Shown here: in pieces, positions 1-64,000 of the stretch | How positions within the stretch are numbered: the stretch's first letter is position 1 | How the letters are laid out: every line of letters begins with the position of its first letter | Source of the DNA: a virus | Length of the DNA stretch: 64,000 nt | Direction: 5' to 3' (one strand) | Virus record (IMG/VR): IMGVR_UViG_3300021962_000031 | Made by a program: the position numbers and the translations under genes | Notes under the pieces: model-generated | The model's input: the letters and a program-made list of their open reading frames with translations, nothing else | What the model was told of the DNA's origin: nothing | Database searches by the model: none

Positions 1-2
1 AA

Positions 3-737
3 GTCTACAACAAGGCTTTTCGGGATGCCGTTGAGTCCGGAGCCATTCTTCGGGCCAAAATTGAGTCGGTGATGCGGGAACAAAAGCTTTGGGACGATGC
101 CAAAGAGGCAGGACTCCGCAAGCTGCAAGGCCAGATCGCCGAAAAAGAGCGCAAAATACGCAGCGGTGGCATCAAGCTCTCGGAGGCCCGAGAAATGGCC
201 ATCCAGCTTCGCCGGGATCGTGATGAACTCCGTGCCCTCAATTCCGAGCGGATGAGCCTGGACAACAACTCCTGTGAGGCTCAGGCCGACAACGCCCAGT
301 TCAACTTCTTCGTGTCGGCGTGTACTGTTCACGCCAACGATGGGAAGCCCTATTTCAAGTCCTACGAGGACTACATGACCAAGGAGGATGACCCCGCCGT
401 TGGACCGGCCGCATCCGCTTTGGCCAAGATCATTTACAACCTGGAAGACGACTACGAGAAGAAGCTGCCTGAAAACCAGTTTCTCCTCAAGTTCAAGTTC
501 GCCGATGACAGCCTCCACCTCATCGACAAGCAGGGCCGGAAGATTGATGCCGATGGCCGACTTGTTGATCAGGAGGGCCGGTACATCAACGAGGCCGGGG
601 AATATGTGGATCGGGAGGGGAACCGGGTGGATGCCGATGGCAACTATCTGGTGGATGAAAAGCCCTTCCTAGACGACGAAGGAAACCCGGTTTTGACCGA
701 AGTTTCTACCTCCACCCCGGCTCCCGCCGCGGTGTAA
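3..737 (+). CDS. Putative tail assembly chaperone / phage protein upstream of the tape measure gene (5' partial)
   Basis: Frame is open from the window edge (VYNKAFRDAVESGAILRAK...) to TAA at 735-737; helical, with C-terminal D-x-x-G repeats; function inferred from position before the TMP. Confidence 0.5.
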   Translation, partial: VYNKAFRDAVESGAILRAKIESVMREQKLWDDAKEAGLRKLQGQIAEKERKIRSGGIKLSEAREMAIQLRRDRDELRALNSERMSLDNNSCEAQADNAQFNFFVSACTVHANDGKPYFKSYEDYMTKEDDPAVGPAASALAKIIYNLEDDYEKKLPENQFLLKFKFADDSLHLIDKQGRKIDADGRLVDQEGRYINEAGEYVDREGNRVDADGNYLVDEKPFLDDEGNPVLTEVSTSTPAPAAV

Positions 738-762
738 TTCCTGTTGAACCGGACAGGCTTTG

Positions 763-813
763 CGGGCGGTGGTCTCTTCTCCTTCGTGAGGTAGGGCCGC
801 CGCCCATTTATTT
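763..813 (+). terminator. GC-rich stem-loop with T-rich tail between chaperone and TMP genes (possible attenuator/terminator)
   Basis: gggcggtggtc...ggccgccgccc pairs using G-U, followed by atttatttt. Confidence 0.35.
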
Positions 814-825
814 TGCGGGGTTAAT

Positions 826-3800
826 ATGTCATTTGATATCACAGGACAGCTAAATCTACGCCTCGCATCCGGGGCAATCCGCAATATTGCCAACGAAATT
901 AACACGGGCCTTCGTGGCACAACCCGTGGCGTGTCCGTCCCTGTTCGGGCTGACATGAACAATATACGGGCGGTAAAGGAGGCAATCAGCGGAGCTGGCA
1001 CGGCCCTCGACAAGTTTGCTCAGCAGTCCGGTCTGGCATTTAAGCGTTTTGCAGCTTTCAGTTCGGCAGCAGTACCTTTTATCGCAGTAGCATCTGGAAT
1101 TCGCAATGCTGTAACTCAAGCCATTGAATTTGATAGGGAAATGGTTCGTCTTCGACAGGTGAGCGTTGAATCTGCATCAGAAGTGGCTCAGGTTGGTCAG
1201 GAAGTCACTCGTTTGGCTACGGCCTATGGTGTTTCCAGCAAAGAACTGATCAAAATGGCTGTGACATTGAAGCAAGCAGATTTTAACATCTATGAAACAA
1301 GAGATGCTCTTGAAGCTTTAGCAAAATCTGCCCTTGCCCCCAACTTTGATTCGATGGCTCAAACCGGTGAAGGTGCCATCGCTGTAATGAAACAGTTCCA
1401 AATCCAAGCAGCCGACCTAGACAAAGCTATAGGCTCAATGAATGCGGTAGCCGGAGCTTTTGCTGTCGAAGCAGGCGACTTGATTGAGGCCGTCCGAAGG
1501 ACGGGTGGCGCATTCAAGGCTACCGGTGGCGATCTCAATCAATTGCTTGCTTTGTTTACTTCTGTTCGTCAAACGACTCGCGAATCTGCTGAATCTATCG
1601 CAACCGGCTTGCGAACCATTTTTACTCGCATCCAGCGCAACGACACGGTAAACGCCCTAAAAGAGTTTGGCGTGAATCTCCGTTTCACTCGCCAGGAAGC
1701 CGAGCGGGCAGGAGACTTAGGTCTCACCAACCAATTTGTCGGGGCATATGAGGCCATTCGGAGACTTTCATCTGCGTTAACTCAGCTTCCAGAAGCCGAT
1801 CCGAGATACAGTGCTATCGTTGAAGATTTGGGCGGTTACCGGCAAATTTCAAAAGTGATTCCATTGATTCAGCAATGGTCAACGACCGAGCGAGCTTTGA
1901 TGGTGGCTGAAGCTGGTCGAGTAAGCCTAACTGTCAATGCTTCACAAGCAACAGAATCATACGCCAATCGATTAACTAAACTTCAAGAAAGTTATCTTTC
2001 GCTTGGGCGTTCCTTGATGGATAGCAATTCTTTCAAGGTAGCATTTTCTGGCTTTGAATCTCTTGCTAAAGGCATGCTGATGGTTTTAGAGGCGGCAAAG
2101 CCACTATTGCCCATGCTTACCGCAATGGCTTCAGCCAAATTAATTCAAAGTATTGCTCCAGTAGCGGCCAGATTCTATCAAGGAGTGACCTACAGCGATA
2201 AGGGTTCTCTATTGGCCCGCAATCAGGGTGGACCTGTTGGCTTTGCGTCTGGCGGTTTGGTTCCTGGTGTTGGCGACAAAGATACCGTTCCTAGCTCCAT
2301 CCCATCCGGCTCGTTTGTGGTTCGTAAATCTGCCGTTCAAAAGTTCGGTTCAGAAAATCTAGCTAGGCTTGGCAGCAAAGCAAATGTGATGCTGACGCCT
2401 GGCGAATATGTCTTCACTCCTGACCAAGCCAAGAAGATCGGTGCCCCTAGCCTCAATCAGATTAATCGCAATGGGAAATTGCCTGGTTATGCTTTGGGCG
2501 GGTTGTTCGACTATGTGAAATCCTACTTCGGCTCCCCCTCGTTGCCGGACGCCAATCAGACGGCTGCCCGCCCAACGGTTCGCTTGATCGACCAGATTTT
2601 GAAGCAAGGCAAGGACCCGAACAAAGAAGCCAAATTCCAGCAGTATGCTAGTCGCCTACAGAAAGAGGCGTTCAAATCAGGTAATTTTGCCGACTTGGCA
2701 AAAGTTATTCCTAGTTTGGCTGACACAAAGGTTGAATATGGGGTTTCATCAAAACCTCTAAGTAAAGCATACGGATTTGTTGACGCAAATGAACAAAAAA
2801 ATAAAGTATATATAACATCTAATTTGAAAAATGCACCGAACCCTTTGAGTACTGTTGTTCATGAAATGGCGCATGTTGCAGACCTAGCGGCTGGCCGAAA
2901 AATAGCTGGCAAGAAAACAGGTCGTAACTTTCTGTCTAATCAAGAAGGAACAGAAACAAATACTATCATTAAAAAATTGGCTCCGTTGTTTGAAAAAGGC
3001 TTGATGGGAATGGAGCCTGACGAGTTTAAGAATACGGGCAAAAACAAACAAGACTATATAAAATATCGCCTTCAACCACACGAGATTCTGGCCAAATCTG
3101 TCCAGGCAATGTCTTTGGAGAATCCTCTGGATGCCTTCAAGGACATGCAGGGGGTGACCAAAAAAGAACAGGCACAGCTGTTGGCTTTGGTTAAGGAGGT
3201 GGATCAGACCTTTCGTAAAGAAGTTGTCGAAAAAATGGGGGCGACCCAGCCAAAGGCTGACTCTGGGCCAACAAAGAAGGTTGAAGAAGCCAGAAAGAAA
3301 GTTGCATCTGTTGGCAAACAAATTAAGGATGCAGCCAAAAAAGTAAAAACACCGGATTCAGAACCAGTACCTGTTGCGGTTGCTGAACCAGCTGTCCAGC
3401 CCATGAGCAGGGAAGAGCGTCTTGAGTACCTCAAACGGCGTAAGGCCGAAATGGACGCAAAGGCAGAAGCAGACGCCAAACGCGATGTCCGGCAGGCCAT
3501 GCGCGATGAAGGAATTGCTCCCGCCCGTGGAAAACGCAAGAAAAAAGAAGGGCTTCCGGCCAAACCTGAAGTCATTGTAAAAGAACCGATCAGGGAAATT
3601 CTCAGCAACGAGAAAACGCCTGGTGGCACTTTTCCAGAAAACTCTCAGGGGTATTTGGCGGCTCACGCCATAACCGAGAGAATGAATCAGGGACGCGCAG
3701 AACGCCACAAAGCTGTTTTGCCTACAGGTGTTGCTGCTAGTGAATTGGCAACTGTTTCAATAAGTAAGGCTACCGACAAAATAACCGGCACCCGTGTTGC

Positions 3801-6800
3801 GCCTCCAGGCCTTACTAGAGAAGATCGTAAGCGTTATGAAGCTTATAGCTCTAAGGTATATGCCGAATTAAAAGAAGCAAGGTATTGGGGATTTAATTCC
3901 GTCAAGGAATATCGAGAGTTTAATGATTATTTTGGTAGGTTAGATGGTAGTGGACCTCCTGGTAAAGGCTCAATTCCTACTGGTGGTGGTGGTGGTGGTG
4001 GTGGTGGTGGTGGTGAACCTCCCAGCCCAACTACTCCTTCTGATGTGTCACCCGGCTCTCCTCCACCGCCCCCTAAAAAAAGGCGTGGTTACGCTGCTTT
4101 TAAATCTGAAATGAAATACCGGGAACTCATCGAATCGGCGATGAAGACTGGCAATCAAATTGGTGCTTACTCTACCGAAATGCCTCAATTTTCAGGCGAT
4201 CAGTCGATTAAGTTTTTGGGCGAACTGCGTAAAATGGGCGGTTATCGACCTCAAATGTTGCAGGAGTCTATTGAGCAGAATTTGCGCACCAACAATCCTG
4301 GCATGAACGAGAAAGGGATTCAGAAGGTCGCTGCGATGCAGACGACCCGCATCATGAAGGCAGCTGAACAGGTTAGTCGTGCCCAGGAGCGTCTTGGTCA
4401 AGTTAGCAACATTCGTGAGCAGGCAAATAGTCGAGCTGGAGACATAGATCAATATTTCCAGTTGAGTCGCAGCATCAATCGACTTCAAAAAAGGGCAGAT
4501 TTTGATCCCGAAGCTGTTGCTGAAGCAAAAAGACTAACTGCAACTCGTCAAGAAGTCGCAAAAAGAATTGCAGACAACGAAGGAATTGATTTTTCAGAAT
4601 TAGGAAAGGTTAGCAAGTCGGGTCGTGTGTCGGCCACAAAGTCGGCCCGAGACCTCCTTAAAGGATACCGTTCTGGATACGAGAGTGATGCCCGCGGCGC
4701 AACAGTAGAAGAGGCTCGACAAAGGGCTATTTTGGAAAAGAACCAGGAGAAACTGCAAGGCGTTGGCATATCTACTTCAATGGATGCTTCTGGCCAAGTT
4801 AAGATTAATTTCCGCGGAACTGATTCAGCTTATGGTGCCGGGACCATTCCTCCGCGCGCAAATATTAATAAAAACAATTTGGGCAAAATCCTGAACGATG
4901 AAGTTCAGAAAATTTATAATGCTATTGATCCCGCTGGTCGTGGGAAAAATATCAGCGATATTCAGAAAAAAGATATTTCTGAAAACGCCAAAAATAATGT
5001 TATGAAAAATTATGTTGATAATGTTAGCTTACAAATTCAACAACAATATAAAATTAAAGATGCTGAGTCGGCCAGGCTAATTGCGACTCAAAAATTTGAA
5101 CATGCACTACGAAGCGGCGCAGAAATTGTTGTTAAGAACAATCAAATTTTTGATGCAGATGCCCTGAAGCAAGGTTATAAGGGTGGTTTAAGACAAAAAT
5201 TTGCCAATGTTTTTTCTTCCACGCAAGGCGCACTAGGTAATGCATTTTCTTCTCAGTCTGGCTTTTTGGGCGGTCAAGTAATTGCTAGTTATGTGTCGAA
5301 CGCATTGTCTAATCTTGCTGGTAGCGCAGACAATGCGGCCGCCAACGACAGAGGCGGTTCTTATAAGGCAGCCAGAGTTTTAAGCGGCGGATTGTCGGGT
5401 CTTGTGACTGGCGCACAGATTGGTTCTGCTTTTGGGCCACTTGGTGCCGGAATCGGTGCTGCAACTGGTGGACTTTTTGGGCTGGTAAATTCATTCAAAG
5501 AAGCTGCTCAAGAAATATCAGATGCAAAAATTGGATTGGCACTCAAGAAAACTACGGATGCACTTTCCAATTTCGCCAAAGGTACTTATGCACTCACTCC
5601 TCAAAATGCCAAGACAATTGATACTAATTTTAACACAATTGATCGTGAAATAGCCGCTAAATCTGGAAGAAATACATCTTACCTTTTTGGTTTGGTTTCT
5701 GGTTCTCAAGAAAATTTTCAGACAGAATTAACCAAAAATATGCGAGAATCAATGGCTGGCCAAGCCACTTCTATGATGGATGCTCTGACTAAATTGATCC
5801 AAGATCAGGCTGTTCGTAATGTGGGAAATGCCGATATTCAAGATATGGCATCTATTCGTAAAGATTTTGATTTAGCACTTGCTCAAAATGGAGGAATAGG
5901 TTCTCGACTCTTTTCAAGAGTTGCTACGGCCACGGAACAAGACCCTGAAATGTTCCGAAAAACCTTGCTTGACATGTTTCAAAGGTCTAAAGAAAGCGAA
6001 GTCTTAAAAAGAAGGCAGCAGACATCAGAAACAGAAATCAATCGATCCACAGCTACATTTGGCGGTTTGTCTTCTGCTGTCGAAGTTGCCACTCAAAGAT
6101 TAACGAGGATGACTACATCCTTGAAGAATGTGTCGGATTTCATGGACGGCAGCATCACTCCATTTTCCGGTTCTGGTTTGACAGAAGCCCTACAAAGACC
6201 TCTTGGTTCTGACCGCGAAGATTTTATGGGCGCTGTTAGGTCTATTACCAAAACTGCCGGTGTGGCTGGTGGAGATGTCGAAAAAACAGCTGACGCTGTC
6301 ACCGTTGCCGGAAGACTTTTGCCAAGCATTATTAATGCCGTGCGTTCTCAGCCCGTCGCCAATTTGGCCACAGGGGCTGACATTAGTGTGCAAATAGGTG
6401 AAAATCTCAGAAAAGGTTTAGCCGCTCGCGGTATTGATAACACTTCAGCAGCCATGGTTACCAACATGGTCTCAAGCCAGTTGGGATCAGAAGATTTTAG
6501 CAAAATGCTTCGTGAGACTGGCCAGGACATGGGCAAGTTGATTCAGAAGCTCCTAGGACCAATGGCAGAACCGCTCAAGCAATCCTTTACGGAAATTGCT
6601 AAAAATCTTGATGAACGCGGTCGTATGTTTGCAGAAGGCTTGTCTGAACTCGCCAATAGAACGCGTGCTGTCGGCGAGTTGATGGACAAAGCCAATATGG
6701 CAGAAATTGCTTCGGTGCGTAATCGGATTCAATTTGGTGTCAGGAGACGCCTGATTTCTGAAGATGCAGCCGATGCTGGCTTATTTAACGCAAGCCAAAA

Positions 6801-9800
6801 CTTACAACGGGCAAGACAAGAAAGACTGACTGGTTTTGGCGGCCCAGGCTCTGGAAACCCTCAATTTATAGCCAGCGCAATGGGTGGTGTTTTTGATGAC
6901 ATTCGTCGAACAGAAGAGCGAATTTCTCAAGCAACCAAAGGCGGAAATATCGCTGAACAGAATGCGGCTGCTATCCAATTGTCTTCTCTTAAAACCAAAG
7001 CGGCAGAACTCGGTCAAGCCTTGAAAAATCTTACGGATGTTTCCGAAAGAACATCACAGGCTCAAGAAAAGCTTTCAAAAATACAATCTGACCGAGAAGG
7101 CAGGCAAGCTCTTGGTCTTCGTTACGCTACAGCAAACACAGAGGGCCGAGCGGAAATAGCTTCTTCTTTTAGGTTGTTATCTGCTGCGGCTCAAATGGGT
7201 ACTGCGGCTACTTTTTCAACCAAGCAACAAAATCAAATCTTCAGTCTACTTTCTTCGTTGTCGCCCCAAATGAAATTGCCTGGTTTGGGTGGTATCAATG
7301 TAAAAGATTTGACTTCTCAATTAATGAAAACTACTTTTGGCGGAGCATTTGATCTTGACCCACAAACGGCTGCTCTTGAGCGGGCTTTAGATAATTTCGT
7401 TCAATCAAATTATGATGTCGCAGTCGAGGCATCTCGTCTACAGGTAGAGATGCAACAGAAGCTGCAAGCTGATTTCTTTTCTAGGCTTCAAAACGGACAA
7501 CAAACCTTCATAAATGAACTTTCTAGAGTTATGATGGAAAATCAAAAACTCATGCGAGAAAGTCTTCAAATGCAGGCGCAAAGTCGCCTTGAAGGTTTGG
7601 AAAAACAAGTTGGTCAATCTTCAATGCTTGGAAAAATCGGAGTTTCGACTGACGATCAATTCAAGGCTTTGAGAGATACATTGAATGATCCAAAAAATAA
7701 AAGTATTGATACTATTTTTGAGTCGGCAAAAAACCAAAGAATTGTGCAAGGCAAAACAGAAAAAGCATTAGATAACACAAAAAGTTTTGTGGATGATATA
7801 ATTGCTTTAGCTGGAAATGACTATGCTAGAGGGACAGCAAAAAGCGATGTTTCTGGAATTTTGATGAACAAATTTGGCGATATGGGATTTACTTCTCCTA
7901 TCGATCAAAAAAAATTGATGTCTTTGTTTTCCGAAAATTTAGACGAAAAAGCTGGCTATTTGTCAACCATTGGTGGAAACAAAGAGAACATCGCTGAAGC
8001 ATTTCGTTATGCAATTACCACATTTCAAAGAGAATCTAATGATCGAAACAACACCGACATATTGCAAGCCGGAAAAGATTTGCGTAACCAAGGCACTATT
8101 GATAACAAGATAATAGACAACATTATTCGGACAGCAAAAGAAAACGCAGATAATATTACTGTCAAAACATTGCGTGAATCTGTTTCTGCCGTAGGTAGCA
8201 CGAATAAGAAGTTTTCAGAGTTAAATGGCGCTCTTGACCAGGCTCGTCAACAAGTTCAGGGATTTGCTGAAGTCTTAGCTGTTAGGCCTGAAGGAAGAGC
8301 CAACGGCGGTATGATTCGTTATTTTAATAAAGGTGGTTGGGGTTCTGGCGGTAGTCTCAGCCCTCACTCTTCTGACACCGTAAACGCCAGAATTAATCCT
8401 AATGAATTTGTTGTTTCGGCAGGGCCTGCTCAAAGAAACAAAAAACTTTTGGAGCAGATAAACGCCGGTTATGCAAATGGTGGAGCAATTGAAGAAGCCA
8501 AACAAAATATTGGAAACGCTCAAAAAAATATTGGCGCAAGTACTGAAGATATTATAAATCCCGTTAAAACTATGGAGGCCGCCGAGCAAGCTCGCAAAGT
8601 AGCTCGCGCAAATTCACAAATTCTTTTCCTTCTTCAAATTAAAAACATGAACCCTGATGAGCGGTTCAAATTTGTCAACAAACAAAAAGATTGGATCAAA
8701 TCAATTTCTGGGAAAGAGACAGGCGATCAACTTGGTATCAAAGATGCTCTTGCTCAATTAATGTCAATCGAAGATCAAAAAAATAAATCTTTGAACTTTC
8801 GTGATCTTGAAAATTATCATGTTGGCAAAAGAAAAATGGGAATTGCAAAAGCAATAAAAACTTTTCCGACTAAAATTGCAGTTGATATTCCAGAAATATA
8901 TCAAGCATTAAAAAAGTTTATGGAAGCAGGAAAAGAAGCTGAAATATTTACAAATAATGTCAACGATAAATTCCGAATCGGAATTGGTTCTAGTTTGAGC
9001 GAAGTAATTCAATCAGAACCAGATTTGAAAAGACATTTATTCCTTAATAATGTTGATCGCATGGCGAATACTCTAAACGAAGATGGCACATTAAAACTTT
9101 TGGGTGACATTGATCCTCTTCGCAGAGAATATGAATCTCTTTGGACTGATACAAAAATATATGCTAAAACGGCAAAAGATTGGACATCAAGTGTCATTTT
9201 TGCAAATGACTATAATGAAATTGGAAACTTGCCTACAATTGGCGATTTGCAAGAAAAAGAAAAACGAAACATTGACAAAAAGATTCTTCAAAAGCATTAT
9301 CCTCCTGGAATTTTTGGCAAAATTTATGGCGATGCCCTTCAACGCTTAGCAATTACTGCTCCGAATGAATTTTCTGGAGACATGGATACATGGGCAAAAA
9401 AAACAGAAAAAACCAAAAAACTTGGTCTAGATTTTGATTTTGAAAAGACGATTTCGGCTCTTATTGATAAGGCTCAAAATGATTTAGTAAATCAAAAAGC
9501 AGAAGTTCAAAAGCTTGCTAAAGCTAATGACTTGGTAAAAATAATTCAGCAAGGACGAATTGGTTCATTGCAGACTCCAGAACAAGGCATCGCCAAGATT
9601 TTTGAAGAGCGCAACAATGCTCAGTTTGGCCCCAAACAAGATATGGAGTTGATGAAGCTCCAGCTTATGGCCATGGAAGCAGACGCTTTCAATAAATTAA
9701 ACCCTGGCGTTCAAACAAAACTTTTGGAGATGAAAAGGCGTCGCATCCTTGAAAACAAATTGAGTCCTGCCGAGCAAGCCCAAATGGCTGCTATGGGTCT

Positions 9801-12432
9801 GGATAAACTTATTAATTCCACCGAAGATGTGACTGGAGATGAAATTCGCGAATACGCTGCCAACCGCAACAAAATGACCTTAATACAAAGAGCAGCCCTA
9901 GATGTTTTAATGGGCAAAATTGCCGCTCAATCTCAAGGCAAATTTAACGAAGACCCAGACAGCTTGAGCGCAGTCGAAAAGGCAGCTTATCTCATTTCTG
10001 TAGATGCTGAGGGTAGATCGGCTGCTCTTGATGAATTTAACAGTCGAAAAAATGCGATGACCTTAAATCGAATCGGGATGTGGATAACTTCCAATCCTGG
10101 CGCAATAAACAATATGTTAAAAAAATCTGAAGAGAAGGGTCCTTTTGGTTATGCTAAAGATTCAGCTCTTCTTGAAATTTTGGCAAGTGCTTATGGCGCT
10201 CCGACAACTTTACCAAAAGCTTCTGATGTGTTTAAGGATAGAAGCCTAAAAAACAAACAGCAACTTGACGAAGCAGAAAAAATTAAAAACGAATTTTTGG
10301 GTCAAAAAGAAAATGCTATTGCTATTGCTCAAGCGGCTTTGGGTTCTGGTGTCACAAACGGACTTATTGAAGCCTTTAAATCTGGAAAAGGTCTTCTTGG
10401 ATTTGCTTCTGGTGGTCTAGTTCCTGGGGTTGGCAATACCGATTCTGTTCGCGCTAATTTGCCAGTTGGTAGTTATGTTGTTCGCAAGTCTTCTGTTCAA
10501 AAGCTAGGCGCAGATACTTTAGCTGCCCTTCCCCACATGGCTAGGGGCGGAGTTGTGCCAGCCATGGTTATGCCTGGTGAACATATTTTTACTCCCAGCG
10601 AAGCTTCAAAGATTGGGAAAAACAATCTTGATCATATTAACTCAACGGGGAAATTACCTGGATACGCAGATGGTGGTGATGTTGTCATCAACGGAATCAA
10701 ATACAATTTGGTTCCATCTGGTGCGGCAAAATGGGGTGGAAACCGAAATGCTCAAATGGGATTCCAACCGCAGACCGCCAAAGGAACAACTAATCCTTTA
10801 GCAAACAATAATAATAATGGCAATCTAAATGAACAACAGTTCCTCGCTATGGAAGCGATGAACCAAATGATTGGCGGTAATGGTGGAATCACCGGGGCCA
10901 AAGCTAAATTTTTCTCTCTTCGTGACGAACTAAAAAATCCAAGAAACAGAACCAAAGAAAAAATTGCTGAATTTCGACAGTTGTATGCGACTTTGACCAA
11001 TCCATTGGTTGCACAAATGGATGCGCAGCGTCAAATGCTTGGCGCTCAAGACGCATTCGCTTCTTTCCAGCAAGACCCAAAAGCCTTTATTGCTCGGTCG
11101 AAAGAGCTTCGAGCTTTGGCTATGAACACCAAAGCCTCAATGGAAGAACGCGTAGCAGCCAAAGAACAACTCAATCAAATGAACTATGCTGCTAGGTTCA
11201 TTGATCCTCGGGCACTTAGAGGCGCGGCAGCAGCAAATCAAAAAGATCAACAGATCAGACAGCAACAGCAATTTATTGCTGCCGGAAACGATCCATTGCA
11301 GGGTGGCCTGCTGCGTCTCAATCCCGCTCTCGCCAACAAAAATATGGCGCCTGCGGCAAATCCAGTAGAAGTACACAACGCAAGAGTTAGAGCTAACGAA
11401 CAAAATCAAGCCGAACCAAATCGTAAAGCAGCAGAAGTTAACCATCTCAAAAAGATGCTGGATATAGCTCAAGAAAACTACCTAAAAACTGGCGATCCGC
11501 GGTTTCTTCAAGAGATTAACAAACTCAAGAACCCAGAAAAAGTAAAAGCAGAAGAAGAAGCCGAAGCCAAACGCAAAATGGATGACTATCGCGCCAAAAA
11601 ACAAAGTGAAGAACATGGAAATGAAATTGGTCGTTGGCATGTGCGAGAAGGCATTGAAGACATCAAAGATCCAAATGGCATTAAGCGTGGAGAAGAAAAA
11701 CTAAGAAAGTTTTACGCAGAGAAAGACAAGAAAAGACAAGAGTTTGAGAGTCGGGTTTTTGCCCACGCCCCGACTTACGAAGAAAATATGCCAAAAATGC
11801 AGAAGGAATGGGACGAAAAGAACAAGGGATTTGTTGAAAACCGATTGAAAGAACTTGAAAAAGAAAGCAACGAGCGTTTCAATCGCAATCCAATGCATGC
11901 TGCGATGTATGCTCGACTGGCAGATTCTCCTTATCTTGACAAAAAAGACATTGTCAAAAAAGCGACAGGCGGCATAGTCCCTGGCGTTGGTTCTGGGGAT
12001 ACTGTTCCCGCCCTGCTTGAGCCTGGCGAACTCGTAGTACCGAAGAAGCAGGTTCAAAAGTTTGCCAACGGCGGTGTGGTGGGCGGTCTCCAAGGATTCG
12101 CCAACGGAGGAATGGCGCAAGGCGGTCCTGAGCTTCTGGACGTCGCCGCCAAGTTCAACCAAGCCGCCACCCAGATCAGCCAGGGACTATCGGGCTTCTC
12201 CACCTCGGTTAGTACCTTCAACGGGGCCGTGGCCAACTTCGGCACCTTTGTGGACAAGTTCGACGAGGCGGTGGGCAAGATTCCCGGCCAGATTGAACTG
12301 TCTGGGGCGAACGACATCTCGGTCAACCTGATGGGCCAGGACTCCATCGTCAAGGCGGTCACCGAAGCCATCGGGCCTATGATCGCCCAGGCGATTCGGG
12401 ACAACCAGCCGGTTGAGCAAAGGGCACAGTAA
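826..12432 (+). CDS. Giant phage tail tape measure protein (3868 aa) with inserted domains
   Basis: N-terminal TP901-like TMP core (AIEFDREMVRLRQVS...TRESAESIATGLRTIFTRI), long Ala/Gln/Lys-rich helical regions, glycine-zipper hydrophobic segment, repeated FAxGG-VPGxG-DTVP-PGE motifs, followed by tail genes. Confidence 0.9.
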   Translation: MSFDITGQLNLRLASGAIRNIANEINTGLRGTTRGVSVPVRADMNNIRAVKEAISGAGTALDKFAQQSGLAFKRFAAFSSAAVPFIAVASGIRNAVTQAIEFDREMVRLRQVSVESASEVAQVGQEVTRLATAYGVSSKELIKMAVTLKQADFNIYETRDALEALAKSALAPNFDSMAQTGEGAIAVMKQFQIQAADLDKAIGSMNAVAGAFAVEAGDLIEAVRRTGGAFKATGGDLNQLLALFTSVRQTTRESAESIATGLRTIFTRIQRNDTVNALKEFGVNLRFTRQEAERAGDLGLTNQFVGAYEAIRRLSSALTQLPEADPRYSAIVEDLGGYRQISKVIPLIQQWSTTERALMVAEAGRVSLTVNASQATESYANRLTKLQESYLSLGRSLMDSNSFKVAFSGFESLAKGMLMVLEAAKPLLPMLTAMASAKLIQSIAPVAARFYQGVTYSDKGSLLARNQGGPVGFASGGLVPGVGDKDTVPSSIPSGSFVVRKSAVQKFGSENLARLGSKANVMLTPGEYVFTPDQAKKIGAPSLNQINRNGKLPGYALGGLFDYVKSYFGSPSLPDANQTAARPTVRLIDQILKQGKDPNKEAKFQQYASRLQKEAFKSGNFADLAKVIPSLADTKVEYGVSSKPLSKAYGFVDANEQKNKVYITSNLKNAPNPLSTVVHEMAHVADLAAGRKIAGKKTGRNFLSNQEGTETNTIIKKLAPLFEKGLMGMEPDEFKNTGKNKQDYIKYRLQPHEILAKSVQAMSLENPLDAFKDMQGVTKKEQAQLLALVKEVDQTFRKEVVEKMGATQPKADSGPTKKVEEARKKVASVGKQIKDAAKKVKTPDSEPVPVAVAEPAVQPMSREERLEYLKRRKAEMDAKAEADAKRDVRQAMRDEGIAPARGKRKKKEGLPAKPEVIVKEPIREILSNEKTPGGTFPENSQGYLAAHAITERMNQGRAERHKAVLPTGVAASELATVSISKATDKITGTRVAPPGLTREDRKRYEAYSSKVYAELKEARYWGFNSVKEYREFNDYFGRLDGSGPPGKGSIPTGGGGGGGGGGGEPPSPTTPSDVSPGSPPPPPKKRRGYAAFKSEMKYRELIESAMKTGNQIGAYSTEMPQFSGDQSIKFLGELRKMGGYRPQMLQESIEQNLRTNNPGMNEKGIQKVAAMQTTRIMKAAEQVSRAQERLGQVSNIREQANSRAGDIDQYFQLSRSINRLQKRADFDPEAVAEAKRLTATRQEVAKRIADNEGIDFSELGKVSKSGRVSATKSARDLLKGYRSGYESDARGATVEEARQRAILEKNQEKLQGVGISTSMDASGQVKINFRGTDSAYGAGTIPPRANINKNNLGKILNDEVQKIYNAIDPAGRGKNISDIQKKDISENAKNNVMKNYVDNVSLQIQQQYKIKDAESARLIATQKFEHALRSGAEIVVKNNQIFDADALKQGYKGGLRQKFANVFSSTQGALGNAFSSQSGFLGGQVIASYVSNALSNLAGSADNAAANDRGGSYKAARVLSGGLSGLVTGAQIGSAFGPLGAGIGAATGGLFGLVNSFKEAAQEISDAKIGLALKKTTDALSNFAKGTYALTPQNAKTIDTNFNTIDREIAAKSGRNTSYLFGLVSGSQENFQTELTKNMRESMAGQATSMMDALTKLIQDQAVRNVGNADIQDMASIRKDFDLALAQNGGIGSRLFSRVATATEQDPEMFRKTLLDMFQRSKESEVLKRRQQTSETEINRSTATFGGLSSAVEVATQRLTRMTTSLKNVSDFMDGSITPFSGSGLTEALQRPLGSDREDFMGAVRSITKTAGVAGGDVEKTADAVTVAGRLLPSIINAVRSQPVANLATGADISVQIGENLRKGLAARGIDNTSAAMVTNMVSSQLGSEDFSKMLRETGQDMGKLIQKLLGPMAEPLKQSFTEIAKNLDERGRMFAEGLSELANRTRAVGELMDKANMAEIASVRNRIQFGVRRRLISEDAADAGLFNASQNLQRARQERLTGFGGPGSGNPQFIASAMGGVFDDIRRTEERISQATKGGNIAEQNAAAIQLSSLKTKAAELGQALKNLTDVSERTSQAQEKLSKIQSDREGRQALGLRYATANTEGRAEIASSFRLLSAAAQMGTAATFSTKQQNQIFSLLSSLSPQMKLPGLGGINVKDLTSQLMKTTFGGAFDLDPQTAALERALDNFVQSNYDVAVEASRLQVEMQQKLQADFFSRLQNGQQTFINELSRVMMENQKLMRESLQMQAQSRLEGLEKQVGQSSMLGKIGVSTDDQFKALRDTLNDPKNKSIDTIFESAKNQRIVQGKTEKALDNTKSFVDDIIALAGNDYARGTAKSDVSGILMNKFGDMGFTSPIDQKKLMSLFSENLDEKAGYLSTIGGNKENIAEAFRYAITTFQRESNDRNNTDILQAGKDLRNQGTIDNKIIDNIIRTAKENADNITVKTLRESVSAVGSTNKKFSELNGALDQARQQVQGFAEVLAVRPEGRANGGMIRYFNKGGWGSGGSLSPHSSDTVNARINPNEFVVSAGPAQRNKKLLEQINAGYANGGAIEEAKQNIGNAQKNIGASTEDIINPVKTMEAAEQARKVARANSQILFLLQIKNMNPDERFKFVNKQKDWIKSISGKETGDQLGIKDALAQLMSIEDQKNKSLNFRDLENYHVGKRKMGIAKAIKTFPTKIAVDIPEIYQALKKFMEAGKEAEIFTNNVNDKFRIGIGSSLSEVIQSEPDLKRHLFLNNVDRMANTLNEDGTLKLLGDIDPLRREYESLWTDTKIYAKTAKDWTSSVIFANDYNEIGNLPTIGDLQEKEKRNIDKKILQKHYPPGIFGKIYGDALQRLAITAPNEFSGDMDTWAKKTEKTKKLGLDFDFEKTISALIDKAQNDLVNQKAEVQKLAKANDLVKIIQQGRIGSLQTPEQGIAKIFEERNNAQFGPKQDMELMKLQLMAMEADAFNKLNPGVQTKLLEMKRRRILENKLSPAEQAQMAAMGLDKLINSTEDVTGDEIREYAANRNKMTLIQRAALDVLMGKIAAQSQGKFNEDPDSLSAVEKAAYLISVDAEGRSAALDEFNSRKNAMTLNRIGMWITSNPGAINNMLKKSEEKGPFGYAKDSALLEILASAYGAPTTLPKASDVFKDRSLKNKQQLDEAEKIKNEFLGQKENAIAIAQAALGSGVTNGLIEAFKSGKGLLGFASGGLVPGVGNTDSVRANLPVGSYVVRKSSVQKLGADTLAALPHMARGGVVPAMVMPGEHIFTPSEASKIGKNNLDHINSTGKLPGYADGGDVVINGIKYNLVPSGAAKWGGNRNAQMGFQPQTAKGTTNPLANNNNNGNLNEQQFLAMEAMNQMIGGNGGITGAKAKFFSLRDELKNPRNRTKEKIAEFRQLYATLTNPLVAQMDAQRQMLGAQDAFASFQQDPKAFIARSKELRALAMNTKASMEERVAAKEQLNQMNYAARFIDPRALRGAAAANQKDQQIRQQQQFIAAGNDPLQGGLLRLNPALANKNMAPAANPVEVHNARVRANEQNQAEPNRKAAEVNHLKKMLDIAQENYLKTGDPRFLQEINKLKNPEKVKAEEEAEAKRKMDDYRAKKQSEEHGNEIGRWHVREGIEDIKDPNGIKRGEEKLRKFYAEKDKKRQEFESRVFAHAPTYEENMPKMQKEWDEKNKGFVENRLKELEKESNERFNRNPMHAAMYARLADSPYLDKKDIVKKATGGIVPGVGSGDTVPALLEPGELVVPKKQVQKFANGGVVGGLQGFANGGMAQGGPELLDVAAKFNQAATQISQGLSGFSTSVSTFNGAVANFGTFVDKFDEAVGKIPGQIELSGANDISVNLMGQDSIVKAVTEAIGPMIAQAIRDNQPVEQRAQ
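3982..4014 (+). repeat. Perfect (GGT)11 microsatellite encoding poly-Gly in the TMP
   Basis: Read directly from the sequence. Confidence 0.95.
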
Positions 12433-13046
12433 TGGCAATCTTTACGGGAAGACTGGGTGATGTCCTTGCTGCCCCGGGTGGCCTTGTCCTAGGCTACAGC
12501 GGGGAGGCAAATTTAACCTGGCAACCCCTAAATTTGTTCCTCAAGGTCGATGAAATTCCGACCAAGAGCGTTGCCCTGCCCCTCCTTACCGTTGGCGTAT
12601 TCCAGGGTGCCGCCAAGGCACTGCCCCTTTATGTTTCTGGCAAGAACCTGACAAAGTCGCTAAATCTTTATATCTTCTGCAATCTTTCTTCAAGTCAGAG
12701 GAATATGAACCTCTTTGTGGAGGGCGGCTACAAGAAGATATCGGGTGGGGTAGACCTATTCATTACAAACGATGCCGCCGATTTGGTGGACGGCTCCCTG
12801 CCCCTTACCGTTGACGGCCCCACCTTTGGCAAGGGCTTAAATCTCGTTGTTTGGCGCACTCCTGAAGAATATTCGACCCTTCCATTAACCATCACTGGAT
12901 ATGCCCAGGAGGCTAGTGGTAGCTGTGTATTGTATTTAGCTGGCCCTGTCGGTCTCGACGGGTCGCTGGATATGGTCACAGCAGGCACTGGTGTGAATAT
13001 CAATTCTGTTGATCTGATTACTGACGGTTACAGAGGAGACATTTAA
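12432..13046 (+). CDS. Putative minor tail protein
   Basis: Overlaps the TMP stop (TAATG); repeated LPL/LNL beta-rich units. Confidence 0.55.
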   Translation: MAIFTGRLGDVLAAPGGLVLGYSGEANLTWQPLNLFLKVDEIPTKSVALPLLTVGVFQGAAKALPLYVSGKNLTKSLNLYIFCNLSSSQRNMNLFVEGGYKKISGGVDLFITNDAADLVDGSLPLTVDGPTFGKGLNLVVWRTPEEYSTLPLTITGYAQEASGSCVLYLAGPVGLDGSLDMVTAGTGVNINSVDLITDGYRGDI

Positions 13047-14689
13047 TGCCTGTTCTTTACGGATCACAGGGACAAGAAAAACTCCTGACACCAGCCCCTT
13101 TTGTGTCTATCTCAAATCAAATCGAGAGATTTGAAGACGGTCGTGTTAAGAAGTATTTGTTTAACATCACCCTAAAGGGTCGGATGTTGGCTTATAAAGG
13201 TGGTGTTCTTAACAACACGACTGATCCGCTTCAAGGTGCTTTGGAAGTTGTGCCTCCCAATAGTCGCCAAGCAAAAATTCAACAAAAAATTGGTCAGCTC
13301 AATGAGTTGTTCCGACCCAAATCTCCGCTTAATTCTACCGAGCGAGTGAGCCTTCAGATAACCCCATGGGATGCTTCTGGCGCAAACTCTACAATTACTT
13401 GTAACCCCCGCGTCAAATCAATTGAAATTCCAGAAGGACCATTCACGGATTATTTTGAGTACACGATCACGCTTGAAGCCGATTATTTGAAAATAGGCAC
13501 TCAAATCATAGGAATGGACGCCCAGGATGATGTGGGTGTTGAAGAGTCGTGGTCGATGGAGCCAGACGAAAAGCTCCGTAAGTACAAGCTGACACATCAA
13601 GCTTCTGCGCAAGCCACCACTCGCTGGATTGACGCCCCTTTCAATCGCATGGTCAACGGCTACGAGATAGCCCGCAGGGCCGTCTTAAAAAAACTGTCAT
13701 CTGATGCCGCGCTTGATGACAACACACTTTACTCCCAGCCCCCCTCCGCAAAATTAAAGCTGAATAATCTTCCAGCTGGCATGTCTTATTTTGGTTTGGG
13801 CGGATCGCTAGCCAACGCGTTCAGCGAATCTGCGGCTTCTGGTTCTGATACGGTTCGCGCTTACGATGCAGTCAGAACAATCACAGTAGATGAGGCGGGT
13901 GGCAAGTTCACCGTTTCAGAAAGCTGGACAATTGTAGATTTGGCCGTTGTCAACCCAGACGATCTCGGGGCAAAGGATGGCTCAAATTACATACCAGCCC
14001 TTGAAGAGTTTACCGTCAACATTCGGGACAATGCGGAAAGCGTGTCAAAATCGGTAACAATCGATGGAACCATAACTGCTTTACGGCGCAATCAGTCTGG
14101 TGCTTTTGAGAACCCACAAAATTTTTATCAATTCGCAAAGAAAAAATGGGACAATTTGTCTGCGACAAACTACGCCTTGATTCGTCAACGCGTGGTCGCT
14201 TTTGTGCCTGGTGAATTTTTGGCAGCAAAGCCAAATCAGGTTACCGTTGGACACAATAAAATTGCCGGTACTATTACTTACAATTTAGAATATAATAATC
14301 TATATCGTCCTAGTAGGTTTGCTGACGCAAAATTCTTCCATGTGAACTGGACTGACAATGGTGGGACGCCTTTGTTTGCGGCCATCGATGTAATGGGTCG
14401 TGTAGATAGCGCAAATCCTCAAGGTAAGGGGCCAGTATTTCAAAATCTGTTAAATACCACAAAAATGACAAGAGATATTAGTGTTGAAGCCGTGATGGGA
14501 ACAGTCAATCAAACAAATGGTCTTCCATTAAGACCAGTAAGAGACGATGTCTTTTTTGCGCTTAAGGAAATGAATTTGATACCAAACACTACCTTATATC
14601 CTAAATTATTTGTTGAAAAACTGACTGAAGGTTTTGACTACACGACTGGCCGTTACAACTTTAGCGTGACATATGCCTACGGAAAGTGA
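13046..14689 (+). CDS. Putative distal tail / tail tip protein
   Basis: Coupled to the upstream gene; beta-rich; typical post-TMP position. Confidence 0.55.
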   Translation: MPVLYGSQGQEKLLTPAPFVSISNQIERFEDGRVKKYLFNITLKGRMLAYKGGVLNNTTDPLQGALEVVPPNSRQAKIQQKIGQLNELFRPKSPLNSTERVSLQITPWDASGANSTITCNPRVKSIEIPEGPFTDYFEYTITLEADYLKIGTQIIGMDAQDDVGVEESWSMEPDEKLRKYKLTHQASAQATTRWIDAPFNRMVNGYEIARRAVLKKLSSDAALDDNTLYSQPPSAKLKLNNLPAGMSYFGLGGSLANAFSESAASGSDTVRAYDAVRTITVDEAGGKFTVSESWTIVDLAVVNPDDLGAKDGSNYIPALEEFTVNIRDNAESVSKSVTIDGTITALRRNQSGAFENPQNFYQFAKKKWDNLSATNYALIRQRVVAFVPGEFLAAKPNQVTVGHNKIAGTITYNLEYNNLYRPSRFADAKFFHVNWTDNGGTPLFAAIDVMGRVDSANPQGKGPVFQNLLNTTKMTRDISVEAVMGTVNQTNGLPLRPVRDDVFFALKEMNLIPNTTLYPKLFVEKLTEGFDYTTGRYNFSVTYAYGK

Positions 14690-17600
14690 CTTTAAGTTTG
14701 TTGCCCCACAAATCACCTACGGGTCCAACAATAGGACCCTGCTAGGATTTTATGTGCAGCAAGCTAGCGCAACGGTATCGTGGGGCGATAACGGAAGTTC
14801 GCTCAACTTGACTTTAGTCAAAGAAAATGACGACTTTAATTATCTATACAATGATTTTCCGGCGACGGTCGGACATCCCATCCGCCTCAAAATCGGAGGG
14901 TTTTATTTTGGTGGAATTCTTTCCAAGGTAACCAAGAAAAAGGCCACAAACGGTCTCACTTACGACATTGTCGTGGTAGACCCGCGAGAAATTTTGCAGG
15001 CGACATCGGTAATCATAGGTCAATACTCGGGGACTGTTCCTGTTGGCGTCGGCAATATCATCAATGCCTACGGTTTTTGGGAAGACCCGGCAATTGGTGG
15101 ATTCGGCTGGTCAGGCTCCGACAATCTCGGGATGCCCTGGACTTCTTTCTTTAGTGCGGTCCTGCAAATATGCAATAAGCCAATTATCACGCCATACGGT
15201 GGGCCGATGCGGTGGGGCTTGCCCACGCCTGAATTTCCCAACGGCGTTTATTACTCTCTCGACCTTAGCGAACTACCCATCCCTGACCCCTACTACAGGA
15301 TTGAGGGAAACGGGGTTGTCAGCCTGTACGATGTCATCAACAAGGTCTGCCAGGATGCCGGTTACGATTTCGTCGTAGAACTGATTGGGTACACCATCAA
15401 GATCAGGGTGATCAACCGCAAGTTCGCTCCGGCCCTTGGAACCATCGGGGCTATCGTCAACACGCCTGGCAGCAATGCTACCGCCATTGAACACGGCATC
15501 GAGATGGCTCAGGGCCACCAAACAGCCGCCATGCTGATCGGCGCACCACGGGAAGGGATGTTTGCCAAGGCGAACTTCACCTCTTTCTGGGGCTACGATC
15601 ATCTCAAGAACCCCATCCTAGGCCATTCTGGCACAATAGTTTTAGCCCCCAAGATAATGGGCGAACAACCAATTCTTTATCGCTGCGAGATGATGAATCT
15701 ATACGCTTTCAGCGTGGAAGATGTTATTGGTTCGGCGTATTATTTCTGTTCGACTCTTGAACTCCAATTTGCGATGGCTGGTATCGACAGCTGGATGGAG
15801 TTCATCGAAAAGTACCGCCCCGATGTCTTTTTCGCAATGACCGGGTTCGCCAGTAATCGAACCAATCAAGTGCTTTTGAACGGACTGAATGTCGGCGACT
15901 CTGTCCAGACTAATCCACAGGCGATTCTTGCTAGGGCACTTGAGGCAACATATGACCGCTCCGAAGGGCGCAGAAGGTTCTTTTCTTGGTTGTCTGGTGT
16001 CGCCCAGCAGTATCTAGGCAAGGAATTCATTGTCAGCCTTGGTCCGATCACAACAGATATCGGCAATCTCTGGCCCTCATTCTTTCAGTCTACGATTGAC
16101 CCCGATCAACCATTTGATCAAAATTTGCGACCGAATATACGCTACGAGTTTGATGTCTGTCGTAGCGCCTACATGCCGATAGAAGAGGCTTTTCTTTATT
16201 ACGGATTAAAGCCAATTTCTGCTAGTACATTTATGGATGATGGCAATCGCTTTGAACCAATTGCCTTGTACAATTATGTGCGGCTGAATCAAACCAATGC
16301 CTTCATTGAGAATACCCAAGAAACCGTCTTTGATACCTATGGCGTCTACACGAAGGTGTCAATGGGTGATCAAATCGAAGAGATGGCTTTCCCTAATGTT
16401 GTGACTCCATATAGCACTTCACAAAGTATTAGATACATCCTTGATGGTCCCGGATTCGCTTTTGTTGGCGGACCTCTTGTCCGCGCCACGGTGCAAAATC
16501 CGATTTTCTCAAGGGCTACCGATCCATCGGGTGACCATAGCGTAATCAGCAGGGTTTTGGGCACTCCGGCCAATATATATCAAACAAACGCCGAGTCCAG
16601 CAAAACCAAAATGCATCCCCCTCCCGTGAATCCGTCGTTTTTCATTTTGCCTTTGAAGAGCAATCGATTCTGCTACGGACCTTTCTGGACTTACTCTCAA
16701 ATTCCAGGCAGGGTGAAGATTGAAGTCGATTCTGATTTGACTCCGGCTTCTTACGGTTCTGAAATCCTAATGAATCGCATAGCCATTGCAAGATTGTTCG
16801 ATGGCTCAAGTCAGCTAGCTTTGACAGAACACGGACGGGTAACGATTCCAGACTTTCCTCAAGTTTCCATCGGCCAAGCCCTTCAGGTCAACGGTCCTGC
16901 TGTCACTTCAGTAGAGATCAGTTTTGGCACAGGTGGAGTTCAGACCACCTATGCTTTTCAGAATTTCTCGCCAAGGTTCGGCGTGATCCCTCGCCAGACG
17001 CAGGATCGTCTACGGAAAGTAGGCCAACTGAGTTCTCAACTAAGGCGCAACTTATTCAAGCTTGCCATAGAATCTCAGAAGACTTCACAGGGCATGGCGC
17101 GTGCTGCTGTCGGCGCGGCAGGCCTGCAAATGACCGCCGGAGCTTTTGATAAGTTTCATCGAGTGCAAACTCCCCATGAATGCGTGGCGGGTTTTGCTTC
17201 CCAAGCTTCGCAATACGCTGTGAGATTGGATGTCAAATCTGCACCATTGCATGAGCTATTGGCCAACACAGAAGCCAATGATGTGGAGTTGTACGCCAAT
17301 CGCGCCATCACTAGCCAAGACGCACTGTTCAGGCCGTATAGGGCACCAACTTACAACGGCGGCATATCTGTCACAAGAAATGGCGTGGACTATCGTTCTT
17401 TGCCAGACACATCGCTGTTGCCCAAGTTAGAAATCCCTCAGAATATTTACAACACGACAACTTCGCAGAATCTTACCCCCATCATTTATCCTGGCGCTTC
17501 TGACATTTCCATCGTCACTTATCAAAAAGCAAATGGTGAACCTTGTGAAATAAACAACTGGAATACGGGGGCGGGCGCCGGAGCTTTTGAGGCGCGGAGT

Positions 17601-18131
17601 GTCGGACTGCGTGGCCCGATGGTAGTTGTGGGCTACGGCCAAGACATTTACAACAACGGAAATATTGCTCCTACCGGAGTTGGTTTGGCCTATCGCTCAG
17701 ATCAACACAAGGTTGGACCGACAGATTTGCTGTGGGATGATTTGAGGCAGGTCTGGACAGGAGCCGGAATCACAAGAGTTTATGTTTATGCCGAGGGAAG
17801 TCCGGCCTCTGGCTATGTTGTTATTGGAAATTCTATTACCAGCAAAGCCATCGCCCTTTATCCATCGACGCCTGGATCAATCGGTATTGGCTACACATTA
17901 GCAGCCTACTCGCCGAATGAAAAAGTTTGGTATCAAGCAGGTGGCGGCAGCCAAGTATTTTTGGGCAATTCTTTGGGTTACATATATGGTGGATCAAGTG
18001 GTAGCGCCAATGTCTTCAATAGAGGCGTAAAAAATGTCTACAACTATCTTTCCACCCCCATTTCTTCTGGCGCAAAAATAATTGTGGCTGAGTCTAATGG
18101 TAGTTATGTTGTCATTGCGGCGGATTGCTAA
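14673..18131 (+). CDS. Putative tail hub / tail tip protein (1152 aa)
   Basis: Large beta-rich ORF after the distal-tail candidate; hub-like N-terminus (SSLNLTLV...YDIVVVDPREIL). Confidence 0.55.
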   Translation: MPTESDFKFVAPQITYGSNNRTLLGFYVQQASATVSWGDNGSSLNLTLVKENDDFNYLYNDFPATVGHPIRLKIGGFYFGGILSKVTKKKATNGLTYDIVVVDPREILQATSVIIGQYSGTVPVGVGNIINAYGFWEDPAIGGFGWSGSDNLGMPWTSFFSAVLQICNKPIITPYGGPMRWGLPTPEFPNGVYYSLDLSELPIPDPYYRIEGNGVVSLYDVINKVCQDAGYDFVVELIGYTIKIRVINRKFAPALGTIGAIVNTPGSNATAIEHGIEMAQGHQTAAMLIGAPREGMFAKANFTSFWGYDHLKNPILGHSGTIVLAPKIMGEQPILYRCEMMNLYAFSVEDVIGSAYYFCSTLELQFAMAGIDSWMEFIEKYRPDVFFAMTGFASNRTNQVLLNGLNVGDSVQTNPQAILARALEATYDRSEGRRRFFSWLSGVAQQYLGKEFIVSLGPITTDIGNLWPSFFQSTIDPDQPFDQNLRPNIRYEFDVCRSAYMPIEEAFLYYGLKPISASTFMDDGNRFEPIALYNYVRLNQTNAFIENTQETVFDTYGVYTKVSMGDQIEEMAFPNVVTPYSTSQSIRYILDGPGFAFVGGPLVRATVQNPIFSRATDPSGDHSVISRVLGTPANIYQTNAESSKTKMHPPPVNPSFFILPLKSNRFCYGPFWTYSQIPGRVKIEVDSDLTPASYGSEILMNRIAIARLFDGSSQLALTEHGRVTIPDFPQVSIGQALQVNGPAVTSVEISFGTGGVQTTYAFQNFSPRFGVIPRQTQDRLRKVGQLSSQLRRNLFKLAIESQKTSQGMARAAVGAAGLQMTAGAFDKFHRVQTPHECVAGFASQASQYAVRLDVKSAPLHELLANTEANDVELYANRAITSQDALFRPYRAPTYNGGISVTRNGVDYRSLPDTSLLPKLEIPQNIYNTTTSQNLTPIIYPGASDISIVTYQKANGEPCEINNWNTGAGAGAFEARSVGLRGPMVVVGYGQDIYNNGNIAPTGVGLAYRSDQHKVGPTDLLWDDLRQVWTGAGITRVYVYAEGSPASGYVVIGNSITSKAIALYPSTPGSIGIGYTLAAYSPNEKVWYQAGGGSQVFLGNSLGYIYGGSSGSANVFNRGVKNVYNYLSTPISSGAKIIVAESNGSYVVIAADC

Positions 18132-20038
18132 TGAGTTGCCAAGGTCGATGGCCGTGTTGTTGTAATCGCGCAAGCCAATGTCTTGCCTGCGATTCCGATC
18201 CTACAGGCGGCGAGTATGACTACGCTGTCATCGTTCGCTTCGGGGCGAAAGAATCCAGCTTATACAATTCGCAAGAACAAAAATATCTGCCGGATTTTGA
18301 TTTTTCGTCTCCGGAACGCTTTCTGTCATTGAAGCTCAACGGACAGAATTTACCCATCCCCCATTTGGTAGAACGAAACGATTACAATAACGACTACTAC
18401 TATTATTGGTATTGGAACTACCATTATTACGGGTGGGCGGTCTACTACACAAACCCCAGCGTTTTGGGTCCGCTTGTCAACGCCACACGCTGCCCTTGCT
18501 TGAATGATGTCACAACCATGTATGGTTGGAATTACTGGTGGCTTCCCGGCTGGTGGTATCAAGGCCCAGAGTTTCTCAGCGACCCGTCCACGCAATACAT
18601 ACCTATGAGCAAAGGTATGTTTCAAGCCAACAACAATGACATGGACCTGCGCTTCTCTTCGTTGCCGTTCAACTTAGACGAATGGCCCACCGAGAATCCG
18701 CTGAAGACAGCGGATGTCGATGCCAGCTTTGTGGTGATTCGTTTCAAGAATGGTATACCAGAATGTGTCTCTACCAAAAGTAAATTGACTGCTAGTCTTC
18801 GCTCTCAGGAATACGACTACTCTAGTAATTATAACGGTTACTACTACTGGTGGGGCTGGAACGGATACTGGTGGGGGATATCTGTAGGCGGAGCCTATTT
18901 GCCCGGCTCCAACCAACCCCCTTATACGGCAGGTTACTGCCAATGGCCATTTCCCAATAACGGCTATTACAACTACTGGTATGGCTGGTATAACGGCTAC
19001 TACTCAAATTCCAACCGCAGCCTAGACAAGTATTGGGGTAGTGGTGGTCACACATACTTTGACCTGTGCGCCTACGAACAAGACTCCCTACCTCCGTGCG
19101 GCGGTAATTTGCCAGGAACTCTCAATGTCACGGTTGTGACCAAATGCCTAGGGACACAAAGCGCACAGGTATCGGCGGCCACCCCGCTTTTTTCAGACTA
19201 CGACAACACGCAACCCATTCCGTACACCTACACAAATTGCGGTAACTTTACGGAAATCCAAGCAGATACCTCTACCTATTACATGTTCGCCCACGCTCAG
19301 TACGATCAGCCTTATACCTATCAAGGCGACGATCTTAATAAAAAACTACGCGAGTGCAAGTTTCCTTTGAGTAGCGCAGGTGCTTCTTATTACCTTATCA
19401 ACAAGATCGACAAAGGTAGTGAGCCGATTGATTTTGGAATACCCGAAGGACAACAAGAATACTATCTTGGTTATGCTTATGAATATTTTATTGATGATGG
19501 GAACTATACCGCAGAACCACAGAACCCGGTCATACCTGATCATTACAAAGATGATAAAGGAAATATAATTCCGCGTTCTTCTATTATTCAATCCTGGAAA
19601 ATAGGTGACCCATACTATTATTATTGGTATAATTGGTACTACAACACAGATTATGATCTTTATTATATTTGCGAACAAGGTGGAGTTAATTATAAAAACA
19701 AACACGACAATATTGTTTATCAGGACTGGCCGCTTGATTTGCGAGACGAGCCGATTCGATGTAGTCCGTTTGTGACCGGTCCTGCTCGTTCTAGTGCTTA
19801 TTCATATCACTATGCGGTTTCTACTCCGATAGTTACTCGTTTTGAATTAGCGCCCAGATACGATAATACAAAAACCAGCCGTGATTATTACTACTGGCAT
19901 AAAATCAACGGATCTTATGTTCAACTCAAATATAGACTTTGGGACCTTTATGGCATCAGTCGGGTCTGGTCAACCAACTGTCACTCTTGTGAGCTTGGAT
20001 ATAGAGTTGCCCACCCACCAATCACGGTGACACCATGA
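18125..20038 (+). CDS. Tyr/Trp/Cys-rich putative virion protein (possible receptor-binding)
   Basis: N-terminal CC..C..C cluster; several YYYYWYW-type patches; lies in the tail operon; start may be ATG 18131. Confidence 0.5.
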   Translation: MLMSCQGRWPCCCNRASQCLACDSDPTGGEYDYAVIVRFGAKESSLYNSQEQKYLPDFDFSSPERFLSLKLNGQNLPIPHLVERNDYNNDYYYYWYWNYHYYGWAVYYTNPSVLGPLVNATRCPCLNDVTTMYGWNYWWLPGWWYQGPEFLSDPSTQYIPMSKGMFQANNNDMDLRFSSLPFNLDEWPTENPLKTADVDASFVVIRFKNGIPECVSTKSKLTASLRSQEYDYSSNYNGYYYWWGWNGYWWGISVGGAYLPGSNQPPYTAGYCQWPFPNNGYYNYWYGWYNGYYSNSNRSLDKYWGSGGHTYFDLCAYEQDSLPPCGGNLPGTLNVTVVTKCLGTQSAQVSAATPLFSDYDNTQPIPYTYTNCGNFTEIQADTSTYYMFAHAQYDQPYTYQGDDLNKKLRECKFPLSSAGASYYLINKIDKGSEPIDFGIPEGQQEYYLGYAYEYFIDDGNYTAEPQNPVIPDHYKDDKGNIIPRSSIIQSWKIGDPYYYYWYNWYYNTDYDLYYICEQGGVNYKNKHDNIVYQDWPLDLRDEPIRCSPFVTGPARSSAYSYHYAVSTPIVTRFELAPRYDNTKTSRDYYYWHKINGSYVQLKYRLWDLYGISRVWSTNCHSCELGYRVAHPPITVTP

Positions 20039-20391
20039 AGCCGTGCCCGAACGATCCATCGATCTGCAAGTGTGCGATCTGCAAGCTGTACAGCACCGAT
20101 CCAGTTTATCGGGCACATTGGGATGGGGTGGCTTTGCCAACACCCGCACAGCCAGCACAACCACCACCGCTTCCTGGTCTGTTGCGACAAGGACTGAATC
20201 TGGCTACCGCCATCGTCCAACATGTCGCCGGAGGGTTGCAATCAGCTGATAGCGAAACATATCAAAAAAGAATGGAAATTTGCAAAGCTTGCCCCAAACT
20301 TCGGCCCGACAACCGCTGTTCTGGGTGCGGATGTGTTATGAGCGTAAAGGCCTCGTGGGACGAGCAAAAGTGCCCCGATGGCAAGTGGTGA
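20035..20391 (+). CDS. Small Cys-rich protein (DUF6171-like C-terminus)
   Basis: RMEICKACP...RCSGCGC...KCPDGKW motif; ATGA coupling to the upstream gene. Confidence 0.6.
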   Translation: MKPCPNDPSICKCAICKLYSTDPVYRAHWDGVALPTPAQPAQPPPLPGLLRQGLNLATAIVQHVAGGLQSADSETYQKRMEICKACPKLRPDNRCSGCGCVMSVKASWDEQKCPDGKW

Positions 20392-20420
20392 CGGTGTAAA
20401 TCTTAAAGGAGGTACTAGAC

Positions 20421-21092
20421 ATGCCGGCGTCAATTTCATTTTATGCGGGTCAGTTCGTAGAGGGGGGAACCTTCTCGACTTTCCAGATTGCCGACCTAGC
20501 CGGTTCCGGTTTGGGCTTTTACGGTGGCGGATTTGGAGAATCCGTAGCCGTTGGCCAAGCCCAAGACAAGACCTTCGTGACCAATGCCACGGGTGTCAAC
20601 CAGGGCGTCGAAGCTTGGAATGTCAAATACGCCAACGCAGGAAGCGGGTTGGTGGGCCGCGGCACCTCTGCCATCCCCCTCCGTGCCATCCCCAACTGGC
20701 AATCCACCGTCAATGTCCGATTCACGAACGACACTTCCGTAAAGACCCAGAATGTCAAAGCCTACATCTTTGATCGGGTTCTTCCAACCAATCCAGCCTC
20801 CGGTGTAACTACTTACCTAGCAGAGATCGTACACCCCGTCACTGTTCAGGACTCGGGAAGTCCTACTGGGTCGGGTTCGACAGCTTGGGAAGTGTTTACG
20901 ACTGCCGGCCAAACTACACCAGCTCAGCGAGACCCGGTCACCTTGACGGCCTCGCCAGGAACCTCTGGTCTGCGTCCCTCGGGCGCAAACACGATGGATA
21001 TCCGCCACGACTGGTATTTGGCATTGTCAGCATCCCCGGACGGGATCGGGAGTAAGCAGTTCGGACTCTGGGTCCAACTGGAATATCTGTGA
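20421..21092 (+). CDS. Putative virion structural protein
   Basis: Strong RBS aaggaggt; Gly/Thr/Ser-rich; followed by a terminator. Confidence 0.6.
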   Translation: MPASISFYAGQFVEGGTFSTFQIADLAGSGLGFYGGGFGESVAVGQAQDKTFVTNATGVNQGVEAWNVKYANAGSGLVGRGTSAIPLRAIPNWQSTVNVRFTNDTSVKTQNVKAYIFDRVLPTNPASGVTTYLAEIVHPVTVQDSGSPTGSGSTAWEVFTTAGQTTPAQRDPVTLTASPGTSGLRPSGANTMDIRHDWYLALSASPDGIGSKQFGLWVQLEYL

Positions 21093-21116
21093 TCGATCCC
21101 CTCTTACCGCAGCGGA

Positions 21117-21148
21117 AAGGCCCGCCCAAAAAGGCGGGCTTTTTCGTT
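21117..21148 (+). terminator. Rho-independent terminator between convergent genes
   Basis: gcccgcc-caaaaa-ggcgggc followed by ttttt. Confidence 0.8.
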
Positions 21149-21149
21149 T

Positions 21150-21872
21150 CTAGGCGAACTCATAGCCACGGTTGGGAATGAAGACTGCCCTTTTCCTCGT
21201 CGCCGTAGGACGGGGCTGGGTGAGGTAAGTGGTTGCCGCCATGGCTAGATATTGGTTTTCGCCACCGGGCGTTTGGAGTGAACGGACAGACATCCAGCCA
21301 TTATCCTGGCTTTCATAGATAACCATGCGTCCCTGGCGCGGTTCAATTTCACGAACCACATTGAAGCCGACATCGTCCCACAACAGATGCTGGCCTTTCC
21401 AACCCACATTCCACTCCGGCGTCAAAAATAAAAGCACATTGACCCGTCGCTCCAAGTTTAGGATGGGATGCAGTTCGTAGCCCATATGGGGGGCAAGGAA
21501 GCCGCCATTGTCATAGCGGTAAATGCCCATCCCGTGCAGGCCTGGGTCAGCAATCAAATTGGGAATACCTATGGCATTGCTAACGATATTGATAAACGAT
21601 GGAGACTGCATCGCCTCCAAAAGGTTCCTGGTAAACGGCGACAGCGAGGGCAGTTCGCGGGTGGTGCGCTTCCTCTCAAAATCATTATTGTAGACCGTCC
21701 AGTTTGGCCAATTGGATGGAGGCAGCGTGTAAAAGGCCTCGTTTAGAACTTGTGGGTCAAAAGCGTTTTCGATGATTAGGTGGGGATATGGTCCGGTTGC
21801 AACATTGCTGACGATGCTGTTGCCACCGAAGCCTGGCACCGGTTCGCCAGCGATCACACTTATTGCTGCCAT
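21150..21872 (-). CDS. 2OG-Fe(II) oxygenase-like protein (prolyl-hydroxylase-like family) with degenerate metal ligands
   Basis: PYPHLIIENAF, LIADPGLHGMG, LERRVNVLLFL, IEPRQGRMVIY motifs; RBS aaggag before ATG 21872. Confidence 0.75.
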   Translation of the reverse strand: MAAISVIAGEPVPGFGGNSIVSNVATGPYPHLIIENAFDPQVLNEAFYTLPPSNWPNWTVYNNDFERKRTTRELPSLSPFTRNLLEAMQSPSFINIVSNAIGIPNLIADPGLHGMGIYRYDNGGFLAPHMGYELHPILNLERRVNVLLFLTPEWNVGWKGQHLLWDDVGFNVVREIEPRQGRMVIYESQDNGWMSVRSLQTPGGENQYLAMAATTYLTQPRPTATRKRAVFIPNRGYEFA

Positions 21873-21956
21873 TTCGTTCTCCTTCTTTTGATAATAACCG
21901 CCACCACCCCCAGCACGCATAGAACCATATGACACGGGATTGTGCTGGAGGACAGT

Positions 21957-22994
21957 ATGCCTACGCCCTTGCTTACTATCGGAATGGCGACCTTTGACGA
22001 CTTCGACGGCGTCTACTTCACCCTCCAATCTCTTAAGGCTTACCACGACCTGACCGATGTTGAGCTATTGGTCGTTGACAACAAACCCGAAGGCTGCACT
22101 CACACCAAGACTATCTGCGAGTGGACGAAGACACGCTACCTGCACAGGGGCCACGCTACCGGCACCTCCCTCCCCCGCCAACTTGTCTTTGAAGAAGCAC
22201 AAGGGGAATGGGTCATGTGCATGGACAGCCATGTCTTGCTCACGCAAGGGGTTGTGTCCAAGGTTAAGGAGTTCATTCGTTCTGGCAAAGCCGAACGCAA
22301 GAACCTTTACCAGGGACCGCTTCTTTACGATGACCATATCAACATGGCGACGCACTTCGACCCAGTCTGGCGCGACTCCATGTATGGCACCTGGGCGACT
22401 GATGAGCGAGTCAAGCTTGGGGAACCGTTCGACATCCCCATGCAAGGCCTCGGCCAATTCATGATGTGTAAGGAAGAATGGCCAGGCTTCAATACCCTGT
22501 TCAGAGGCTTCGGTGGTGAAGAGGGGTATATTCACTCTAAGGTGCGCAAATTCGGTGGCAGGGCGATGTGTGTCCCTTGGATGACCTGGCTGCACCGGTT
22601 CGGTCGGCCCAAGGGTGTTCCCTATCGCCTCGTTCTTGAAGATCGCGTGTTCAACTACATCCTAGGTCGCCGCGAGATCGGCCTGCCTTATCAAGATGTG
22701 ATTGAACACTTCACGGGCAGGATGCCCGAAAATAATCTCAAGGCGACAGTCGCCGAGGCCGAAGCACTAGATTTTAACGAGGGCGTTTTCCCTGAGCGTT
22801 TCCGCAGTCTGCAAAAAATCGTTCGGACTCAACCGTGCGTTTATCGCACGGAATTACCCATCGACCGGGCTGACTGCAACTGCCCCTTCAAATTCGTTTA
22901 TGGCTGCGAGAAGCACGAGAAGTGCCGACCGTTCACCGACAACGGAGACGGTGTTCGCTGCTGCCAAAAATGCGAAGACTACGAGGAGGTCTGA
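21957..22994 (+). CDS. GT-A glycosyltransferase, polypeptide GalNAc/GlcNAc-transferase-like (GT27/GT60-like), with Cys-rich C-terminus
   Basis: LLVVDN, MDSHV (DxH), PMQGLGQF, GFGGEE, GGRAMCVP..LHRF motifs; RBS ggagg. Confidence 0.8.
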   Translation: MPTPLLTIGMATFDDFDGVYFTLQSLKAYHDLTDVELLVVDNKPEGCTHTKTICEWTKTRYLHRGHATGTSLPRQLVFEEAQGEWVMCMDSHVLLTQGVVSKVKEFIRSGKAERKNLYQGPLLYDDHINMATHFDPVWRDSMYGTWATDERVKLGEPFDIPMQGLGQFMMCKEEWPGFNTLFRGFGGEEGYIHSKVRKFGGRAMCVPWMTWLHRFGRPKGVPYRLVLEDRVFNYILGRREIGLPYQDVIEHFTGRMPENNLKATVAEAEALDFNEGVFPERFRSLQKIVRTQPCVYRTELPIDRADCNCPFKFVYGCEKHEKCRPFTDNGDGVRCCQKCEDYEEV

Positions 22995-22995
22995 G

Positions 22996-23211
22996 GTGCG
23001 CCTAGAAGACATCCCCAAAGATATTCGAGATGCCATTGAGATGGCAGGCTGGGCGGCAGCAGATGCCTTCCTGGCCAAACTCGAAGAAAGCCTACCCCTC
23101 TGTGAGTGGGGTGGATACCAGCCCGAGATCGGCCCCTGGGTTGGCGGTATTTGTCGTAACTTACGCAGTGCCCTAACCGGTGGGTCAATCCAAGGTTCAA
23201 CCGATGAATGA
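22996..23211 (+). CDS. Hypothetical protein
   Basis: GTG start just after the GT stop; coupled to the next ORF. Confidence 0.5.
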   Translation: MRLEDIPKDIRDAIEMAGWAAADAFLAKLEESLPLCEWGGYQPEIGPWVGGICRNLRSALTGGSIQGSTDE

Positions 23212-23405
23212 GCGAGGATTTTCCAATGTCGGAAGAGATCGAAATTGTACCGGCCCCCGAGTCTCCGATGCCGGAGTTTACGGCGACGGCAGACCAGTCC
23301 GTTCTGATCGACCCGCGGGTCTTTTTGCCGTTCCAGGTCGTCGCCCACCCAATCGATCTGGTCGTGGTCGAGACCGAGCTTCCTAGTCAGCCTACGGCTG
23401 AATGA
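23208..23405 (+). CDS. Small acidic hypothetical protein
   Basis: ATGA coupling; ends just before a terminator. Confidence 0.5.
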   Translation: MSEDFPMSEEIEIVPAPESPMPEFTATADQSVLIDPRVFLPFQVVAHPIDLVVVETELPSQPTAE

Positions 23406-23410
23406 CGAGA

Positions 23411-23447
23411 AAAGAAGAAGACCCGCTCAAAAAGCGGGTCTTTTTCT
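23411..23447. terminator. Bidirectional rho-independent terminator at the junction of the + and - strand blocks
   Basis: aagacccgct-caaaa-agcgggtctt, A-rich on the left and T-rich on the right. Confidence 0.85.
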
Positions 23448-23623
23448 ACAAGATGAGCGTCAACAGGTAGAAGGTGACAGAAGTCCAGATAAAGCAAACG
23501 ATCCCAATCAGGAATAGCAAAGCCAATTCTTTCAAGATTCTGATCACGGCATCCTCCAAAAAAGAAAAAGCGGGGGACAACGCATCCCCCGCTCCTTCTA
23601 AAGGGTCTCCCGCCAAGGCCCCT

Positions 23624-23989
23624 TTAGTCCTTTTGTTCGCCCCGATAGCGACTCCAGCCGTTGTGTGGGCCGTAAGTGCCGGTCTCACGGTCGGGCTGGC
23701 CGTCCTTGTCCAGCTTGCGGATGGGGAACAGACCCGAACCATCCTGGTACTGGCCGAAAGCCAACTTGGCCCGACACTTGGGATTGTTGCATTGCATCTC
23801 AAAATATTCGTATTCTTTTTTGTTTTTTGAGACTTTGCGCACCCGTGGGACGATGCGGTCTTCACCGCATGCCCCGCACTTGTGATCGCCGAAAACTTCG
23901 TGAGCAGCCGACATTTGCCGGAACAACTCCTTCGTGTCGGCGGATTCGATTTCAATCGTGCCGTAAGCGGTCGGGATGTGGGCTTTCAT
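23624..23989 (-). CDS. Hypothetical zinc-ribbon protein
   Basis: CGAC and C-x4-C pairs; follows the SSAP gene. Confidence 0.6.
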   Translation of the reverse strand: MKAHIPTAYGTIEIESADTKELFRQMSAAHEVFGDHKCGACGEDRIVPRVRKVSKNKKEYEYFEMQCNNPKCRAKLAFGQYQDGSGLFPIRKLDKDGQPDRETGTYGPHNGWSRYRGEQKD

Positions 23990-23992
23990 GCA

Positions 23993-24850
23993 TTACTCCG
24001 TGGACTTGTTAGTGTTCTTCTTCCAGTCAGGATCGTACCCTTTGAACTTGGGATCGATCTTGCTCCTATCCCTCTGAAGCTCGTTCAGATGCGCGATGAT
24101 GAGCGTTGCGCTCTTGTGGGGGATGTTCTCCAGCTTGCCGTCCCAACGGAAGCTTCGTGACGATGACAGATAGGCATCGATATTGATGTCGTTGCGCTGG
24201 CAAAGCGTCTGAATGAAGCTGTGCTGCATTTCGGTTGACTTGCCGTTGTTGGACAAATCATGATCCTGGAACAGGTTGGATGGCTCCTCAGCCGTGATCA
24301 CCCTGCGCAGGCGCAGAGCCTTGCGGAGTGCCCGTCCTTCGGCCCTAGTCTCAGCCATTGCTGTCGCAAAAATAGAAAACTTGCCGTCCGTGTTGCCTGA
24401 ATTGCAATCCGCAGCAGCCGTAAAGGTGACCTCCCTATCGGTGTGGATTGACTCGTAAGTGTACGAAAATTCAGCCACCGCCGTCATGGCGTTTTCCGGA
24501 CTGGGCGCTTGGACAATGCGGACGCTGGAGCTGACCGTCGGTCCAAGAACCAGTTCGGCCACTCGGCGCAGGCCATCGCAAGTCGGGCGCCCTTCGGGCG
24601 ACAGCTCCTCTGGCGACAACTTCGACAAGACATACTCAGTCCAGTCGGGGTCGGTCGGGCAATGCTCCTTGTAAGATTCTGGTTCAAAAGGAGGAATTTC
24701 AGGACTAGGAGTAGCAACATTCACCACGACATCGACTGGGGTAGCTGGGATTTCGTCAACGCTAACCGCCGCATCCAACGATACGGTATCCAGAACACTT
24801 TCCCCATCGAGATCATCAACGGAAACAACAGCCCCACGCTTCTTAGCCAT
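23993..24850 (-). CDS. Rad52/Sak-like single-strand annealing protein (putative)
   Basis: GLRRVA...AMAETRAEGRALRKAL motif; likely start ATG 24850. Confidence 0.55.
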   Translation of the reverse strand: MAKKRGAVVSVDDLDGESVLDTVSLDAAVSVDEIPATPVDVVVNVATPSPEIPPFEPESYKEHCPTDPDWTEYVLSKLSPEELSPEGRPTCDGLRRVAELVLGPTVSSSVRIVQAPSPENAMTAVAEFSYTYESIHTDREVTFTAAADCNSGNTDGKFSIFATAMAETRAEGRALRKALRLRRVITAEEPSNLFQDHDLSNNGKSTEMQHSFIQTLCQRNDINIDAYLSSSRSFRWDGKLENIPHKSATLIIAHLNELQRDRSKIDPKFKGYDPDWKKNTNKSTE

Positions 24851-25631
24851 CGGTCGCCACCTCAATTTCGTAATACGATCCCACCCCGGGATCATTGTCC
24901 TTCGCCAATTGTATGATGTTCAACAGCTTCTGTAAAGTATTTTTCATCCGAATTTCGGACGGACTTCCTTTAGTATCTTTGATAATAATCACTAGCAGAT
25001 TACATCCGGTCAAAAGACCGGTCTTTTTGGCGTCTGCCGCAGCCCGTTTCGCATAATAGTCATCCCCCCAGATGGGCCGATAATGGCTGGGGCCGTTAAC
25101 TTCAATCGCAACCCCCTTAAACTTTCCAACCTTACGATTAATTAATATATCGATGTGCTGCCGTTCCAGCTGAACATGAAAGTCTACGGGATAACGAGCT
25201 TGCGTCAGTCCGCGAATCAAATATTTTTCTAGTCTGCTTCCGGTATCGGCGGCTTCCCGAACGGCATCCAAAGCCTTTTTCTGCAAAGATTCTCGCCGAT
25301 CTTCCCCCATTGTTTCCCATTGCTTCTTGGAAATTTCCGAACGGCGTTTGCGTTCCTCCTCGGACATGGTTTCCCATTTCTCTGCCATTCGTTCGCCGAT
25401 TTGGGCCTTGCGCTCCGCAGAAAGCTTCTTGCCCTTGGTGGGGTGTTCCTGACGGCCAGTTTCCAAGGCGAGGACCTGAGCCTCCGACCGACTACGGACA
25501 GGGATACCAAACTTGTTCAAGGCGCGACGCACCCGGTTGGGGTAGGTGCCTAGTTCAGCGGCAATGTCGTGGGTCGAGCGTCCCTTGTTGGCGTACTCTT
25601 CAACGAGATATTCATAGGTCAAACTTGACAT
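24843..25631 (-). CDS. Free-standing endonuclease (HTH + NUMOD3-like + Vsr/DUF559-like nuclease), probable homing endonuclease
   Basis: N-terminal HTH, GKKLSAERKAQIGE repeats, HIDILI...AIEVNGPSHY nuclease motif. Confidence 0.65.
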   Translation of the reverse strand: MSSLTYEYLVEEYANKGRSTHDIAAELGTYPNRVRRALNKFGIPVRSRSEAQVLALETGRQEHPTKGKKLSAERKAQIGERMAEKWETMSEEERKRRSEISKKQWETMGEDRRESLQKKALDAVREAADTGSRLEKYLIRGLTQARYPVDFHVQLERQHIDILINRKVGKFKGVAIEVNGPSHYRPIWGDDYYAKRAAADAKKTGLLTGCNLLVIIIKDTKGSPSEIRMKNTLQKLLNIIQLAKDNDPGVGSYYEIEVATDG

Positions 25632-26080
25632 AACAACCTCTCAATCTGATCGGGATCAAAATCTTTGATGACTCTTTCGGTGTCAATCGGTCGCCCCCAG
25701 GTGTTTTCCAGAATGCGACGATGATGAAGAGATCGCGCCAACAGGGGGAAAGTCACATAGAACGGTTGCAAATCACGCCAGGCAAACCCCTCATTGCCCA
25801 ACCATTCCAAGTCCCAACAGTAAAACCAAACTTTTCGCCCAGCCGGCGAGTTGCTTACCTTGGCCAAGCTTGACAGACTGGTAACGATGACAGGCGTGTT
25901 CTGCGCATAAGCGTAGGCCGCATCAAATATTGGAAAGTGAGGTTGGGCTGGCGATGCCCCTTTGTCTTCAACAAAAACCGTTATCTCGTGGCCTCGTTTC
26001 GTAAGCTCGTTGCCACAATGAACTATGGCAAGGGAAAGGTGAGATGAAGCCAGGGTCGGGGTCAGAAAGTGGATTTTCAT
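25619..26080 (-). CDS. Glycosyltransferase (GT-B) N-terminal-like domain protein
   Basis: MKIHFL...NELTKRGHEITVF pattern; no C-terminal domain. Confidence 0.5.
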   Translation of the reverse strand: MKIHFLTPTLASSHLSLAIVHCGNELTKRGHEITVFVEDKGASPAQPHFPIFDAAYAYAQNTPVIVTSLSSLAKVSNSPAGRKVWFYCWDLEWLGNEGFAWRDLQPFYVTFPLLARSLHHRRILENTWGRPIDTERVIKDFDPDQIERLLCQV

Positions 26081-26817
26081 GGCCTCAGCACGGCACGGAT
26101 GCCCGCTCCCTGTTGACTGATTTTAAACGGCAGACGCTCAACCCCAGTAATGTTCGCAATAGCATCGTGCCATTCAGACGGAGCCAGGCAAAACAAGGTA
26201 TTTTCGCCACACCAAACACAGCCCCACGCCCCCTGCATCCTGGCGTCGGCGTAAATGCGGATAACTTCGTCTGGTGCTTGGTCGCGATAAAGCTTCCAGG
26301 CCTGTTCAAGAACATCGCCTGATTTTTCCCAATCGCCAGCAGCCATGGTTTTCACCAACATCCCAGCCATAATTGTGTAGCTGGTGGCGTGGCCAGAGTT
26401 CGGGGTTCTAACCCAGTTATTGGAGTTGCCTTCAACGCGCAGAAGAATCCCGTGTTTTTCAAGACCTTCAGCACACGGCAGCGCAAACGGACCATTGATT
26501 CCAATGCTGTCTCGTGCCACAGAAACCAGACCACCTACTCGTGAGCAAATTTCTGTCAAAGATTCCCCTTCCAGCTTGCCCGGATACCATTGCTCGTCTC
26601 TCAAGATTTTGCTTGCCAATTCGCACGCTTCTATCTGGCTCAAATGAGCGTCCGGGAAATCCTGGTAGCACTCGACTCTTTCCTTGTGGCGAACCGCCCA
26701 TACACCAGCCTTAAGATGGACGCGGATAGTATGAATTTCTCCCTCTGAAGAGCCAGATAAATCGGTGCCAACCAGAGTAAAACTATATGGGGCAAACGAC
26801 ACTTTCATTTCTGCCAT
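26077..26817 (-). CDS. GHMP/HddA sugar-kinase-like protein, degenerate
   Basis: SFAPYSFTLVGTD N-terminus, GDW...GDVLEQAWKL, GAWG, LPFKISQQG C-terminus; no recognisable PxxxGLGSS loop. Confidence 0.5.
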   Translation of the reverse strand: MAEMKVSFAPYSFTLVGTDLSGSSEGEIHTIRVHLKAGVWAVRHKERVECYQDFPDAHLSQIEACELASKILRDEQWYPGKLEGESLTEICSRVGGLVSVARDSIGINGPFALPCAEGLEKHGILLRVEGNSNNWVRTPNSGHATSYTIMAGMLVKTMAAGDWEKSGDVLEQAWKLYRDQAPDEVIRIYADARMQGAWGCVWCGENTLFCLAPSEWHDAIANITGVERLPFKISQQGAGIRAVLRP

Positions 26818-27011
26818 GCTCCGCGACCCATGGTAAAATTCTTCGTGGCCTTTATGTCTTTGTTGCTGAACTCCCAGATTTCGCCGGTCTCGTAAAGAAT
26901 GACGGCGAAGAGTTTTTCGGTCTCGACACCATAGTCGGTGACGAGCCACACCCTCCCACGGCCCTTGGGCGTGTCCACTTCTAGCGATTGCTTGGGTTCA
27001 AGAATAAACAT
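26805..27011 (-). CDS. Small hypothetical phage protein (68 aa)
   Basis: MFILEPKQSLEVDTPKGRGRVWLVTDYG...; fills the gap between coupled neighbours. Confidence 0.6.
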   Translation of the reverse strand: MFILEPKQSLEVDTPKGRGRVWLVTDYGVETEKLFAVILYETGEIWEFSNKDIKATKNFTMGRGAWQK

Positions 27012-27687
27012 CTTCGTAGACGATCCTCGAGTCTCGTTCGCAAAGTCTGGCATAGAGGTCCTTGTCTTCGGACCAACTTTCGCCCGTCCAGAATTGGAAA
27101 CCTTCATGGCGTGCTTTGTAGGTGCTGGCATTCTCATAACCTCCCATGACGTAGTACCAGCGGCAGCCGTTTGACCGGGCAAGCGTGGCCTCGACATATG
27201 TACTAACCGAGCCGAGGGAGAGCTTGGGGTCGGCATAGTCCCAGGCGAACTGAACGCCAACGAAGGAGCGCGGATAGCTAAGGTAGGCAACGAAGGCGAC
27301 CGCCTTGCCATCCACCTTGTAGGTGAGCCAGGAAAACTCTCGGTTGGCCGCCAGTTCCTCAAAAACATGCCCGCTTGCGAACTCGTGGCGAACAAGATAA
27401 CCAGCTACGATCCGCTCGTAAGCATCCTTGTCAGGCTTTTCCGCATGCCAACTGGCGCATTTTAAAGCCCGACGAAAGTTTTTCTCGGCCGTGCGCCCGA
27501 AGCTCATGCGCTCCAGATCGTAACGGACGGAACGAGCAGGGAACCATTTGCCAGCCCACGGCAGAAATCCCATCTCTAGCATCTGATCGTGGGATTCACC
27601 CTCCTGGATGACCCAGCAGGGGGCGTGAATCAGATCGTGCTGGGTGATCTTGCCCCAGCCCTCAATATGATCAAACTCGATCTTCAT
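26998..27687 (-). CDS. ATE1/Bpt-like aminoacyl-tRNA-protein transferase (GNAT fold)
   Basis: MLEMGF, SVRYDL, DGKAVAF, FAWDYADPKLSLGSVS...LARSNGCRWYYVMGGYENASTYK matches the ATE1/Bpt C-terminal signature. Confidence 0.7.
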   Translation of the reverse strand: MKIEFDHIEGWGKITQHDLIHAPCWVIQEGESHDQMLEMGFLPWAGKWFPARSVRYDLERMSFGRTAEKNFRRALKCASWHAEKPDKDAYERIVAGYLVRHEFASGHVFEELAANREFSWLTYKVDGKAVAFVAYLSYPRSFVGVQFAWDYADPKLSLGSVSTYVEATLARSNGCRWYYVMGGYENASTYKARHEGFQFWTGESWSEDKDLYARLCERDSRIVYEDVYS

Positions 27688-28297
27688 CGGGCGGAAAACA
27701 TGGTGCGTCAGTACTACTCAAAACCTCCAAATCGGCATCGACAGCTTTGCCAAGGGCAGGTCGGGCACCATCTAGAACGAACACAGCGGCGTCCACCCAA
27801 GGCCAGTGACGAATATCATCAGGCGCATATTCGCCAGTAATCACGCAAAATGGTTCTTGATCGACTTGGATTTCTGGCGTCTGATGGCGCAACTTCAAGC
27901 AGGCTTGCTTGTAGTCTTCCGGTAGCCAGTAGCTGTAGGGGTCATAATCCAAGATAATTCTTTCTGTCTTGTAAATCTTGGCTTTGCCGAACTCGGCTTT
28001 CTCCAATTCTGCCAAGGCTTCTGCTGTCAACAGGGCGCGATGACTGAGCAGAACCGGGTGTTGCGATTTGGCCAAATGGCACACGGCCAAATAACCAGCT
28101 GTACCTGCGGGACAAATCGCCAGCTTCCAGAAAAACCGGGAACTAAAAGCCTTCAAGATTGGCAGAATTTCTCTTGGCTTGCCTTCCCAAGGCACAATGA
28201 CTTCAGTTTCAGGTGATGGACGATAAGCAGCAATCATGGATAGACACCGGGTCAGAGTGTCGAGATTTTCCGGCTTGTCCAAAACAATGCTCAGCAT
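27671..28297 (-). CDS. Hypothetical protein, possibly a degenerate GT-A fold
   Basis: MLSIVL...TLTRCLSMI...TEVIV start; inside the GT cluster. Confidence 0.4.
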   Translation of the reverse strand: MLSIVLDKPENLDTLTRCLSMIAAYRPSPETEVIVPWEGKPREILPILKAFSSRFFWKLAICPAGTAGYLAVCHLAKSQHPVLLSHRALLTAEALAELEKAEFGKAKIYKTERIILDYDPYSYWLPEDYKQACLKLRHQTPEIQVDQEPFCVITGEYAPDDIRHWPWVDAAVFVLDGARPALGKAVDADLEVLSSTDAPCFPPDEDRV

Positions 28298-29091
28298 GTC
28301 AGCATGGCCCTCATGAACGCCTGGGCAGAATCGACCGGCGTGTACTGAATAAACAAATCAACCAACTCACCAAAGACTTCTTGTCGTTCAAATTCGCTGC
28401 TAAGAACGAGGTCTTCGACAAGCTTTATGTAAGTTTCAGGAAGGTTGCGAGAAGTCGGAAGGGAATTGTCTCCGGCAACTACAGGGATAGTCCCCACTCG
28501 CAATGTCTCGTAAATTTTACGAACATCACTCGCCTCATCGGCAGACATGGCATGTACATAGGTCGAGGCCAAGGCACGCGCTCTTTCCTCGGTTGTCAGA
28601 GAGCCAGCGTAGTATGGAACAGGCCACGGCTTGTCGGCGTAGATACGGGCCACAAAACTCTCATTCTCAAACAGAGGGATAAAAAAAGCATCGTAGCCCG
28701 GACGGTATTGATCCAGAAAAATCACATCGGTCGCCAAATCGTTGCAATAAAGCGACTTGCCATCCAAACACATGAAAGGCCAACGGATGACAGGCAGCCC
28801 CTGCTCGTTGTCGTCGGTGGTGAACAGAAATGCCCCTGGCGGCAGCTTGTCCAAGAAAGTGAAACTATCCTGCCACAAGGCCAGTCGGCACTTGCCCTGA
28901 TTGCGAAGCAGGGCGGGTGTGATGGCGGATGTCGGGCCGATAAAAAGGTCGGGTTTCTGTCTGGCAAAGGCCTCGTGGGTGGGCATCTTTGACGGAACCC
29001 ACAGGGCCGCATCATGTCCAAGCTGAACAAAACCGCGTGCCAAGGCGCCTGTCCCCACACCATTGTCATCATTCTCAATGAGAATATTCAT
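28291..29091 (-). CDS. GT-B glycosyltransferase-like protein (CgeB-like)
   Basis: LARGFVQLGHD, KPDLFIG, RKIYETLRVG motifs. Confidence 0.5.
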   Translation of the reverse strand: MNILIENDDNGVGTGALARGFVQLGHDAALWVPSKMPTHEAFARQKPDLFIGPTSAITPALLRNQGKCRLALWQDSFTFLDKLPPGAFLFTTDDNEQGLPVIRWPFMCLDGKSLYCNDLATDVIFLDQYRPGYDAFFIPLFENESFVARIYADKPWPVPYYAGSLTTEERARALASTYVHAMSADEASDVRKIYETLRVGTIPVVAGDNSLPTSRNLPETYIKLVEDLVLSSEFERQEVFGELVDLFIQYTPVDSAQAFMRAMLTC

Positions 29092-29861
29092 GCTGTCACG
29101 CCCTTGCGCCTTAGCTTGGTAACCAAACTTTTAGCTCGTTCAATATCCTGAGTGCTGTCAATTTCTACGAGATTGGTCTTGTCTGGGTAAGCCGGCACAA
29201 TGATGCCATGCGCGTCAATAATTCCGTTAAGAACCTCATAGGCAAACCAACGGGCACTCTGATTGCGCGAAGCAACTCGCCGATACAAGTCAAGTTCCTT
29301 GTCTGCCAGTTGCACGGCCTGACCCCATTTGGGCCAGACCCCATAGCTGAAATGGCAGACTCGTTCTTGGTCGATGTTGCATCCGACTTCGCCAGAACGA
29401 TGATTCTGATTCTCGTCAATAATTGCGGCAGAACCTTCTTCTGGTAGGCATTCAAGAAAATCGGGTCCAAAAACCAAATCTCCACACATCAAAATCACCT
29501 TCTTGGCGTTTGCGTGATTTACGCCAACAAGGAGAGAGCGGGCCACATTGGTATCTTCGTGGGATGAGTTTTCTACCCAGCCAACATCCTTTGGCAAAAC
29601 CTTTATCACCCGATCCTTCTGGTAGCCAACAACCACGATGATTTCAGCTTTTGGCAATGCCTTGCGGGCGAACACAATCTGGCGACTGAGAACGGTCTCG
29701 CCGCCGCCGATTTCGATAAGGGCTTTTGGGCCTCGGGCCTTCATGCGGCGCCCAGCCCCAGCCGCGCTAATTACGACAGCAAGGTCTGGCAATGGCGATC
29801 CCTCATGATTTTTACCTGTTTGGCCATGAACTCGGATGGTGTGCGCCTGCTGAGCTGCCAT
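29088..29861 (-). CDS. Nucleotidyltransferase (LicC / sugar-phosphate NTP-transferase family)
   Basis: ISAAGAGRRMK..GPKAL, VVVGYQ, GDLVF, VEIDSTQD motifs. Confidence 0.85.
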   Translation of the reverse strand: MAAQQAHTIRVHGQTGKNHEGSPLPDLAVVISAAGAGRRMKARGPKALIEIGGGETVLSRQIVFARKALPKAEIIVVVGYQKDRVIKVLPKDVGWVENSSHEDTNVARSLLVGVNHANAKKVILMCGDLVFGPDFLECLPEEGSAAIIDENQNHRSGEVGCNIDQERVCHFSYGVWPKWGQAVQLADKELDLYRRVASRNQSARWFAYEVLNGIIDAHGIIVPAYPDKTNLVEIDSTQDIERAKSLVTKLRRKGVTA

Positions 29862-30520
29862 GTTCCTTCGTTGACGCTCATCATTGGATCGGGCAGATGT
29901 AGGATGACCCGGTCAGCAGCGATTCGCATCCACAATTCATAATCTTCGGCGGGAGGCAGGGCTTCATCGTACAAGCCGACATTTTCCAGAGCAGATTTGC
30001 GAATCACGCAAGCGGAATGAACCATGTTGTCAAAAAAGAGTTCTCGTTTTACGAACGCCTTTTTGCAATGGCGGAACGAGACGCCATCACGCACCTGGAA
30101 GTAATCGGTATAAACCGCACCGGCCATCTCTCCATACTTTTCCAGTAGGTCTACGCAGGCTTTCAGTCTGCCTGGAAGGAAACGGTCGTCCGCATCCAAA
30201 ATGGCAAAATATTTTGTCTTATCCCAACTGACTTTGATGGCCACATTTCGTGCAGCCGCTGGCCCTTGGGATTGGTGGGCAGAGAAAAGATTAACTTGGA
30301 CATCCTTGATCGTGCCGCGGACAAAAGGTATTTGCAAAATTTCATCGTGGGCGGCGTTTTCCATTGATCCCAAAAGAGTGCGCACGGAGTCATCGGTTGA
30401 GCCATCATCAACAACAACGACCAGTCCTGGCTTTTCTGCTGCGGCTGATTCAACCGCGCCCACCAGAAAATGGCCGTAGTTGTGATTAGCAATCACAACC
30501 GCAACATCCTCAAGCGACAT
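29771..30520 (-). CDS. GT2 glycosyltransferase
   Basis: VVDDGSTD, GPAAARN, LDADD, EDYELWMR. Confidence 0.9.
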   Translation of the reverse strand: MSLEDVAVVIANHNYGHFLVGAVESAAAEKPGLVVVVDDGSTDDSVRTLLGSMENAAHDEILQIPFVRGTIKDVQVNLFSAHQSQGPAAARNVAIKVSWDKTKYFAILDADDRFLPGRLKACVDLLEKYGEMAGAVYTDYFQVRDGVSFRHCKKAFVKRELFFDNMVHSACVIRKSALENVGLYDEALPPAEDYELWMRIAADRVILHLPDPMMSVNEGTWQLSRRTPSEFMAKQVKIMRDRHCQTLLS

Positions 30521-31307
30521 GAGGAAGTTTTCCGTCGATGATCAGGTATTTGGAATTCTGTGCCTGAGCGATTCGCCTCAGCTTTTCGGATATGCTGGCG
30601 ATCTTCTCTTCGGTCCCTTCCCAAACCACTTCGTGGAAGCCTCCGGCCATGTTGAAGGCCATGGTTTGCACAAGCGTGCCATGAATCATGCCGGGGTCCA
30701 CCAACACAACCCGCTGCCCCTGATCGTTGATGAGATGATCAAGATCGGACAGGTAACAGTTTTCCAGTTCCTTGCCAGCCTCGGCAAACAAGATGAAAAC
30801 CGATTTCAGGTTGTTCCCTGCCCCCTCCTGAAGCGAGTCAAGTTCGGTGTATGATTCGTCCATTACAAATCGCAGCGAGTAGGGATAAGACAGGGACAAG
30901 TCGCGCAGGGTGGCCAGAACATCCTTGGGCTTGACCACGGAACGGGGAGTGATAACGAACACAACTTCGTTCGGCTTAAGGCTTTGCTGCTCCAACATTT
31001 CTGCGGTGCGGGCGACATCAGACAATTCGCCACGCTCACAGGAGACGATGGCGGCGACGGCAAGGACTCGTTCCTTTCGCGCCTCGGCTATCGCTTGACC
31101 ATCTTCAAGTTCCTTCATCCAATCCAAAGGACGGAATAGGGGGCAGAACCGATCAATCGTTTTGTAGGACTTTGTCCCGCCGATGTCTTCTAGCTCAATC
31201 TTTCCTTCTGACCGAAAATAGTCCAGCATGTTAGCGCGACAGCCGGTCTGGTCTCCGCTGACATTACGAATGGCGAAACGACATTTTTCACACGAAGTGC
31301 TGATCAT
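30510..31307 (-). CDS. Hypothetical protein with N-terminal Cys cluster and degenerate GT2-like domain
   Basis: CEKC...C...C; LEQQSLKPNEVVFV; FNMAGGF; no DxD. Confidence 0.45.
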   Translation of the reverse strand: MISTSCEKCRFAIRNVSGDQTGCRANMLDYFRSEGKIELEDIGGTKSYKTIDRFCPLFRPLDWMKELEDGQAIAEARKERVLAVAAIVSCERGELSDVARTAEMLEQQSLKPNEVVFVITPRSVVKPKDVLATLRDLSLSYPYSLRFVMDESYTELDSLQEGAGNNLKSVFILFAEAGKELENCYLSDLDHLINDQGQRVVLVDPGMIHGTLVQTMAFNMAGGFHEVVWEGTEEKIASISEKLRRIAQAQNSKYLIIDGKLPHVA

Positions 31308-31756
31308 TGACGGATGGCCTCCACATAGCTGGTGAAATCGCTGACATAGGAACGGACGGGGGTCATGCCCAGGCTACTGAGCATGGTGCGAAGCTGGGGC
31401 AGAGTTCCTGCGCTGGTGCGCCTTTGTCCGCCGCCACCGCCGTAAATGAGTTGTATAAAATCAGAAATGTCGCCCAGAGTGACTTTCCGACAAACCTCAA
31501 CAATCTCGCGAGTGCCGACAACCATCACGCCGCCTCTCGCTAGTCTGGAGACCCAGTGGGTCAACAGCTTGGTGCGGAACTCAAAAGGGTAATAATCCAA
31601 GACATCGGTCGCTTGGATTTCCAGGGCCTCGCCCTCTTCGGCAAGCTGACTAAGATCGGCAGGATTGCCGGGTGATTCTTGACTGGCTGGATCGACCTCG
31701 ATAAAGCCGGGTAGGCCGAGCTTTTGGCCTCCCACAGTCATGCGGATTTTGACCAT
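31304..31756 (-). CDS. Class I SAM methyltransferase-like protein, degenerate
   Basis: EIQATDVLDY...LLTHWVSRLARGG pattern; poor Gly-rich motif I. Confidence 0.55.
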   Translation of the reverse strand: MVKIRMTVGGQKLGLPGFIEVDPASQESPGNPADLSQLAEEGEALEIQATDVLDYYPFEFRTKLLTHWVSRLARGGVMVVGTREIVEVCRKVTLGDISDFIQLIYGGGGGQRRTSAGTLPQLRTMLSSLGMTPVRSYVSDFTSYVEAIRQ

Positions 31757-32769
31757 TGCTTCCTCCACCACGGTGCGCGGGCGGCAACTTGCAATGCCTG
31801 TCCCCACTCCCGAACAAAACGCTCCAAACCAAACCGCTGACGGGCCTTTTCCGCAGCAGCTCTACCGATTACCTCGCAGTAGGCGGGATTGCCCAAAAGC
31901 CTTTTGACAATAGCGTTCATTTCCTCGGGAGTGTCCACAAGGAAACCGGTCACGCCATGTTCAATGGCTTCGGTCACCGCCCCAGCCCGGTAGGAAACAA
32001 CACAACAGCCAGAGGCCATGGCCTCAAGGACGGTGGTCGGGAAGGTGGAGCGGGTGGCCGTGTTCAGGAATATCAGACTTGTGCGGTATGCCTCGGTCAG
32101 CTCTTGCACGTTGGCGGCAGCTTTGGACAGCCCGGGCGTATCGCCCAGAACACGAGTGGAAAGATCGGCAGTAGCCAGTTTCCAGAATGAGAAACCGCAA
32201 GCGGCGTCTCGCTTGATCCAGTCGTTGACAACGCTCAGGCAGATCGGTTCACGCGGCACCCAAGGCTCATGCGGACAAAACTGATTCGTGTCAATGGCGT
32301 TGTATATGACACTAGTGTCGGGAAGGACCTGACTGTCCCATTCCAGTCGCTGATTGTCGGTGATGTAGACATTGTGGTCACCACGCCGAGAAGACACTGC
32401 ACGCCGGGTATTTTCGTCCCAGCCTTCTTCGGGCAAGGTGTGTTCCAAACGCAAGAGCGGCACATTGTAGAAGGTCGCAGCCTGTAAAGCCCGGTCAAAC
32501 TGGCTATGGTGTTGACATAAGACGAGGTCCAAATCAATTTCTACGGGAATGGCTGGCGACGACGGATGGAAGGGGAGCAGCACATGATTGTCCGGCATGG
32601 CGGCGTAGTGATGCACCCAGGGCTTGGCGTACTGGTCGTTCCACAACAAAAAAGTAGCGTTTATATCAGCCCAGGCACTCTGAAACCGTTCGTGCGTGGT
32701 AAAGGTCAGGACATTGACCCTCTCCGGCGAACGAACGGCGCTATTCAGAATGCTGGCTATGTTGGGCAT
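31738..32769 (-). CDS. GT4 glycosyltransferase
   Basis: IYNAIDTNQF, FPTTVLEAMASGCCVV, HGVTGFLV. Confidence 0.9.
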   Translation of the reverse strand: MPNIASILNSAVRSPERVNVLTFTTHERFQSAWADINATFLLWNDQYAKPWVHHYAAMPDNHVLLPFHPSSPAIPVEIDLDLVLCQHHSQFDRALQAATFYNVPLLRLEHTLPEEGWDENTRRAVSSRRGDHNVYITDNQRLEWDSQVLPDTSVIYNAIDTNQFCPHEPWVPREPICLSVVNDWIKRDAACGFSFWKLATADLSTRVLGDTPGLSKAAANVQELTEAYRTSLIFLNTATRSTFPTTVLEAMASGCCVVSYRAGAVTEAIEHGVTGFLVDTPEEMNAIVKRLLGNPAYCEVIGRAAAEKARQRFGLERFVREWGQALQVAARAPWWRKQWSKSA

Positions 32770-32834
32770 AACAGTATCCGTTAATAGCGGCCGAAGCGAC
32801 CGCTGCTAACGATCTTACCCGGGAAGAGGGAGGC

Positions 32835-33578
32835 TTAGTCTCCCAAACGCTCAAGGATATGGCGAATTAAGCCATGGCGCTGAACGTCTTCTGGCCCCAG
32901 AGTGACCTTGGCGATGTCAGGATGACCCAACTTTTCCCACACCCAGATGAGCGGATTGCCTTCGCTGTGGGGCAAGTCTGTCTGGGTAACGTCTCCGCAA
33001 ACAATGACCTTGGAGTTCTCGCCGAATCGGGTCAAAAACATCTTCATCTGTCGGCGGGTTACATTCTGAGCCTCGTCCAGAATGATCACCGAGTTATGAA
33101 ATGTCCGACCGCGCATCGTTTCCAGGGGGACCACTTCAATGGTCTCTTTGTTGCGACAGTGCTTAAGAAAGCCAGGGTCAAGAAAATCCCCGAAGGCATC
33201 AAACATGGGGGCCATGAAAGGATCGGTCTTTTCGCCCAAAGTTCCAGGCAGGGCGCCCAGTCTTTGACCACATTCCACGATGGGGCGGGTAAGAATAACC
33301 TTCTCAATCTTGTTTTCAGACAACCAGTTGGCGGCCAGACCGCAGGGGATATAGGTTTTGCCACATCCAGCTGGGCCGGTGCAGATTGTTAATGTGCAAG
33401 CCTCGATGTTGTTGATGTAGTTCTGTTGGTTGGGCGTCCGAGCCTTAATTTTTTTGGTGTTCTTCTTGGATACAGCCCGTTGTTCGACGTCGGCGTCTCG
33501 TGCTTCCTGCCAAGGAATCTGGTCTTCGCCATCGAAGTCCTCAAGGAAGTCCGTCCACAGCTTGTTTTTGCGTCGCAT
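32835..33578 (-). CDS. phoH: PhoH-family ATPase
   Basis: GPAGCGKT, LGALPG, MRGRTF, LDEAQN, GDVTQTD. Confidence 0.95.
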   Translation of the reverse strand: MRRKNKLWTDFLEDFDGEDQIPWQEARDADVEQRAVSKKNTKKIKARTPNQQNYINNIEACTLTICTGPAGCGKTYIPCGLAANWLSENKIEKVILTRPIVECGQRLGALPGTLGEKTDPFMAPMFDAFGDFLDPGFLKHCRNKETIEVVPLETMRGRTFHNSVIILDEAQNVTRRQMKMFLTRFGENSKVIVCGDVTQTDLPHSEGNPLIWVWEKLGHPDIAKVTLGPEDVQRHGLIRHILERLGD

Positions 33579-34668
33579 GGGTTAAAGCCTCCAGGAAGGT
33601 CTTGCCGACCTTCAGGGGGTTGAATTGGAACGCCACATCCAGACCCCGCGCCGCTTTTACCTGGCGAAGGTCGTCCTCCATGTAAGCCCTTCGCATCAGC
33701 CCAGCCATCTCCAAAGTGAACGGAACCTGCCAATACTCGTCGCCACGGTACAGTTCGGCAGGTTCGTCCTGCCCTCCCGTACAAGGCTCGTCGTAAGTTG
33801 GAATCAGATAACCGGTCTCCTCGGAGATATAGGACTGATATGTTCCGGTGTCGGGTACGATGGGGGTTTTGCCCATCGCCATAGCATCGAATGCGGGATA
33901 TGACCAAGCTTCGCCACAGGAAGCCTGGACAAAACAGTTGGCGTATGCGTGGAGGCCCATGAGTTCGTCCTCACTCAATCTTTCGGTGAGAACGACAACC
34001 TCCGGCAGATAGTGAAGCTTCATTCCGTTGGCGATTTCTTGCATCATCGCCTGGACGCGGTGTTGTTCACCGTTTGTCTTAATGATGAGGACTGTATTGT
34101 CGGTGGGTCGGAATGCGCTGAAATAACTTTTGATCAGACCGCCCAAGTTCTTGCGCCGAACATTTTCGCTAATCGTGTAGAAGATAAATTTGCCAGCCTT
34201 GACATAAGGCTGGAGAAAACTGGGGACTGTGTGGGTTTTCATGTAGCGGTCGGGATCGCTGGGCAAGGGCAGGCTAGCCACAGGGACTTTGACATTGCTG
34301 TTCTTACAGGCCTCGGTCGAGATACCGGGCGTGGTGACCACAAGGTCCATCTGATTCAAACGCAGGTCCCACCCCGCCGAATTAAAGCGGGAAGCCTCGT
34401 AATAAAAGTTGGCCACATTCAGACCCAGTCTGCGGTCGAACAAGGTGACTGACGGGAGGGTGTGCTGGATGACCACATCCCATTTGGTGGGCGGGTTTTT
34501 TTCTTCCAGTCGATAGATTCTTTCTGGGCAGGATTGTTGACCGCCATTGAAAGTGATTGGACGACAGACGACATTGGCCCCGGCTGTCTCCAAAGCAATG
34601 GCTGATTCGCAACAAGCTCTTGCGTAGCCTGTGCCGTCGTGAAAATTTCCCACATAGAGAATATTCAT
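33541..34668 (-). CDS. GT4 glycosyltransferase
   Basis: GTGYA, RRKNLGGLI, SCGEAWSYPAFDAMAMGK. Confidence 0.88.
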   Translation of the reverse strand: MNILYVGNFHDGTGYARACCESAIALETAGANVVCRPITFNGGQQSCPERIYRLEEKNPPTKWDVVIQHTLPSVTLFDRRLGLNVANFYYEASRFNSAGWDLRLNQMDLVVTTPGISTEACKNSNVKVPVASLPLPSDPDRYMKTHTVPSFLQPYVKAGKFIFYTISENVRRKNLGGLIKSYFSAFRPTDNTVLIIKTNGEQHRVQAMMQEIANGMKLHYLPEVVVLTERLSEDELMGLHAYANCFVQASCGEAWSYPAFDAMAMGKTPIVPDTGTYQSYISEETGYLIPTYDEPCTGGQDEPAELYRGDEYWQVPFTLEMAGLMRRAYMEDDLRQVKAARGLDVAFQFNPLKVGKTFLEALTHATQKQAVDGLP

Positions 34669-36263
34669 GACCGCTGAGCCTCCCAGAACTCCACACGCTC
34701 ACGCTCCGCACAAAGTTGCGCCCAGGCATGCTTCCGTTCGTAGCCGCCCAGTCTGCCGCCAGGCCCGAAGCCGGTAAAACGTCCGGGAGTGAAGGTGGTA
34801 TCGCAAAAAGTCCTTGAGAGGTCTCGGGTCATTCTCTGAGCCACAAAACCAGCCTGGGCCGAAGAAATACCCAGGGCTGACTGAAACGCCTCGTCAACCC
34901 ACTCTCTGTTAGTGAGATGATCAGGGGGCATTTGCAGAGGTGGCAATTTTCGTGCAGTATCTTGATATCTTTTTATAGGTGGTGAAAGTTTACTGATTGC
35001 ATTGTGCCAAATCCCACCCGCTAGATCATAGTCAAAAGTTTTGATGGCCAAATCTCGTTGCTTGGAGCCAATTGCTCTACGAGCAGCTGGAGGCAACAAA
35101 AGAAGGTTGTTCAAAATTGCGATAAGATCATCGTTTTTAGGTAGGGCCATAACTCGGCCCGTTTCCAGTTCGGTGAATGTGCGCTCGACCGAAATGGCTT
35201 GGGCATCCAAAGCGGACGCCACACTGGACATGGCAGTAAAATCGACCGAGGTCACCGGAACACCACAGGAGGCAGCTTCCACCTGGGGCATTCCAAATCC
35301 CTCGCAGACCGAGTATTGTACGAACACGTCCATGGATGAATACACCGGGCGCATGAACGCACGGGGCAGGCCAGCAGCCACGCCGGGAGTGGTTAATTCC
35401 CCACTAGCACAGAAGGGGCAGTACCCCGAAGGTAGCTGCCAAAGCAAGGCAGAGGCCCTGTCGCACTTCTTGCACGCAAAAGTAAACAGGGTTCTGTGGG
35501 CCACATTGTAGCGAAGAAGGTATTTAGGGATGTCCCACCCAACATCCGGCCATGCCGTGTGACAATATAGATACAATCGATTGGCAATATGGGCTGGTGC
35601 GGACAGCAAGAACTTCTCAAAAGTTTCAAATAAATCCGGCAACAATTTCCGGCCTTGGTTTCGCATGACCGTCCCAATAACTAGGGCATCCTGCGAGATG
35701 TTGAGGGCCTTTCGCGCCTCCTTTTGGTCAAGTGGATGAAACACATCCGGCTCAGCACCAGGAGAAGCAACCCCAAACAAATTAAGACCAGGAAACTTCT
35801 TCAGGACGTCAAAACCATACTGAGAGTAAGCGAGAATCGCATCGGCACGGTTGAGAATCGCAATCCATTCCTCATCTTGCGGCTCACCGTCTACTGGATG
35901 CATGAATACCCAACGGAAATAGTCGCGCAGGGGAGAATAGGCGATGAACGAATCCTGCCACGGATCACGCATGGAGATCACGACATCGGGCCGGAACTTC
36001 ACCACCGCTTCCTCAAAAGCCGTAGCTCCAAGAGCGGCGTTGGAGTTAATCAACGCAGACGATGGATAATCATCACCTCTGGTAGTCACAAAAAAGGCGG
36101 GCCAGGGAGACCCGGCCCGCCTTGGATCGTTTGGAGTGCCGTAACACGCCAATTCACCGATTTCGTGACCAACAGCTTTTAGTCTTCGGGCGATCTGTAG
36201 CGCATAAGTGGCGTAGCCGGTTTGCAGCCAAGTCGCCTCGCCAACTAGAAGGATGCGGGCCAT
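34665..36263 (-). CDS. GT4 glycosyltransferase with a zinc-ribbon insertion
   Basis: TGYA, RNQGRK, EGFGMPQVEAASCG; CKKC...CPFC insertion. Confidence 0.9.
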   Translation of the reverse strand: MARILLVGEATWLQTGYATYALQIARRLKAVGHEIGELACYGTPNDPRRAGSPWPAFFVTTRGDDYPSSALINSNAALGATAFEEAVVKFRPDVVISMRDPWQDSFIAYSPLRDYFRWVFMHPVDGEPQDEEWIAILNRADAILAYSQYGFDVLKKFPGLNLFGVASPGAEPDVFHPLDQKEARKALNISQDALVIGTVMRNQGRKLLPDLFETFEKFLLSAPAHIANRLYLYCHTAWPDVGWDIPKYLLRYNVAHRTLFTFACKKCDRASALLWQLPSGYCPFCASGELTTPGVAAGLPRAFMRPVYSSMDVFVQYSVCEGFGMPQVEAASCGVPVTSVDFTAMSSVASALDAQAISVERTFTELETGRVMALPKNDDLIAILNNLLLLPPAARRAIGSKQRDLAIKTFDYDLAGGIWHNAISKLSPPIKRYQDTARKLPPLQMPPDHLTNREWVDEAFQSALGISSAQAGFVAQRMTRDLSRTFCDTTFTPGRFTGFGPGGRLGGYERKHAWAQLCAERERVEFWEAQRS

Positions 36264-36272
36264 TGCTTATTC

Positions 36273-36701
36273 TCAGAAGGGGATTTCTTCGGCGTCATTA
36301 CCGCTGGCAAAACCGGGGCCGTCCTCTTGGTCGGCACCCACACCCGCTCCAACAGCAGAGCGGCTACTGCCCTTGGCTTCATTTTTGCCACCAAGGAAGG
36401 TGAAGTTGTTCACCCGGAAGCGCAAAGTCGAACGCTTGCTGCCGGTGGCCTTGTCGGTCCATGAGTCGGTGCGGGCGGTGGCCGTGACGGCGATCTTGGA
36501 ACCCTTCTTCATGTACTCGGCAATGATGTCTGCCGATTTGTCCCAGGCTTCGCAATCGATGAAGGCGACTTCTTCCTCGCCGTTCTTGCTCTTGCGACCG
36601 CCGTTCACCGCAATTGTGAATTTCACTACGCGGTGATCAGCCCCGACCGAGTGAACTTCAGGGTCACGCACAAAGTTCCCAATAAATACGCAATTGTTCA
36701 C
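36273..36701 (-). CDS. ssb: Single-stranded DNA-binding protein
   Basis: GNFVRDPE, FIDCEAW, KKGSKI, acidic tail ending in IPF. Confidence 0.95.
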   Translation of the reverse strand: MNNCVFIGNFVRDPEVHSVGADHRVVKFTIAVNGGRKSKNGEEEVAFIDCEAWDKSADIIAEYMKKGSKIAVTATARTDSWTDKATGSKRSTLRFRVNNFTFLGGKNEAKGSSRSAVGAGVGADQEDGPGFASGNDAEEIPF

Positions 36702-36709
36702 AATTCACC

Positions 36710-38332
36710 TCATGTCATCTGAAAAACCTTGCGCACGACTAACGAGTTCCGTTTCGGGTCTCGTTCGCCCTGCACCAAAACCGTGTTGCCCTGAGTAAGG
36801 AGGTGCTTATATTCCTCCCACGGCTCAGAGAAACACACGACATCATCGAGAACGCCCGACGAGTCGGACAAAGTGAGGAACGCCATAAACGTCCCCTTCT
36901 TTGTTTTGAAGGACCGTGCGGCCCGAACTTCAACCCCCAGCAGGAGGAAGCCGGTCTTGCCAGCCCGAAATTCGCCACAGGTCGTATTCGCATCGCCCAG
37001 ATCGCAACCGTCAACGCGGGAGCAGGTCAAGGCAAAACCAAAAACCTGTTCTTCAGCCCAAGCCATCCAGGCAGGATGATCGTTAATAGGAGTCGGTGGA
37101 TTTTCCAACAAATCAGCTTGGCCACGAATTAAGGCGCCGCGCTTCACATTGGCGACCCCACCGCCTTCTTTCTTCGGTTTAGCCAGCTTGCGAAGCAAAT
37201 CAATGAAGGTTTCACCCTCATAATTTTTGGCTGCCCACTCCGCTTCCTTGTCAGTCAGTTTGACATCCAATTCAGCCAACATCCGCTGGCGTTTTATACC
37301 CGTCCAATCCAAGGCTCCGGCCATGATCAGCTTATGATTCACGGACGGCGTCTCGGCGGCGACATGGAGAAGCCACTCAGCCCAGGTGAAGGTGGTGGCT
37401 TTCTTGTCCAACTTCGCCTCGGCTTTGTTCATGGCTTCAAAGAGCTTGTGCAAGTTGGACTGGCCTAGCCCCTTGATATTACTCAAGCCAAAGTGGATAT
37501 CGACTCCGTCCGTCCAAAAGGTCAGTTGGCGACAGCGCACATCGGGGGGGAAGACTTCGATCCCAGCCCGCCTTGCGTCCTCGACCAGCTCCATCACCTC
37601 TTGGTCAGGATCAACCTTGTCTTCAGCGAAGGACAACCAGGAGGTGTAAAACTGCACCGGGAAGTGGGACTTGAGATAGGCGGTGTCGTACCCAGTCAGC
37701 CCGTAGCTCATGCTGTGGGACTTGTTGAATTGATACCGACCGGACTTCTCAATCCAGCCCCAGATGGTCTCGGCCACATCCATGGAGACCACCTTGATCT
37801 TTTCCGCTCCTTCCAGAAATAGTTTTTTGACCTCAGCCATTTCCTTCTGGTCTTTTTTGCCGATGGCCTTGCGCAACCGGTCAACCTGCTTGAGATCGAA
37901 ACCGGCCAACTTGGCCCCGATCTGCATGGACTGTTCCTGGTACACGAGAATCTGCTCAGTAGGAGACAGAATCTCGTCGAGAGCGGGGTCAAACGACTCC
38001 ACCGGCTCTTCCTTGTTGACGCGACGGCAGTAGTGTTCGGTCAAAGAAATGCCGTTTTCATCCTTGGCTGCCAAACAACCTGGACGCAAAAGGGCGCCCA
38101 GAGCCGAAAGGTGTTCGTTATTCCTGGGGCGTAACTTCTTAGCCCAAGTAGCACCCAAACGACTCTCTAGCTGAAAGACTCCCTTGGTATTGCCAACCGA
38201 CATGAGGTCCCACGCCAAGTTACAATCTGGCAAGTTGGAGACATCCACATCAAGCAGAGGCAAAGCCCCAGGCCGGGGCGGGTCTCCCACCACCGGCCAA
38301 ACGCAACCACAAGGGAGGCTAAAATGACTCAT
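36710..38332 (-). CDS. dnaE: DNA polymerase III alpha, C-terminal half (fingers, HhH, OB)
   Basis: GVFQLES, LLRPG, VYQEQ, LRKAIGKK, YQFNKSHS, FGLSNIKGLG, MAFLTLSD; ATGA-coupled to the exonuclease. Confidence 0.92.
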   Translation of the reverse strand: MSHFSLPCGCVWPVVGDPPRPGALPLLDVDVSNLPDCNLAWDLMSVGNTKGVFQLESRLGATWAKKLRPRNNEHLSALGALLRPGCLAAKDENGISLTEHYCRRVNKEEPVESFDPALDEILSPTEQILVYQEQSMQIGAKLAGFDLKQVDRLRKAIGKKDQKEMAEVKKLFLEGAEKIKVVSMDVAETIWGWIEKSGRYQFNKSHSMSYGLTGYDTAYLKSHFPVQFYTSWLSFAEDKVDPDQEVMELVEDARRAGIEVFPPDVRCRQLTFWTDGVDIHFGLSNIKGLGQSNLHKLFEAMNKAEAKLDKKATTFTWAEWLLHVAAETPSVNHKLIMAGALDWTGIKRQRMLAELDVKLTDKEAEWAAKNYEGETFIDLLRKLAKPKKEGGGVANVKRGALIRGQADLLENPPTPINDHPAWMAWAEEQVFGFALTCSRVDGCDLGDANTTCGEFRAGKTGFLLLGVEVRAARSFKTKKGTFMAFLTLSDSSGVLDDVVCFSEPWEEYKHLLTQGNTVLVQGERDPKRNSLVVRKVFQMT

Positions 38333-38985
38333 GCGATCAGGGTGCTTTTGGCACACGCCCCCTTGAAGTTGATCTTTTCAGCGTAAAAACGATGCACTTT
38401 TAAGAAACGGACAATCAATTCTGCCGTCTGTTTCGTGTCTATCATCGCCGAGTGCGCCCCATCCTTGCTCAATCCGAAATAACCGCGAAGCGTATCCATC
38501 TTGCGGTCGGGCAGTTCCTCGCTGTTGTGAAACCAGAACTCCAGCATGTCTTCAAGGTCATAGACCTTTCGGCGATGGAAAAGGTTTTGATCACCGTTCT
38601 TGTCGGTGAAACCATACTTCTGACACAAGCGATTGAAGATTGGCAGATCAAACAGTCGGATGTTTTTGCCAGCGGCAATAGGGGCCGACCCGAACGAATT
38701 ACCCTTGGGATTGAACCGCTTGATGAAGGTGGCAAAGCTCCTCCAAACGGCCTCCTGCTCAGGGGCTTTTTTCAATTGATCCCGCGTCTTACCGTTGACG
38801 GCCAGAGCCTGGTCTTGCAGGAGAGAGAAATCAGTCGGCTTGCACAGGCTGTAGAATGTGCCATCGGGCACGACCGACAGAGTCCGCGGGTTGATCGCCA
38901 CCGCAGCAATCTCAATCGGTTCGGTGGTCCTGATGTCAAGACCACCAGTCTCAAAATCAAAACAAATGATGATGTTACTGGTCAT
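38329..38985 (-). CDS. DEDDh 3'-5' exonuclease (DnaQ/epsilon-like)
   Basis: FDFETGG, NIRLFDLP, AHSAMID. Confidence 0.9.
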   Translation of the reverse strand: MTSNIIICFDFETGGLDIRTTEPIEIAAVAINPRTLSVVPDGTFYSLCKPTDFSLLQDQALAVNGKTRDQLKKAPEQEAVWRSFATFIKRFNPKGNSFGSAPIAAGKNIRLFDLPIFNRLCQKYGFTDKNGDQNLFHRRKVYDLEDMLEFWFHNSEELPDRKMDTLRGYFGLSKDGAHSAMIDTKQTAELIVRFLKVHRFYAEKINFKGACAKSTLIA

Positions 38986-39275
38986 TCTCCACCCTCCACT
39001 TCCTCGACCCACAACCGGATTGATTCACCATCGTTGACGATTTCGTGTTTCAGTTCGCAAGTGGGCGATTCTCCGGCAGAGATGAAAGCATTGGTCATAT
39101 TGACCTCGCCGCCTGCCATGATCACCAAGGCCTTGATCATGTGGCCGAGTTCTTCGCCAAGCTTTTTCTTGCTTTCGGTCAATTCTGCCAAAGCATCTAA
39201 AAGCGCAAGATTATGCGCCACAACCCTTTGCGGAAAGTCCATTTCTTCTGACTCTTCTTCAAATTTGTCAAACAC
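38982..39275 (-). CDS. Small acidic hypothetical protein
   Basis: Overlaps both the dnaE-N stop and the exonuclease start. Confidence 0.6.
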   Translation of the reverse strand: MFDKFEEESEEMDFPQRVVAHNLALLDALAELTESKKKLGEELGHMIKALVIMAGGEVNMTNAFISAGESPTCELKHEIVNDGESIRLWVEEVEGGE

Positions 39276-41193
39276 GCACGGCTCCCCCTTTTAGAAGCGA
39301 AACGGCCCCCTGAATTTTGTCAAGCGCAGCCACCCCAAGAATGTCAAACTTGACAAAACCCATGGCCTCAAGATCGGCCATCTCAACCCCACAAATCCTG
39401 CGATTCGTAGACTTATCAAAGATCATAGGACAATTGTCAGCTAATGATCTAGGTGCAATCACAACACCAGCAGCATGTTTTGATTGATTTCGTTTGGTTC
39501 CTTCCAGTCGTATGGCTTGGGCGAATTCTGCCGCAAGAGGACCATCTAAAGTCCCATCATCTTTTAGACGGCACCATGGCGACAGTTCCTTCACATTGTT
39601 TTCTAGCGCCCACATCAGGATGCTGGCCTCGCCAGTCTCCTCGCGCATTTCCTGGAGTTCATCGGCAATAGCAGCTTCATCAGGAATATGCTCAGTAATT
39701 TTATTTATTTCATCAAAAGTTCCTTTTTCATGAGCGCGTAAAACATCCTTGATGGCTGCTCTTCCTTGTAGGCGCGAGAAGGTAACCATCTGGGCCACCT
39801 TGTCCTCGCCGTACCGTTCACGCATATGCTGAACGACCTCGTCACGGTGGGAGATGGGGAAGTCGCAGTCAATGTCAGGCAAGGACACGCGACCTGGCTG
39901 ATTACGGCCTGCGTTATAAAAACGCTCAAACAATAAGCTGTATTTGACTGGGTCCACGTTGGTGATATCTAGAAGATAACTCACTAAACAGCCAGCACCC
40001 GAACCACGCCCCTTACCGACCAACCAACCCTGACTCCGTGCCCAGTTGCAATATTCCTGCACGATCAAAAAGTAGGGAGATAAACCCGCCTCCATGATGA
40101 CGGCCAGTTCCCTCTTGATCCGATCTCCATAAACGCCATGATCGGCCTTGTCGGAGGTGATCCCGGGCAGCTTGCGTTTCCATCCTTCACGGCAAAGCTG
40201 GCGAACATAATCGTCAGCTGACATGTCGTTAGGGCAGTCGAACTGGGGCAGGAAGGGCTTGGACAGAATGTCGTAGTCCCCGCACAATTCGGCGATTTCC
40301 AAGGTAGCATCGATCTCATGGGACTCGTGCAGGCCTTTGACTTCGTCAAAATCGGGAATGTGGTAGCGATTGCTGCGGAAAAAGCCACCCAACGAAACAT
40401 CTTCTTGCTTGGCGAGAGCAGCCTGAATGGTAGGCAGGGTTGTCTGCATGGCCGAACATAACAACACCCGCTGGTCAGCAGCGTCCTCTTGGGCCGGATA
40501 GTGGGCGTCTGGAGTGCTGACGGTCTTCAGGCCATGCTTCTTAGCGTAATAACGCAGGGCGCGAACCCCCACCATAGCGGCGGGCAGGTTCTCCTGATCG
40601 ACCGCCTGGATTTCTACCCAAACATTCTCAGCTCCAAACAAGTCGCGGTAACGCTTGGTGATATTGTTCAGGCGGGTTTCCCAGTCCGATGCCACCATTG
40701 CTCGGGCCTGCTCGTAAGTCTGCGCCCCATAAACAGCCTTGGGGTTAATAAACAGAGCATTGAAAAAGTCGCTTCCCGGGTGGCCAGAGAAGACGATCAG
40801 CTTGCCGTCTGCATGCTTGCCAAGAAGGTCAAGGTCAAGGCGGGGCTTGCGATAAAAATGGTTGGGGTCGTTACTAGCGTTTGAAGCCTGGATAAGGCGT
40901 TTCCAACCCTCCTCCCCCTTGGCCAACACGCACAAGTGCGATAGCGCACCGTTCTCCTGGCGCTTGTCAAACGCCGGACCTTGGCAGAGATAGAACTCGC
41001 ACCCCAGGATAGGTTTGATATTCTTCTTCCGCAAAGCCTTGGAAAAAGCGGCAACGCCAGAAAGCGTACCGTGATCCGTGATGGCGCAGGTCTTGTAGCC
41101 CAACTTTTCACAGCGGGCCGCAATAGCGTCCGGCTTAGAAAGGCCGTCAAGAAGAGAAAAATAACTGTGACAATGTAGCGGAACCCAACTCAT
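39268..41193 (-). CDS. dnaE: DNA polymerase III alpha, N-terminal half (PHP, palm, thumb)
   Basis: LHCHSYFSLLDG, ITDHG, DAHY, GRGSGAG, PDIDCDF, HAAGVVI, KFDILG. Confidence 0.93.
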   Translation of the reverse strand: MSWVPLHCHSYFSLLDGLSKPDAIAARCEKLGYKTCAITDHGTLSGVAAFSKALRKKNIKPILGCEFYLCQGPAFDKRQENGALSHLCVLAKGEEGWKRLIQASNASNDPNHFYRKPRLDLDLLGKHADGKLIVFSGHPGSDFFNALFINPKAVYGAQTYEQARAMVASDWETRLNNITKRYRDLFGAENVWVEIQAVDQENLPAAMVGVRALRYYAKKHGLKTVSTPDAHYPAQEDAADQRVLLCSAMQTTLPTIQAALAKQEDVSLGGFFRSNRYHIPDFDEVKGLHESHEIDATLEIAELCGDYDILSKPFLPQFDCPNDMSADDYVRQLCREGWKRKLPGITSDKADHGVYGDRIKRELAVIMEAGLSPYFLIVQEYCNWARSQGWLVGKGRGSGAGCLVSYLLDITNVDPVKYSLLFERFYNAGRNQPGRVSLPDIDCDFPISHRDEVVQHMRERYGEDKVAQMVTFSRLQGRAAIKDVLRAHEKGTFDEINKITEHIPDEAAIADELQEMREETGEASILMWALENNVKELSPWCRLKDDGTLDGPLAAEFAQAIRLEGTKRNQSKHAAGVVIAPRSLADNCPMIFDKSTNRRICGVEMADLEAMGFVKFDILGVAALDKIQGAVSLLKGGAVRV

Positions 41194-41213
41194 CAATCCC
41201 CACCTTCCCCTGC

Positions 41214-41792
41214 TTATTCTTCCGCAACAAAATTGAAATAGCGAACTTGATCCTTGACCCACCCAAGGAACTTGTCCATGTCGCGAAAATGACCGTCAAC
41301 AGTCAGATGTCCCCGGCTGTTGTAAAGTCTCGGAAAGAGAATAGTAGAACCGCCATGCTCCAAAAATCTCTTGGCGTTCACTTCGTAGTCGTCAATAAGA
41401 ATTTTGCCGTATCCGGCCATCAAATGCTTGGAGGCGCCCACAACAAAACGATGACTGTATTTGGGTAGGTGCTTATTGATCCAAGCAATCTTGCCCTCGG
41501 TGCAACCGGGAGTAGAGGCGGGAGCGGTCGCAATCACCACTCTTTCCCCAAACACTTCCTCCACAATACCCAACACCTTATCGTGTTCTTCAGTCTTGGG
41601 CAGGTTGGCCCAGAAGTCGTAGCCCATTGGCTCCCAGAACTTCTTCTCGTTGTCGCCAACAAATCCAAGTTTGTGGTGAAAATTCCAACAATCCACATCT
41701 TTGTGAGTCACAGGAAGATTGTGGAGGGCGATGGCCCCGGCGGTAAAATCCGCCAGGACCCCGTCCAAATCAAGGTAGCAGGTCAACTTCAC
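41214..41792 (-). CDS. HAD-family 5'(3')-deoxyribonucleotidase (NT5C-like)
   Basis: YLDLDGVLADF, GKIAWI, ILIDDY. Confidence 0.88.
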   Translation of the reverse strand: MKLTCYLDLDGVLADFTAGAIALHNLPVTHKDVDCWNFHHKLGFVGDNEKKFWEPMGYDFWANLPKTEEHDKVLGIVEEVFGERVVIATAPASTPGCTEGKIAWINKHLPKYSHRFVVGASKHLMAGYGKILIDDYEVNAKRFLEHGGSTILFPRLYNSRGHLTVDGHFRDMDKFLGWVKDQVRYFNFVAEE

Positions 41793-42115
41793 CGGTTGTC
41801 TCCGCTCCCTTGCAGAGTGCCACGCTCCTTGCGGCTGGTCAGCTTGGCCATGTTGCGCCTAGCCACATCGTCCAATGTAATGCCAAGGTCGGTAGCAAGA
41901 TTAGCGATATACCAAAGAACATCTCCGAGTTCATCGATCAATTGCTCCTTCTTGTCGTCAGTCAACCTTCCACCGTCGTCGCGCAAGGTTTTCTTTACCT
42001 TGTTGCATATTTCGCCCGCTTCGCCAGCCAGTCCGAGGGCCGGGTAGATCACCTTGGCCTCAAGCGGGTAAATGGCTGTTGTGCGGGCTTCCAGTTGATA
42101 ATTGGATAGGCTCAT
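41789..42115 (-). CDS. MazG-like nucleotide pyrophosphohydrolase
   Basis: LGLAGEAGE, DELGDVLWY, GSGDNR. Confidence 0.92.
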   Translation of the reverse strand: MSLSNYQLEARTTAIYPLEAKVIYPALGLAGEAGEICNKVKKTLRDDGGRLTDDKKEQLIDELGDVLWYIANLATDLGITLDDVARRNMAKLTSRKERGTLQGSGDNR

Positions 42116-42600
42116 GGCTGTTCGACAAGCTCCTTTTGATCCGCGGCGTAAGTCGGGCCGTGACCCAAATCCGTGAGTCGCTCCTGCCGCAAGAGGTCCT
42201 CACTTTTCATAAAGCCCTTGAACTCGTAAGGGCCTGGAAACTCGCCCACAATGAGCGAGTAGACATCTAACCCGGCACACTTTTCTACCTTGCCAGGCAC
42301 AGCCAATAATCGGCCGTTTTTGTATTTGGTTGCCTTCACATCCACCGTTGTCCCGCAATGAAGAGTTGCGTCAAATGCGGGCCGTTCCTCAAGTTGCATG
42401 TCCGGGAAGACATTGACCATTTTGCAGAAGGCAATTTCCGCTGCGATGCCTTCCAAGTCCGTCACCGAACAATCTTGAGGGCCAATCTTGCCATCCTTGG
42501 TGTTCGTTGACCTGTTCTTATCATACCTAGCTTTCGCTAGGAATCTTGCCAGTCTCTGCTCGGCTTCGTTCAATTCGGTTTTTGTTCCGATCTTTAACAC
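42112..42600 (-). CDS. Hypothetical protein, possible restriction-endonuclease-like fold
   Basis: GIAAEIAF...FDA...VDVKAT pattern. Confidence 0.45.
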   Translation of the reverse strand: MLKIGTKTELNEAEQRLARFLAKARYDKNRSTNTKDGKIGPQDCSVTDLEGIAAEIAFCKMVNVFPDMQLEERPAFDATLHCGTTVDVKATKYKNGRLLAVPGKVEKCAGLDVYSLIVGEFPGPYEFKGFMKSEDLLRQERLTDLGHGPTYAADQKELVEQP

Positions 42601-42617
42601 GCCGCTACCTCGGAAGA

Positions 42618-43658
42618 TTATATGGGCTGACTATTGGGTTCGTCAACCTTTTCGGTTCTGCCTCCACCAGAACCATAACCAGCCCAGGGTTCCCCCTTGG
42701 CGTACTTCGCAACAACTTTGTCTAAGCCAAGCTGGAGAATCTCGTTTCGATAATGATTGCAGGTGGACAGACCCGTCTCCGGGTGTTCATCTTTGTAGAA
42801 GGAGCAGAGGCGGCTGCACTTCCAGTTGTTAGGGTCGCGGTCGAGTATGCGGGAGGGGAACTGATCGTCTTTGATCTTCTCAAATTCCTTGCGGATCATG
42901 TCTAGGGTTTCGGGCAAATCCGAACGCTGCATACACAAACTAAAAGGACCACCGTCCTGGACAAAGAAAATCGTCATCAGGATTTCGTCTTTGGGATAAA
43001 GATGGCACAAAGCATAGTGATAAAGCCGCAGCTGGAAGTCGGAATACATGTCGTCGTATTCTTTGACTTTGTCCTTGGCCCAATCCCGCCGTTTACCCGT
43101 CTTCCAGTCGATGTATTCAATCAGACCGGGCCGGATGCGAGTCACAAGGTCCATAGTGCCGCGCAGGATAAGATTGCCCTGGTAGGTACGACCATCGGGG
43201 AGAGTGTAATCGTACTGCGCCCACGGCTCCTTGATCTCAATCTCAAAATATTCCTCGGGCATGACAACCTGACGGTTGACTGGGCTGAACATGCCATCAT
43301 TGAAAAGCAGCACATCCCAGGTCCATTGTTCGCATTTCTTGCGGTCGCCCTTGGTCCAAGGGTGGACGCTGCGTTCCGGGTTGGTGTAATGATTCCAGCC
43401 CGCCTCGATAGCCAACTCCGGGGTGAAAGTGGCCGTGTCAAACTCCATCGCCACTTCAGGGTCGGAAAAAGTCTTTTCCTTGTTCTGGTGAGCCAGCTTC
43501 TTGCGGGCCAGCAATTCCAGCGCCTTATGGACAATATTGCCACTCTCGGCCTTTTTGCCCGAAGGTTCCTTGTGGCCAAGGTTGGATGTGAGAAAAAACT
43601 TGTGGGGGCACCACCCGTAAGAACCCACAGAGCTAGACCGTAAAAAAGTGACGATCAA
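42618..43658 (-). CDS. PD-(D/E)XK exonuclease (RecB/Cas4-like)
   Basis: WCP, GNIVHKALE, RGTMDLV, IDWKTG, QLRLY, C-terminal C..C. Confidence 0.85.
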   Translation of the reverse strand: MIVTFLRSSSVGSYGWCPHKFFLTSNLGHKEPSGKKAESGNIVHKALELLARKKLAHQNKEKTFSDPEVAMEFDTATFTPELAIEAGWNHYTNPERSVHPWTKGDRKKCEQWTWDVLLFNDGMFSPVNRQVVMPEEYFEIEIKEPWAQYDYTLPDGRTYQGNLILRGTMDLVTRIRPGLIEYIDWKTGKRRDWAKDKVKEYDDMYSDFQLRLYHYALCHLYPKDEILMTIFFVQDGGPFSLCMQRSDLPETLDMIRKEFEKIKDDQFPSRILDRDPNNWKCSRLCSFYKDEHPETGLSTCNHYRNEILQLGLDKVVAKYAKGEPWAGYGSGGGRTEKVDEPNSQPI

Positions 43659-44272
43659 CGACTCGCCCTCCGCAGATATTTAATCGTGGCATCAAGCTGC
43701 TCGTGGCGCGTCATGCCGGTATTGTCAACCAAAGCTTTGAATGGATAAGTCTCAAGAGAGGTTTCGCTGGAGTGAGAATCTCCGCTTATACCTCTGGTTA
43801 AACCGACCACCCACCCGCCTTCTTCCTCAATCGCCTCGCACTCGTTGGGAAAACGCAAATCGGCGACAACAGAGAGAACCTGGCCATCCTGGGCCTCCTC
43901 GTATTCCGCAATGGCATTCAAGGTGGCGTTGATGTGAACTTTCGCAATCATTTTGCGCAAAATATCCGTGCCAAAATATTGCAAGACTTCACGCACTCTC
44001 ATGTTGCCGAAAGGTCGCGGCTCTTCCATGAGAGAATAGGTCGGCATGTTTTCCCAAAAAAAATGACTATACCGCTCTTTGTCTTCTTGGGTTCCGTAAA
44101 CCAATTCGGCTGGAAGACCCAGTAGTTTTACGGATACTTCTTTCAAGGTGTCGGCAAAATGAAAAACTCTACCACCCACAAAGTAGGGATTGATCCAATG
44201 GCGATGCTCAACCAAATCTTTGGCTAAAGTATCTTTACCCGCTCCTTTTTTGCCAGCAATTCCGACCAACAT
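43655..44272 (-). CDS. Deoxynucleoside monophosphate kinase
   Basis: GKKGAGKDT, FADTLK, REVLQYFGTD, DLRFPNE, HSSE. Confidence 0.9.
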   Translation of the reverse strand: MLVGIAGKKGAGKDTLAKDLVEHRHWINPYFVGGRVFHFADTLKEVSVKLLGLPAELVYGTQEDKERYSHFFWENMPTYSLMEEPRPFGNMRVREVLQYFGTDILRKMIAKVHINATLNAIAEYEEAQDGQVLSVVADLRFPNECEAIEEEGGWVVGLTRGISGDSHSSETSLETYPFKALVDNTGMTRHEQLDATIKYLRRASR

Positions 44273-45327
44273 TATTTCAATCTCCCTAAGACCTGCTTCA
44301 CTTCGTCGGCGGTGAGGTCGCCCGGATCACGACCTTGGCCTGGACTAACGGTCTGAACTCGAAATGATCGCGCAAGTTGTCCGACTATCTTCTGAGATGC
44401 TAGTTGTCCAGCCTCATCATCGTCAAGTAAAACAACTACGCGATTTGCCCCAGAAGATTCTAACAGAACTTGCTGTGCATCACTCAATGAAACACCCAAT
44501 ATTGCAACTGCGTTGTGATAACCAGCTTCCCACAATCTCCAAACATCGCAGGGTCCCTCAACGAGAATGATCGTGCCATTCCTGCGGGCGTCTCGGAAAG
44601 CAGTGAATTGGTTGTACAAAACACGCGATCTCGAAAAACCTGCCGTGTGCATCCATTTGGGCTGAGAGTTGTTGAGAGTGCGTCCAGAAAAACCCAATGC
44701 CATTCGACCAGCATGATCATAAATCGGTACTACGGCACGGTTTGCGAATGGCCCTTTAAAAGTGTCTCCAACATCAAAATGCTCAAGCACTTCTCTGCTG
44801 AATTTCCGATCAAGGAAAAAATTGCTGGGCAGCACATCCATGCGTGAACGTACCTGTTCTCGCGACCACTTACCTACGGGGCCGCTTTCCACGCAAAGAA
44901 CACGAGCCTGGCTTACGAATTCCCTTTGGGATTTGTCGATAGATGGAAGTGGGTCGCCCCCCTTCAAACCGAGCAGGGTTTTAATGAATTTTTCAGTTTC
45001 TGAAACGCTAGCAATTTGGTTGCCCTCTGTTGACCAGCCATAACGCTGACGAGAAAGGGCACCACGGACAAACCCAAATGTGTCATCACGAAAAACCTTT
45101 TCGCAACCCCTAGTAAAACATTGCCAGTAGCCCATGGAAGCGTTGTAGTAAATCCGACAACCTGCCGGATTGTCACCACCATGAACTGGGCAGGGGGCGA
45201 AAAACGAGTTTTCTGCGGGTCTATAGTCGAGGCCCAGATTGTCGAGGACTGTCTCCAAACGCTGAGTCGCAAGACTAGCCAATCTGCGAAGACGCTCAAA
45301 ATTCTGCGGTGTCCTTGGTGGAACCAT
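44272..45327 (-). CDS. dnaG: DNA primase (CHC2 zinc finger + TOPRIM)
   Basis: CPVHGGDN...CFTRGC, GFSGR, VEGPCD, LDDDEAG; start uncertain (45327 or 45402). Confidence 0.9.
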   Translation of the reverse strand: MVPPRTPQNFERLRRLASLATQRLETVLDNLGLDYRPAENSFFAPCPVHGGDNPAGCRIYYNASMGYWQCFTRGCEKVFRDDTFGFVRGALSRQRYGWSTEGNQIASVSETEKFIKTLLGLKGGDPLPSIDKSQREFVSQARVLCVESGPVGKWSREQVRSRMDVLPSNFFLDRKFSREVLEHFDVGDTFKGPFANRAVVPIYDHAGRMALGFSGRTLNNSQPKWMHTAGFSRSRVLYNQFTAFRDARRNGTIILVEGPCDVWRLWEAGYHNAVAILGVSLSDAQQVLLESSGANRVVVLLDDDEAGQLASQKIVGQLARSFRVQTVSPGQGRDPGDLTADEVKQVLGRLK

Positions 45328-46744
45328 CGAAACCTGACTTTGGTCCCCGCCCACGGAGGATGGCGTTGCGTGTCGGCCCCTCTTTGAGTCTGCCATATTC
45401 ATACTGCCCCTGGATGTTGATGTAATCGCCCGAATCCAAACCCTTGCCGTGACGCGTCACAACTGGAATCAGTTTCAGGTTGTAGCGCACACCGTCCGGC
45501 CCCACCCCTTCTTCGGCCATCTCCTCCTGACTTTTCCACTTGTAAATGGAAAAATTTGAACAAAGCCAGATGATTCGATCTGACCCCGAAGCCGTCGATG
45601 TATCTTCGGCATTGATGCCGTCCCGATTAAGTTGGACGAACGCCAACACAGGAACCTGATAACGAACTGCAAAGTTGTGCAGGTTTGTCATCAGAAAACC
45701 AAGCACCTGGAATTCCGACAGGTTTTTGGTGATCGACCTGTCATCCATAAGCTTGATGTAGTCGAACACGATCATGCAGGGCTTTGTCTGACCAGACTCA
45801 TCAAAGCCCACATGGCGATACAACCAACGACGCATGGTGCCAAGAGTTTCCTCAAACGGCTGGCCCGCAATCGAAGCGTAATGGTACGGAACAGTCTTGA
45901 GTTTTTCCTTGGCGTTATAGACTGCCTTCGACTTCACCTCGTCGGCGCCAAATTTGCCGGTTTTGATCTCATCCACCGTGACATTGGACATGTTGGCCAA
46001 CATCCGATGCCAATGTTCTTTGGCCGACATTTCCGTGTCGAGGTTGAGGACAGGAATACCCAGTTTGGCGATATGCAAAGCGATATTGTCAGCCAGCTGA
46101 GTCTTGCCGGTCTTGGGGCGGGCACCGATCACATTGACCGTGCCCTTCTGGAAACCACCACCAATGGCTGCGTCATATTGAGGCAGTCCCGAAGGAATTC
46201 CCATAACCTCGGACGGATTCGCAGCCAGATAGTCAATGTATTCATCCAAATCTTTGGAGATGTGGCTGAGGTTCTCAGACTGGTTGCCCAAATTGCCGAC
46301 GAAGTTAAAAACAGCCTCTTCACCAATCCCCAGGATTTCTCCAAGGGTTTCGTCCCCAGAAATGCTAGACAGCTTTTCTGCCGACTCTCGCATGACCTCG
46401 CTAAATTCATTGGCCTTATGTAGCTTGACCAAACGCGCAGCCAGCTTACGAAGGTTGGACGGTTCTACGGGAGTGACCGTCAAGGCCCGCAAATACTTTT
46501 GTTCTTCGGGGTTCTTGAAGATGTCAGCAAACCCCAGAGTCCCAGCCGCCGACAGAATGGAGGGGACATCGGCCTTGGAGCCGGGATCAGATAAGACTTT
46601 CTCCAGGCATCGATAATAAACAGCATTGGAGCCACAGGTAAAACAGTCTGCGGACAAGACATCGGAGATGTCCACCCATGCCTCATGACCACCTTTGAGG
46701 AGGGCTGCCAGAACCGCTCTCTCCGCTGCCGGGTCCTGATTCAT
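45296..46744 (-). CDS. dnaB: Replicative DNA helicase
   Basis: AERAVLA, GARPKTGKT, DTEM, VFDYIKL, QLNR. Confidence 0.92.
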   Translation of the reverse strand: MNQDPAAERAVLAALLKGGHEAWVDISDVLSADCFTCGSNAVYYRCLEKVLSDPGSKADVPSILSAAGTLGFADIFKNPEEQKYLRALTVTPVEPSNLRKLAARLVKLHKANEFSEVMRESAEKLSSISGDETLGEILGIGEEAVFNFVGNLGNQSENLSHISKDLDEYIDYLAANPSEVMGIPSGLPQYDAAIGGGFQKGTVNVIGARPKTGKTQLADNIALHIAKLGIPVLNLDTEMSAKEHWHRMLANMSNVTVDEIKTGKFGADEVKSKAVYNAKEKLKTVPYHYASIAGQPFEETLGTMRRWLYRHVGFDESGQTKPCMIVFDYIKLMDDRSITKNLSEFQVLGFLMTNLHNFAVRYQVPVLAFVQLNRDGINAEDTSTASGSDRIIWLCSNFSIYKWKSQEEMAEEGVGPDGVRYNLKLIPVVTRHGKGLDSGDYINIQGQYEYGRLKEGPTRNAILRGRGPKSGFDGSTKDTAEF

Positions 46745-47151
46745 CGCCCCCTCCCCCTCATGCACCCTGGGCACATCAGTCCCGAATCAATGTCCCGACG
46801 CATGGCTACTTCGATAGCCGGGACAGAATGCTTCCCACCGCACTTGGGGCAGACAACATCAACAGGCTTGCGGTTTTGGGATGGGGGTCGTCGAGTCGAG
46901 GGTTTGACTTTCTTTAGGATTTTCTTATCGCTGGCGACATGGCCTTTTTCCAAGGTCAAATCATCTTTGAATTTGTTGACAAAACCAGAAGCTGGTTCGG
47001 TAGCAACTGGGGTTTTTCTTTTAGCCTTGGTTTTTGTTTCCGGCTGAGCCTGGCCACTACCAGCTAACAACTGGGCAGTTTGGGCAACCTTGGCCCAATC
47101 TTCCGAGGCCATCGCCATTGCCATCTGTTTGAGCAAATCTTTCTCTGTCAT
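46741..47151 (-). CDS. Hypothetical zinc-finger protein
   Basis: CPKC...CPGC; coupled to dnaB. Confidence 0.6.
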   Translation of the reverse strand: MTEKDLLKQMAMAMASEDWAKVAQTAQLLAGSGQAQPETKTKAKRKTPVATEPASGFVNKFKDDLTLEKGHVASDKKILKKVKPSTRRPPSQNRKPVDVVCPKCGGKHSVPAIEVAMRRDIDSGLMCPGCMRGRGR

Positions 47152-47600
47152 AGCGATCTCCTCTTCGTTGCGGCCAAGGAAGCAAACATATCTGCGACCT
47201 TTTCTAAACGCAAGGCAAGATAATCAATTCTTTCCAATCTACAAACCAATGTAACTTCCTGGCGTTTTAAATTGCTGGCAAAATCATCTTCCTGAATGGC
47301 CAGCGCCATGCGCTCGTCGGGGGAGTTGTATCTGTAATTGGCGGTCTTGCTGGCCACGCACTTGAGTATGGCTTCGTTGCAGTATTTGATTTTGGCCTTG
47401 AGCTTATTGCAGGCCTTGGCCACATGGAACGCCAAGCTCGTCAACAGAACAGCAGCCTCGTTGCACTCTTCAGCCGACATGTGATTAAGTTCATGATGAG
47501 ACAGATTCAGGTAGCGCATTGCTCCCTGATCGTCTTGTGGAAATACCGTTTTTTCGTATTCATCCAGGGCCTCATCGACCTTTTTTGATGATTCGCTCAT
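47148..47600 (-). CDS. Helical protein, possible UvsY-like recombination mediator
   Basis: All-helical, about 150 aa, downstream of recA; function inferred from size and context. Confidence 0.4.
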   Translation of the reverse strand: MSESSKKVDEALDEYEKTVFPQDDQGAMRYLNLSHHELNHMSAEECNEAAVLLTSLAFHVAKACNKLKAKIKYCNEAILKCVASKTANYRYNSPDERMALAIQEDDFASNLKRQEVTLVCRLERIDYLALRLEKVADMFASLAATKRRSL

Positions 47601-48001
47601 TGCCGTAATTTCTCCTCCCACTCTTCTTCCGTCCCGTTATAAGCCAGTTCAATAACCTCAAGGCCATTTAGCTCACACCATTCAAGCTTCTTTTTGTCCC
47701 TTTGCTTGGACTGAAGAAATCCCATTGGCGTGCCGTGAAAATGGGCCACAAAACGATAATGTTGTTCGCCGTGAGCTTCTACTACCAGCTTCCGCAATGG
47801 CAGAAAAAAATCCACGCGCAAACCATCGGAACCAGGGAGACCGACCTCTTCCATGATGCGATCCACCGGATAGACTTTTCGCAAAACATTTCGGACTTTG
47901 GCATGCAGGCCAGAGCGGAGAGGGGCATCCTCCCCGCCTGTGTGCGAACGCCCGGAGAAGGACCATGTGTAGGTTCTTCCGTCTAGCCCTCTGACTTTCA
48001 T
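47597..48001 (-). CDS. Vsr/DUF559-like endonuclease
   Basis: LRVDFFLP..LVVEAHGEQHY...RDKKKLEWCELNG. Confidence 0.75.
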   Translation of the reverse strand: MKVRGLDGRTYTWSFSGRSHTGGEDAPLRSGLHAKVRNVLRKVYPVDRIMEEVGLPGSDGLRVDFFLPLRKLVVEAHGEQHYRFVAHFHGTPMGFLQSKQRDKKKLEWCELNGLEVIELAYNGTEEEWEEKLRQ

Positions 48002-50097
48002 GCGGGCTTGAGCATTCCGTTGATATCGGCCACGAGTGCGGCGATCCAAGTGGGGTTGTCCTGAAGCAGTTTGTACAGCTTCTCGGCCCCCTGGCATTTG
48101 ACCCGCTTGATCGACTCATCGTTCCACTTATCAACCCCCATAAGGTCGAGGTGGCTCTGCATGAATTCGCAAGTCATCCATGCTCCGGCCTTGTTGATCA
48201 GACCCAGCTGAGTGCCTAAGTTGATCGCCTCATAAACATGGTCAACGCCAGTTCCGTAGCGGATGTAGCTGTCCACTTCCATGCCTGGCGGGCCGAGAGC
48301 GCAGGATTCAATCAGCCAGTGAACCTGTTGGCCGATCTGCTTCTCGTTGCCGGAAGCTCCCACCTTCCACGGACGGTCAAATTTCACCCGAAGTTGCACA
48401 TCGGCCTGATATTTCAGGGTCATCGACCCCTTCTCCTGCCAACCGCCATAGCCGGACTGGGACTGAGTCAGGTGCATGATCGCCCACACCAGCGTGTTCT
48501 GCATGGGGACAATATTTGCTGCTTGACGGCAGAATCCGGCGAACTTTTTGTTGCCAGCCCCGCGATTCTCGTACCCGATTCCCTCGTCCAATTCCTTTTC
48601 ATCGCACAGAGCAGAAACCGAGTCGATGATGATGAGACAGCCTGGGTGAGTTTTAATGCACTTGAGCGCCAACGTGAGGAAGTCGCCAGCCGTTAGAATC
48701 CGCTCGGGAGTGCTTTGGAAGACCGTGACCTTGTCCAGGTTCAGGCCTGCCGTACCCTTGAGGTTCATCGGCTTGAGGCGCCCCTCAATATTCAGGTAAT
48801 AAACATGCCGGCCACCATACTCAGGCTTCTGGCATTGAGCAGCAAAAGATAGGGCGGTGGAAGTGTTGTGGGTGACGATGAAGTTGTCTGTCAAATATAG
48901 GCCGTCTTCACGGTAAACCTTGATGCAAACAGACTCTTCGTCCCGCACATAATCAATGGCCACGATCTTGCGGGTAAGGGGTTTTTTCATCCGTATTTTG
49001 GCCCGGCTCTTTTTGCGGGGCAAACGGAAAAGTATAGAGGCATCGTTGATGCGGATGTGGCAACGGAACGAGCGGAACAGCTTGCCTTTATAGATGCGTC
49101 GGACAGGACGCACCACACACAAGCCGCCGACCGACTGAACCAGCCATTTGACCTGATCAGCCAAGCGTGCCGAAACAGTAGAAAATTCTACCGAACCACC
49201 TTCACTGATCGTTCCATCGGTATCCATCAAGCCTTGCAGAACAGCCAGGCGAACTTCCGAGGAATTGTACAGATAGCAGTCAGGAACATGCTTGGTGTGG
49301 GCATGTCTGCCAATCAACCCGAGGCGCTTAAGGGCAGACTTCAACTGCCTAGCCCCCGTCAAGCTGTACTCGTGATTGCGATTTCTTTTGAGGTTCACTT
49401 CACAGTTGGCATGATCTGCCACGGCAACTGCCAATTCCCTATCTATGCCGGAAAAACTCAATTGGGTTTGGGTCATAGAACCATTGCCCAGCATCAACCC
49501 AACCACATAAGGATGGACGGGGACGGGGCGACTATTGAAGGAAACCGGATTAGGCAAGCGCACAGACCATTTAGGTCGATGTCCCCACCTATTGTTTTTT
49601 TCCTTGTAGTAAATATCGTCTTTAAAGTCTTTGAGAGCAATTACTTGGGGGCCTTTGCGACAACGAGCGGATACTTCCCAAAGGTGATCCAGCCCACATT
49701 CTGCGCTGTCTCCGTTATCAAAAGTGACTCGATAAACAGCTTTGACTCCTTGAGGAAAAACGCCGACAACAGAAGTGACAGACCCATCTGGATGACAGAT
49801 GGCATCGCCAACAGCCAGATCGCCAATTTTGCGCGGCCCAGTAGGAGTGTAAACGGTTGCGGACACGGGCTGTTCTTTGCCAGTTTTGGGCTGGCCGGAG
49901 CAGGTAATCCACGAACCTTCAGGAATGCCGCCATGTAAACCGACGTCCAGAGCAGGACTGAGCGGAATGACCATCTTCTCGTCGTCGATAAGATCGCGGG
50001 CCGATACCGCCACCCCTTCGCCGTATTCCTTTGTCAGTTCCTTCTGGAGTTGCGCTTCCTCGGTAGCTGCTGACTTCTTATCCTTACTCACGCTCAA
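47998..50097 (-). CDS. recA: RecA/UvsX recombinase interrupted by an intein (about 362 aa mature)
   Basis: SPALDVGLHGGIPEG, split Walker A GQPKTGK/T, IIIDSVSAL, LKYQAD, KAGAW. Confidence 0.9.
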   Translation of the reverse strand: MSVSKDKKSAATEEAQLQKELTKEYGEGVAVSARDLIDDEKMVIPLSPALDVGLHGGIPEGSWITCSGQPKTGKEQPVSATVYTPTGPRKIGDLAVGDAICHPDGSVTSVVGVFPQGVKAVYRVTFDNGDSAECGLDHLWEVSARCRKGPQVIALKDFKDDIYYKEKNNRWGHRPKWSVRLPNPVSFNSRPVPVHPYVVGLMLGNGSMTQTQLSFSGIDRELAVAVADHANCEVNLKRNRNHEYSLTGARQLKSALKRLGLIGRHAHTKHVPDCYLYNSSEVRLAVLQGLMDTDGTISEGGSVEFSTVSARLADQVKWLVQSVGGLCVVRPVRRIYKGKLFRSFRCHIRINDASILFRLPRKKSRAKIRMKKPLTRKIVAIDYVRDEESVCIKVYREDGLYLTDNFIVTHNTSTALSFAAQCQKPEYGGRHVYYLNIEGRLKPMNLKGTAGLNLDKVTVFQSTPERILTAGDFLTLALKCIKTHPGCLIIIDSVSALCDEKELDEGIGYENRGAGNKKFAGFCRQAANIVPMQNTLVWAIMHLTQSQSGYGGWQEKGSMTLKYQADVQLRVKFDRPWKVGASGNEKQIGQQVHWLIESCALGPPGMEVDSYIRYGTGVDHVYEAINLGTQLGLINKAGAWMTCEFMQSHLDLMGVDKWNDESIKRVKCQGAEKLYKLLQDNPTWIAALVADINGMLKPA
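48865..49875 (-). mobile_element. Class 3 intein (337 aa) with LAGLIDADG homing endonuclease
   Basis: Starts EQPVSATVYTPTG; block B DHLW; LAGLIDADG-like GLMLGNG and LQGLMDTDG; block F VCIKV; ends IVTHN, with +1 Thr. Confidence 0.92.
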
Positions 50098-50539
50098 GGT
50101 CCTCCAACTTACTCTTCAACGAACGACGAGGAACGAAGGCGGGCCGGGGTGTGGTCGTCTCCGTTTTTGTTTCAGGTGGGGGCGGTGGGGGTGCCGCCGC
50201 TAAGCTGGCCATTTCAGCGTCATACTTTTCCTGTTCCCGGGCTATGACATCCTTAAGAAATGGGGCGCCAAACGAAAAAGCCTTTTGTCCGTCCTTGGAC
50301 CGGATAGCCCTGGACAGAACAGTAGGTGAATGTTTTTCCAGCAGTTTGACAGCCAGGCGCAACTGCAACAAGAAAACCTTGTTCCAGCGAGGCAAATCCC
50401 AAAACTTGGCAGGTAAAGAGGTTTTTTCCTTGGCTGCCTGCCGCTCACACATTACTTCGGCTAGTATCTGCTGGGGCGTGACGAAACCCCCGCCGTAACG
50501 GCTCGGATAACGACTGTGTTCCGTTTCCTGCTTTGCCAT
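50084..50539 (-). CDS. Hypothetical protein
   Basis: Coupled to recA; Pro/Thr-rich tail. Confidence 0.6.
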   Translation of the reverse strand: MAKQETEHSRYPSRYGGGFVTPQQILAEVMCERQAAKEKTSLPAKFWDLPRWNKVFLLQLRLAVKLLEKHSPTVLSRAIRSKDGQKAFSFGAPFLKDVIAREQEKYDAEMASLAAAPPPPPPETKTETTTPRPAFVPRRSLKSKLEDLERE

Positions 50540-50574
50540 ACCTCTGAAACCCCTCAGAGAATATATGGCTTTAC

Positions 50575-50985
50575 CTAGTTGATTATCAAGGATGTTCCGA
50601 CAGTTTCTTTGTCAGCACGATTACGCTGATCAGAATTGACAACCAAAAGCTCGGGAACCACCACGGTAGAAGTGTGGACGGTTTCTCCATCGTCATCTAA
50701 ATGACCAAGAATGAACAGGTTGTATTGCTGAATGTTCGCCGACAGGGAGGCGCCCACCCCAGGCCTAAAGAAGTAACCCTTTGCGTCTCTTGGACTTACT
50801 TCAAGTCTGGATGAACGAAAACGCACACATACTGCCGTAATCTTGTCGTCTAGGCTGGCAATATTTGCCCAGTCTTCATTGGTGCCTTCCACGGTTACGA
50901 AATTCCCGCTGGCCATTTCAACCAGGAGAAAAGCGCAGTCCATGGGGGCTGCCGAAAGAACTTGAGCTAATGTGCCGTATTTCAC
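50575..50985 (-). CDS. Hypothetical protein
   Basis: Part of the coupled minus-strand gene chain. Confidence 0.55.
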   Translation of the reverse strand: MKYGTLAQVLSAAPMDCAFLLVEMASGNFVTVEGTNEDWANIASLDDKITAVCVRFRSSRLEVSPRDAKGYFFRPGVGASLSANIQQYNLFILGHLDDDGETVHTSTVVVPELLVVNSDQRNRADKETVGTSLIIN

Positions 50986-51296
50986 TTTCGATTGCCCGTG
51001 TAAATATCCTTGGCGTAACGGCCAAGAAAATCATTACCAGCTCGGGTGGCTTTGCCATGCTCATCGCCCTCAATGGCGGCGGCTTCGGTCATGACAGTCA
51101 CGCCTTGGGCGGGGCGACCAAATTTGCCAGGCGAGTTTGCCTTGGCTCGTCGATAAGCCTCGGCAATCTGGTCGGGATGACAACCCAAATCCTCGGCGAT
51201 TTCGCCCACGCTCTTCAGTCCGGCCAGCGATTCAATGTAGTAATGCTCGGCCTTGGTAAGATTCTTGGGTTCTAGCTTCTTCTTCGCCATTGTCAC
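50982..51296 (-). CDS. Small HTH-like protein
   Basis: KSVGEIAEDLGC helix-turn-helix pattern. Confidence 0.55.
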   Translation of the reverse strand: MTMAKKKLEPKNLTKAEHYYIESLAGLKSVGEIAEDLGCHPDQIAEAYRRAKANSPGKFGRPAQGVTVMTEAAAIEGDEHGKATRAGNDFLGRYAKDIYTGNRK

Positions 51297-51661
51297 GCCC
51301 TCTGAGCCATCCGCAAAAGCGCGGCATTGCCCGTTTTCAGAAATTCCACATAGCTATCAAAAGACGACTTACCGACTTCTCGCCAACTGAAACGCATCTT
51401 GCCGGTGTGACTGTCGAAGCGAATCAAGTCATCGTGGTGGTGGGCGGCTGGGTTGTAAAACAGACCGGTATCCAATCCTCGAGTGCAGACTCGGACTTCA
51501 AATTTTTGCAGCCCGGTTTTTTCGTGAACGGTGACGCGGGCCACACAGCCGTGACTGTCAGGCTCGATGACCCCACCCTTCTTGTCGTAGGCGACAACAT
51601 CAACAGGATTGGCTTTTTGGGCCAAAAATTTCTTGGCGTCATCGGCGATCCTGCCCATCAC
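51293..51661 (-). CDS. Hypothetical protein
   Basis: Coupled to both neighbours. Confidence 0.55.
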   Translation of the reverse strand: MMGRIADDAKKFLAQKANPVDVVAYDKKGGVIEPDSHGCVARVTVHEKTGLQKFEVRVCTRGLDTGLFYNPAAHHHDDLIRFDSHTGKMRFSWREVGKSSFDSYVEFLKTGNAALLRMAQRA

Positions 51662-51990
51662 ACACCTCCTGGGGCCGTGTAAAACAGAACCTTTTCGCCT
51701 TCAACATCCATATGGGTCACCTGAGTAACCAGATGGGTATCTTCGGGATCGTTTTCGTTGGGCTTTTGCGCCCCGCTGTAACGAAACAACCCCGTGACTT
51801 CCTTCTCAAAACTGGTGTCCCCGCAGTAGCAGCACTTGGCCTTGACCTTCCAGGTGAAGGGTTGGTCGGGTTGGACAGACCAGACATCGACCAGTGACTT
51901 CTGGCAGTTGGAACATTCCAAGATGGTATGGGGGCCGTCTTGAAAACCATACTTGGGGGGCGGTGTGGGGTTCACGGCGTTTGTGCGCAT
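51658..51990 (-). CDS. Hypothetical zinc-ribbon protein
   Basis: CSNC...CCYC. Confidence 0.55.
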   Translation of the reverse strand: MRTNAVNPTPPPKYGFQDGPHTILECSNCQKSLVDVWSVQPDQPFTWKVKAKCCYCGDTSFEKEVTGLFRYSGAQKPNENDPEDTHLVTQVTHMDVEGEKVLFYTAPGGV

Positions 51991-52187
51991 GACTTCATCA
52001 ACTCCTCAATGACTTCATTCAGTCGTCGCTGACAAGTCCAGCGGTCAGTTGCGTTAATCTTTAACGTCAATCGCTTGCGATCTACGGGATTGCCAGAAGC
52101 TGATCCATCTGGCAGTTTCTCGTGAACTTCGGCGAACAGATAAATTACCGCAACATGCGGATTGGTCTCATCATTGGGGATATTCAA
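51972..52187 (-). CDS. Hypothetical protein
   Basis: Coupled to both neighbours. Confidence 0.5.
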   Translation of the reverse strand: MNIPNDETNPHVAVIYLFAEVHEKLPDGSASGNPVDRKRLTLKINATDRWTCQRRLNEVIEELMKSCAQTP

Positions 52188-52561
52188 TTTTTGTCCCCTT
52201 TCTCAATGTACTTCTTGACATTTTTAACTGTCTTTAGATCAAGAGGCTTGTCGCCATCGCGCCACCAAGGTTTCTTTCCTGGCTCCTTACCCAACAACTG
52301 TTGGGCCTTGATCTTGTCCTGTTCTTTTTGGGCAGCCATCTCATCAATTTTGGTCTTGCCCGCTTCCTTGGCGTTCCGCTCACCCAATTGACCGATAGTA
52401 GTTGGGTCTTGCTGACAAAAAGCCGCAATGCCGCAACCGATCAGTCGCTCAAGAGTTTTTTTCTTGCAGTCAGGACAAGCTTTTTTCTTTGGTTCGTCAA
52501 AGGACTGATAAACCTCGAATTGGTAACCGCAATTTTTACAGCGGTAATCGTAGGTCGGCAT
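52184..52561 (-). CDS. FmdB-family zinc ribbon protein
   Basis: MPTYDYRCKNCG.FE....CPDC....LERLI. Confidence 0.88.
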   Translation of the reverse strand: MPTYDYRCKNCGYQFEVYQSFDEPKKKACPDCKKKTLERLIGCGIAAFCQQDPTTIGQLGERNAKEAGKTKIDEMAAQKEQDKIKAQQLLGKEPGKKPWWRDGDKPLDLKTVKNVKKYIEKGDKN

Positions 52562-52806
52562 CAGTAGTCCTCATCTTCCTCATCAAACTCAATATCGCTG
52601 TCGGCACAACCAATCGACCAGCGAGTCTCGGTCAGGCTGACAGCCCGAGGAGAAAGGCTTTCGCGCAACAAATTCCCGTTCAAATCGGCATACACTAGGA
52701 CTAGGCTGCCATCATCGGCGAAAGCCGTTATTGTCATGGGAGGAGAGCCGCTGTTCAGGCAGACTACATCCCCAATGTCAAATTCACCGTTGTCCCTCGA
52801 CATCAT
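52561..52806 (-). CDS. YodC/DUF2158-like small protein
   Basis: FDIGDVVCLNSGSPPMTI. Confidence 0.75.
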   Translation of the reverse strand: MMSRDNGEFDIGDVVCLNSGSPPMTITAFADDGSLVLVYADLNGNLLRESLSPRAVSLTETRWSIGCADSDIEFDEEDEDY

Positions 52807-53518
52807 TTTCCCCTCGCGTGCGCCAGAAAGTATGAAAATCAGCTGGGTCAGGCTCTTCGGCTACGGGAGGAGCCTGGGTGGTGGTTGGAGCGGTGGTAGT
52901 CGTAGGGCTTTCGGTGGTGGTTGACACGGAGGATTCCGTAGGAACAACCTGGACTTCCTTGCCGTTGACGCCGTCCAAAGGCTTGGTGGATACGATCTTG
53001 TAGGACAGATTGCTCAATCCGTCTTTGGAGCGATCATATCCAGAATTAAGTCGCTTGGTAGCTTTGAAGTATTCCTCGGATTCGTGTGAGTTTTCCGGGA
53101 AAGAAGCTTCGCGACGGAACATGAGGATGCGGGCTTTGTGGATGCGATTGTACAGGTCATGAACATGCACACAGGTGCCCGGATAACCGTTGGAAAACCC
53201 GTTGACCTCTTCAAAAATTTCCGAGGTCATCATTTGGATGTGTCGCATCTCAACGAAAGCATTTTCGGGAGAATAGTCGGCGTCTTCCACCGGGACATGG
53301 TCGGTGGGATGAAAGACATAATAAGCAGCATCGCTTACCTGATAACCGACATTTGAAAGCCATCCTTCATTGGTTGGACCTTCATCGCCCTGACGAACCA
53401 CGATAACCTCGTAGTTCAGACCAGGATTCTTGCGGTCAATCTGCTCTTTCAGGGCCTTGAGAAAACCCGAAAGGTCGTTGCGCAGACCGGAAGGAACAAT
53501 AATGGCAGTCTTGTGCAT
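52784..53518 (-). CDS. GT7 (beta-1,4-galactosyltransferase)-like protein with degenerate motifs and Thr-rich tail
   Basis: HKTAIIVP, YEVIVVRQ...NVGY, FEEVNGFSN.Y, DLYNRI, DGLSNLSY follow the GT7 motif order. Confidence 0.7.
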   Translation of the reverse strand: MHKTAIIVPSGLRNDLSGFLKALKEQIDRKNPGLNYEVIVVRQGDEGPTNEGWLSNVGYQVSDAAYYVFHPTDHVPVEDADYSPENAFVEMRHIQMMTSEIFEEVNGFSNGYPGTCVHVHDLYNRIHKARILMFRREASFPENSHESEEYFKATKRLNSGYDRSKDGLSNLSYKIVSTKPLDGVNGKEVQVVPTESSVSTTTESPTTTTAPTTTQAPPVAEEPDPADFHTFWRTRGENDVEGQR

Positions 53519-53521
53519 GGC

Positions 53522-54049
53522 TTACTTCCGCTTCTTGGACTTATTTTGGATCGACTGGGAGGTGCGGATCGCCCACTCCACTCCCGAAGTACCACCCCAT
53601 CCTAACCACGCCACAATAGCTGGGATTGTCCAAGGTTTGCTTTTGGCTTCGGGCTTGTTGCGGGCCTTCTCGTAATTGGATCGATGACGATTGAAGGAAG
53701 CCATCCGCTTGACGGTTGAGGCAGACAGTCTAGCCCCATTGGCCAGATCGCGGGCGCGTGCCCAGCCCACAGGTGTCATGCCCTTGCATTCCTTACCGTA
53801 CTTTTCTTTCCACTTAAGCACTTTTCGAGCATTATTGCGGGCAGATTCGGGGGGATCATAACCTTCGGAGGCTTGGGTGGACTTGATGAGAGCGTCAGAG
53901 ATTTCGCTTTTCAAGATGTCCAGGGCCTCGTTCACCCTGTTGCCGTCAATGTTTTTGGCGACATCTTGGGTGGGAAGACCAGCTTCGGCGAGAAAGCTTT
54001 CAACTTCCGTGATAAAAATATCAAGGGGCGATTTCCGTTTGCGATTCAT
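53522..54049 (-). CDS. Conserved phage protein
   Basis: GMTPVGWARARDLA...LSASTVKRMASF.RH...AWLGWGG motif, recalled from phage proteins of unknown function. Confidence 0.6.
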   Translation of the reverse strand: MNRKRKSPLDIFITEVESFLAEAGLPTQDVAKNIDGNRVNEALDILKSEISDALIKSTQASEGYDPPESARNNARKVLKWKEKYGKECKGMTPVGWARARDLANGARLSASTVKRMASFNRHRSNYEKARNKPEAKSKPWTIPAIVAWLGWGGTSGVEWAIRTSQSIQNKSKKRK

Positions 54050-54118
54050 ATCAATTCTCTATTTTGGAAATGGGTCCTACCGATAATAACCTACATAACC
54101 ATGGTCGTGTTCTGCCAA

Positions 54119-54160
54119 TAAAAAGACCCGGGTGTCCGAAATAGACAACCCGAGTCTTTC
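54119..54160 (-). terminator. Rho-independent terminator downstream of the RNR gene
   Basis: Minus strand reads aaagactcgggttgtc-tatttcg-gacacccgggtcttttt. Confidence 0.7.
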
Positions 54161-54176
54161 TGTTGGGAACAAACAA

Positions 54177-55826
54177 TTAAGAACCGCAAGTTCCGCCCTT
54201 GCCGCCAATCACGCAAACATCATGTTCCAGGTATTCCACTCCTTGCTGCTTGGCAGCTTCGTCGTAGTCTACCGAGACCAGGGGCTGGCCACCGCGGGCG
54301 CCATCTGGGTAAACCGTGAAGCCACGCAAACGGGGGGCGTACTTGGACAGGGTTGCGGCGAAGTCCTCGATCTTGTCCTCGTTGTTCAACTCCGATCCCC
54401 AGCTGGGCATGTTGATCGTCGACGAGATGGACTGGTCAACATAGTCTTGGGTGTCAGCCTGGAATTTGAGGCGGCGCTCATAATCCCGAGCCAGGTCGAT
54501 GGCCGACTCAATCTTGTGGGGGTCCACGCCATAACGCTCGATCAGGTCCTTGGCGGCGCTGTCCACGACATATTGATAGTGCCACTGGGTACCGTTCTTG
54601 AGGTAGCGTCGTTTGTAAGCCACGGCAAAGACCGGTTCGATGCCGGTGGTCGTGCCAGCCAGAATACCGATGGAGCCGGTGGGGGCAATCGCCCGCTTGG
54701 CCACGGGTTCGCTGATGCCCAGCTTGGCCGAGAACGAACGGGAAACGGCATCAGACTCGTCCCGGTAGATCGCCAGCCACTTGTGGAGGTCATCGGTGAC
54801 TTCGTAGCGACTGCCCCGCTGGACGAGCCATTCGTGCATACCCATGAGGCCAAGGCCAAGTCGGCGATTCTTCTCGCGAATTTTGTAAACCTTGTCGTAG
54901 GGCAGATGCGCCACCATGGTGCCACAGATCAGGAACTTGGTCGCTAGTTCAACAATTTGACGGAACTCTTCGGGGGTCTCAATACGAGACATATTGAGAC
55001 TGCCCAGATTGCACACATCGGAGTCGTCCTCCGAGGTTACTTCCGTGCAGGCATTGCGCAGAGTCTCGTTCTGCTTGTCGCCGAAGTTGAAAGACCACCC
55101 AGGCTCTCCGGTCTCCATCGCCTGACGGCAGTTGATCAAGAAGACTTCATTCTTGTGGCGGTCGGGTAGGTTCAGCCAAGCATCATCGTAGTTGGCCGAG
55201 ATGTTGGTCATGTCCAACGGGGCGGGATAGTTAAAATCGGCAACCTTGCAGTCCCACACCGTCTTGTCGGTTCCTGGCACCTTCATGGAGTGCCAATCCT
55301 TGGCGTATAAAAAGGTCTTGATGTCCTGATGCTGCCAGTTGAGGCTGGCGTAGATCGCCGACCGCCGAGAGCCACCCTGCATGACCTCGCGACCTATCTC
55401 GTTAATCATCCTCATCTTAGAGACAGGGCCAGAGGCCTCCCCACCCGTCCGCTTCAGAGGCGTGCCTTTGGGGCGGTAAATGGAGTAATCGACGCCGATG
55501 CCACCACCAGTCGCCAGACAGGACTCGGCTTTCCACGACAGCATGGCCCAGTCTTCACGCGTATCAGATTCTGCTCTCAACAGATAGCAATTGTTAAATG
55601 CTTTAATGGGTCTGCCAGCATAATATATATAGCGACCACCGGGCAGGAATTTCATCTCGGCAATGGCCTGAGTCAGGGTCGCTTTTTCGTCGGGGGTCAT
55701 CCATTCCCGACAAACATCTTCAACCAGCACTTTAGCCAGTTTTTCCCAGGTTTCGCACCCCTCATGCCGGTACTTATAGTTAAAGATATCTTCTGAAAAC
55801 TTATTGCGAAAAACGCTAACAGACAT
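54177..55826 (-). CDS. nrdJ: Ribonucleotide reductase, probably class II (B12-dependent)
   Basis: FLPGGR, NNCY, GGGIG, RRSA, NACTE, CNLGS, APTGSIG, C-terminal Cys pair; compact, with no nrdB nearby. Confidence 0.85.
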   Translation of the reverse strand: MSVSVFRNKFSEDIFNYKYRHEGCETWEKLAKVLVEDVCREWMTPDEKATLTQAIAEMKFLPGGRYIYYAGRPIKAFNNCYLLRAESDTREDWAMLSWKAESCLATGGGIGVDYSIYRPKGTPLKRTGGEASGPVSKMRMINEIGREVMQGGSRRSAIYASLNWQHQDIKTFLYAKDWHSMKVPGTDKTVWDCKVADFNYPAPLDMTNISANYDDAWLNLPDRHKNEVFLINCRQAMETGEPGWSFNFGDKQNETLRNACTEVTSEDDSDVCNLGSLNMSRIETPEEFRQIVELATKFLICGTMVAHLPYDKVYKIREKNRRLGLGLMGMHEWLVQRGSRYEVTDDLHKWLAIYRDESDAVSRSFSAKLGISEPVAKRAIAPTGSIGILAGTTTGIEPVFAVAYKRRYLKNGTQWHYQYVVDSAAKDLIERYGVDPHKIESAIDLARDYERRLKFQADTQDYVDQSISSTINMPSWGSELNNEDKIEDFAATLSKYAPRLRGFTVYPDGARGGQPLVSVDYDEAAKQQGVEYLEHDVCVIGGKGGTCGS

Positions 55827-55968
55827 GACAAAAACCTCCAAGAAACCGACGCCGGATCGGTCCTGAGTAAAACGCTAGTCAATGACGGCAAGGGAAAATT
55901 ACACCGACACCCCATGTTGGGACTGGTGAAATAATAGGGATGAAAAACCCTATTTTCTAACCGATTTT

Positions 55969-58900
55969 TTATCCGTGAAAAGCATTACCACAACCAGAAT
56001 TGTTGCAGTCATTGAGACTGGCGTAAGTCCCGCCCGGTCCATTTACTTCCTGACAATCGTAAATGGGATCAAAGCCAGCCATGCCGATTATTGCGCAGTT
56101 GTAAGTTTTAACTGCCGGAGTTCCTGTCGTACCTGGAGAAGTAGTTTCAGGAGTAGAAGTCGTGGCTGGGGGAGTTGTATTTGGGTTGGTTGTTGTGGTG
56201 GTTGTTGGCGCAATAGTCGTTGTGGTGGTAACCGGTTCTGGAGCCGGAGTCGTGGTTGTTGTGGTAGTAGTCGTCGTAGTTGTGGTAGTAGTCGTGGTGG
56301 TCGTAGTTGTGGTAGTAGTGGAAGTAGTCGTACTAGTAGTGGTTGTTGTCGGCTCAGCTGTCGTGGTAGTCGTAGTCGGCGCAGCCGTCGTAGTGGTCTG
56401 TCCACAGACTTCATCGCACGCATACATATTTTCATATGGACCAGAAATAATATTAAAATTTGATTCTGGAGGTGGCATTGAATTAAATGTCTGACATGTA
56501 TAAAAAGCACCCGAGGGGCCGGAGTAATAAGCGCAATACCAACCAGCCACAAACGGTTCAGCTGTTGTAGTAGTTGTGGTCGGCGCAGCCGTAGTAGTGG
56601 TCGTGGTTGTGGTTGTTGTCGGCGCAGCCGTCGTAGTTGTGGTGGTCGTGGTAGTAGTCGGTGGACAACCAGATTGCTGACATGCAATTTCATTAGGATA
56701 AGGACCCGACAATAAATCATAATAAGTGTTATTGTTATCAAACCTATCTCCAACTTCCGGTTGAGAGCTAAAATATAAGCATCCAAAACCAGAACCAACG
56801 ATACGTCCATACATAGAATAACAATAATGACCAGCCACAAATGGCGCAGCCGTCGTGGTTGTTGTCGTTGTCGTAGTCGTGGACACACAAGCCGCATTGC
56901 ACGCCGACAGCGAGGCGTAGGGGCCTGCATAACTCACCAGCGGATTTGCCGCAGGCCGACTGGCAATATAACTGCAACTCTTTGTGTTCTGGTAAGTGTC
57001 ATCTACGCAGTAGTAGCCAGCCACCCAAGGCTGTGCCGTGGTCGTGGGAGGGGGCGTGGTGTCATCAGGAGGATTTCCTCCCTTGCAGGTAGAACTATAA
57101 ATAATGGCTTGTCGTTCTGGATCATTGGCATCGTTTAGTGTGTGCAGGACGCCAGTAAAGGTTTCCATATGGCGCGTGGACGGATTGCTTCCACCCATCG
57201 CAAAAACAAGCTCTTGTGTCTGGGACTTGCTGGAATCGTAATAGTAATATTGGTCACCATAGTAAGTTGTGATCTCTCCAACACCCAGCTCATTCCCTCC
57301 AGAATGAGCCGTGGTGACTACGCCTTCAAGAAGACGCATGGCAAATTTGCTGTTGATTAAATGCTTTAGATTAAGATTGTAGGTCGCAGCCACATTAGCA
57401 TTGATTCCGCCGAATTTCCATCTGTTTGGCATGAACCAATTCTGTTCGTCGGCGCTCAACTCGTAATGGACTTCTGGAGTTTGGAGCTTGAGATGGATTG
57501 TCTTGGCAGAATCTACCGTGTTGGTGAATTTGAACACAATAATCTCACCAGCCGAGCAAGATAGCCTTTTTTGTTGCGAGTCAAAAAGATTTGTGTAAGT
57601 TACGCTCGGACTTCCAGAGGCATTCCAGTTCCGATAAATATCCAGGCGAATTCCACCGGTCTGGTATCCTCCCGCATTCAAATAATAATTAGCAGCATAT
57701 TGAGAACGGAATCGGAAATACTTGATTTCATTTGCGCCAATCAGATTATAAAGGATCGTATAGTTAGTCGGGTAAACAACCGGTTCGATAGCTGTGTCTG
57801 CCTCGTATTGATAAGCAGCCAAAGCCGAATCACCACCATCATCTCTATGTACCGACCAGACCGTCTTGGTGTCGTTGGTTGAAGTCAATACTTCCAGAGA
57901 CCAACTATCAATATTGACAACAAATGCCCCGCCCGTAGTGTTAGCGATCAGCCCCAAGGTCCATTCACCGTTGGGCGAATCGTTGAAAAGATCGGTCAAA
58001 TTAGTTCCGTAGGGACTAGCTGAATCATCCCAATAATTTTGAGACTGGTTGTTATTGGGGTTGGGTCGGAAAGAACCAGAGGCGCCAAAAGTTAGAACAG
58101 GGTCGGCACTGTTGTTGGTTATCGTGTAATTCTGACCAACACCATCAACAGGAACAGATAGTTGGCCAGCAATCAGCACATCCTTACCGGCTGGAGACCG
58201 AAGGATCAACACAGTATTGCTGGTGGTAGCCGTGGCGGCAAGATTGTACAGTCTGAGGGTCAACCCCGAAATAACTCCGGCCATTCCAGAGAAAGTCAGT
58301 TTGCCGCGCCGCAAAGCACTTCCTGTCGATTGAGGAGGTCCGAAATAATAAGTAACATTGTCAATAGTGGTTTCACTTAACAGCATCTGAACTTCTGGAA
58401 CTTCAGATGGCCAGGCTGGCGGTGGTGGCAGGGTCGCCGGGTCCATATTCAATCGCACATACATGTTGGGCTGGGCACATTCCGTGCAAGTGCCATTGTA
58501 AATAAAAGCAGCATTTTCCCCCTCAAACGGGTGAATGGCACAATCATAGCTAAACGGAACATTGTCATTTAGTGTCACAGTAAGAGTCACATCCCCACCA
58601 TAAAAACCATCAGCGACATTGCCGCTGGCGCCGTTTGTTGTCGCTTTGACCAGCCGACTAAAACCCTGACTATCAAAAACTCGGAATGGGTGGGCTGATG
58701 TATTTTGAAGGTGAAACTTATAAGTTTTGTTGGCTACCCATTTTGGGTTCTCGGGAGTGATCTCAAACCAATTCGTGTTATTGCTACTAAATTCAAATCG
58801 ATAGGAGCCATTATTGGCGTCCACGGCACGCACATAGGTTTCTTCGGGCAAGCAATTTCCTGCGACAACAGGAGAAACAGTCGTGGTCGTTGTCGTGGTC

Positions 58901-60006
58901 GGGCTAGCAGTAGTGGTCGTTGTTGTCGTACCAATAATGGGCGTGGCAGTTGTCGTGGTTGTCGTGGTGGTTGATGTGGTCGTGCTGGTTGTAGTCGTGG
59001 TGGTGGTTGTGGTCGTGGTTGTGCAACATGCCCCTAGTACGCGGTAGCCAGCCGCCACGGCATCGTACACAAGGGTGACACCCCCCAAGGGGTAGACCGG
59101 ATAATCGTCGAGATCAAGAACAAGCAGCTTGCTTCCGGCAGGAGTCAAGCCTGAATTGTGCTTGAGGTAGAAGGTATCGGTCTCGCTGACATTCAGCACA
59201 TAGACGGTCTCACCGTCGGCGATCTTCTCAACTCCATTGATCTCAAAGCCATTGATGGGCGGGTCAACCCTAACGATGGTTTTTCCGTATCTCATCAACT
59301 CATTAGTGCTGAGACCAGACAGGGCGGGGGTGTGACTAGACAAGGCCACCGCCGAGTTGGCCAGCATTTGGTAGCTGCCGACATGTCGCCATGCAGTAGA
59401 ATGTTCGCTCACCAAAACGCCGTCTACGCGGACAAGGCTATATCCTACCGGCCTGCCCGCATCTCTATCCCAGACGACCTTTTGGAGGGCAACTGAATTG
59501 GTGTTGTCTCGATAAGCAAATACATCAACACACTTACCAGCAGCTTCTGTTGCAGAGACCGAAGGTGTTGGGTCGATAGTGAATTTGCGCCAGCGATTTT
59601 CTGTGGTGTCCCAGAGTGCAATGTTATCTCCTTGCAATGGGGCCAGGTAAACTGTCCCGGAACCCGCCACCTCTGTGTCGGTCGCCGAGAAAGATAAGGC
59701 GGCGTTAGCCACTCCGTTGTTGTCGAGGGTATCCAGCAAGCCGTCTCTGGTTACCGTGTGGGCAATGGGATCGCCGGAATAATGAAGGACGGCAGATGTA
59801 CCCTCCCGACCGCGCAGCACCGTCAGGGTGTTCGTTTCCGCATCGACAGCGGTTACCCGCATAACTTCTTGGCCGCAGGTAACCTCAAATGGGGCAGGGG
59901 GAAATTTCAAGATGTTAACAACTGTAATTTCAGTGTCGGTCGAACTAATCGGCCCAGCAAGGAAGGTGACGGCTTGATTGGAAAAGCGGTGTAGTTGCCC
60001 GGCCAT
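55969..60006 (-). CDS. Modular fibre/adhesin-like protein with mucin-like poly-Thr linkers (1345 aa)
   Basis: Virion-anchor-like N-terminus, long Thr tracts, cupredoxin-like and P-domain-like modules, four Cys-rich repeats. Confidence 0.7.
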   Translation of the reverse strand: MAGQLHRFSNQAVTFLAGPISSTDTEITVVNILKFPPAPFEVTCGQEVMRVTAVDAETNTLTVLRGREGTSAVLHYSGDPIAHTVTRDGLLDTLDNNGVANAALSFSATDTEVAGSGTVYLAPLQGDNIALWDTTENRWRKFTIDPTPSVSATEAAGKCVDVFAYRDNTNSVALQKVVWDRDAGRPVGYSLVRVDGVLVSEHSTAWRHVGSYQMLANSAVALSSHTPALSGLSTNELMRYGKTIVRVDPPINGFEINGVEKIADGETVYVLNVSETDTFYLKHNSGLTPAGSKLLVLDLDDYPVYPLGGVTLVYDAVAAGYRVLGACCTTTTTTTTTTTTSTTTSTTTTTTTTATPIIGTTTTTTTASPTTTTTTTVSPVVAGNCLPEETYVRAVDANNGSYRFEFSSNNTNWFEITPENPKWVANKTYKFHLQNTSAHPFRVFDSQGFSRLVKATTNGASGNVADGFYGGDVTLTVTLNDNVPFSYDCAIHPFEGENAAFIYNGTCTECAQPNMYVRLNMDPATLPPPPAWPSEVPEVQMLLSETTIDNVTYYFGPPQSTGSALRRGKLTFSGMAGVISGLTLRLYNLAATATTSNTVLILRSPAGKDVLIAGQLSVPVDGVGQNYTITNNSADPVLTFGASGSFRPNPNNNQSQNYWDDSASPYGTNLTDLFNDSPNGEWTLGLIANTTGGAFVVNIDSWSLEVLTSTNDTKTVWSVHRDDGGDSALAAYQYEADTAIEPVVYPTNYTILYNLIGANEIKYFRFRSQYAANYYLNAGGYQTGGIRLDIYRNWNASGSPSVTYTNLFDSQQKRLSCSAGEIIVFKFTNTVDSAKTIHLKLQTPEVHYELSADEQNWFMPNRWKFGGINANVAATYNLNLKHLINSKFAMRLLEGVVTTAHSGGNELGVGEITTYYGDQYYYYDSSKSQTQELVFAMGGSNPSTRHMETFTGVLHTLNDANDPERQAIIYSSTCKGGNPPDDTTPPPTTTAQPWVAGYYCVDDTYQNTKSCSYIASRPAANPLVSYAGPYASLSACNAACVSTTTTTTTTTTAAPFVAGHYCYSMYGRIVGSGFGCLYFSSQPEVGDRFDNNNTYYDLLSGPYPNEIACQQSGCPPTTTTTTTTTTAAPTTTTTTTTTTAAPTTTTTTAEPFVAGWYCAYYSGPSGAFYTCQTFNSMPPPESNFNIISGPYENMYACDEVCGQTTTTAAPTTTTTTAEPTTTTTSTTTSTTTTTTTTTTTTTTTTTTTTTTTTPAPEPVTTTTTIAPTTTTTTNPNTTPPATTSTPETTSPGTTGTPAVKTYNCAIIGMAGFDPIYDCQEVNGPGGTYASLNDCNNSGCGNAFHG
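56130..57062 (-). repeat. Poly-Thr tracts alternating with Cys-rich repeats
   Basis: ACN codon runs; recurring (W/F)VAGxYC...GPY...AC...C units. Confidence 0.9.
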
Positions 60007-60007
60007 T

Positions 60008-61093
60008 TTAGTTGCCCTGGTAAAGAATTAGATCAGCTTGCCCGTCGGCGTAAGCCAGTAAATTGCCCAGCCCGTCCTCCAATGCGTTCTGAACGAGGTC
60101 TGGATCGTTATTGCGTGGGGAGCGAACAAAACAATTGTTGACAATACGCCAGGCTCTGCTCACCACATCGTAAACGCACACGACCCCACCCCCAGGCGGC
60201 ACCGTCAGGTCGCCCTTGCTTGGGAGTAGGAACTTCTCGTTGGTCAACGCCGACGCAGAGGAGTGTTTCAGCAACACCGCTTGCGAAGATGAAATGTTGC
60301 TCAGGATAACCGTCTTGCCGTCACGGGCAGATTGCAGGCCATGAATGATCACGCCAGCCACGGTGGGGTTAAGGCGGACTACCTTAAAACCCTCATGTCG
60401 CACGGTGGGGTTGTTAGTAGCGGCCAAACTAACCCGGTAGGCTCCCGGGGTAAATAGACTGCCCTGTCGTTGGATTGTGCCAACATATCGTCTAGGGACA
60501 ATGTTGAAATTGTCTGTTCTTATTTTGACTCCGTCTTTCAAGGCCATGGAAGGTCGCGTAAGAGTCGGAGACCAGACTGCCATGAAAAACAAGGTTTCCT
60601 GCATGGATTCGTTCCAATGGGCGAACAAATCCGCACATTCCCCGTCATTCAAAATAGGTGGAAGAGTTTCGACCCCAACCGGGAAACGTCGCCATTCATT
60701 AGCCATCGGGTCGATCAGGAAGATTCCGTTGCCTTGGACAGGCTCGACCTTAATGGAGGTAGCCGGGACAGGACGGACAGAAGCATACCCCTTGTCATCG
60801 GAAAGGGTCAAAAGGGCTTTTTTGGTTAAGACTGGGATTACTGGGCGACCCTGGAGATGTTTAGTCGCCGCAGTAGATTCTTGGCCGCGTGAAACGGTCA
60901 GCAAAGCATCAGATAATTGCAGTCGAATTTGTATGGCTCGGACAGTCAGAATTTCCGAGTCAATAACGATGTCGAACGGGGTGTTTTGCGGAAAAGTTGC
61001 GGAATAATTAACGACCAGCTGAGTTGAGGCTGTATCGACCGTCTCTTTCAGAGTCGTTACAGCCCCACCAAACCGTCGAAAATTATCCGCCAT
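60008..61093 (-). CDS. Virion protein paralogous to the N-terminus of the 1345-aa fibre
   Basis: Shared motifs FP..PF...E...V, LTV.RG.E.T.A..H, P.QG..I.L.D...N.WR.F, LKH.S, GGV..VYD. Confidence 0.7.
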   Translation of the reverse strand: MADNFRRFGGAVTTLKETVDTASTQLVVNYSATFPQNTPFDIVIDSEILTVRAIQIRLQLSDALLTVSRGQESTAATKHLQGRPVIPVLTKKALLTLSDDKGYASVRPVPATSIKVEPVQGNGIFLIDPMANEWRRFPVGVETLPPILNDGECADLFAHWNESMQETLFFMAVWSPTLTRPSMALKDGVKIRTDNFNIVPRRYVGTIQRQGSLFTPGAYRVSLAATNNPTVRHEGFKVVRLNPTVAGVIIHGLQSARDGKTVILSNISSSQAVLLKHSSASALTNEKFLLPSKGDLTVPPGGGVVCVYDVVSRAWRIVNNCFVRSPRNNDPDLVQNALEDGLGNLLAYADGQADLILYQGN

Positions 61094-61436
61094 CGTCGAA
61101 CCGCCCCTCGGCAAAGGCTAATCGGAGGGCCTCGGTCGCCTGCTGCGCCTTTTCTTCGGAAAAACCGGCCCGGATCAACTTCTTATACACCTTGTGGTGG
61201 GCGTACATCCGGGTGACAGGGCCATTGCCGTGCGCTAGCCCTCGAAGGGCAGAACGGGCTTTTTTGCATTCCCAAAGCAATCGGAGTGCCTGAATTCCAA
61301 TGGAGATGATCATGAGAATCGTGAATGGGTCAAAACCCACCAGATTCTCTTCCAAATACCCTTGGAGGATTGGATATTGCCCGCTCACGGCAGGCTTAAT
61401 TACGGATTCGTCAGGATTGTGATTTTCTTCGGTCAT
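61083..61436 (-). CDS. Small membrane protein
   Basis: One hydrophobic segment, FDPFTILMIISIGIQAL. Confidence 0.55.
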   Translation of the reverse strand: MTEENHNPDESVIKPAVSGQYPILQGYLEENLVGFDPFTILMIISIGIQALRLLWECKKARSALRGLAHGNGPVTRMYAHHKVYKKLIRAGFSEEKAQQATEALRLAFAEGRFDDGG

Positions 61437-61632
61437 TTTTCATCCCCGTATAGGTTCTTCGCCACCAAACCTTGAGTTTGGAGTCCCAAAACCAAAGTTC
61501 AAGATTGGCTGGGTTCTGAGCAAGAGACGAACCCCAACCAGCTTGCCATTCAGATGACGGAACCAGATTGAAATCTTCTTTGGGCTGATCGGATTGACCG
61601 AGAAGCGCCATGCTCAAAAACAAATCTTTCAT
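61411..61632 (-). CDS. Small hypothetical protein
   Basis: ATGA coupling to the protease gene. Confidence 0.45.
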   Translation of the reverse strand: MKDLFLSMALLGQSDQPKEDFNLVPSSEWQAGWGSSLAQNPANLELWFWDSKLKVWWRRTYTGMKNDRRKSQS

Positions 61633-62564
61633 TTGCCGACCAAATCAAAGAGGTGCATGGGTATGTCCTGGCTGGGGAAGCCGTTGAACTGGCTGATCAG
61701 GAAGGTGTCTCCCTGGCCAATCATGCGCTCAATCGTCTTCCGCTTGACCTTCAGGGTGCCGCGGGGCATCTCCTCGCCCGTGCCGGGGTTCTTGACCACG
61801 CCGTGGACATCGCCCCAGGAATTGGCAATGTAGACATGTTCCTGGTCGAGCAGGCAATAATCGTAGATGCACATTTGATGCGCCCAAGACCCGCTGGGGT
61901 CGTGATAGCCATCGCCCCCCGGAGTCATCTCAAATCCTTGGTTGCTGGCGACTGTGCAAGAATAGCCATTAGCCAATCCCGCAACCAGATCGTCCCAGCT
62001 TTTCACCTTGGCCGCAGACTGTACGAGATACTTCTTGCCAACATCGATGAACTTGGTATCGGGACCTTTGGCTCCCCAACGACGAGCAATGTCCTTGCCA
62101 TAGGGTGGACAGTCATCCTTGTTGGCGAAGATGGAGCCAAATTTCATCACGCCTGCCGCAGCCCACGAACCGATGCTGCCATCACCACCCAGCCTGCCGC
62201 CGCCGATCTGCACGCGGCTGATTCCGTAGATATAGGGGGCGAAGACTGGATGAAACTCCTCGGCGTCCTTACGCATGAGGATGTCCACACAGGAGAGGTA
62301 CTCGATGGCGTGCTTCATCCCCCACGCGACACAGTCCCCAATCAGTTGGACGCTCAGCTTGCCACCGATGTCCCGTCCCAGAACCTTGCGGGCCACTTGG
62401 TAGTTCTGGGAGAACTTGGGGGGATCGGCCACCACATCGCCAACGATCTGGAAGTCGAGGAAGTTGTAGCTGTCCTTGATCAGGGTGAACTGTTCGGCAG
62501 CTACCTCTTCACCCAGCCAGCCCGACTCGTTGCCGTCAATGTAGCCCTTGATGATATCGTCCAT
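61629..62564 (-). CDS. Papain-like (C1-type) cysteine peptidase
   Basis: Q..GDCVAWG, WAHQMC, IANSWG catalytic motifs. Confidence 0.85.
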   Translation of the reverse strand: MDDIIKGYIDGNESGWLGEEVAAEQFTLIKDSYNFLDFQIVGDVVADPPKFSQNYQVARKVLGRDIGGKLSVQLIGDCVAWGMKHAIEYLSCVDILMRKDAEEFHPVFAPYIYGISRVQIGGGRLGGDGSIGSWAAAGVMKFGSIFANKDDCPPYGKDIARRWGAKGPDTKFIDVGKKYLVQSAAKVKSWDDLVAGLANGYSCTVASNQGFEMTPGGDGYHDPSGSWAHQMCIYDYCLLDQEHVYIANSWGDVHGVVKNPGTGEEMPRGTLKVKRKTIERMIGQGDTFLISQFNGFPSQDIPMHLFDLVGK

Positions 62565-62571
62565 TATGACC

Positions 62572-63387
62572 TCACTTAACGGCTTTCAGCCCAATGGCAA
62601 TCTCCCGCCAAGCGTCTGCGTAGTCCTCGGCGGTTGAGATTTTCTTAGACTTGTACATTTGATACAGAGACTTCTGCAATTCAGACCCAAACTCTTCTAA
62701 GGGGTTGGGATCGACATTGGCAGAGGCAAGGGCGGCGTTATTGGCTTGCTTGGTCGCCTCTAGGATTTGATCGCCAGTCTTGTAGGCGCCAGCAGCAACG
62801 GCACTCGCAATAGACTCAAAGGATTCAGCAAGGGCATTTGCAGCTTTAGCCCTAGGTTCTTTGACTTTGCCAACGAAGTGTTGATAGGTGATTTTGGCCA
62901 GTCCGAACCGCCCGTCCGGCAGCGTGGGGGTGGGGTTCGGAGCGGGACCCGGGCCTGGTGGGGTGGGTTGGGGATTTGGACCCGGGTTTGGTTCGGACTG
63001 GCCAATTTGTAGCTCAGCAGTTAAGAGTTGACTCCTAACTTGAGCATCTTTGATTTTGTCCCCTTCCTTATCAATATATAGATAAGAGACGGCCGCAATG
63101 ACAAGCATCTTTTTCGACTGAACACCAGCACCGAAGAAAATGCCGTCTCCTTGTTGCCGAACACGCTTTGGCGTATTGCCCTCAAAGACCTTCCAGTCCA
63201 CGCTGACAGAGGCAAGGTTTGGCGACCGATTCTCCATCGGAGAAAGAGCCAAATCAACCAATTCGCCCAGGGGTACGGGCTTCTCAGCCCCCACAATCGA
63301 CTGCTTGGGCAAAGGATATTTATCTTGACCAAAAGCAGTCAGGGCGGACAAAGCAAGGCAAGAGAGAGCAAAAAACGCGCTGCGCAC
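62572..63387 (-). CDS. Secreted protein with a Pro-rich linker
   Basis: Signal peptide MRSAFFALSCLALSALTAFG; PNPGPNPQPTPPGPGP linker. Confidence 0.7.
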   Translation of the reverse strand: MRSAFFALSCLALSALTAFGQDKYPLPKQSIVGAEKPVPLGELVDLALSPMENRSPNLASVSVDWKVFEGNTPKRVRQQGDGIFFGAGVQSKKMLVIAAVSYLYIDKEGDKIKDAQVRSQLLTAELQIGQSEPNPGPNPQPTPPGPGPAPNPTPTLPDGRFGLAKITYQHFVGKVKEPRAKAANALAESFESIASAVAAGAYKTGDQILEATKQANNAALASANVDPNPLEEFGSELQKSLYQMYKSKKISTAEDYADAWREIAIGLKAVK

Positions 63388-63395
63388 AAATCACC

Positions 63396-63653
63396 TCAAT
63401 TAACAGGGCCAATCTTGGTGGGGACAAACTGGGTTAAAGCCAAGTTGAGTTCAGCCAGGCTAGGCTCCTTGCCGTCTTCAAAGAGGTTAAGGATGTAGCA
63501 AGCGAATTCTGCAAACCAAGGTTGACCGGCCAGCTTGGTCAAAGCATCAATGGCTTTGTCATCGGTAGTGCCTGGCAGAATCTTCTTTAGCCAAGTTGCA
63601 GTTCCAACCACAATCTCGACATAACGCTTTACCTGATCAACATCAGTAGCCAT
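63396..63653 (-). CDS. Small hypothetical protein
   Basis: Likely start ATG 63653 after a ggag RBS. Confidence 0.55.
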   Translation of the reverse strand: MATDVDQVKRYVEIVVGTATWLKKILPGTTDDKAIDALTKLAGQPWFAEFACYILNLFEDGKEPSLAELNLALTQFVPTKIGPVN

Positions 63654-63694
63654 TTCTGTGTCTCCAAGAGGGTATTTCGCACGGATCACCCATA

Positions 63695-64000
63695 CTAACC
63701 TTCCTGGGCCATGAGTCGTTCTTTGAGGTTTTTCATGGCCTCATTCTTCCTTTTCCTGGCCATTTGCTTTGACCAGCCAAACTTGGCCGAGACTTCCCTC
63801 AGAGAGCGACTTTCTAGAAAATAAAACTGCACGATCTCACGATCCTCATCGTTCAGTTGATCAACCGCCTCTCTAATCCATTCATCGTCAACGGTGGGGA
63901 AGCTCTCCTCGCCCACATCAGACTGGCTAGCTTGTTCTAGAGGGACAGTCATAGATAGAACTTTTGTGGAATTTTTCCGAAGCTCCCGCTTACATTCCCA
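63695..64000 (-). CDS. Sigma-70 family RNA polymerase sigma factor (5' partial)
   Basis: Frame open to the window edge (WECKRELRK...); region 4 AVDQLNDEDREIV..YF...SLREVS...A...LKERL. Confidence 0.8.
   Translation of the reverse strand, partial: WECKRELRKNSTKVLSMTVPLEQASQSDVGEESFPTVDDEWIREAVDQLNDEDREIVQFYFLESRSLREVSAKFGWSKQMARKRKNEAMKNLKERLMAQEG

Follow-up and report, generated by a model that had tools for sequence, protein, structure and literature searches.

A phage that recurs at freshwater sites encodes a glycosyltransferase whose predicted structure is nearest to the GT27 protein O-GalNAc transferases, and the genes of the family to which this enzyme belongs are linked, in phages and in bacteria, to genes for threonine-rich proteins. 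The gene is located in a 64-kb stretch of phage DNA, the whole of which is referred to as the window hereafter. We consider it likely that the enzyme, a GT27/GT60-like, metal-dependent GT-A glycosyltransferase, glycosylates poly-Thr tracts of phage proteins; the acceptor, the sugar, the linkage, the elongation and the virion location are what we infer from the observations described below. Because the relatives of this gene sit right after Thr-rich mucin-like genes, the enzyme probably sugar-coats the phage's own Thr-rich fibers.

The gene and the predicted fold of its product

The ORF is intact on the + strand, with its ATG at 21957 and its stop codon at 22992–22994 (Table 1). When the translation was read again, the ORF and all of the motifs quoted in the initial annotation were recovered in the order given there. 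In a second metagenome strain, seven of the eight variable sites within the gene are at third codon positions, a pattern that indicates purifying selection. Metatranscriptome RNA was represented by two 151-nt contigs at 22909–23217 and, in another dataset, by one 34-nt partial match, which is too little to show transcription. The predicted protein has no membrane segment, and its first beta strand begins at the very N-terminus.

Table 1 Features of the window that are discussed in the text
Feature	Position	Strand	Remarks
Tape-measure protein, 3868 aa	826–12432	+	PF10145, E 2e-23; marks the tail module 5′ of the glycosyltransferase
DUF6171 Cys-rich protein	20035–20391	+	PF19668, E 4e-7
Conserved 223-aa all-beta protein	20421–21092	+	Last tail-module gene; usual neighbor of the glycosyltransferase in this lineage
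Terminator-like GC hairpin + T5	21120–21144	+	End of the tail operon; read from the sequence; not listed by the consensus scan
2OG-Fe(II)-oxygenase-like gene	21150–21872	−	PF13640, E 4e-9; insertion separating the 223-aa gene from the glycosyltransferase
Ribosome-binding site GGAGGA	21946–21951	+	6 nt 5′ of the glycosyltransferase ATG; direct sequence reading
Glycosyltransferase gene, 345 aa	21957–22994	+	GT-A catalytic core (residues 1–280) and Cys-rich tail
D90-S-H92, DxH metal-binding motif (predicted)	22224–22232	+	Invariant in 38 homologues
PMQGLG...FGGEEGY, Gal/GalNAc-T-like motif region, residues 161–191	22437–22529	+	Aligns with human GalNAc-T7 PAMAGGLFA...WGGEN
H213, candidate C-terminal metal-binding His ('C-His')	22593–22595	+	Invariant; in register with His in the 'GH' motif of GalNAc-T7
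Cys-rich C-terminal tail, ~60 aa, residues ~285–345	22809–22991	+	Seven conserved Cys and one His; no Pfam match
65-aa ORF	23208–23405	+	Directly 3′ of the glycosyltransferase; tblastn 79–81% identity in L005–L013
Glycan-gene island	29088–36263	−	Nucleotidyltransferase, GT2, three GT-B genes; PhoH interrupting
GT7-like glycosyltransferase	52784–53518	−	Thr-rich C-terminal tail; PF13733 E 1.5e-7, PF02709 E 1.4e-4
1345-aa mucin-like protein, candidate acceptor	55969–60006	−	Poly-Thr tracts between small Cys modules

The only Pfam match of the enzyme was PF00535 (GT2; E 6e-8; 33.2 bits vs a cut-off of 23.3), which covers residues 8–110 only, and the N-terminal half resembles TarS, TarP and PglI-type enzymes. 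The GT2 family acts mostly on glycan and lipid acceptors. Both observations favor the foremost alternative, in itself unlikely, that the enzyme is an ordinary GT2 with a glycan or lipid acceptor, working with the glycosyltransferase island of the phage on a polysaccharide (of the host envelope, or a phage-made glycan) and not on protein. No match to PF02709 or PF11397 (GT60) was found in the Pfam scan at E ≤ 1, in which very weak ones may be hidden by the HMMER filters. A phmmer search of the PDB gave no match at E ≤ 1 either, and the PHROGs and NCBIfam searches returned nothing useful. When a profile of the C-terminal half was compared with 177,635 PDB sequences, GalNAc-T7 was the sole match, weak (E 0.088) but with the motifs in register. 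At the sequence level, the enzyme shows no significant similarity to GT27 (profile E 0.088–0.2; 12–17% identity in the structural alignments).

The AlphaFold (AF2) model has a pLDDT of 84.7 overall (> 90 in the core and < 50 in the Cys-rich tail) and presents a GT-A fold with a second, Gal/GalNAc-T-type subdomain. GT27 enzymes were found by two methods to be the nearest solved folds. In the Foldseek search of the PDB, the best ~48 rows were all GT27, with E down to 8e-15. In VIA, which is independent of Foldseek, the Z values were 21.9 for GalNAc-T1 (rmsd 3.5, 264 aligned) and 20.9 for TgGalNAc-T3, while those for other GT-A enzymes were ≤ 18.1 (K4CP, the third-best fold match, 18.1; TarS, 17.1). 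Among viral structure models, the best match after a member of the same family was a set of several GT60-type 'GlcNAc' phage proteins (E ~1e-11). That the top structural matches are protein O-GalNAc transferases argues against an ordinary GT2, as does the lack of a membrane segment suited to a lipid-linked acceptor. Grouping with ordinary GT2 enzymes, one of the outcomes that the initial annotation had named as adverse to its proposal, was not what was obtained: Foldseek, VIA and the C-half profile all favor GT27. The likeness to GT27/GT60 proposed there holds for the fold, the DxH, the C-terminal His and the motif order, but does not extend to membership of either family at the sequence level. 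Judged by its sequence, the enzyme is 'GT27-like' and not a member of GT27 or GT60.

The motifs occur in the order LPRQ...AQGEWVMCMD90-S-H92-V, IPMQGLGQF (161–168), FRGFGGEEGY (182–191), FGGRAMC205VP207 and W211-L-H213-RFGR. The residues invariant in the 38 homologues are D90, H92, Q119-G-P, M162, G164, G166, F185-G-G, E189, G190, Y191, C205, P207, W211, H213, R214 and F215. The replacement of DxD by DxH is found only in the families GT27 and GT60, the latter of which has prokaryotic members (PMC7185993). The GT27 ppGalNAc-Ts of animals and Toxoplasma are alike in fold (best structural match Z 21–22) and in carrying the DxH, the C-terminal His and the GGE motif in the same order, and D90-S-H92 and H213 both align with GalNAc-T7. 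A further likeness lies in Thr-rich mucin-like acceptors, often with T-x-x-P punctuation, for which the phage has a candidate. The differences from GT27 are also clear. The ricin-type lectin domain and the type II membrane anchor are absent (no Pfam match beyond PF00535), the 60-aa Cys-rich tail being found instead, and the phage enzyme would be cytoplasmic in the infected bacterium, whereas GT27 enzymes reside in the Golgi lumen. Another difference is that the GT27 motif WGGEN(x)E reads FGGEEGY here: the GGE is kept, while the position of the Asn is an invariant Glu. The residue at this position is Asp (catalytic) in the inverting GT7 enzymes and Asn in GT27. Since the phage enzyme has Glu there, which resembles the Asp of GT7 and not the Asn of GT27, it need not form an alpha-GalNAc linkage (strictly 'mucin-type'), and the chemistry may differ from that of GT27.

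The GT60 enzymes (Dictyostelium Gnt1 and the Trypanosoma cruzi enzyme; PF11397) have in common with the phage enzyme the DxH, a cytoplasmic or soluble state and direct action on protein hydroxyls, which for the phage enzyme is a prediction. They differ in that the phage enzyme has neither a PF11397 match nor a conserved partner hydroxylase; the conserved partner in its family is a poly-Thr protein. The GT7 and GT2-CHS beta-1,4-Gal(NAc) transferases (beta4GalT, K4CP) are members of the same deep clade of GT-A enzymes and have the GGE-acid motif, but they carry DxD, not DxH, and act on glycan acceptors.

The Cys-rich tail stands where GT27 enzymes carry their lectin domain, as had been pointed out from the translation, and is confined to this phage lineage (P0002–P0011, L002, L003, L005–L013). 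It is predicted that the tail probably binds zinc. A BLAST comparison of the tail with the DUF6171 protein encoded in the tail module showed no similarity. In one other phage (L047), the glycosyltransferase ends in a fused DUF6171 domain (E 6e-7; 43% identity in tblastn). DUF6171 was rejected as a general partner of the enzyme: a search of all loci gave back the seed sequences alone.

Linkage of the family to threonine-rich proteins

The enzyme is a member of a large, unnamed family comprising ~1,700 clusters, with 426 IMG/VR contigs and 392 bacterial species genomes. Its ~270-aa core is 45–58% identical to > 2,500 proteins, and it carries the whole family signature (DxH, QGP, PMQGxG, FGGEEGY, C..P and W.HRF). 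Some members carry additional GT2 or GT25 domains as fusions, which is a point in favor of a glycan-acceptor GT2. A literature search, with few subscription journals covered, did not turn up any account of the family or of poly-Thr glycosylation in phages.

A clear concentration of Thr-rich ORFs was found upstream of the genes of this family. Among 80 IMG/VR phage loci, 35 of the 42 Thr-rich ORFs lie within 3 kb upstream on the same strand, a zone that makes up 19% of the DNA (p 3e-19), and this linkage is seen in 12 of the 25 glycosyltransferase clusters. Among 78 bacterial loci, the upstream zone holds 45 of the 56 Thr-rich ORFs (p 6e-18; 11 of the 22 clusters). About half of the sampled phage and bacterial lineages thus have a Thr-rich ORF immediately upstream in the same orientation; about half of the loci of the family have no Thr-rich neighbor. 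With the low-complexity tracts masked, the 78 upstream Thr-rich ORFs fall into 29 unrelated families, and the Thr tracts are their only common trait. Such linkage to 29 unrelated families in phages and bacteria argues against an ordinary GT2. The bacterial ORFs carry Tat-like leaders, PqqD domains or membrane anchors, and in many phages the Thr-rich neighbor is a large fiber-like protein with Ig-like, Calx-like or Cys modules within the structural region. In the tree of the family, the linkage is found in all major clades, and the enzyme of this phage nests among Thr-linked clades. In one clade, the enzyme follows primase, dNMP kinase and nuclease genes and the members are mostly without long Thr runs, although one complete genome of this type encodes TTTTVAP repeats.

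The initial annotation had suggested examining the co-occurrence of the enzyme with Thr-rich proteins and had counted its absence as adverse to the proposal; this co-occurrence was found not only as adjacency across the family but also as presence and absence in related phages, which again speaks against a GT2 with glycan or lipid acceptors. Among 49 related phage records, poly-Thr runs are present in 12 of the 19 with the enzyme and in 2 of the 30 without it (p 3e-5); when one row per lineage is taken, the values are 4/5 and 2/30 (p 0.001). The T4-x-x-P-T4 pattern occurs in 8 of the 19 and 1 of the 30, respectively. Poly-Thr runs were found in all five close relatives. In the reverse direction, when 118 poly-Thr phage loci were sampled at random, the enzyme was found near only one of them. 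T-x-x-P spacers account for 64% (phage) and 41% (bacterial) of the pooled spacers in enzyme-adjacent proteins vs 18% in random poly-Thr loci; counted per protein family, the difference (0.34 vs 0.20, p 0.06) is not significant.

Bacterial cassettes composed of a Thr-rich peptide, PqqD, an HprK-like kinase and a glycosyltransferase contain the same catalytic family (45–58% identity) and the same adjacency to a Thr-rich ORF. The phage enzyme differs in having no kinase, RRE or Tat-leader partners, and its likely acceptors are large fiber-type proteins. This glycosyltransferase is not described in the paper on linear polyphosphorylated peptides (LPP; PMC13381572).

Gene order in the phage and alternative acceptors

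The adjacency of the gene to the tail module, the mucin-like Thr tracts at 55969–60006, the GT7-like gene and the further glycosyltransferase genes in the window had all been noted from the sequence alone, and each was borne out: the tape-measure gene lies upstream, an order also seen in the relatives L002 and L003; the translation shows a poly-Thr protein; PF13733 and PF02709 match the GT7-like gene; and GT2 and GT-B genes with a nucleotidyltransferase are found at 29–36 kb. The presence of a GT2, three GT-B genes and a nucleotidyltransferase suits the view that the enzyme acts on polysaccharide, and so does the gene order of this phage, in which the place immediately 5′ of the enzyme is taken by the 223-aa gene and the oxygenase-like gene and not by a Thr-rich ORF. 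A PhoH-seeded search for a control set returned only the phage's own lineage.

Two strongly poly-Thr surface-type proteins are encoded by this phage, 29–34 kb from the glycosyltransferase. In the 1345-aa protein, six of the 11 inter-tract spacers are x-x-P. The other, of 333 aa, has a LamG lectin-type domain and is encoded in the structural arm, upstream of the window. The 1345-aa gene is on the − strand beside the ribonucleotide reductase gene, outside the tail module, and the bacterial substrates of the family look like exported peptides; both observations would fit Thr-rich proteins that are glycosylated but are not part of the virion (phage proteins that are secreted or directed to the host surface, or host proteins), so that the particle would have no glycan coat. 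We regard this as improbable: the Thr-rich neighbors in many phages are large fiber-like proteins in structural regions, the 333-aa protein belongs to the structural arm, and the enzyme comes after the tail genes in this lineage.

The 223-aa gene was rejected as a partner of the glycosyltransferase. Relatives that lack the glycosyltransferase keep the 223-aa gene in the same place, and the adjacency of the two genes is therefore a module boundary. The AF2 model of the 223-aa protein is poor (pLDDT 41), and the protein shows no similarity to the 221-aa ORF of L014. On the 3′ side, a 74-aa gene is called in L002 and L003 at the position of the 65-aa ORF.

A pathway of the Skp1 type, in which the neighboring 2OG-oxygenase would hydroxylate proline and the DxH enzyme would add GlcNAc to the hydroxyproline as the GT60 enzyme Gnt1 does, is very improbable. 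The divergent neighbor does match a prolyl-hydroxylase-type family (PF13640), the DxH is common to the enzyme and GT60, and GT60-like phage proteins are among the nearer structural neighbors. However, the oxygenase-like gene is missing at this position in all relatives (L002, L003, L005–L012), being an insertion only in this phage; its HxD reads H-M-G and its distal His position reads W (by eye); PF11397 gave no match at E ≤ 1; and across the family the enzyme is accompanied by Thr-rich proteins, not by oxygenases. Equally remote is a DNA or nucleotide glycosyltransferase for hypermodification of phage DNA, which is suggested by the one large clade with the gene directly after primase, dNMP kinase and PD-(D/E)XK nuclease genes: that spot is where the replication and structural modules meet, this phage has the same replication block at 42618–45402 without the enzyme, primase-neighbor phages also carry poly-Thr or TTTTVAP proteins, and no known DNA glycosyltransferase is among the closest folds.

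Proposed glycosylation of poly-Thr fibers and its meaning

Glycosylation of poly-Thr tracts, the reading that we prefer, may proceed as follows. The enzyme would be a soluble, cytoplasmic, metal-dependent GT-A glycosyltransferase with the GT27/GT60 protein O-glycosyltransferases as its nearest structural relatives. A UDP-sugar would be bound via Mn2+, held most likely by D90, H92 and H213, and a monosaccharide would be transferred to Thr hydroxyls in the long poly-Thr tracts of phage proteins synthesized at a late stage of infection. The candidate acceptors are the 1345-aa fiber-like protein and the 333-aa poly-Thr/LamG protein, which would be modified before assembly. The other glycosyltransferases of the phage may then extend the sugar.

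A phage-encoded precedent is provided by the mycobacteriophage Che8 and its relatives, in which phage glycosyltransferases are reported to modify phage structural proteins in the host to give a glycan-decorated particle (Freeman et al. 2023, as cited in PMC11256854), the glycans being attached to capsid proteins (PMC11256854). These systems differ in that capsid proteins and not mucin-like poly-Thr stalks carry the glycans, and in that no relative of the present enzyme was found by tblastn in 50,697 GenBank phage records.

A broader proposal can be made only tentatively, and we hold it to be possible but somewhat doubtful: phages and bacteria may share an undescribed mucin-type-like O-glycosylation, in which a compact cytoplasmic enzyme, of one deep clade with the eukaryotic GT27/GT60 enzymes, coats poly-Thr tracts with sugar, and many uncultured aquatic phages, the present one among them, may carry true mucin-like glycoprotein fibers on their particles. 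To our knowledge, mucin-type O-glycosylation has been regarded as an invention of eukaryotes, and, as far as we know, phage particles are usually taken as unglycosylated, with the exception of a few mycobacteriophages. If the proposal is true, the family could be the prokaryotic or viral stock of the eukaryotic mucin-initiating enzymes. Glycosylation of poly-Thr tracts by this family, if real, would connect prokaryotic GT-A enzymes with the GT27/GT60 clade in a way that can be tested, and would make available a small, soluble enzyme of bacterial type with which mucin-like glycoproteins could be produced. The long Thr runs in the fibers of many uncultured phages would then be explained, and a glycan coat would affect the adsorption, stiffness, protease resistance or adhesion of abundant freshwater phages.

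Motifs, fold and family of the glycosyltransferase

The initial annotation read this gene, from an ordered set of motifs, as a phage counterpart of the polypeptide GalNAc-transferases that would initiate a mucin-type O-glycosylation system. All of these motifs were found in the order described (D90-S-H92, IPMQGLGQF, FRGFGGEEGY, C205-V-P207 and W211-L-H213-RF), and the motif residues were invariant in an alignment of 38 homologues. In a comparison with a second natural strain, seven of the eight variable sites in the gene fall on third codon positions, which indicates that the gene is under purifying selection. The window belongs to a phage record of 149,106 bp; near-identical DNA turned up in metagenomes of 11 studies, sampled from freshwater, rivers, estuaries and aquaculture.

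The Pfam match of the enzyme is Glycos_transf_2, confined to the N-terminal half (E 6e-8); no match was found in PHROGs, NCBIfam or, by phmmer, the PDB, nor to the PF02709 and PF11397 profiles. An AlphaFold2 model, with the homologue alignment as input, has high confidence over residues 1-280, where most pLDDT values exceed 90, and shows the tail as unstructured. When this model was compared with the PDB by Foldseek, all of the approximately 48 matches listed were GT27 polypeptide GalNAc-transferases (E down to 8e-15). A Foldseek-independent structure search gave mouse GalNAc-T1 (Z 21.9) and Toxoplasma GalNAc-T3 (20.9), followed after GT27 by the chondroitin polymerase K4CP (18.1), TarS (17.1) and B4GALNT1 (16.6). 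Among 177,635 PDB sequences, a profile of the C-terminal half had a single, weak match, human GalNAc-T7 (E 0.088), but with all motifs aligned: PAMAGGLFA/IPMQGLGLFA, WGGEN/FGGEE, GGKLLFVP/GxxxLCLP and His/H213. Among predicted viral structures, a member of the enzyme's own family came first, followed by several GT60-type 'GlcNAc' phage proteins. In a survey of GT-A enzymes, DxH in place of DxD was limited to GT27 and GT60, grouped with GT7 and GT2-CHS (PMC7185993).

The enzyme also differs from GT27. The identity is only 12-17%, the membrane anchor is absent, and the position of the likewise absent lectin domain is taken by a Cys-rich tail, which is limited to the lineage of this phage. An invariant Glu directly follows GGE, whereas this residue is Asn in GT27 and the catalytic Asp in inverting GT7 enzymes. 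The proposed likeness to GT27 is real and exceeds a generic GT-A fold, yet it does not make the enzyme a member of that family.

One database contains more than 2,500 proteins with 45-58% identity to the 270-aa core; in another, its relatives amount to about 1,700 clusters (50% identity). Relatives are present on 426 IMG/VR contigs and in none of 50,697 GenBank phage records. Of 185,579 species genomes, 392 have relatives, chiefly those of Chloroflexota/Thermomicrobiales, Planctomycetota, Actinomycetota, Alpha- and Gammaproteobacteria, Gemmatimonadota and Acidobacteriota. In various lineages the core is fused to further GT2/GT25 domains, methyltransferases, ATP-grasp, DUF7164, MauE-like membrane domains or HprK-like domains. 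In a related phage (L047:9902-11746), a DUF6171 domain (E 6e-7) stands at the C-terminus in place of the Cys-rich tail, so that the two families are linked by gene fusion there; this shared position hints that the small Cys-rich domains (tail and DUF6171) are accessory modules of the enzyme. Another phage member (L051:9995-11392) carries a C-terminal SAM-dependent methyltransferase domain and is preceded by a 249-aa, almost wholly poly-Thr protein. The matches in three IMG/VR records (G040, G041 and G044, behind L347, L348 and L351) contain in-frame TAG/TAA codons, which may mean that the genes are broken, that stop codons are recoded or that the assemblies contain errors.

Threonine-rich proteins and the GT family

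An ORF was counted as Thr-rich if 13 or more of 30 residues were Thr. Across 80 phage loci retrieved by way of the GT, 35 such ORFs lie in its 3-kb same-strand upstream zone, as against 7 in the other 1.03 Mb (p 3e-19, binomial). An upstream Thr-rich ORF is present in 12 of the 25 phage GT clusters (70% identity) and directly abuts the GT in 11 of the 12. The bacterial loci (78) gave 45 in the upstream zones and 11 elsewhere (p 6e-18), with 11 of 22 GT clusters concerned. A tree of 116 representatives shows the trait in every major clade and places the GT of this phage in a well-supported clade holding Thr-linked members. In the reverse direction, of 118 poly-Thr phage loci sampled at random, only one had the GT nearby, there too directly downstream of the Thr tract; most poly-Thr phage proteins thus do not adjoin a GT of this family.

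With low-complexity tracts masked, 78 upstream Thr-rich ORFs were divided into 29 unrelated families, and the Thr tract is the sole feature common to them. Those of phages are large fibre-like proteins whose modules are Cys-rich, Ig-like or Calx-like; those of Alphaproteobacteria are 80-140 aa long, with a Tat-like leader and then an almost pure poly-Thr tail; in others, poly-Thr comes after a PqqD-like domain or a membrane anchor. In six alphaproteobacterial loci (L250, L252, L256, L267, L273 and L279), the small ORFs, which in some cases form tandem pairs or triplets, have an RRxFLK...PAHAA leader and lie directly 5' of a 610-630-aa protein whose C-terminal half is the GT. Four otherwise different Thr-rich proteins upstream of the GT (L053:7849-9975, L073:5954-6793, L075:2649-3485 and L080:1041-1382) share the C-terminal words C..CNKLGY/F.

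The co-occurrence check suggested earlier was made on 49 IMG/VR records sharing the 223-aa protein family, and the expected association was found: stretches of ≥10 consecutive Thr codons occur in 12 of 19 records with the GT and in 2 of 30 without it (Fisher p 3.4e-5), both of the latter being simple ACC/ACT repeats. The contrast is seen in records at least 90% complete (4/4 and 1/8; p 0.01), with one row per GT lineage (4/5 and 2/30; p 0.0014) and for the T4-x-x-P-T4 pattern (8/19 and 1/30). Most GT-bearing records that lack long Thr runs come from a clade with the GT behind primase, dNMP kinase and nuclease; even so, one complete genome of this type encodes a (TTTTVAP)n protein. Stretches of ≥10 Thr codons were present in all five close relatives of this phage.

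This phage encodes two strongly poly-Thr proteins, one of 1345 aa in the window and one of 333 aa. The latter, encoded in the structural arm of the genome, combines a Thr stalk at its N-terminus with a LamG lectin-type domain. Upstream of the tape-measure gene, at L294:2651-9534 (genome 22651-29534), lies a fibre-like cluster of three LamG/ConA-like lectin-domain proteins, one with the poly-Thr stalk, and a protein of 1409 aa whose C-terminus is weakly depolymerase-like. Owing to its own Thr-rich tail, the GT7-like glycosyltransferase may also be a substrate.

The locus and alternative readings

Features of the window discussed in the text
Feature	Coordinates	Strand	Remarks
Tape-measure protein, 3868 aa	826-12432	+	PF10145 at N-terminus
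Tail-module protein, 637 aa	18125-20038	+	Extreme Tyr/Trp/Asn-rich stretches (e.g. YYYYWYWNYHYYGW); no family match
DUF6171 protein	20035-20391		1.5 kb upstream of GT; same family as domain fused in L047
2OG-Fe(II)-oxygenase-like gene	21150-21872	-	PF13640; between tail module and GT; insertion in this genome only
GT, 345 aa	21957-22994	+	ATG start; GGAGGA ribosome-binding site 6 nt 5' of ATG
Primase, 205-aa ORF, PD-(D/E)XK nuclease	42618-45402	-	Matches the block ahead of GT in a large related phage clade
GT7-like glycosyltransferase	52787-53518	-	PF13733 and PF02709; Thr-rich tail at its end (TTTESPTTTTAPTTTQAPP)

As had been noted from the sequence, the GT lies behind the tail module (tape measure, four large proteins, DUF6171 protein and conserved 223-aa protein), and the order up to the 223-aa protein and the GT is the same in ten related phage loci (L002, L003 and L005-L012). 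The tape-measure protein of one relative has 4551 aa. Across a large phage group the tail module ends with the conserved gene for the 223-aa protein, which keeps its place in relatives without the GT; its pairing with the GT therefore marks a module boundary, not a proven partnership. The match of the primase block to that preceding the GT elsewhere indicates that the GT has moved between module boundaries in this phage group.

In this phage the GT has no adjacent Thr-rich gene. Chiefly for this reason, and because of the Pfam assignment, the enzyme might be an ordinary GT2 acting on a glycan acceptor, which we consider unlikely. A Thr-rich target outside the virion is more doubtful still. Skp1-like hydroxyproline glycosylation together with the neighbouring oxygenase is a weak alternative, since the insertion of that gene is lineage-specific and its iron-binding motif is degenerate (by eye, H-M-G at the HxD position and W at the distal His position); its differences from the second strain, mostly at third codon positions, indicate that it is still under selection. 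Glycosylation of DNA, for which the module-boundary position is the sole support, is likewise weak.

Proposed activity

In the literature searched, phage virion glycosylation was described for mycobacteriophages only (PMC11256854, citing Freeman et al. 2023), and no account was found of this GT family, of phage poly-Thr glycosylation or of bacterial Thr-rich/GT cassettes. In the proposed mechanism, the GT would be a soluble, metal-dependent enzyme at work in the cytoplasm of the infected cell; D90, H92 and H213 would bind the diphosphate of the UDP-sugar together with Mn2+, and the conserved aromatic-rich C-terminal half would form the acceptor groove. The acceptors would be Thr hydroxyls of extended poly-Thr tracts. 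The GT7-like, GT2 and three GT-B genes and a nucleotidyltransferase, tied to the GT by the shared genome only, could supply and extend the sugars. The mucin-type-like protein O-glycosylation reading is supported as a hypothesis, under which the enzyme would carry out an activity of a known kind, direct protein O-glycosylation by a GT-A enzyme.

What the first reader, a model, noticed from the sequence alone, without database searches (positions are those of the whole stretch)
26998..27687. Phage-encoded ATE1/Bpt-like aminoacyl-tRNA transferase
Seen: the C-terminal signature WDYADPKLSLGSVS...ARSNGCRWYYVMGGY....YK, but not the N-terminal Cys cluster of cellular ATE1/Bpt. Established: these enzymes add Arg or Leu to protein N-termini to create N-degrons. 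Inference: the phage may redirect host ClpS-ClpAP proteolysis, for example against defence proteins. Alternatively, given its position in the glycan cluster, it may aminoacylate a glycan or virion protein in a tRNA-dependent way.
Basis: partly seen in the sequence, partly recalled or inferred. Interest (0 to 1): 0.72.

Follow-up and report, generated by a model that had tools for sequence, protein, structure and literature searches.

The report
Virus-only cysteine-free ATE/Bpt-like transferase module
This freshwater phage carries a stripped-down, cysteine-free relative of the enzymes that move an amino acid from a charged tRNA onto another molecule. It is co-translated with a tiny barrel-shaped partner protein, belongs to a large unstudied virus-only family, and probably does not work as the classic tag for protein degradation.

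Summary
Window 26998-27687 (-) is a real 229-aa gene under purifying selection (dN/dS 0.09-0.15). It has the ATE_C-type motifs and no Cys cluster.

It is a full-length homologue of Bpt/ATE1:
- hhalign against Bpt gives 98.8% probability, E 7e-17.
- The AF2 model matches human ATE1 at Z 16.2 over 215 residues.
- It keeps the catalytic Tyr-Lys, the basic tRNA helix and an Ate1-like donor pocket.
- It has lost the Zn/Fe-S cysteines, and Leu-Pro replaces the Arg that reads acidic N-termini.

The family occurs in at least 543 IMG/VR contigs. I found it in no cultured phage and no PHROG.

Its closest cellular kin are cysteine-free Patescibacteria proteins (E 1e-33). Three of the five I checked sit beside Mur ligases, MurA or alanine racemase.

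Glycosyltransferase-rich surroundings hold for only one of the two main clades. Complete phages of the other clade have no GT1 or GT2 match.

In 31 of 36 non-redundant loci, an overlapping 64-73-aa SH3/Tudor-like ORF follows the gene. Here it lies at 26805-27011.

Best reading: a tRNA-dependent aminoacyl transferase module whose acceptor is not an acidic N-terminus. The acceptor remains unresolved. The scan noted related virus-only ATE-like genes earlier on other DNA.

The parts
26998..27687 (-). ATE/Bpt-like, cysteine-free aminoacyl-transferase gene (229 aa, P0001)
   Evidence: ORF and translation. Pfam Acetyltransf_6 E 7.5e-6 and ATE_C E 8.3e-5. A family profile hits only ATE1 chains in the PDB, E 2.3e-6. 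AF2 model pLDDT 81. Best fold match is human ATE1, Z 16.2. hhalign against Bpt gives 98.8%. dN/dS is 0.09-0.15.
27559..27570 (-). G40-F41-L42-P43, the counterpart of GFRRSG in Bpt/ATE1. The Arg that recognises acidic N-termini is replaced.
   Evidence: hhalign column mapping. Position 42 is L/I/A and position 43 is P/L/I in 110 relatives. All nine Bpt sequences have RR here. The role of klAte1 R80 is taken from PMC9351520.
27523..27546 (-). W48-F49-P-A-R52-S-V-R55. This is where the 8-residue Cys segment of Bpt (RPhCxxCx) is deleted. R52 and R55 are invariant.
   Evidence: hhalign shows the 8-residue gap. R52 and R55 are present in 110 of 110 relatives. R55 aligns with the conserved Bpt Arg, while R52 is specific to this family.
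27454..27516 (-). Basic helix (residues 58-78; 6 K/R against 2 D/E), the counterpart of the tRNA acceptor-stem helix of ATE1/Bpt
   Evidence: AF2 predicts a helix at 65-77. The family median is 5 K/R against 1 D/E in a protein of pI about 6. The segment aligns to the F.P.RSQRR helix of Bpt. The helix role is taken from PMC9351520 and PMC10115844.
27115..27258 (-). GNAT motif-A region with the donor pocket (G144, S162, E166, Y178), W149, and the catalytic Y190-K191
   Evidence: HMM alignment to klAte1, with residue roles from PMC9351520. K191 is present in 109/110, Y179 in 109/110 and E166 in 86/110 relatives. Pocket table by clade.
26805..27011 (-). Overlapping partner ORF, 68 aa, SH3/Tudor/KOW-like small beta-barrel with a T-P-K-G hairpin. 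Its ATG overlaps the last 14 nt of the transferase gene.
   Evidence: Sequence. The same overlapping ORF is found in 31 of 36 non-redundant loci across all four contexts. Alignment A2 has mean column identity 67%. AF2 pLDDT 81, five strands. Fold matches are generic small beta-barrels, Z at most 6.2. No Pfam or PDB sequence match. There is a single copy in this genome.
27671..28297 (-). Upstream gene (208 aa), GT-A/GT2-like lead. Its stop overlaps the transferase start by 17 nt.
   Evidence: ORF coordinates. No Pfam hit. In the ESM Atlas feature search, all ten best family-bearing hits are GT2, scores 0.94-0.95. This is a lead only.
26077..26808 (-). Downstream gene. The real start is probably Met48 of the listed ORF. 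GHMP-kinase / cytidylyltransferase-like lead.
   Evidence: Homologues start at MKVSF.... The Atlas holds the sequence from residue 48 on, and its neighbours are GHMP or cytidylyltransferase clusters at 0.91-0.93. This is a lead only.
23563..36123 (-). Long minus-strand gene block of sugar-activating and glycosyltransferase genes, plus PhoH and an HNH-like gene, in which the module sits. It is bounded by strong terminator-like hairpins.
   Evidence: Gene order and overlapping stops and starts. GT2 and NTP_transf_3. GT1 and PhoH. Terminator-like sites at 36123-36094, 23599-23563 and 23442-23418, with none as strong in between. The same gene order occurs in related contigs L002-L004.

Best explanation
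The gene encodes a minimal, cysteine-free member of the ATE1/Bpt branch of GNAT-fold aminoacyl-tRNA-dependent transferases. It belongs to a virus-restricted family.

Inferred mechanism:
- The basic helix (residues 58-78) docks the acceptor stem of a host aminoacyl-tRNA.
- The aromatic residues W149 and Y190 hold the CCA end.
- The aminoacyl side chain sits in a polar pocket (G144/S162/E166/Y178). This pocket resembles the arginine pocket of Ate1 more than the leucine pocket of Bpt.
- K191 stabilises the tetrahedral intermediate while a nucleophile of the acceptor attacks the ester.

The acceptor is not the acidic protein N-terminus of canonical ATE1/Bpt, because the recognising Arg and the metal-binding Cys cluster are gone. 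The acceptor-side residues are invariant in all phage clades, whether or not the phage has glycosyltransferases. The enzyme therefore appears to serve one common acceptor.

The gene travels as a two-gene module with an overlapping 64-73-aa SH3/Tudor-like protein. That protein is most simply either its substrate or its targeting subunit.

Shown here: homology, fold, residue conservation, distribution and the gene pairing. Inferred: tRNA dependence, the donor class, the nature of the acceptor and the role of the partner.
For: Homology and fold:
- A family profile hits only ATE1 chains among PDB sequences (E 2.3e-6).
- Foldseek's top hits are ATE1, then MprF, FemX and Sba18. All of these are aminoacyl-tRNA-dependent enzymes.
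- VIA-align scores human ATE1 at Z 16.2, rmsd 3.9, with 215 of 229 residues aligned. Ordinary acetyltransferases score Z 11 or less.
- hhalign against nine canonical Bpt sequences gives 98.8%, E 7e-17, over residues 29-210.

Active-site residues:
- Y190-K191 aligns with klAte1 Y303-K304 and W149 with W260 (roles from PMC9351520). K191 is present in 109/110 relatives.
- The acetyl-CoA pyrophosphate motif [QR]xxGx[GA] is absent in 81 of 83 members.

Loss of N-degron features:
- RR is replaced by LP and the Cys segment is deleted.

Common acceptor:
- Acceptor-side residues are identical in all clades, while three of the four donor-pocket positions (144, 162, 178) differ between clade A+D and clade B+C; E166 is kept.

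Two-gene module:
- The overlapping small ORF follows the gene in 31 of 36 loci, across four different genomic contexts.
- Both paralogous copies in a 221-kb contig keep their own partner.
Against: - No biochemical data exist for any member of the family.
- The Pfam ATE_C score is just under its cut-off (23.6 against 25). The only family above its cut-off is the generic Acetyltransf_6.
- E166 is kept even in clades whose pocket is otherwise Bpt-like (A/A/E/V), and one Bpt also has Glu there. It is therefore not a safe marker of an Arg donor.
- In 28 of 76 informative loci found through the small partner, no ATE-like gene lies upstream. Carbamoyltransferases or unknown genes lie there instead. 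Overlapping stops and starts are common in phages, so the pairing may be partly plain linkage.
- The Mu Mom study warns that GNAT substrates cannot be predicted from structure (PMC13219725).
Confidence: 0.6

Rival explanations
1. Glycan reading. In this phage clade the enzyme uses aminoacyl-tRNA to N- or O-aminoacylate a nucleotide-sugar or glycan intermediate made by the surrounding operon. The result would be an amino-acid-decorated glycan, for instance on the phage's Thr-rich fibres.
For: - The gene lies inside a roughly 12.5-kb co-directional block. That block holds a GT2, an NTP_transf_3 nucleotidyltransferase, several GT1 genes, a GT-A-like lead directly upstream and a GHMP-like lead downstream.
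- The gene order is the same in related contigs.
- The sister group D also sits among glycosyltransferase, sulfotransferase and methyltransferase genes.
- Clade A+D has its own polar donor pocket.
- FemX-like enzymes that aminoacylate an amino sugar are known (Sba18/Sbb17) and are structural neighbours.
Against: - Clades B and C keep identical acceptor-side residues but lie next to exonuclease, PhoH and terminase genes or small phage genes.
- Two complete genomes of those clades have no GT1 or GT2 match. The same search finds 3 GT2 genes in this phage.
- The link between context and pocket rests on a single split in the tree.
Confidence: 0.2
2. Fem-like reading. As inferred for its closest cellular relatives, the enzyme aminoacylates a peptidoglycan precursor of the host (UDP-MurNAc-peptide or lipid II). 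This would remodel or sabotage the wall during infection.
For: - The phage family is far closer to the cysteine-free Patescibacteria-type group than to Bpt: hhalign 99.9%, E 1e-33, 220 columns, including GFLP, ARSxR and the GFExWxGxxWSxD tail, against E about 1e-14 for Bpt.
- Phage and Patescibacteria-type sequences form one clade, support 0.986.
- Three of five such cellular genes checked lie beside Mur ligases and MurA, or alanine racemase with a VanY-like peptidase.
- A host precursor would be a universal acceptor, which fits the invariant acceptor side.
Against: - No Mur or other wall gene lies next to any phage copy.
- Two of the five cellular loci show no wall context.
- The function of the cellular group is itself only inferred.
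- This reading does not explain the phage-specific small partner.
Confidence: 0.15
3. Canonical N-degron reading. The enzyme adds a destabilising residue to protein N-termini so that host ClpS-ClpAP degrades chosen host or defence proteins.
For: - All biochemically characterised members of the ATE1/Bpt superfamily modify protein N-termini.
- The N-domain that binds the peptide in ATE1 is structurally retained (Z 16.2 over residues 1-221).
- In group C a 148-aa HExxH protein, a possible peptidase that could expose new N-termini, lies directly upstream.
Against: - The Arg equivalent to klAte1 R80 is Leu, Ile or Ala in the whole family.
- The Zn/Fe-S cysteines are absent, and there is no ATE_N match.
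- The phage has no ClpS.
- An Arg-type donor would not by itself make a bacterial N-degron (established Leu/N-degron rules).
- The nearest kin are not in proteolysis contexts.
Confidence: 0.15
4. The protein is an ordinary acyl-CoA-dependent GNAT acyltransferase with no tRNA dependence.
For: The only Pfam family above its curated cut-off is Acetyltransf_6 (26.6 bits against 22). Many acetyltransferases appear as weaker fold matches, Z 8-11.
Against: - The best structural and sequence matches are all aminoacyl-tRNA-dependent enzymes.
- The CoA pyrophosphate-binding motif is absent in 81 of 83 members.
- The FemX/ATE1-type catalytic Lys and the basic tRNA helix are conserved.
Confidence: 0.08
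5. Mom-like reading. The enzyme uses aminoacyl-tRNA to hypermodify phage DNA bases.
For: Phage Mu Mom is a GNAT that transfers glycine from Gly-tRNA to adenine in dsDNA (PMC13219725). In groups B and D the gene lies next to DNA-metabolism genes, namely an exonuclease and a DenV-like glycosylase.
Against: Mom is not among the listed structural neighbours. The protein is acidic overall, pI about 6. No DNA-binding insertion is seen.
Confidence: 0.05

Closest known systems
Bacterial Bpt (Asp/Glu-specific leucyl-tRNA-protein transferase; Pfam ATE_N + ATE_C)
   Same: Similar size (229 aa against about 235-260 aa). Homologous over nearly the whole length (hhalign 98.8%, E 7e-17, 181 columns). Shares the His near the N-terminus, the G-F motif, the conserved Arg (R55), the basic helix, SLG, Y-x-x-G-Y, Y-K and the E...W tail.
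   Different: The C..C..C segment is deleted and there is no first Cys. GFRRSG becomes GFLP. R52 and the WWTGxxWSxD...LCxRDS tail are specific to the phage family. The donor pocket is G/S/E/Y rather than A/A/Q/L. The family is virus-only and is followed by a small partner gene.
Eukaryotic arginyltransferase ATE1 (K. lactis 7WFX/7WG1, S. cerevisiae 7TIF, human 8TZV)
   Same: Best structural match (Z 16.2 and 13.9; Foldseek E 1.6e-9). It is the only PDB family hit by the sequence profile. Counterparts of klAte1 K304, Y303 and W260 are kept, and three of the four Arg-pocket residues (S273, E277, Y289) are kept.
   Different: The phage protein is less than half the size and has no C-terminal variable domain. 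It lacks the Zn/Fe-S cysteines C23/C26/C95/C96 and has no counterpart of R80. The fourth pocket residue is Gly, not Ser.
Cysteine-free ATE-like proteins of Patescibacteria and other uncultured bacteria (uncharacterised; one is annotated 'arginine-tRNA-protein transferase', MDB4984273.1)
   Same: Closest relatives by sequence (hhalign 99.9%, E 1e-33, full length), and one clade with the phage family. They share GFLP, ARSxR and the GFE-W-G-WS-D tail, and also lack a Cys cluster.
   Different: They are cellular. Three of five checked lie next to Mur ligases, MurA or alanine racemase. They have no small partner ORF, and their donor pocket is more hydrophobic.
FemX/FemABX, MprF (aa-PG synthase), Sba18/Sbb17: aminoacyl-tRNA-dependent GNATs with non-protein acceptors
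   Same: Same catalytic GNAT core and conserved Lys. Next-best structural neighbours, Z 11.5-13.7. They set the precedent for sugar-linked, lipid or peptide-stem acceptors.
   Different: They align only over the GNAT core (residues about 32-203). Their acceptor domains differ, and no sequence-level match was found.
Phage Mu Mom (Gly-tRNA-dependent DNA adenine modification, PDB 8BV8)
   Same: A phage-encoded GNAT that takes an amino acid from host aminoacyl-tRNA for a non-translational purpose (PMC13219725).
   Different: It is not a detectable relative here. Mom has an HTH-like insertion, forms dimers and acts on dsDNA.

Membership tests
ATE1/Bpt aminoacyl-tRNA-protein transferases | ATE_C (PF04377) match above the Pfam gathering score | tested here: not met
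   23.6 bits against a cut-off of 25, E 8.3e-5, residues 117-184. Twelve of 21 close homologues carry a precomputed PF04377 hit. The NCBIfam arginyltransferase models score 17-18 bits against cut-offs of 170-252.
ATE1/Bpt aminoacyl-tRNA-protein transferases | Significant profile-level and fold-level homology to the family over most of the length | tested here: met
   hhalign against nine Bpt sequences gives 98.8%, E 7e-17, 181 columns. The PDB profile search hits only ATE1. Human ATE1 scores Z 16.2 over 215 residues.
ATE1/Bpt aminoacyl-tRNA-protein transferases | ATE_N domain with the conserved Cys cluster (Zn or Fe-S site) | tested here: not met
   No ATE_N hit in the protein or anywhere in the phage genome. 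No CxxC or CC motif in the family. The 8-residue Cys segment is deleted in the hhalign alignment.
ATE1/Bpt aminoacyl-tRNA-protein transferases | Basic residue that recognises the acidic N-terminal residue (klAte1 R80, first R of GFRRSG) | tested here: not met
   The aligned position is L42, and it is L/I/A in 91 of 110 relatives. The next position is P43. All nine Bpt sequences have RR. The role is taken from PMC9351520.
ATE1/Bpt aminoacyl-tRNA-protein transferases | Catalytic Lys of the Y-K motif (klAte1 K304, FemX K305) | tested here: met
   Y190-K191 aligns to klAte1 Y303-K304. K191 is present in 109/110 and Y190 in 98/110 relatives.
ATE1/Bpt aminoacyl-tRNA-protein transferases | Transfer of Arg or Leu from aminoacyl-tRNA to Asp/Glu N-termini | not testable with these tools
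   This needs an in vitro assay with aminoacyl-tRNA and peptides.
Aminoacyl-tRNA-dependent GNAT transferases (ATE, LFTR, Fem, MprF class) | Positively charged helix that binds the tRNA acceptor stem | tested here: met
   Predicted helix at 65-77. Residues 58-78 have 6 K/R against 2 D/E, and the family median is 5 against 1, in an acidic protein. The segment aligns to the Bpt RSQRR helix. This is a test at the sequence level only.
Aminoacyl-tRNA-dependent GNAT transferases (ATE, LFTR, Fem, MprF class) | Lacks the acetyl-CoA pyrophosphate-binding motif [QR]xxGx[GA] of CoA-dependent GNATs | tested here: met
   The motif is absent in P0001 and in 81 of 83 family members.
Aminoacyl-tRNA-dependent GNAT transferases (ATE, LFTR, Fem, MprF class) | Dependence on aminoacyl-tRNA as donor | not testable with these tools
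   Inferred from homology only. The phage genome encodes one ordinary tRNA (Met), so host tRNAs would be used.
Cysteine-free Patescibacteria-type ATE-like proteins | Full-length profile homology, including GFLP, ARSxR and the C-terminal GFE..G..WS.D tail | tested here: met
   hhalign 99.9%, E 1e-33, 220 columns. One clade with support 0.986.
Cysteine-free Patescibacteria-type ATE-like proteins | Genomic linkage to peptidoglycan-precursor genes | tested here: not met
   No Mur, Alr or other wall gene lies beside any of the 36 non-redundant phage loci. Three of five cellular loci do have such neighbours.
Pfam Acetyltransf_6 (PF13480, FemAB/BioF2-like GNAT) | Match above the gathering score | tested here: met
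   26.6 bits against 22, but only residues 107-191 and profile positions 61-142. This is a generic clan-level match.
Mom-like tRNA-dependent DNA-modifying GNATs | Structural or sequence similarity to Mu Mom | tested here: inconclusive
   Mom is not listed among the fold or sequence matches shown. Absence from a list does not exclude a relationship.

The most novel reading that the evidence does not exclude
The transferase and its overlapping SH3/KOW-like partner would form a writer-substrate (or writer-reader) pair. The enzyme would take an amino acid from host aminoacyl-tRNA and attach it to a side chain at the T-P-K-G hairpin tip of the small protein, or to a target that the small protein binds. 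The hairpin recalls the modified loop of EF-P/eIF5A. This would be a new tRNA-dependent protein side-chain modification, used by many aquatic phages.
Probability: 0.12. Interest if true: 0.85.

Novelty: new variant of a known kind. Interest (0 to 1): 0.62.

Why it matters
- Enzymes that divert charged tRNA away from the ribosome are few: ATE1, Bpt, LFTR, Fem, MprF, cyclodipeptide synthases and, recently, Mu Mom. Each discovery opened a new piece of biology.
- This is a large family: at least 543 viral contigs and 442 representatives at the 50% identity level. It is seen almost only in viruses, has no cultured member and no PHROG, and has lost exactly the features that tie ATE1/Bpt to acidic N-termini.
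- It clusters with uncharacterised bacterial proteins that sit in cell-wall operons.
- Working out its donor and acceptor would show what aquatic phages do with host aminoacyl-tRNA.
- It would also test whether the ATE/Bpt fold began as, or repeatedly became, something other than an N-degron enzyme.
- The enzyme plus the 68-aa partner is a small system that can be expressed and tested directly.

Tried and rejected
- **PHROGs and cultured phages.** PHROGs has no family for the protein or for most neighbours. tblastn of three divergent members against 50,697 GenBank phage records found nothing.
- **ATE_N and ClpS.** Neither was found in the phage genome.
- **Fused forms.** A search among proteins of 446 aa or more found none. 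This is weak evidence.
- **Remote homology between neighbour gene clusters of the four contexts.** None reached more than 80% probability. My ORF caller in that step (at least 70 aa, overlap filter) missed the small partner, which I found later by a targeted scan.
- **E166 as proof of an Arg donor.** Weakened, because clades B and C have A/A/E/V and one Bpt also has Glu at this position.
- **Carbamoyltransferase as a swap for the ATE-like gene in a syntenic glycan operon.** Rejected. Those contigs share no other protein with this region.
- **Comparing T-P-K-G conservation with and without an upstream ATE-like gene.** Uninformative, because the scan pattern itself required TPKG.
- **The small partner.** It has no Pfam or PDB sequence match and only generic small-barrel fold matches.
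- **Genome G044 (unpublished).** It appeared in the tally.
Full report
**Observation.** The minus-strand ORF at 26998..27687 encodes 229 aa. The protein has four scattered Cys and no CxxC or CC motif. Twenty-one close homologues, all from metagenomes, start at the same Met. dN/dS against close relatives is 0.09-0.15. The window belongs to a complete 149,106-bp virus record with direct terminal repeats. That record encodes a PolIII-alpha-like polymerase, primase, DnaB, RNR, PhoH and a terminase-like ATPase.

**Homology and fold.** Pfam gives Acetyltransf_6 above its cut-off and ATE_C just below its cut-off. A profile of the family hits only ATE1 chains among all PDB sequences, E 2.3e-6. The AF2 model has pLDDT 81 and pTM 0.80. 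Its best match is ATE1 by Foldseek (E 1.6e-9), followed by MprF, FemX and Sba18. VIA-align gives human ATE1 Z 16.2 with 215 of 229 residues aligned and K. lactis Ate1 Z 13.9. It gives MprF 13.7 and FemX 12.7, and Z 11 or less for ordinary acetyltransferases. I took nine canonical Bpt genes from bacterial genomes. hhalign of a 110-member family alignment against them gives 98.8% probability, E 7e-17, covering residues 29-210. The protein is therefore a full-length homologue of Bpt/ATE1 and not just a GNAT.

**Residue-level comparison.** I used the klAte1 mutagenesis paper (PMC9351520) and the yeast ATE1-tRNA structure paper (PMC10115844).
- Kept: Y190-K191 (klAte1 Y303-K304, the FemX-type catalytic Lys), W149 (klAte1 W260), and the basic helix after R55.
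- Lost: the 8-residue segment that carries two of the three Cys of the Bpt C..C..C motif is deleted. The first Arg of GFRRSG (klAte1 R80, essential for reading Asp/Glu N-termini) is L42, followed by P43, throughout the family.
- Donor pocket: the side-chain pocket is S255/S273/E277/Y289 in klAte1 and A/A/Q/L in Bpt. It is G144/S162/E166/Y178 in this phage, which makes it Ate1-like. Clades B and C have A/A/E/V, and one Bpt has Glu at this position. Glu alone is therefore not a safe sign of an Arg donor.
- The CoA-binding motif [QR]xxGx[GA] is absent in 81 of 83 members.

**Distribution.**
- A profile search of 1.8 billion representative proteins finds 442 relatives at E 1e-3 or better. Of the 150 best that were listed, the full-length ones are about 200-280 aa and lack the Cys cluster.
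- At least 543 IMG/VR contigs encode a relative.
- Only 7 loci were found in genomes of 185,579 species. All 7 are in MAGs. The one I examined (L006) has phage-like neighbours.
- No member is detectable in 50,697 GenBank phage records, and no PHROG matches.
- I found no paper that describes a phage ATE/Bpt-like enzyme in the library searched.

**Closest cellular kin.** A lead from earlier notes of this scan was that cysteine-free ATE-like genes sit in Patescibacteria mur operons. I tested it here. The weakest listed hits of my own profile search form a cysteine-free cellular group. One of them is annotated as a Patescibacteria arginine-tRNA-protein transferase. The phage family matches this group at hhalign 99.9%, E 1e-33, over the full length, against E about 1e-14 for Bpt. 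The two form one clade with support 0.986. Of five cellular loci inspected, three lie next to cell-wall precursor genes:
- One is translationally coupled to a Mur ligase.
- One lies between Mur ligases, downstream of MurA.
- One lies directly after alanine racemase and near a VanY-like peptidase.
- Two show no such context.

**Context and the glycan question.** In this phage the gene lies in a long co-directional block running from about 36.1 kb to 23.5 kb. The block is bounded by strong terminator-like hairpins. It holds a GT2, an NTP_transf_3 enzyme, several GT1 genes and PhoH. A GT-A-like lead lies directly upstream, overlapping the gene by 17 nt, and a GHMP-like lead lies downstream. The gene order is conserved in related contigs. 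Across 36 non-redundant loci there are four contexts:
- Clade A (this phage) sits in the sugar-gene block described above. Clade D also sits among sugar-modifying genes.
- Clade B lies between an exonuclease or PhoH and the terminase and portal genes.
- Clade C lies among small phage genes.

Two complete genomes of clades B and C have no GT1 or GT2 match, whereas the same search finds three GT2 genes in this phage. Acceptor-side residues (H7, G40, W/F41, R52, R55, E198, W200, W205, D208, D219) are the same in all clades. Three of the four donor-pocket positions (144, 162, 178) differ between A+D and B+C, while E166 is kept. I infer one common acceptor class, independent of phage glycosyltransferases, and a donor that differs by clade.

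**The partner gene.** A targeted scan showed that a 64-73-aa ORF starts within the last few to about 30 nt of the transferase gene in 31 of 36 loci, in all four contexts. Here it lies at 26805..27011, with a 14-nt overlap.
- It is well conserved. Alignment A2 has invariant E5, E11, V12, T14, P15, G17, G19, W22, G28, E30, W46, N58, T60 and R63.
- It folds as a five-strand small barrel, pLDDT 81.
- Its fold matches are only generic Tudor, SH3 or KOW barrels, Z at most 6.2. Related uncharacterised phage proteins appear in BFVD.
- It has no Pfam or PDB sequence match.
- Both paralogous modules in a 221-kb contig keep their own partner.

The dependence runs one way. Among 76 informative loci found through the small protein, 48 have the ATE-like gene directly upstream. 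The other 28 have other genes upstream, including NodU/CmcH-type carbamoyltransferases. The pair is thus the only conserved unit around the transferase. Phage gene packing and linkage may explain part of this.

**Interpretation.** The protein is most likely an aminoacyl-tRNA-dependent transferase whose acceptor is not an acidic protein N-terminus, working with the small barrel protein. The acceptor could be any of the following:
- the partner, or a target it binds;
- a host wall precursor, as inferred for the nearest cellular kin;
- in this clade, a sugar intermediate of the surrounding operon;
- a non-acidic protein N-terminus.

My evidence does not decide among these. The phage encodes only one ordinary tRNA (Met, outside the window) and no ClpS.

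**Novelty and caveats.** This is a new, virus-restricted variant of a known enzyme kind. Earlier notes of this scan flagged related virus-only ATE-like genes on other DNA, and the same kind of gene in glycan clusters of two other genomes. I did not check those. All functional statements rest on homology.

Noticed in passing
L121:68-1734, L125:26-1746 (IMG/VR contigs): Close homologues of the small SH3-like partner (about 75% identity to the window's copy) directly follow NodU/CmcH-type carbamoyltransferase genes with a 4-nt overlap, instead of an ATE-like gene. The small protein may therefore serve several kinds of modifying enzyme.
   Followed up: partly
L083:1801-2244 and other group C loci: A conserved 148-aa protein with an HExxH motif (MHETMHM), a possible small metallopeptidase, lies directly upstream of the ATE-like gene in group C phages. 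It has no Pfam match.
   Followed up: no
L034, L033, L057, L051, L084 (group B loci); window 32835-33578: PhoH lies immediately upstream of the ATE-like gene in several group B phages, and in the same operon about 5 kb away in this phage. It is within 6 kb in 11 of 36 non-redundant loci, but these represent only about three independent lineages.
   Followed up: partly
IMGVR_UViG_3300024509_000007 (L021/L135 and L029/L147); IMGVR_UViG_3300024358_000009 (L140, L145): A 221-kb phage contig carries two diverged copies of the whole transferase-plus-partner module. A second contig of 206 kb carries two copies of the small partner; only one of its ATE-like genes was among the loci I listed.
   Followed up: partly
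window 36710-38356 and 39268-41262, with ORF 38329-39012 between: The PolIII-alpha-like DNA polymerase is encoded in two separate ORFs with another ORF between them. Related contigs show a faint intein-splicing hit on the polymerase.
   Followed up: no
window 24843-25631: A 262-aa protein that matches PHROG families labelled HNH endonuclease, with weak HTH and restriction-endonuclease-like Pfam hits, sits inside the sugar-gene operon. It may be a mobile insertion.
   Followed up: no
window 26077-26949: The listed GTG start of this ORF is probably wrong. Homologues and the Atlas record begin at Met48 (about 26808). The 189 nt between that start and the transferase stop are filled by the small partner ORF.
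   Followed up: yes
window 826-12432: A single 3868-aa ORF with no PHROG match among its downstream neighbours.
   Followed up: no
G000:C1:113258-113329 (outside the window): The whole 149-kb phage genome has only one ordinary tRNA gene (Met, CAT). ARAGORN's intron mode also proposes three long intron-bearing candidates, which I did not examine.
   Followed up: no
L106:8001-8750, L107:3871-4581, L110:4001-4792: Cysteine-free ATE-like genes of uncultured bacteria overlap or abut Mur ligase, MurA or alanine racemase genes. This hints at a tRNA-dependent step in wall-peptide synthesis in those organisms.
   Followed up: partly

Follow-up and report, generated by a model that had tools for sequence, protein, structure and literature searches.

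The threonine-rich protein encoded at this locus raises the question of whether an uncultured freshwater (lake) phage makes a mucin-like adhesin or a tail fibre, and whether its threonine tracts are substrates of the phage's own glycosyltransferases (GTs). The window, that is the whole stretch of DNA analyzed, spans 64,000 nucleotides of a 149-kb genome. The open reading frame proposed by the initial annotation is real: positions 55969 to 60006 of the minus strand translate without a stop into 1,345 residues, 17.5% of them Thr, and we found full-length orthologues in at least six IMG/VR contigs and in protein databases. Reading the protein sequence, we saw neither a signal peptide at the N terminus nor a cell-wall anchor motif at the C terminus. 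The cysteines are even in number throughout (4 in the N-terminal module, 6 in the body, and 16 in the distal modules). The non-repetitive parts and the neighboring gene are as follows.

55969..60006, minus strand: fibre gene P0001, whole, 1,345 amino acids plus stop codon (open frame; orthologues full-length)
59023..60006, minus strand: N-module, residues 1-328, with an invariant Cys-Cys pair at its end; probably the virion anchor (paralogy, PHROG and fibre-like matches)
57067..58857, minus strand: central body, residues 384-980, with six invariant Cys, probably beta-rich (orthologue comparison)
60008..61093, minus strand: paralogue gene P0002, 361 amino acids from MADNF, consisting of the N-module alone and a 40-residue tail; probable partner or base piece

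The N-module is related in sequence to annotated tail-fibre families. Residues 7 to 101 matched PHROG tail-fibre families, with phrog_8469 at an E value of 2.1e-7, phrog_38058 in all four members, and phrog_9851 at 8e-6 in one member; phrog_30299 and phrog_1101 were also matched. Residues 118 to 210 resemble fibre-like proteins in a sequence match, and residues 244 to 324 match a twice-repeated unit of a 1,389-residue protein bearing Mtd_N. Furthermore, the whole N-module is paralogous to the upstream P0002 (30% identity), whose TAA stop is separated by a single base from the fibre-gene ATG, and the pair is kept in relatives. On this kinship, we assign P0001 to the tail-fibre class, with a distal part that is mucin-like; residues 1 to 328 probably anchor it to the virion, and P0002 is probably a partner or base piece of the fibre.

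The central body is 45 to 73% identical among orthologues and gave no significant match in Pfam, PDB sequences, or Atlas. A single-sequence AlphaFold model reached a pLDDT of 34. We consider residues 384 to 980 to be probably a folded, beta-rich body. A proprotein convertase P-domain (PF01483) was rejected as a candidate for this region, its score of 12 bits (E value of 0.22), in one of six orthologues, falling short of the Pfam gathering threshold of 21.

The remainder of the protein alternates threonine-rich linkers with small cysteine modules. The linkers are the following.

58858..59022, minus strand: linker 1, residues 329-383, Thr-rich stalk joining the N-module to the body (same position in every orthologue)
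57034..57066, minus strand: short Thr/Pro linker, residues 981-991 (read from the sequence)
56845..56886, minus strand: linker 2, residues 1041-1054 (sequence composition)
56557..56664, minus strand: linker 3, residues 1115-1150, a 39-nucleotide unit in 2.3 copies (composition and Tandem Repeats Finder)
56125..56403, minus strand: linker 4, residues 1202-1294, the longest stalk, holding the 24-Thr run (composition and Tandem Repeats Finder)

P0001 contains 14 Thr runs of 4 to 24 residues, the longest at residues 1230 to 1253. The runs of at least four lie at positions 58879-59022, 56851-56880, 56563-56658, and 56188-56397, within a few bases of the coordinates first given for them. In the entire 149-kb genome, just one other open reading frame has a Thr run of five or more, and the runs of P0001 are far beyond chance. 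Over 194 residues, the linkers consist of 70% Thr, 9% Pro, 8% Ala, and 5% Ser and contain no Lys or Arg. They are thus long, repeat-built Pro/Thr/Ser-rich tracts of the kind that defines mucin domains.

The threonines of the linkers are under selection, because they are kept while synonymous sites turn over and because the linkers hold 136 Thr and 9 Ser (15:1), compared to 100 Thr and 89 Ser in the rest of P0001. Indeed, when the linker 1 codons were paired with those of the orthologue L004, 11 pairs were identical, 32 synonymous, and 11 non-synonymous; orthologues retain Thr, and synonymous sites are near saturation. Within the runs the four codons are evenly mixed (ACC, 34; ACA, 29; ACG, 29; ACT, 28). 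The initial annotation had read this mixture as selection on the protein rather than simple slippage. The even ACN usage and the retention of Thr bear out selection, but the tracts are not repeat-free: Tandem Repeats Finder detected multi-codon periods of 9, 12, 21, and 39 nucleotides, for example a 13-residue unit of ten Thr plus AAP in 2.3 copies. These periods indicate that the tracts grew by duplication of multi-codon units and not by single-codon slippage.

Between and beyond the linkers stand four cysteine modules, corresponding to the three (W/F)VAGxYC...GPY...C...C units and the C-terminal variant that had been described at the outset.

56887..57033, minus strand: Cys module M1, residues 992-1040 (PWVAGYYC...GPY...CxxxC), the most conserved module, 69 to 80% identical among orthologues
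56665..56844, minus strand: Cys module M2, residues 1055-1114 (aligns with M1, M3, and M4)
56404..56556, minus strand: Cys module M3, residues 1151-1201 (aligns with the other modules)
55972..56124, minus strand: terminal Cys module M4, residues 1295-1345 (aligns with the other modules)

Aligned with each other, the four modules share four invariant Cys and one invariant Tyr at 30 to 37% identity. AlphaFold2, run on M1 with an 11-row alignment, confidently predicted a beta-beta-beta-alpha unit (pLDDT of 89.6), with two Cys on strands 1 and 2 and two placed one helix turn apart. No relative of the predicted unit was found. Pfam returned no match at an E value of 10 or below, hence no carbohydrate-binding module (CBM) family and none of the mucin Cys domains (CysD, vWF-type, cystine knot). 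Similarly, the fold matches were weak: Foldseek against the PDB reached a best E value of 3, the search of BFVD one of 1.1, and a wide VIA-align search a best Z of 4.1, for generic matches to MbtH-like proteins and the N-terminal domain of RNase H1. The small disulfide folds considered for a four-Cys module were Kunitz, defensin-type cysteine-stabilized alpha-beta, three-finger, and CBM1.

Comparison of orthologues revealed that the modules are exchanged as cassettes at the poly-Thr joints. At the position of M2, the orthologues L004 and L007 carry unrelated-looking cassettes, and the DNAs of L005 and L007 are 85 to 100% identical along the gene and 41 to 46% identical across module 2. The number of modules varies from 2 to 4, and one database variant lacks both M1 and M2 between two Thr tracts. 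An M4-type terminal module also closes the proteins of L004, L005, L007, and P0003.

The initial annotation had judged the protein closer to mucins and glycosylated adhesins than to a trimeric tail fibre. This holds for the first spacer and for the 365 outermost residues, which together make up the mucin-like portion; it does not hold for residues 1 to 328, which share tail-fibre sub-domains, nor for the roughly 600 residues of ordinary folded body. We think it probable that P0001 is a fibre-class appendage, anchored by its N-module, that carries swappable beads on O-glycosylated Thr stalks. Residues 1 to 328, of which the translationally coupled gene upstream holds a paralogous copy, would fix the protein to the virion, followed by the body of some 600 residues and by an outer part of four beta-beta-beta-alpha modules with two disulfides each, spaced by uncharged linkers of about 70% Thr. 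Extended, the 194 spacer residues would measure about 50 to 60 nm. The Thr tracts would most likely be O-glycosylated in the host cytoplasm by phage GTs, which would make the stalks stiff, hydrated, and resistant to proteases, in the fashion of mucins. Disulfide formation is an assumption, given that neither a thiol oxidase nor a thioredoxin is encoded by the phage. Such bonds would appear after lysis only, on exposure to oxic water. The modules would act as exchangeable binding units, with the poly-Thr DNA doubling as the joint at which they are swapped or lost.

The phage encodes at least five GTs as well as a possible sugar-activating enzyme.

21957..22994, plus strand: GT-A glycosyltransferase, candidate initiating enzyme (Pfam Glycos_transf_2, E value of 6e-8)
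52784..53518, minus strand: GT7-like (beta-1,4-galactosyltransferase-like) GT with a Thr-rich C-terminal tail (Pfam Glyco_transf_7N and 7C)
31738-32769, 33541-34668, and 34665-36263 (block 31738..36263), minus strand: three GT-B (GT1/GT4-type) genes with a PhoH gene between them
29088..29861, minus strand: nucleotidyltransferase NTP_transf_3, possibly involved in sugar activation (domain search)

Three long contigs contain the fibre gene, and each of them has retained the GT-A gene. A likeness of its product to GT27 was not confirmed by a PDB sequence search. The GT7-like enzyme matched B4GalT1 in the PDB (E value of 2.4e-6), and its gene is the third downstream of the fibre gene, past the ribonucleotide reductase (RNR) gene and a 175-residue open reading frame. 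A second Thr-tract protein is encoded in the structural region (genome positions 28515 to 29534), so that the phage combines five GT genes with two Thr-tract proteins, as in the mycobacteriophage pattern of phage GTs with Ser/Thr-rich regions on structural proteins. Among distant homologues of the GT-A gene, 16 of 18 phage loci have a Thr- or Thr/Ser-rich open reading frame at most 3 kb upstream on the same strand, and in the two others a contig end truncates the locus. The 16 positive loci reduce to about seven different architectures and do not count as independent events. No such reading frame occurs in 250 kb of other loci, a small control set drawn partly from one lineage. GT genes are thus linked to Thr-rich genes across phages, which lends comparative support to the suggestion that the protein is a substrate of the phage GTs; glycosylation itself we infer.

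Phage GTs often target DNA or host surface polysaccharide rather than protein. The same fibre could carry bare Thr tracts, serving as extended uncharged spacers and recombination joints; the targets of the GTs would then lie elsewhere, for example in the bases of phage DNA, in sugars of the host envelope, or in other proteins of the virion. Indeed, the GT-A gene lies 33 kb from the fibre gene in the present lineage, the GT-B block includes the nucleotidyltransferase plus an aminoacyl-transferase-like gene, with DNA as a conceivable target, and, as sites of cassette exchange, the tracts already have a function independent of any sugar. Moreover, sugar-modified DNA is well documented in phages (e.g., PMC12838424). 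However, in a simple spacer Ser, Gly, Asn, Gln, and charged residues would be acceptable too, and the strong, retained preference for Thr over Ser argues against bare spacers, as do the Thr-rich neighbors of the GT-A family in distant phages and the presence, three genes downstream of the fibre, of a GT7-like enzyme with a Thr-rich tail of its own. We consider bare tracts unlikely, albeit a serious alternative.

The position of the gene bears on where the protein ends up. It does not lie in a tail or baseplate block but about 35 kb from the plus-strand structural block, amid replication and nucleotide-metabolism genes, between lysis-like genes and the RNR gene directly downstream. Such a setting would suit a non-virion protein, soluble or bound to the host surface, made during infection and released at lysis as an aggregate adhesin, a decoy, or a coat of the infected cell. 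Against this speak the three N-module sub-domains common to tail-fibre-class proteins, the lack of a signal peptide, and the pairing with a short N-module paralogue, as expected of an assembly partner. Furthermore, the analogous Thr/Cys-module protein at L041 is encoded in the tail-tip position: a single gene separates it from the preceding tape measure gene, and the GT gene follows immediately. A non-virion protein is therefore improbable. A head fibre or capsid decoration of the same chemistry, serving loose adhesion to particles or host slime rather than receptor recognition, would agree with the gene's place off the tail block, a flexible bead-on-string shape suited to weak multivalent adhesion, and some N-terminal matches to head-category PHROG families (phrog_4406 and phrog_23837, annotated as virion structural proteins), but is highly improbable given that most matches of this domain, the best ones included, are tail-fibre families and that the L041 analogue sits at the tail tip.

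We compared the glycosylated fibre that we favor with known systems. Phage fibres, and virion glycosylation as in mycobacteriophages, are known kinds; we found no paper describing a phage appendage of Thr stalks and Cys modules. The fibres known so far form uninterrupted trimeric beta-structures or coiled shafts. With modular tail fibres (phrog_8469, phrog_9851, phrog_38058; Mtd-type), P0001 has in common an N-terminal attachment-type domain and two further sub-domains, and its distal part varies among close relatives like their host-range determinants; unlike them, this part consists of separate 50- to 60-residue beads on low-complexity spacers, and the gene stands off the tail block.

O-glycosylation of virions by phage enzymes is described for the mycobacteriophages Che8, Corndog, and Myrna (Freeman et al. 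2023, Cell Host Microbe 31:1216, as relayed in PMC12582341, reference 80, and PMC10568470). The present phage resembles these in its phage-encoded GTs, its candidate Ser/Thr-bearing acceptor stretches, and a modification that would precede assembly in the host cytoplasm; hosts and enzymes are unrelated. The mycobacteriophage acceptors are reportedly short stretches appended to the C termini of capsid and tail-tube subunits, whereas the candidate acceptors here are near-pure Thr tracts of 14 to 93 residues between folded fibre modules.

As in animal mucins, Pro/Thr/Ser-rich repeat tracts in which Thr far exceeds Ser alternate with small Cys-rich domains and grow by duplication of repeat units. 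The enzymes recall mucin systems too, with GT-A as candidate initiator in the place of the GT27 polypeptide GalNAc-transferases and a B4GalT1 relative present. Unlike mucins, P0001 has no signal peptide or secretory pathway, and its Cys modules have no Pfam match and no clear mucin-domain fold match in the PDB. The likeness is convergent, an analogy only.

Similarly, fungal and bacterial cellulases use O-glycosylated Thr/Pro linkers to join carbohydrate-binding modules to catalytic domains, and glycosylation stiffens and protects these linkers. P0001 likewise has small modules, presumably disulfide stabilized and with a putative binding role, on extended Thr/Pro linkers; cellulases, however, are enzymes that are secreted and have one or two linkers each, and the P0001 modules match no CBM family. 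In the serine-rich repeat adhesins of Gram-positive bacteria (Fap1, GspB), GtfA/GtfB glycosylate a long repeat region in the cytoplasm, giving a stalk that presents the binding region. The proposed fibre would share the long hydroxy-amino-acid tract, dedicated cytoplasmic GTs, and extended stalk, but its repeats are Thr and not Ser, it is a phage protein with neither signal peptide nor cell-wall anchor motif, and its modules are spread along the stalk.

More broadly, and tentatively, it is quite possible that several tailed-phage lineages run a cytoplasmic mucin-type O-glycosylation that yields bottle-brush fibres, with poly-Thr DNA as the recombination joint at which binding modules of a new family, each a beta-beta-beta-alpha unit stapled by disulfides, are exchanged; the present locus would be a well-resolved case. 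Should the Thr stalks be glycosylated, phages would produce mucin-like glycoproteins in the absence of any secretory pathway, and phage virion glycosylation would extend well past the short acceptor tails of mycobacteriophages. The modules would represent a new small protein fold family, and the phage enzymes would form a set of Thr-directed glycosyltransferases of bacterial viruses, potentially useful in glyco-engineering. Overall, these phages would have a new design of host-recognition appendage, in which separate binding beads are held on stiff, sugar-coated spacers and can be swapped there.

The minus-strand ORF at 55969-60006 translates into 1345 open codons and is almost certainly a real gene, referred to here as the fibre gene. 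It belongs to a complete IMG/VR record of 149,106 bp with terminal repeats present, and DNA and protein searches with it returned zero matches in 50,697 GenBank phage records. The encoded protein has no signal peptide in its sequence and contains 236 Thr (17.5%), and 14 runs, each 4 to 24 residues long, account for 120 of these. These runs were located where the initial annotation had placed them, and the mixed codon usage reported for them was borne out by the count, the four ACN codons being nearly equal within the runs (34, 29, 29, and 28). Runs of at least five Thr occur in only one other ORF of the entire genome. The protein has 26 Cys, with an even count in each part, and is organized as follows.

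N-module: aa 1-328, closing with an invariant Cys-Cys pair
Linker 1: aa 329-383
Body: aa 384-980, with six invariant Cys
Outer part: modules M1 to M4, spaced by linkers of 14, 36, and 93 residues

Of the 194 linker residues, 136 are Thr, 18 are Pro, 15 are Ala, and 9 are Ser, with Lys and Arg both absent; the protein outside the linkers contains 100 Thr and 89 Ser. Tandem Repeats Finder detected periodicities of several codons (9 to 39 nt) in the Thr tracts, indicating that the tracts expanded when short units were duplicated and then diverged, rather than by single-codon slippage. We compared codon pairs between the window and the orthologue on the viral contig L004. Linker 1 had 11 identical, 32 synonymous, and 11 nonsynonymous pairs, compared to 137, 149, and 41 in the N-module and 194, 228, and 167 in the body; codon alignment inside a low-complexity tract is partly trivial, and the weight of this comparison rests on the kept composition and on the Thr:Ser ratio of 15:1. 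Thr was therefore kept although third positions are near saturation. The earlier proposal of selection instead of simple slippage thus holds insofar as single-codon slippage is not the origin of the tracts and Thr is retained codon by codon, but the tracts do carry repeat expansion. A need for Thr as such fits a Thr-directed transferase or beta-branched stiffness better than a mere flexible spacer. Avoidance of identical adjacent Thr codons was discarded, as 6 of the 23 neighbor pairs in the 24-Thr run are identical, which is the chance level.

The whole fibre protein gave nothing significant against Pfam and PHROGs, and PHROG matches emerged solely when the N-module was scanned by itself. Residues 7 to 101 resemble tail-fibre families (phrog_8469, E = 2.1e-7; phrog_9851, E = 8e-6, one member), and phrog_38058 was matched in the same region by four of four alignment members. 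Residues 118 to 210 are similar to a domain of fibre-like proteins from other viral contigs and of the protein P0026, and residues 244 to 324 resemble a unit present twice in a 1389-aa protein with an N-terminal Mtd_N (profile E = 3e-18). Additionally, the N-module is paralogous over its full length (30% identity) to the product of the upstream 361-aa gene, the stop codon of which lies one base ahead of the fibre ATG; in P0023, a relative, a paralogue-type module sits at the C terminus of a repetitive protein. A profile search of the N-module against PDB sequences gave no significant match. Its links to fibre proteins thus mark the N-module as a composite of fibre-protein parts, and we read it as a putative virion anchor. 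The location of the gene counts against a fibre, since it lies about 35 kb outside the plus-strand structural block and is flanked by lysis-cassette-like genes and a ribonucleotide reductase gene. Nevertheless, we consider it probable that the product is a fibre-class virion protein. The initial annotation had likened it to mucins or glycosylated adhesins more than to a trimeric tail fibre; this describes the layout of the outer part well but not the N-module. The gene is conserved and of the tail-fibre class, with a mucin-like outer part.

The body found no match among PDB sequences with a six-row profile and no usable match in the ESM Atlas, and AlphaFold run on the sequence alone gave no usable model of it (pLDDT 34). 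A P-domain in the body gave no more than a hint, below threshold. By eye alone, aa 385 to 510 look cupredoxin-like.

The three Cys repeats and C-terminal variant described initially correspond to four alignable units of 50 to 60 residues between the Thr tracts, with four invariant Cys, one invariant Tyr, and 30 to 37% identity. Structure prediction, which had been suggested as a check, gave a confident fold for M1 (AlphaFold2 with an 11-row alignment; mean pLDDT 89.6), consisting of three antiparallel strands followed by a C-terminal helix. In the model, strands 1 and 2 carry Cys 9 and Cys 20, and one turn of the helix separates Cys 45 from Cys 49, a geometry that suits two disulfides, with a presumed pairing that would staple the helix onto the sheet. 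No convincing relative of the fold was found by Foldseek in the PDB (best E = 3) or in BFVD (best E = 1.1), and VIA-align against 48,161 chains reached a best Z of 4.1 with MbtH-like proteins and the N-terminal domain of RNase H1, which share a small topology that is common. Searching 1.84 billion representative proteins with the module profile returned three matches, namely, an orthologue fragment, a 602-aa protein, and a weak one. The second, P0004, is unrelated and high-GC, harbors two copies of the module without Thr tracts, and is the sole protein beyond the fibre lineage found with the same 4-Cys module in this search. P0004 also has a Cys-Cys pair just ahead of its first module and a PKD-like stretch near its C terminus; looking for it gave only a spurious archaeal match in a genome scan and none in a viral scan. 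Taken with the predicted fold, the module appears to be a rare, undescribed small domain, and the chances that the modules are binding units are about even. A phage-encoded thiol oxidase or thioredoxin was ruled out as the disulfide source, as the phage encodes no Erv-type oxidase, thiol oxidase, or thioredoxin; the disulfides would therefore form after release, in oxic water.

A small set of viral contigs from fresh water (L004 to L010) encodes orthologues, and orthologues also occur among database proteins (P0003, P0018, P0020, P0022, and P0024). The N-module, linker 1, the body, and M1 are kept throughout, save for P0022, which lacks M1. Distal to M1, the number (2 to 4) and the kind of modules vary, and L009, L010, and P0024 carry other Cys/Trp-rich modules instead. 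At the DNA level, L005 and L007 are 85 to 100% identical gene-wide but only 41 to 46% identical at module 2, and the break points fall within Thr tracts. This pair is a clean example of cassette exchange at poly-Thr joints. A diversity-generating retroelement was rejected as the source of module variation because the genome has no reverse transcriptase, which argues for cassette exchange. Two database variants of the L007-type orthologue are altered at the tracts: in P0022, a deletion between two Thr tracts removes M1 and M2, and the body has a further internal deletion, whereas in P0021 a frameshift within a Thr tract makes the tract read as His/Asp/Asn-rich. Both could reflect real variation in the population or misassembly of low-complexity DNA.

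The window encodes several candidate enzymes for modifying the tracts.

21957-22994 (plus strand): GT-A enzyme, Glycos_transf_2 (E = 6e-8)
In the window: three GT-B enzymes and a nucleotidyltransferase
52784-53518 (minus strand): GT7-like enzyme, third gene downstream of the fibre gene, related to beta-1,4-galactosyltransferase 1 (PDB E = 2.4e-6)

The GT7-like enzyme has a Thr-rich C-terminal tail of its own (about 28 residues), as does its orthologue on the contig L003; the enzyme could act as a substrate in its own right, or it could be tethered. The GT-A enzyme had no match among PDB sequences. We examined 18 loci with distant GT-A homologues (34 to 42% identity in the best segment) for an ORF that has 9 or more Thr within a stretch of 12 residues and lies at most 3 kb upstream on the same strand. 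Such an ORF was present at 10 of the 18 loci, and a (TTSS)n-type ORF lay about 1.5 to 2.2 kb upstream at six more, giving 16 positive loci that collapse to about seven distinct architectures; the two remaining loci each extend less than 2 kb upstream. Across 250 kb of loci retrieved for unrelated purposes, no such Thr-rich ORF occurred; this control is small and partly from one lineage, and PhoH as a base-rate control query returned the same phage lineage only. By gene content, the locus test confirmed that the GT-A family is tied to predicted Thr-rich genes. GT-A neighbors at L025, L038, and L041 themselves bear Cys modules on Thr linkers. At L041, the genes for the major head and tape measure proteins are followed, in order, by a 266-aa gene, the gene of the Thr/Cys-module protein, and the GT, which puts the Thr/Cys-module protein in tail-tip position. 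GT-A also co-occurs with the fibre gene in all three long contigs bearing the latter; in the lineage of the window, the two are 33 kb apart. Overall, this is good comparative support, though not proof, for protein O-glycosylation of the Thr tracts, and we lean towards their being glycosylated by the phage's own enzymes.

L041 is an unrelated 26-kb viral contig, in which the region 7792-11935 encodes a 712-aa protein with many Cys/Trp modules on Thr linkers, directly followed by a 667-aa ORF whose N-terminal half is the GT-A homologue. One of the module types in L041 (C.G.C.Y.WN...W...GC) is also found in the fibre orthologues of L009, L010, and P0024.

Several other genes of the phage deserve mention. 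A second Thr-tract protein (genome 28515-29534, plus strand, 7.5 to 8.5 kb ahead of the window start; L052:10537-11538) begins with four TTSGP repeats and 18 Thr; the domain behind them resembles, by eye, a jelly roll of the lectin or LamG type. Its gene belongs to the structural region and comes after those of two giant proteins of 1273 and 1409 aa, the former matching tail-fibre PHROGs. On the minus strand, a RecA-like gene (47998-50097) is split by a LAGLIDADG-type insertion, probably an intein, and a DNA polymerase III alpha-type replicase is apparently in two ORFs (36710-38356 and 39268-41262), one being the PHP and NTPase part and the other a polymerase part; a 227-aa ORF separates the two. 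The three genes upstream of the fibre pair (61083-63387, minus strand) are jointly lysis-cassette-like, and none of the three matched Pfam or PHROG. Their products are a 271-aa protein, whose orthologue in L003 bears both a signal peptide and a Pro/Thr linker; a 311-aa protein, in which a Cys...His...Asn pattern recalls papain-like peptidases; and a 117-aa protein with a hydrophobic helix.

No account of poly-Thr phage fibres emerged from full-text literature searches. In mycobacteriophages, phage-encoded GTs glycosylating virion proteins are established (Freeman et al. 2023, as cited in PMC12582341 and PMC10568470). The fibre protein resembles mucins in layout, with Thr-rich tracts alternating with Cys domains, but shares neither ancestry nor secretory route with them; cellulase linkers and serine-rich repeat adhesins are functional parallels to the Thr stalks. 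The window contributes a new module fold predicted with confidence, evidence from codons that Thr itself is selected, an example of cassette exchange at poly-Thr joints, and confirmation of the link between the GT-A family and Thr-rich genes.
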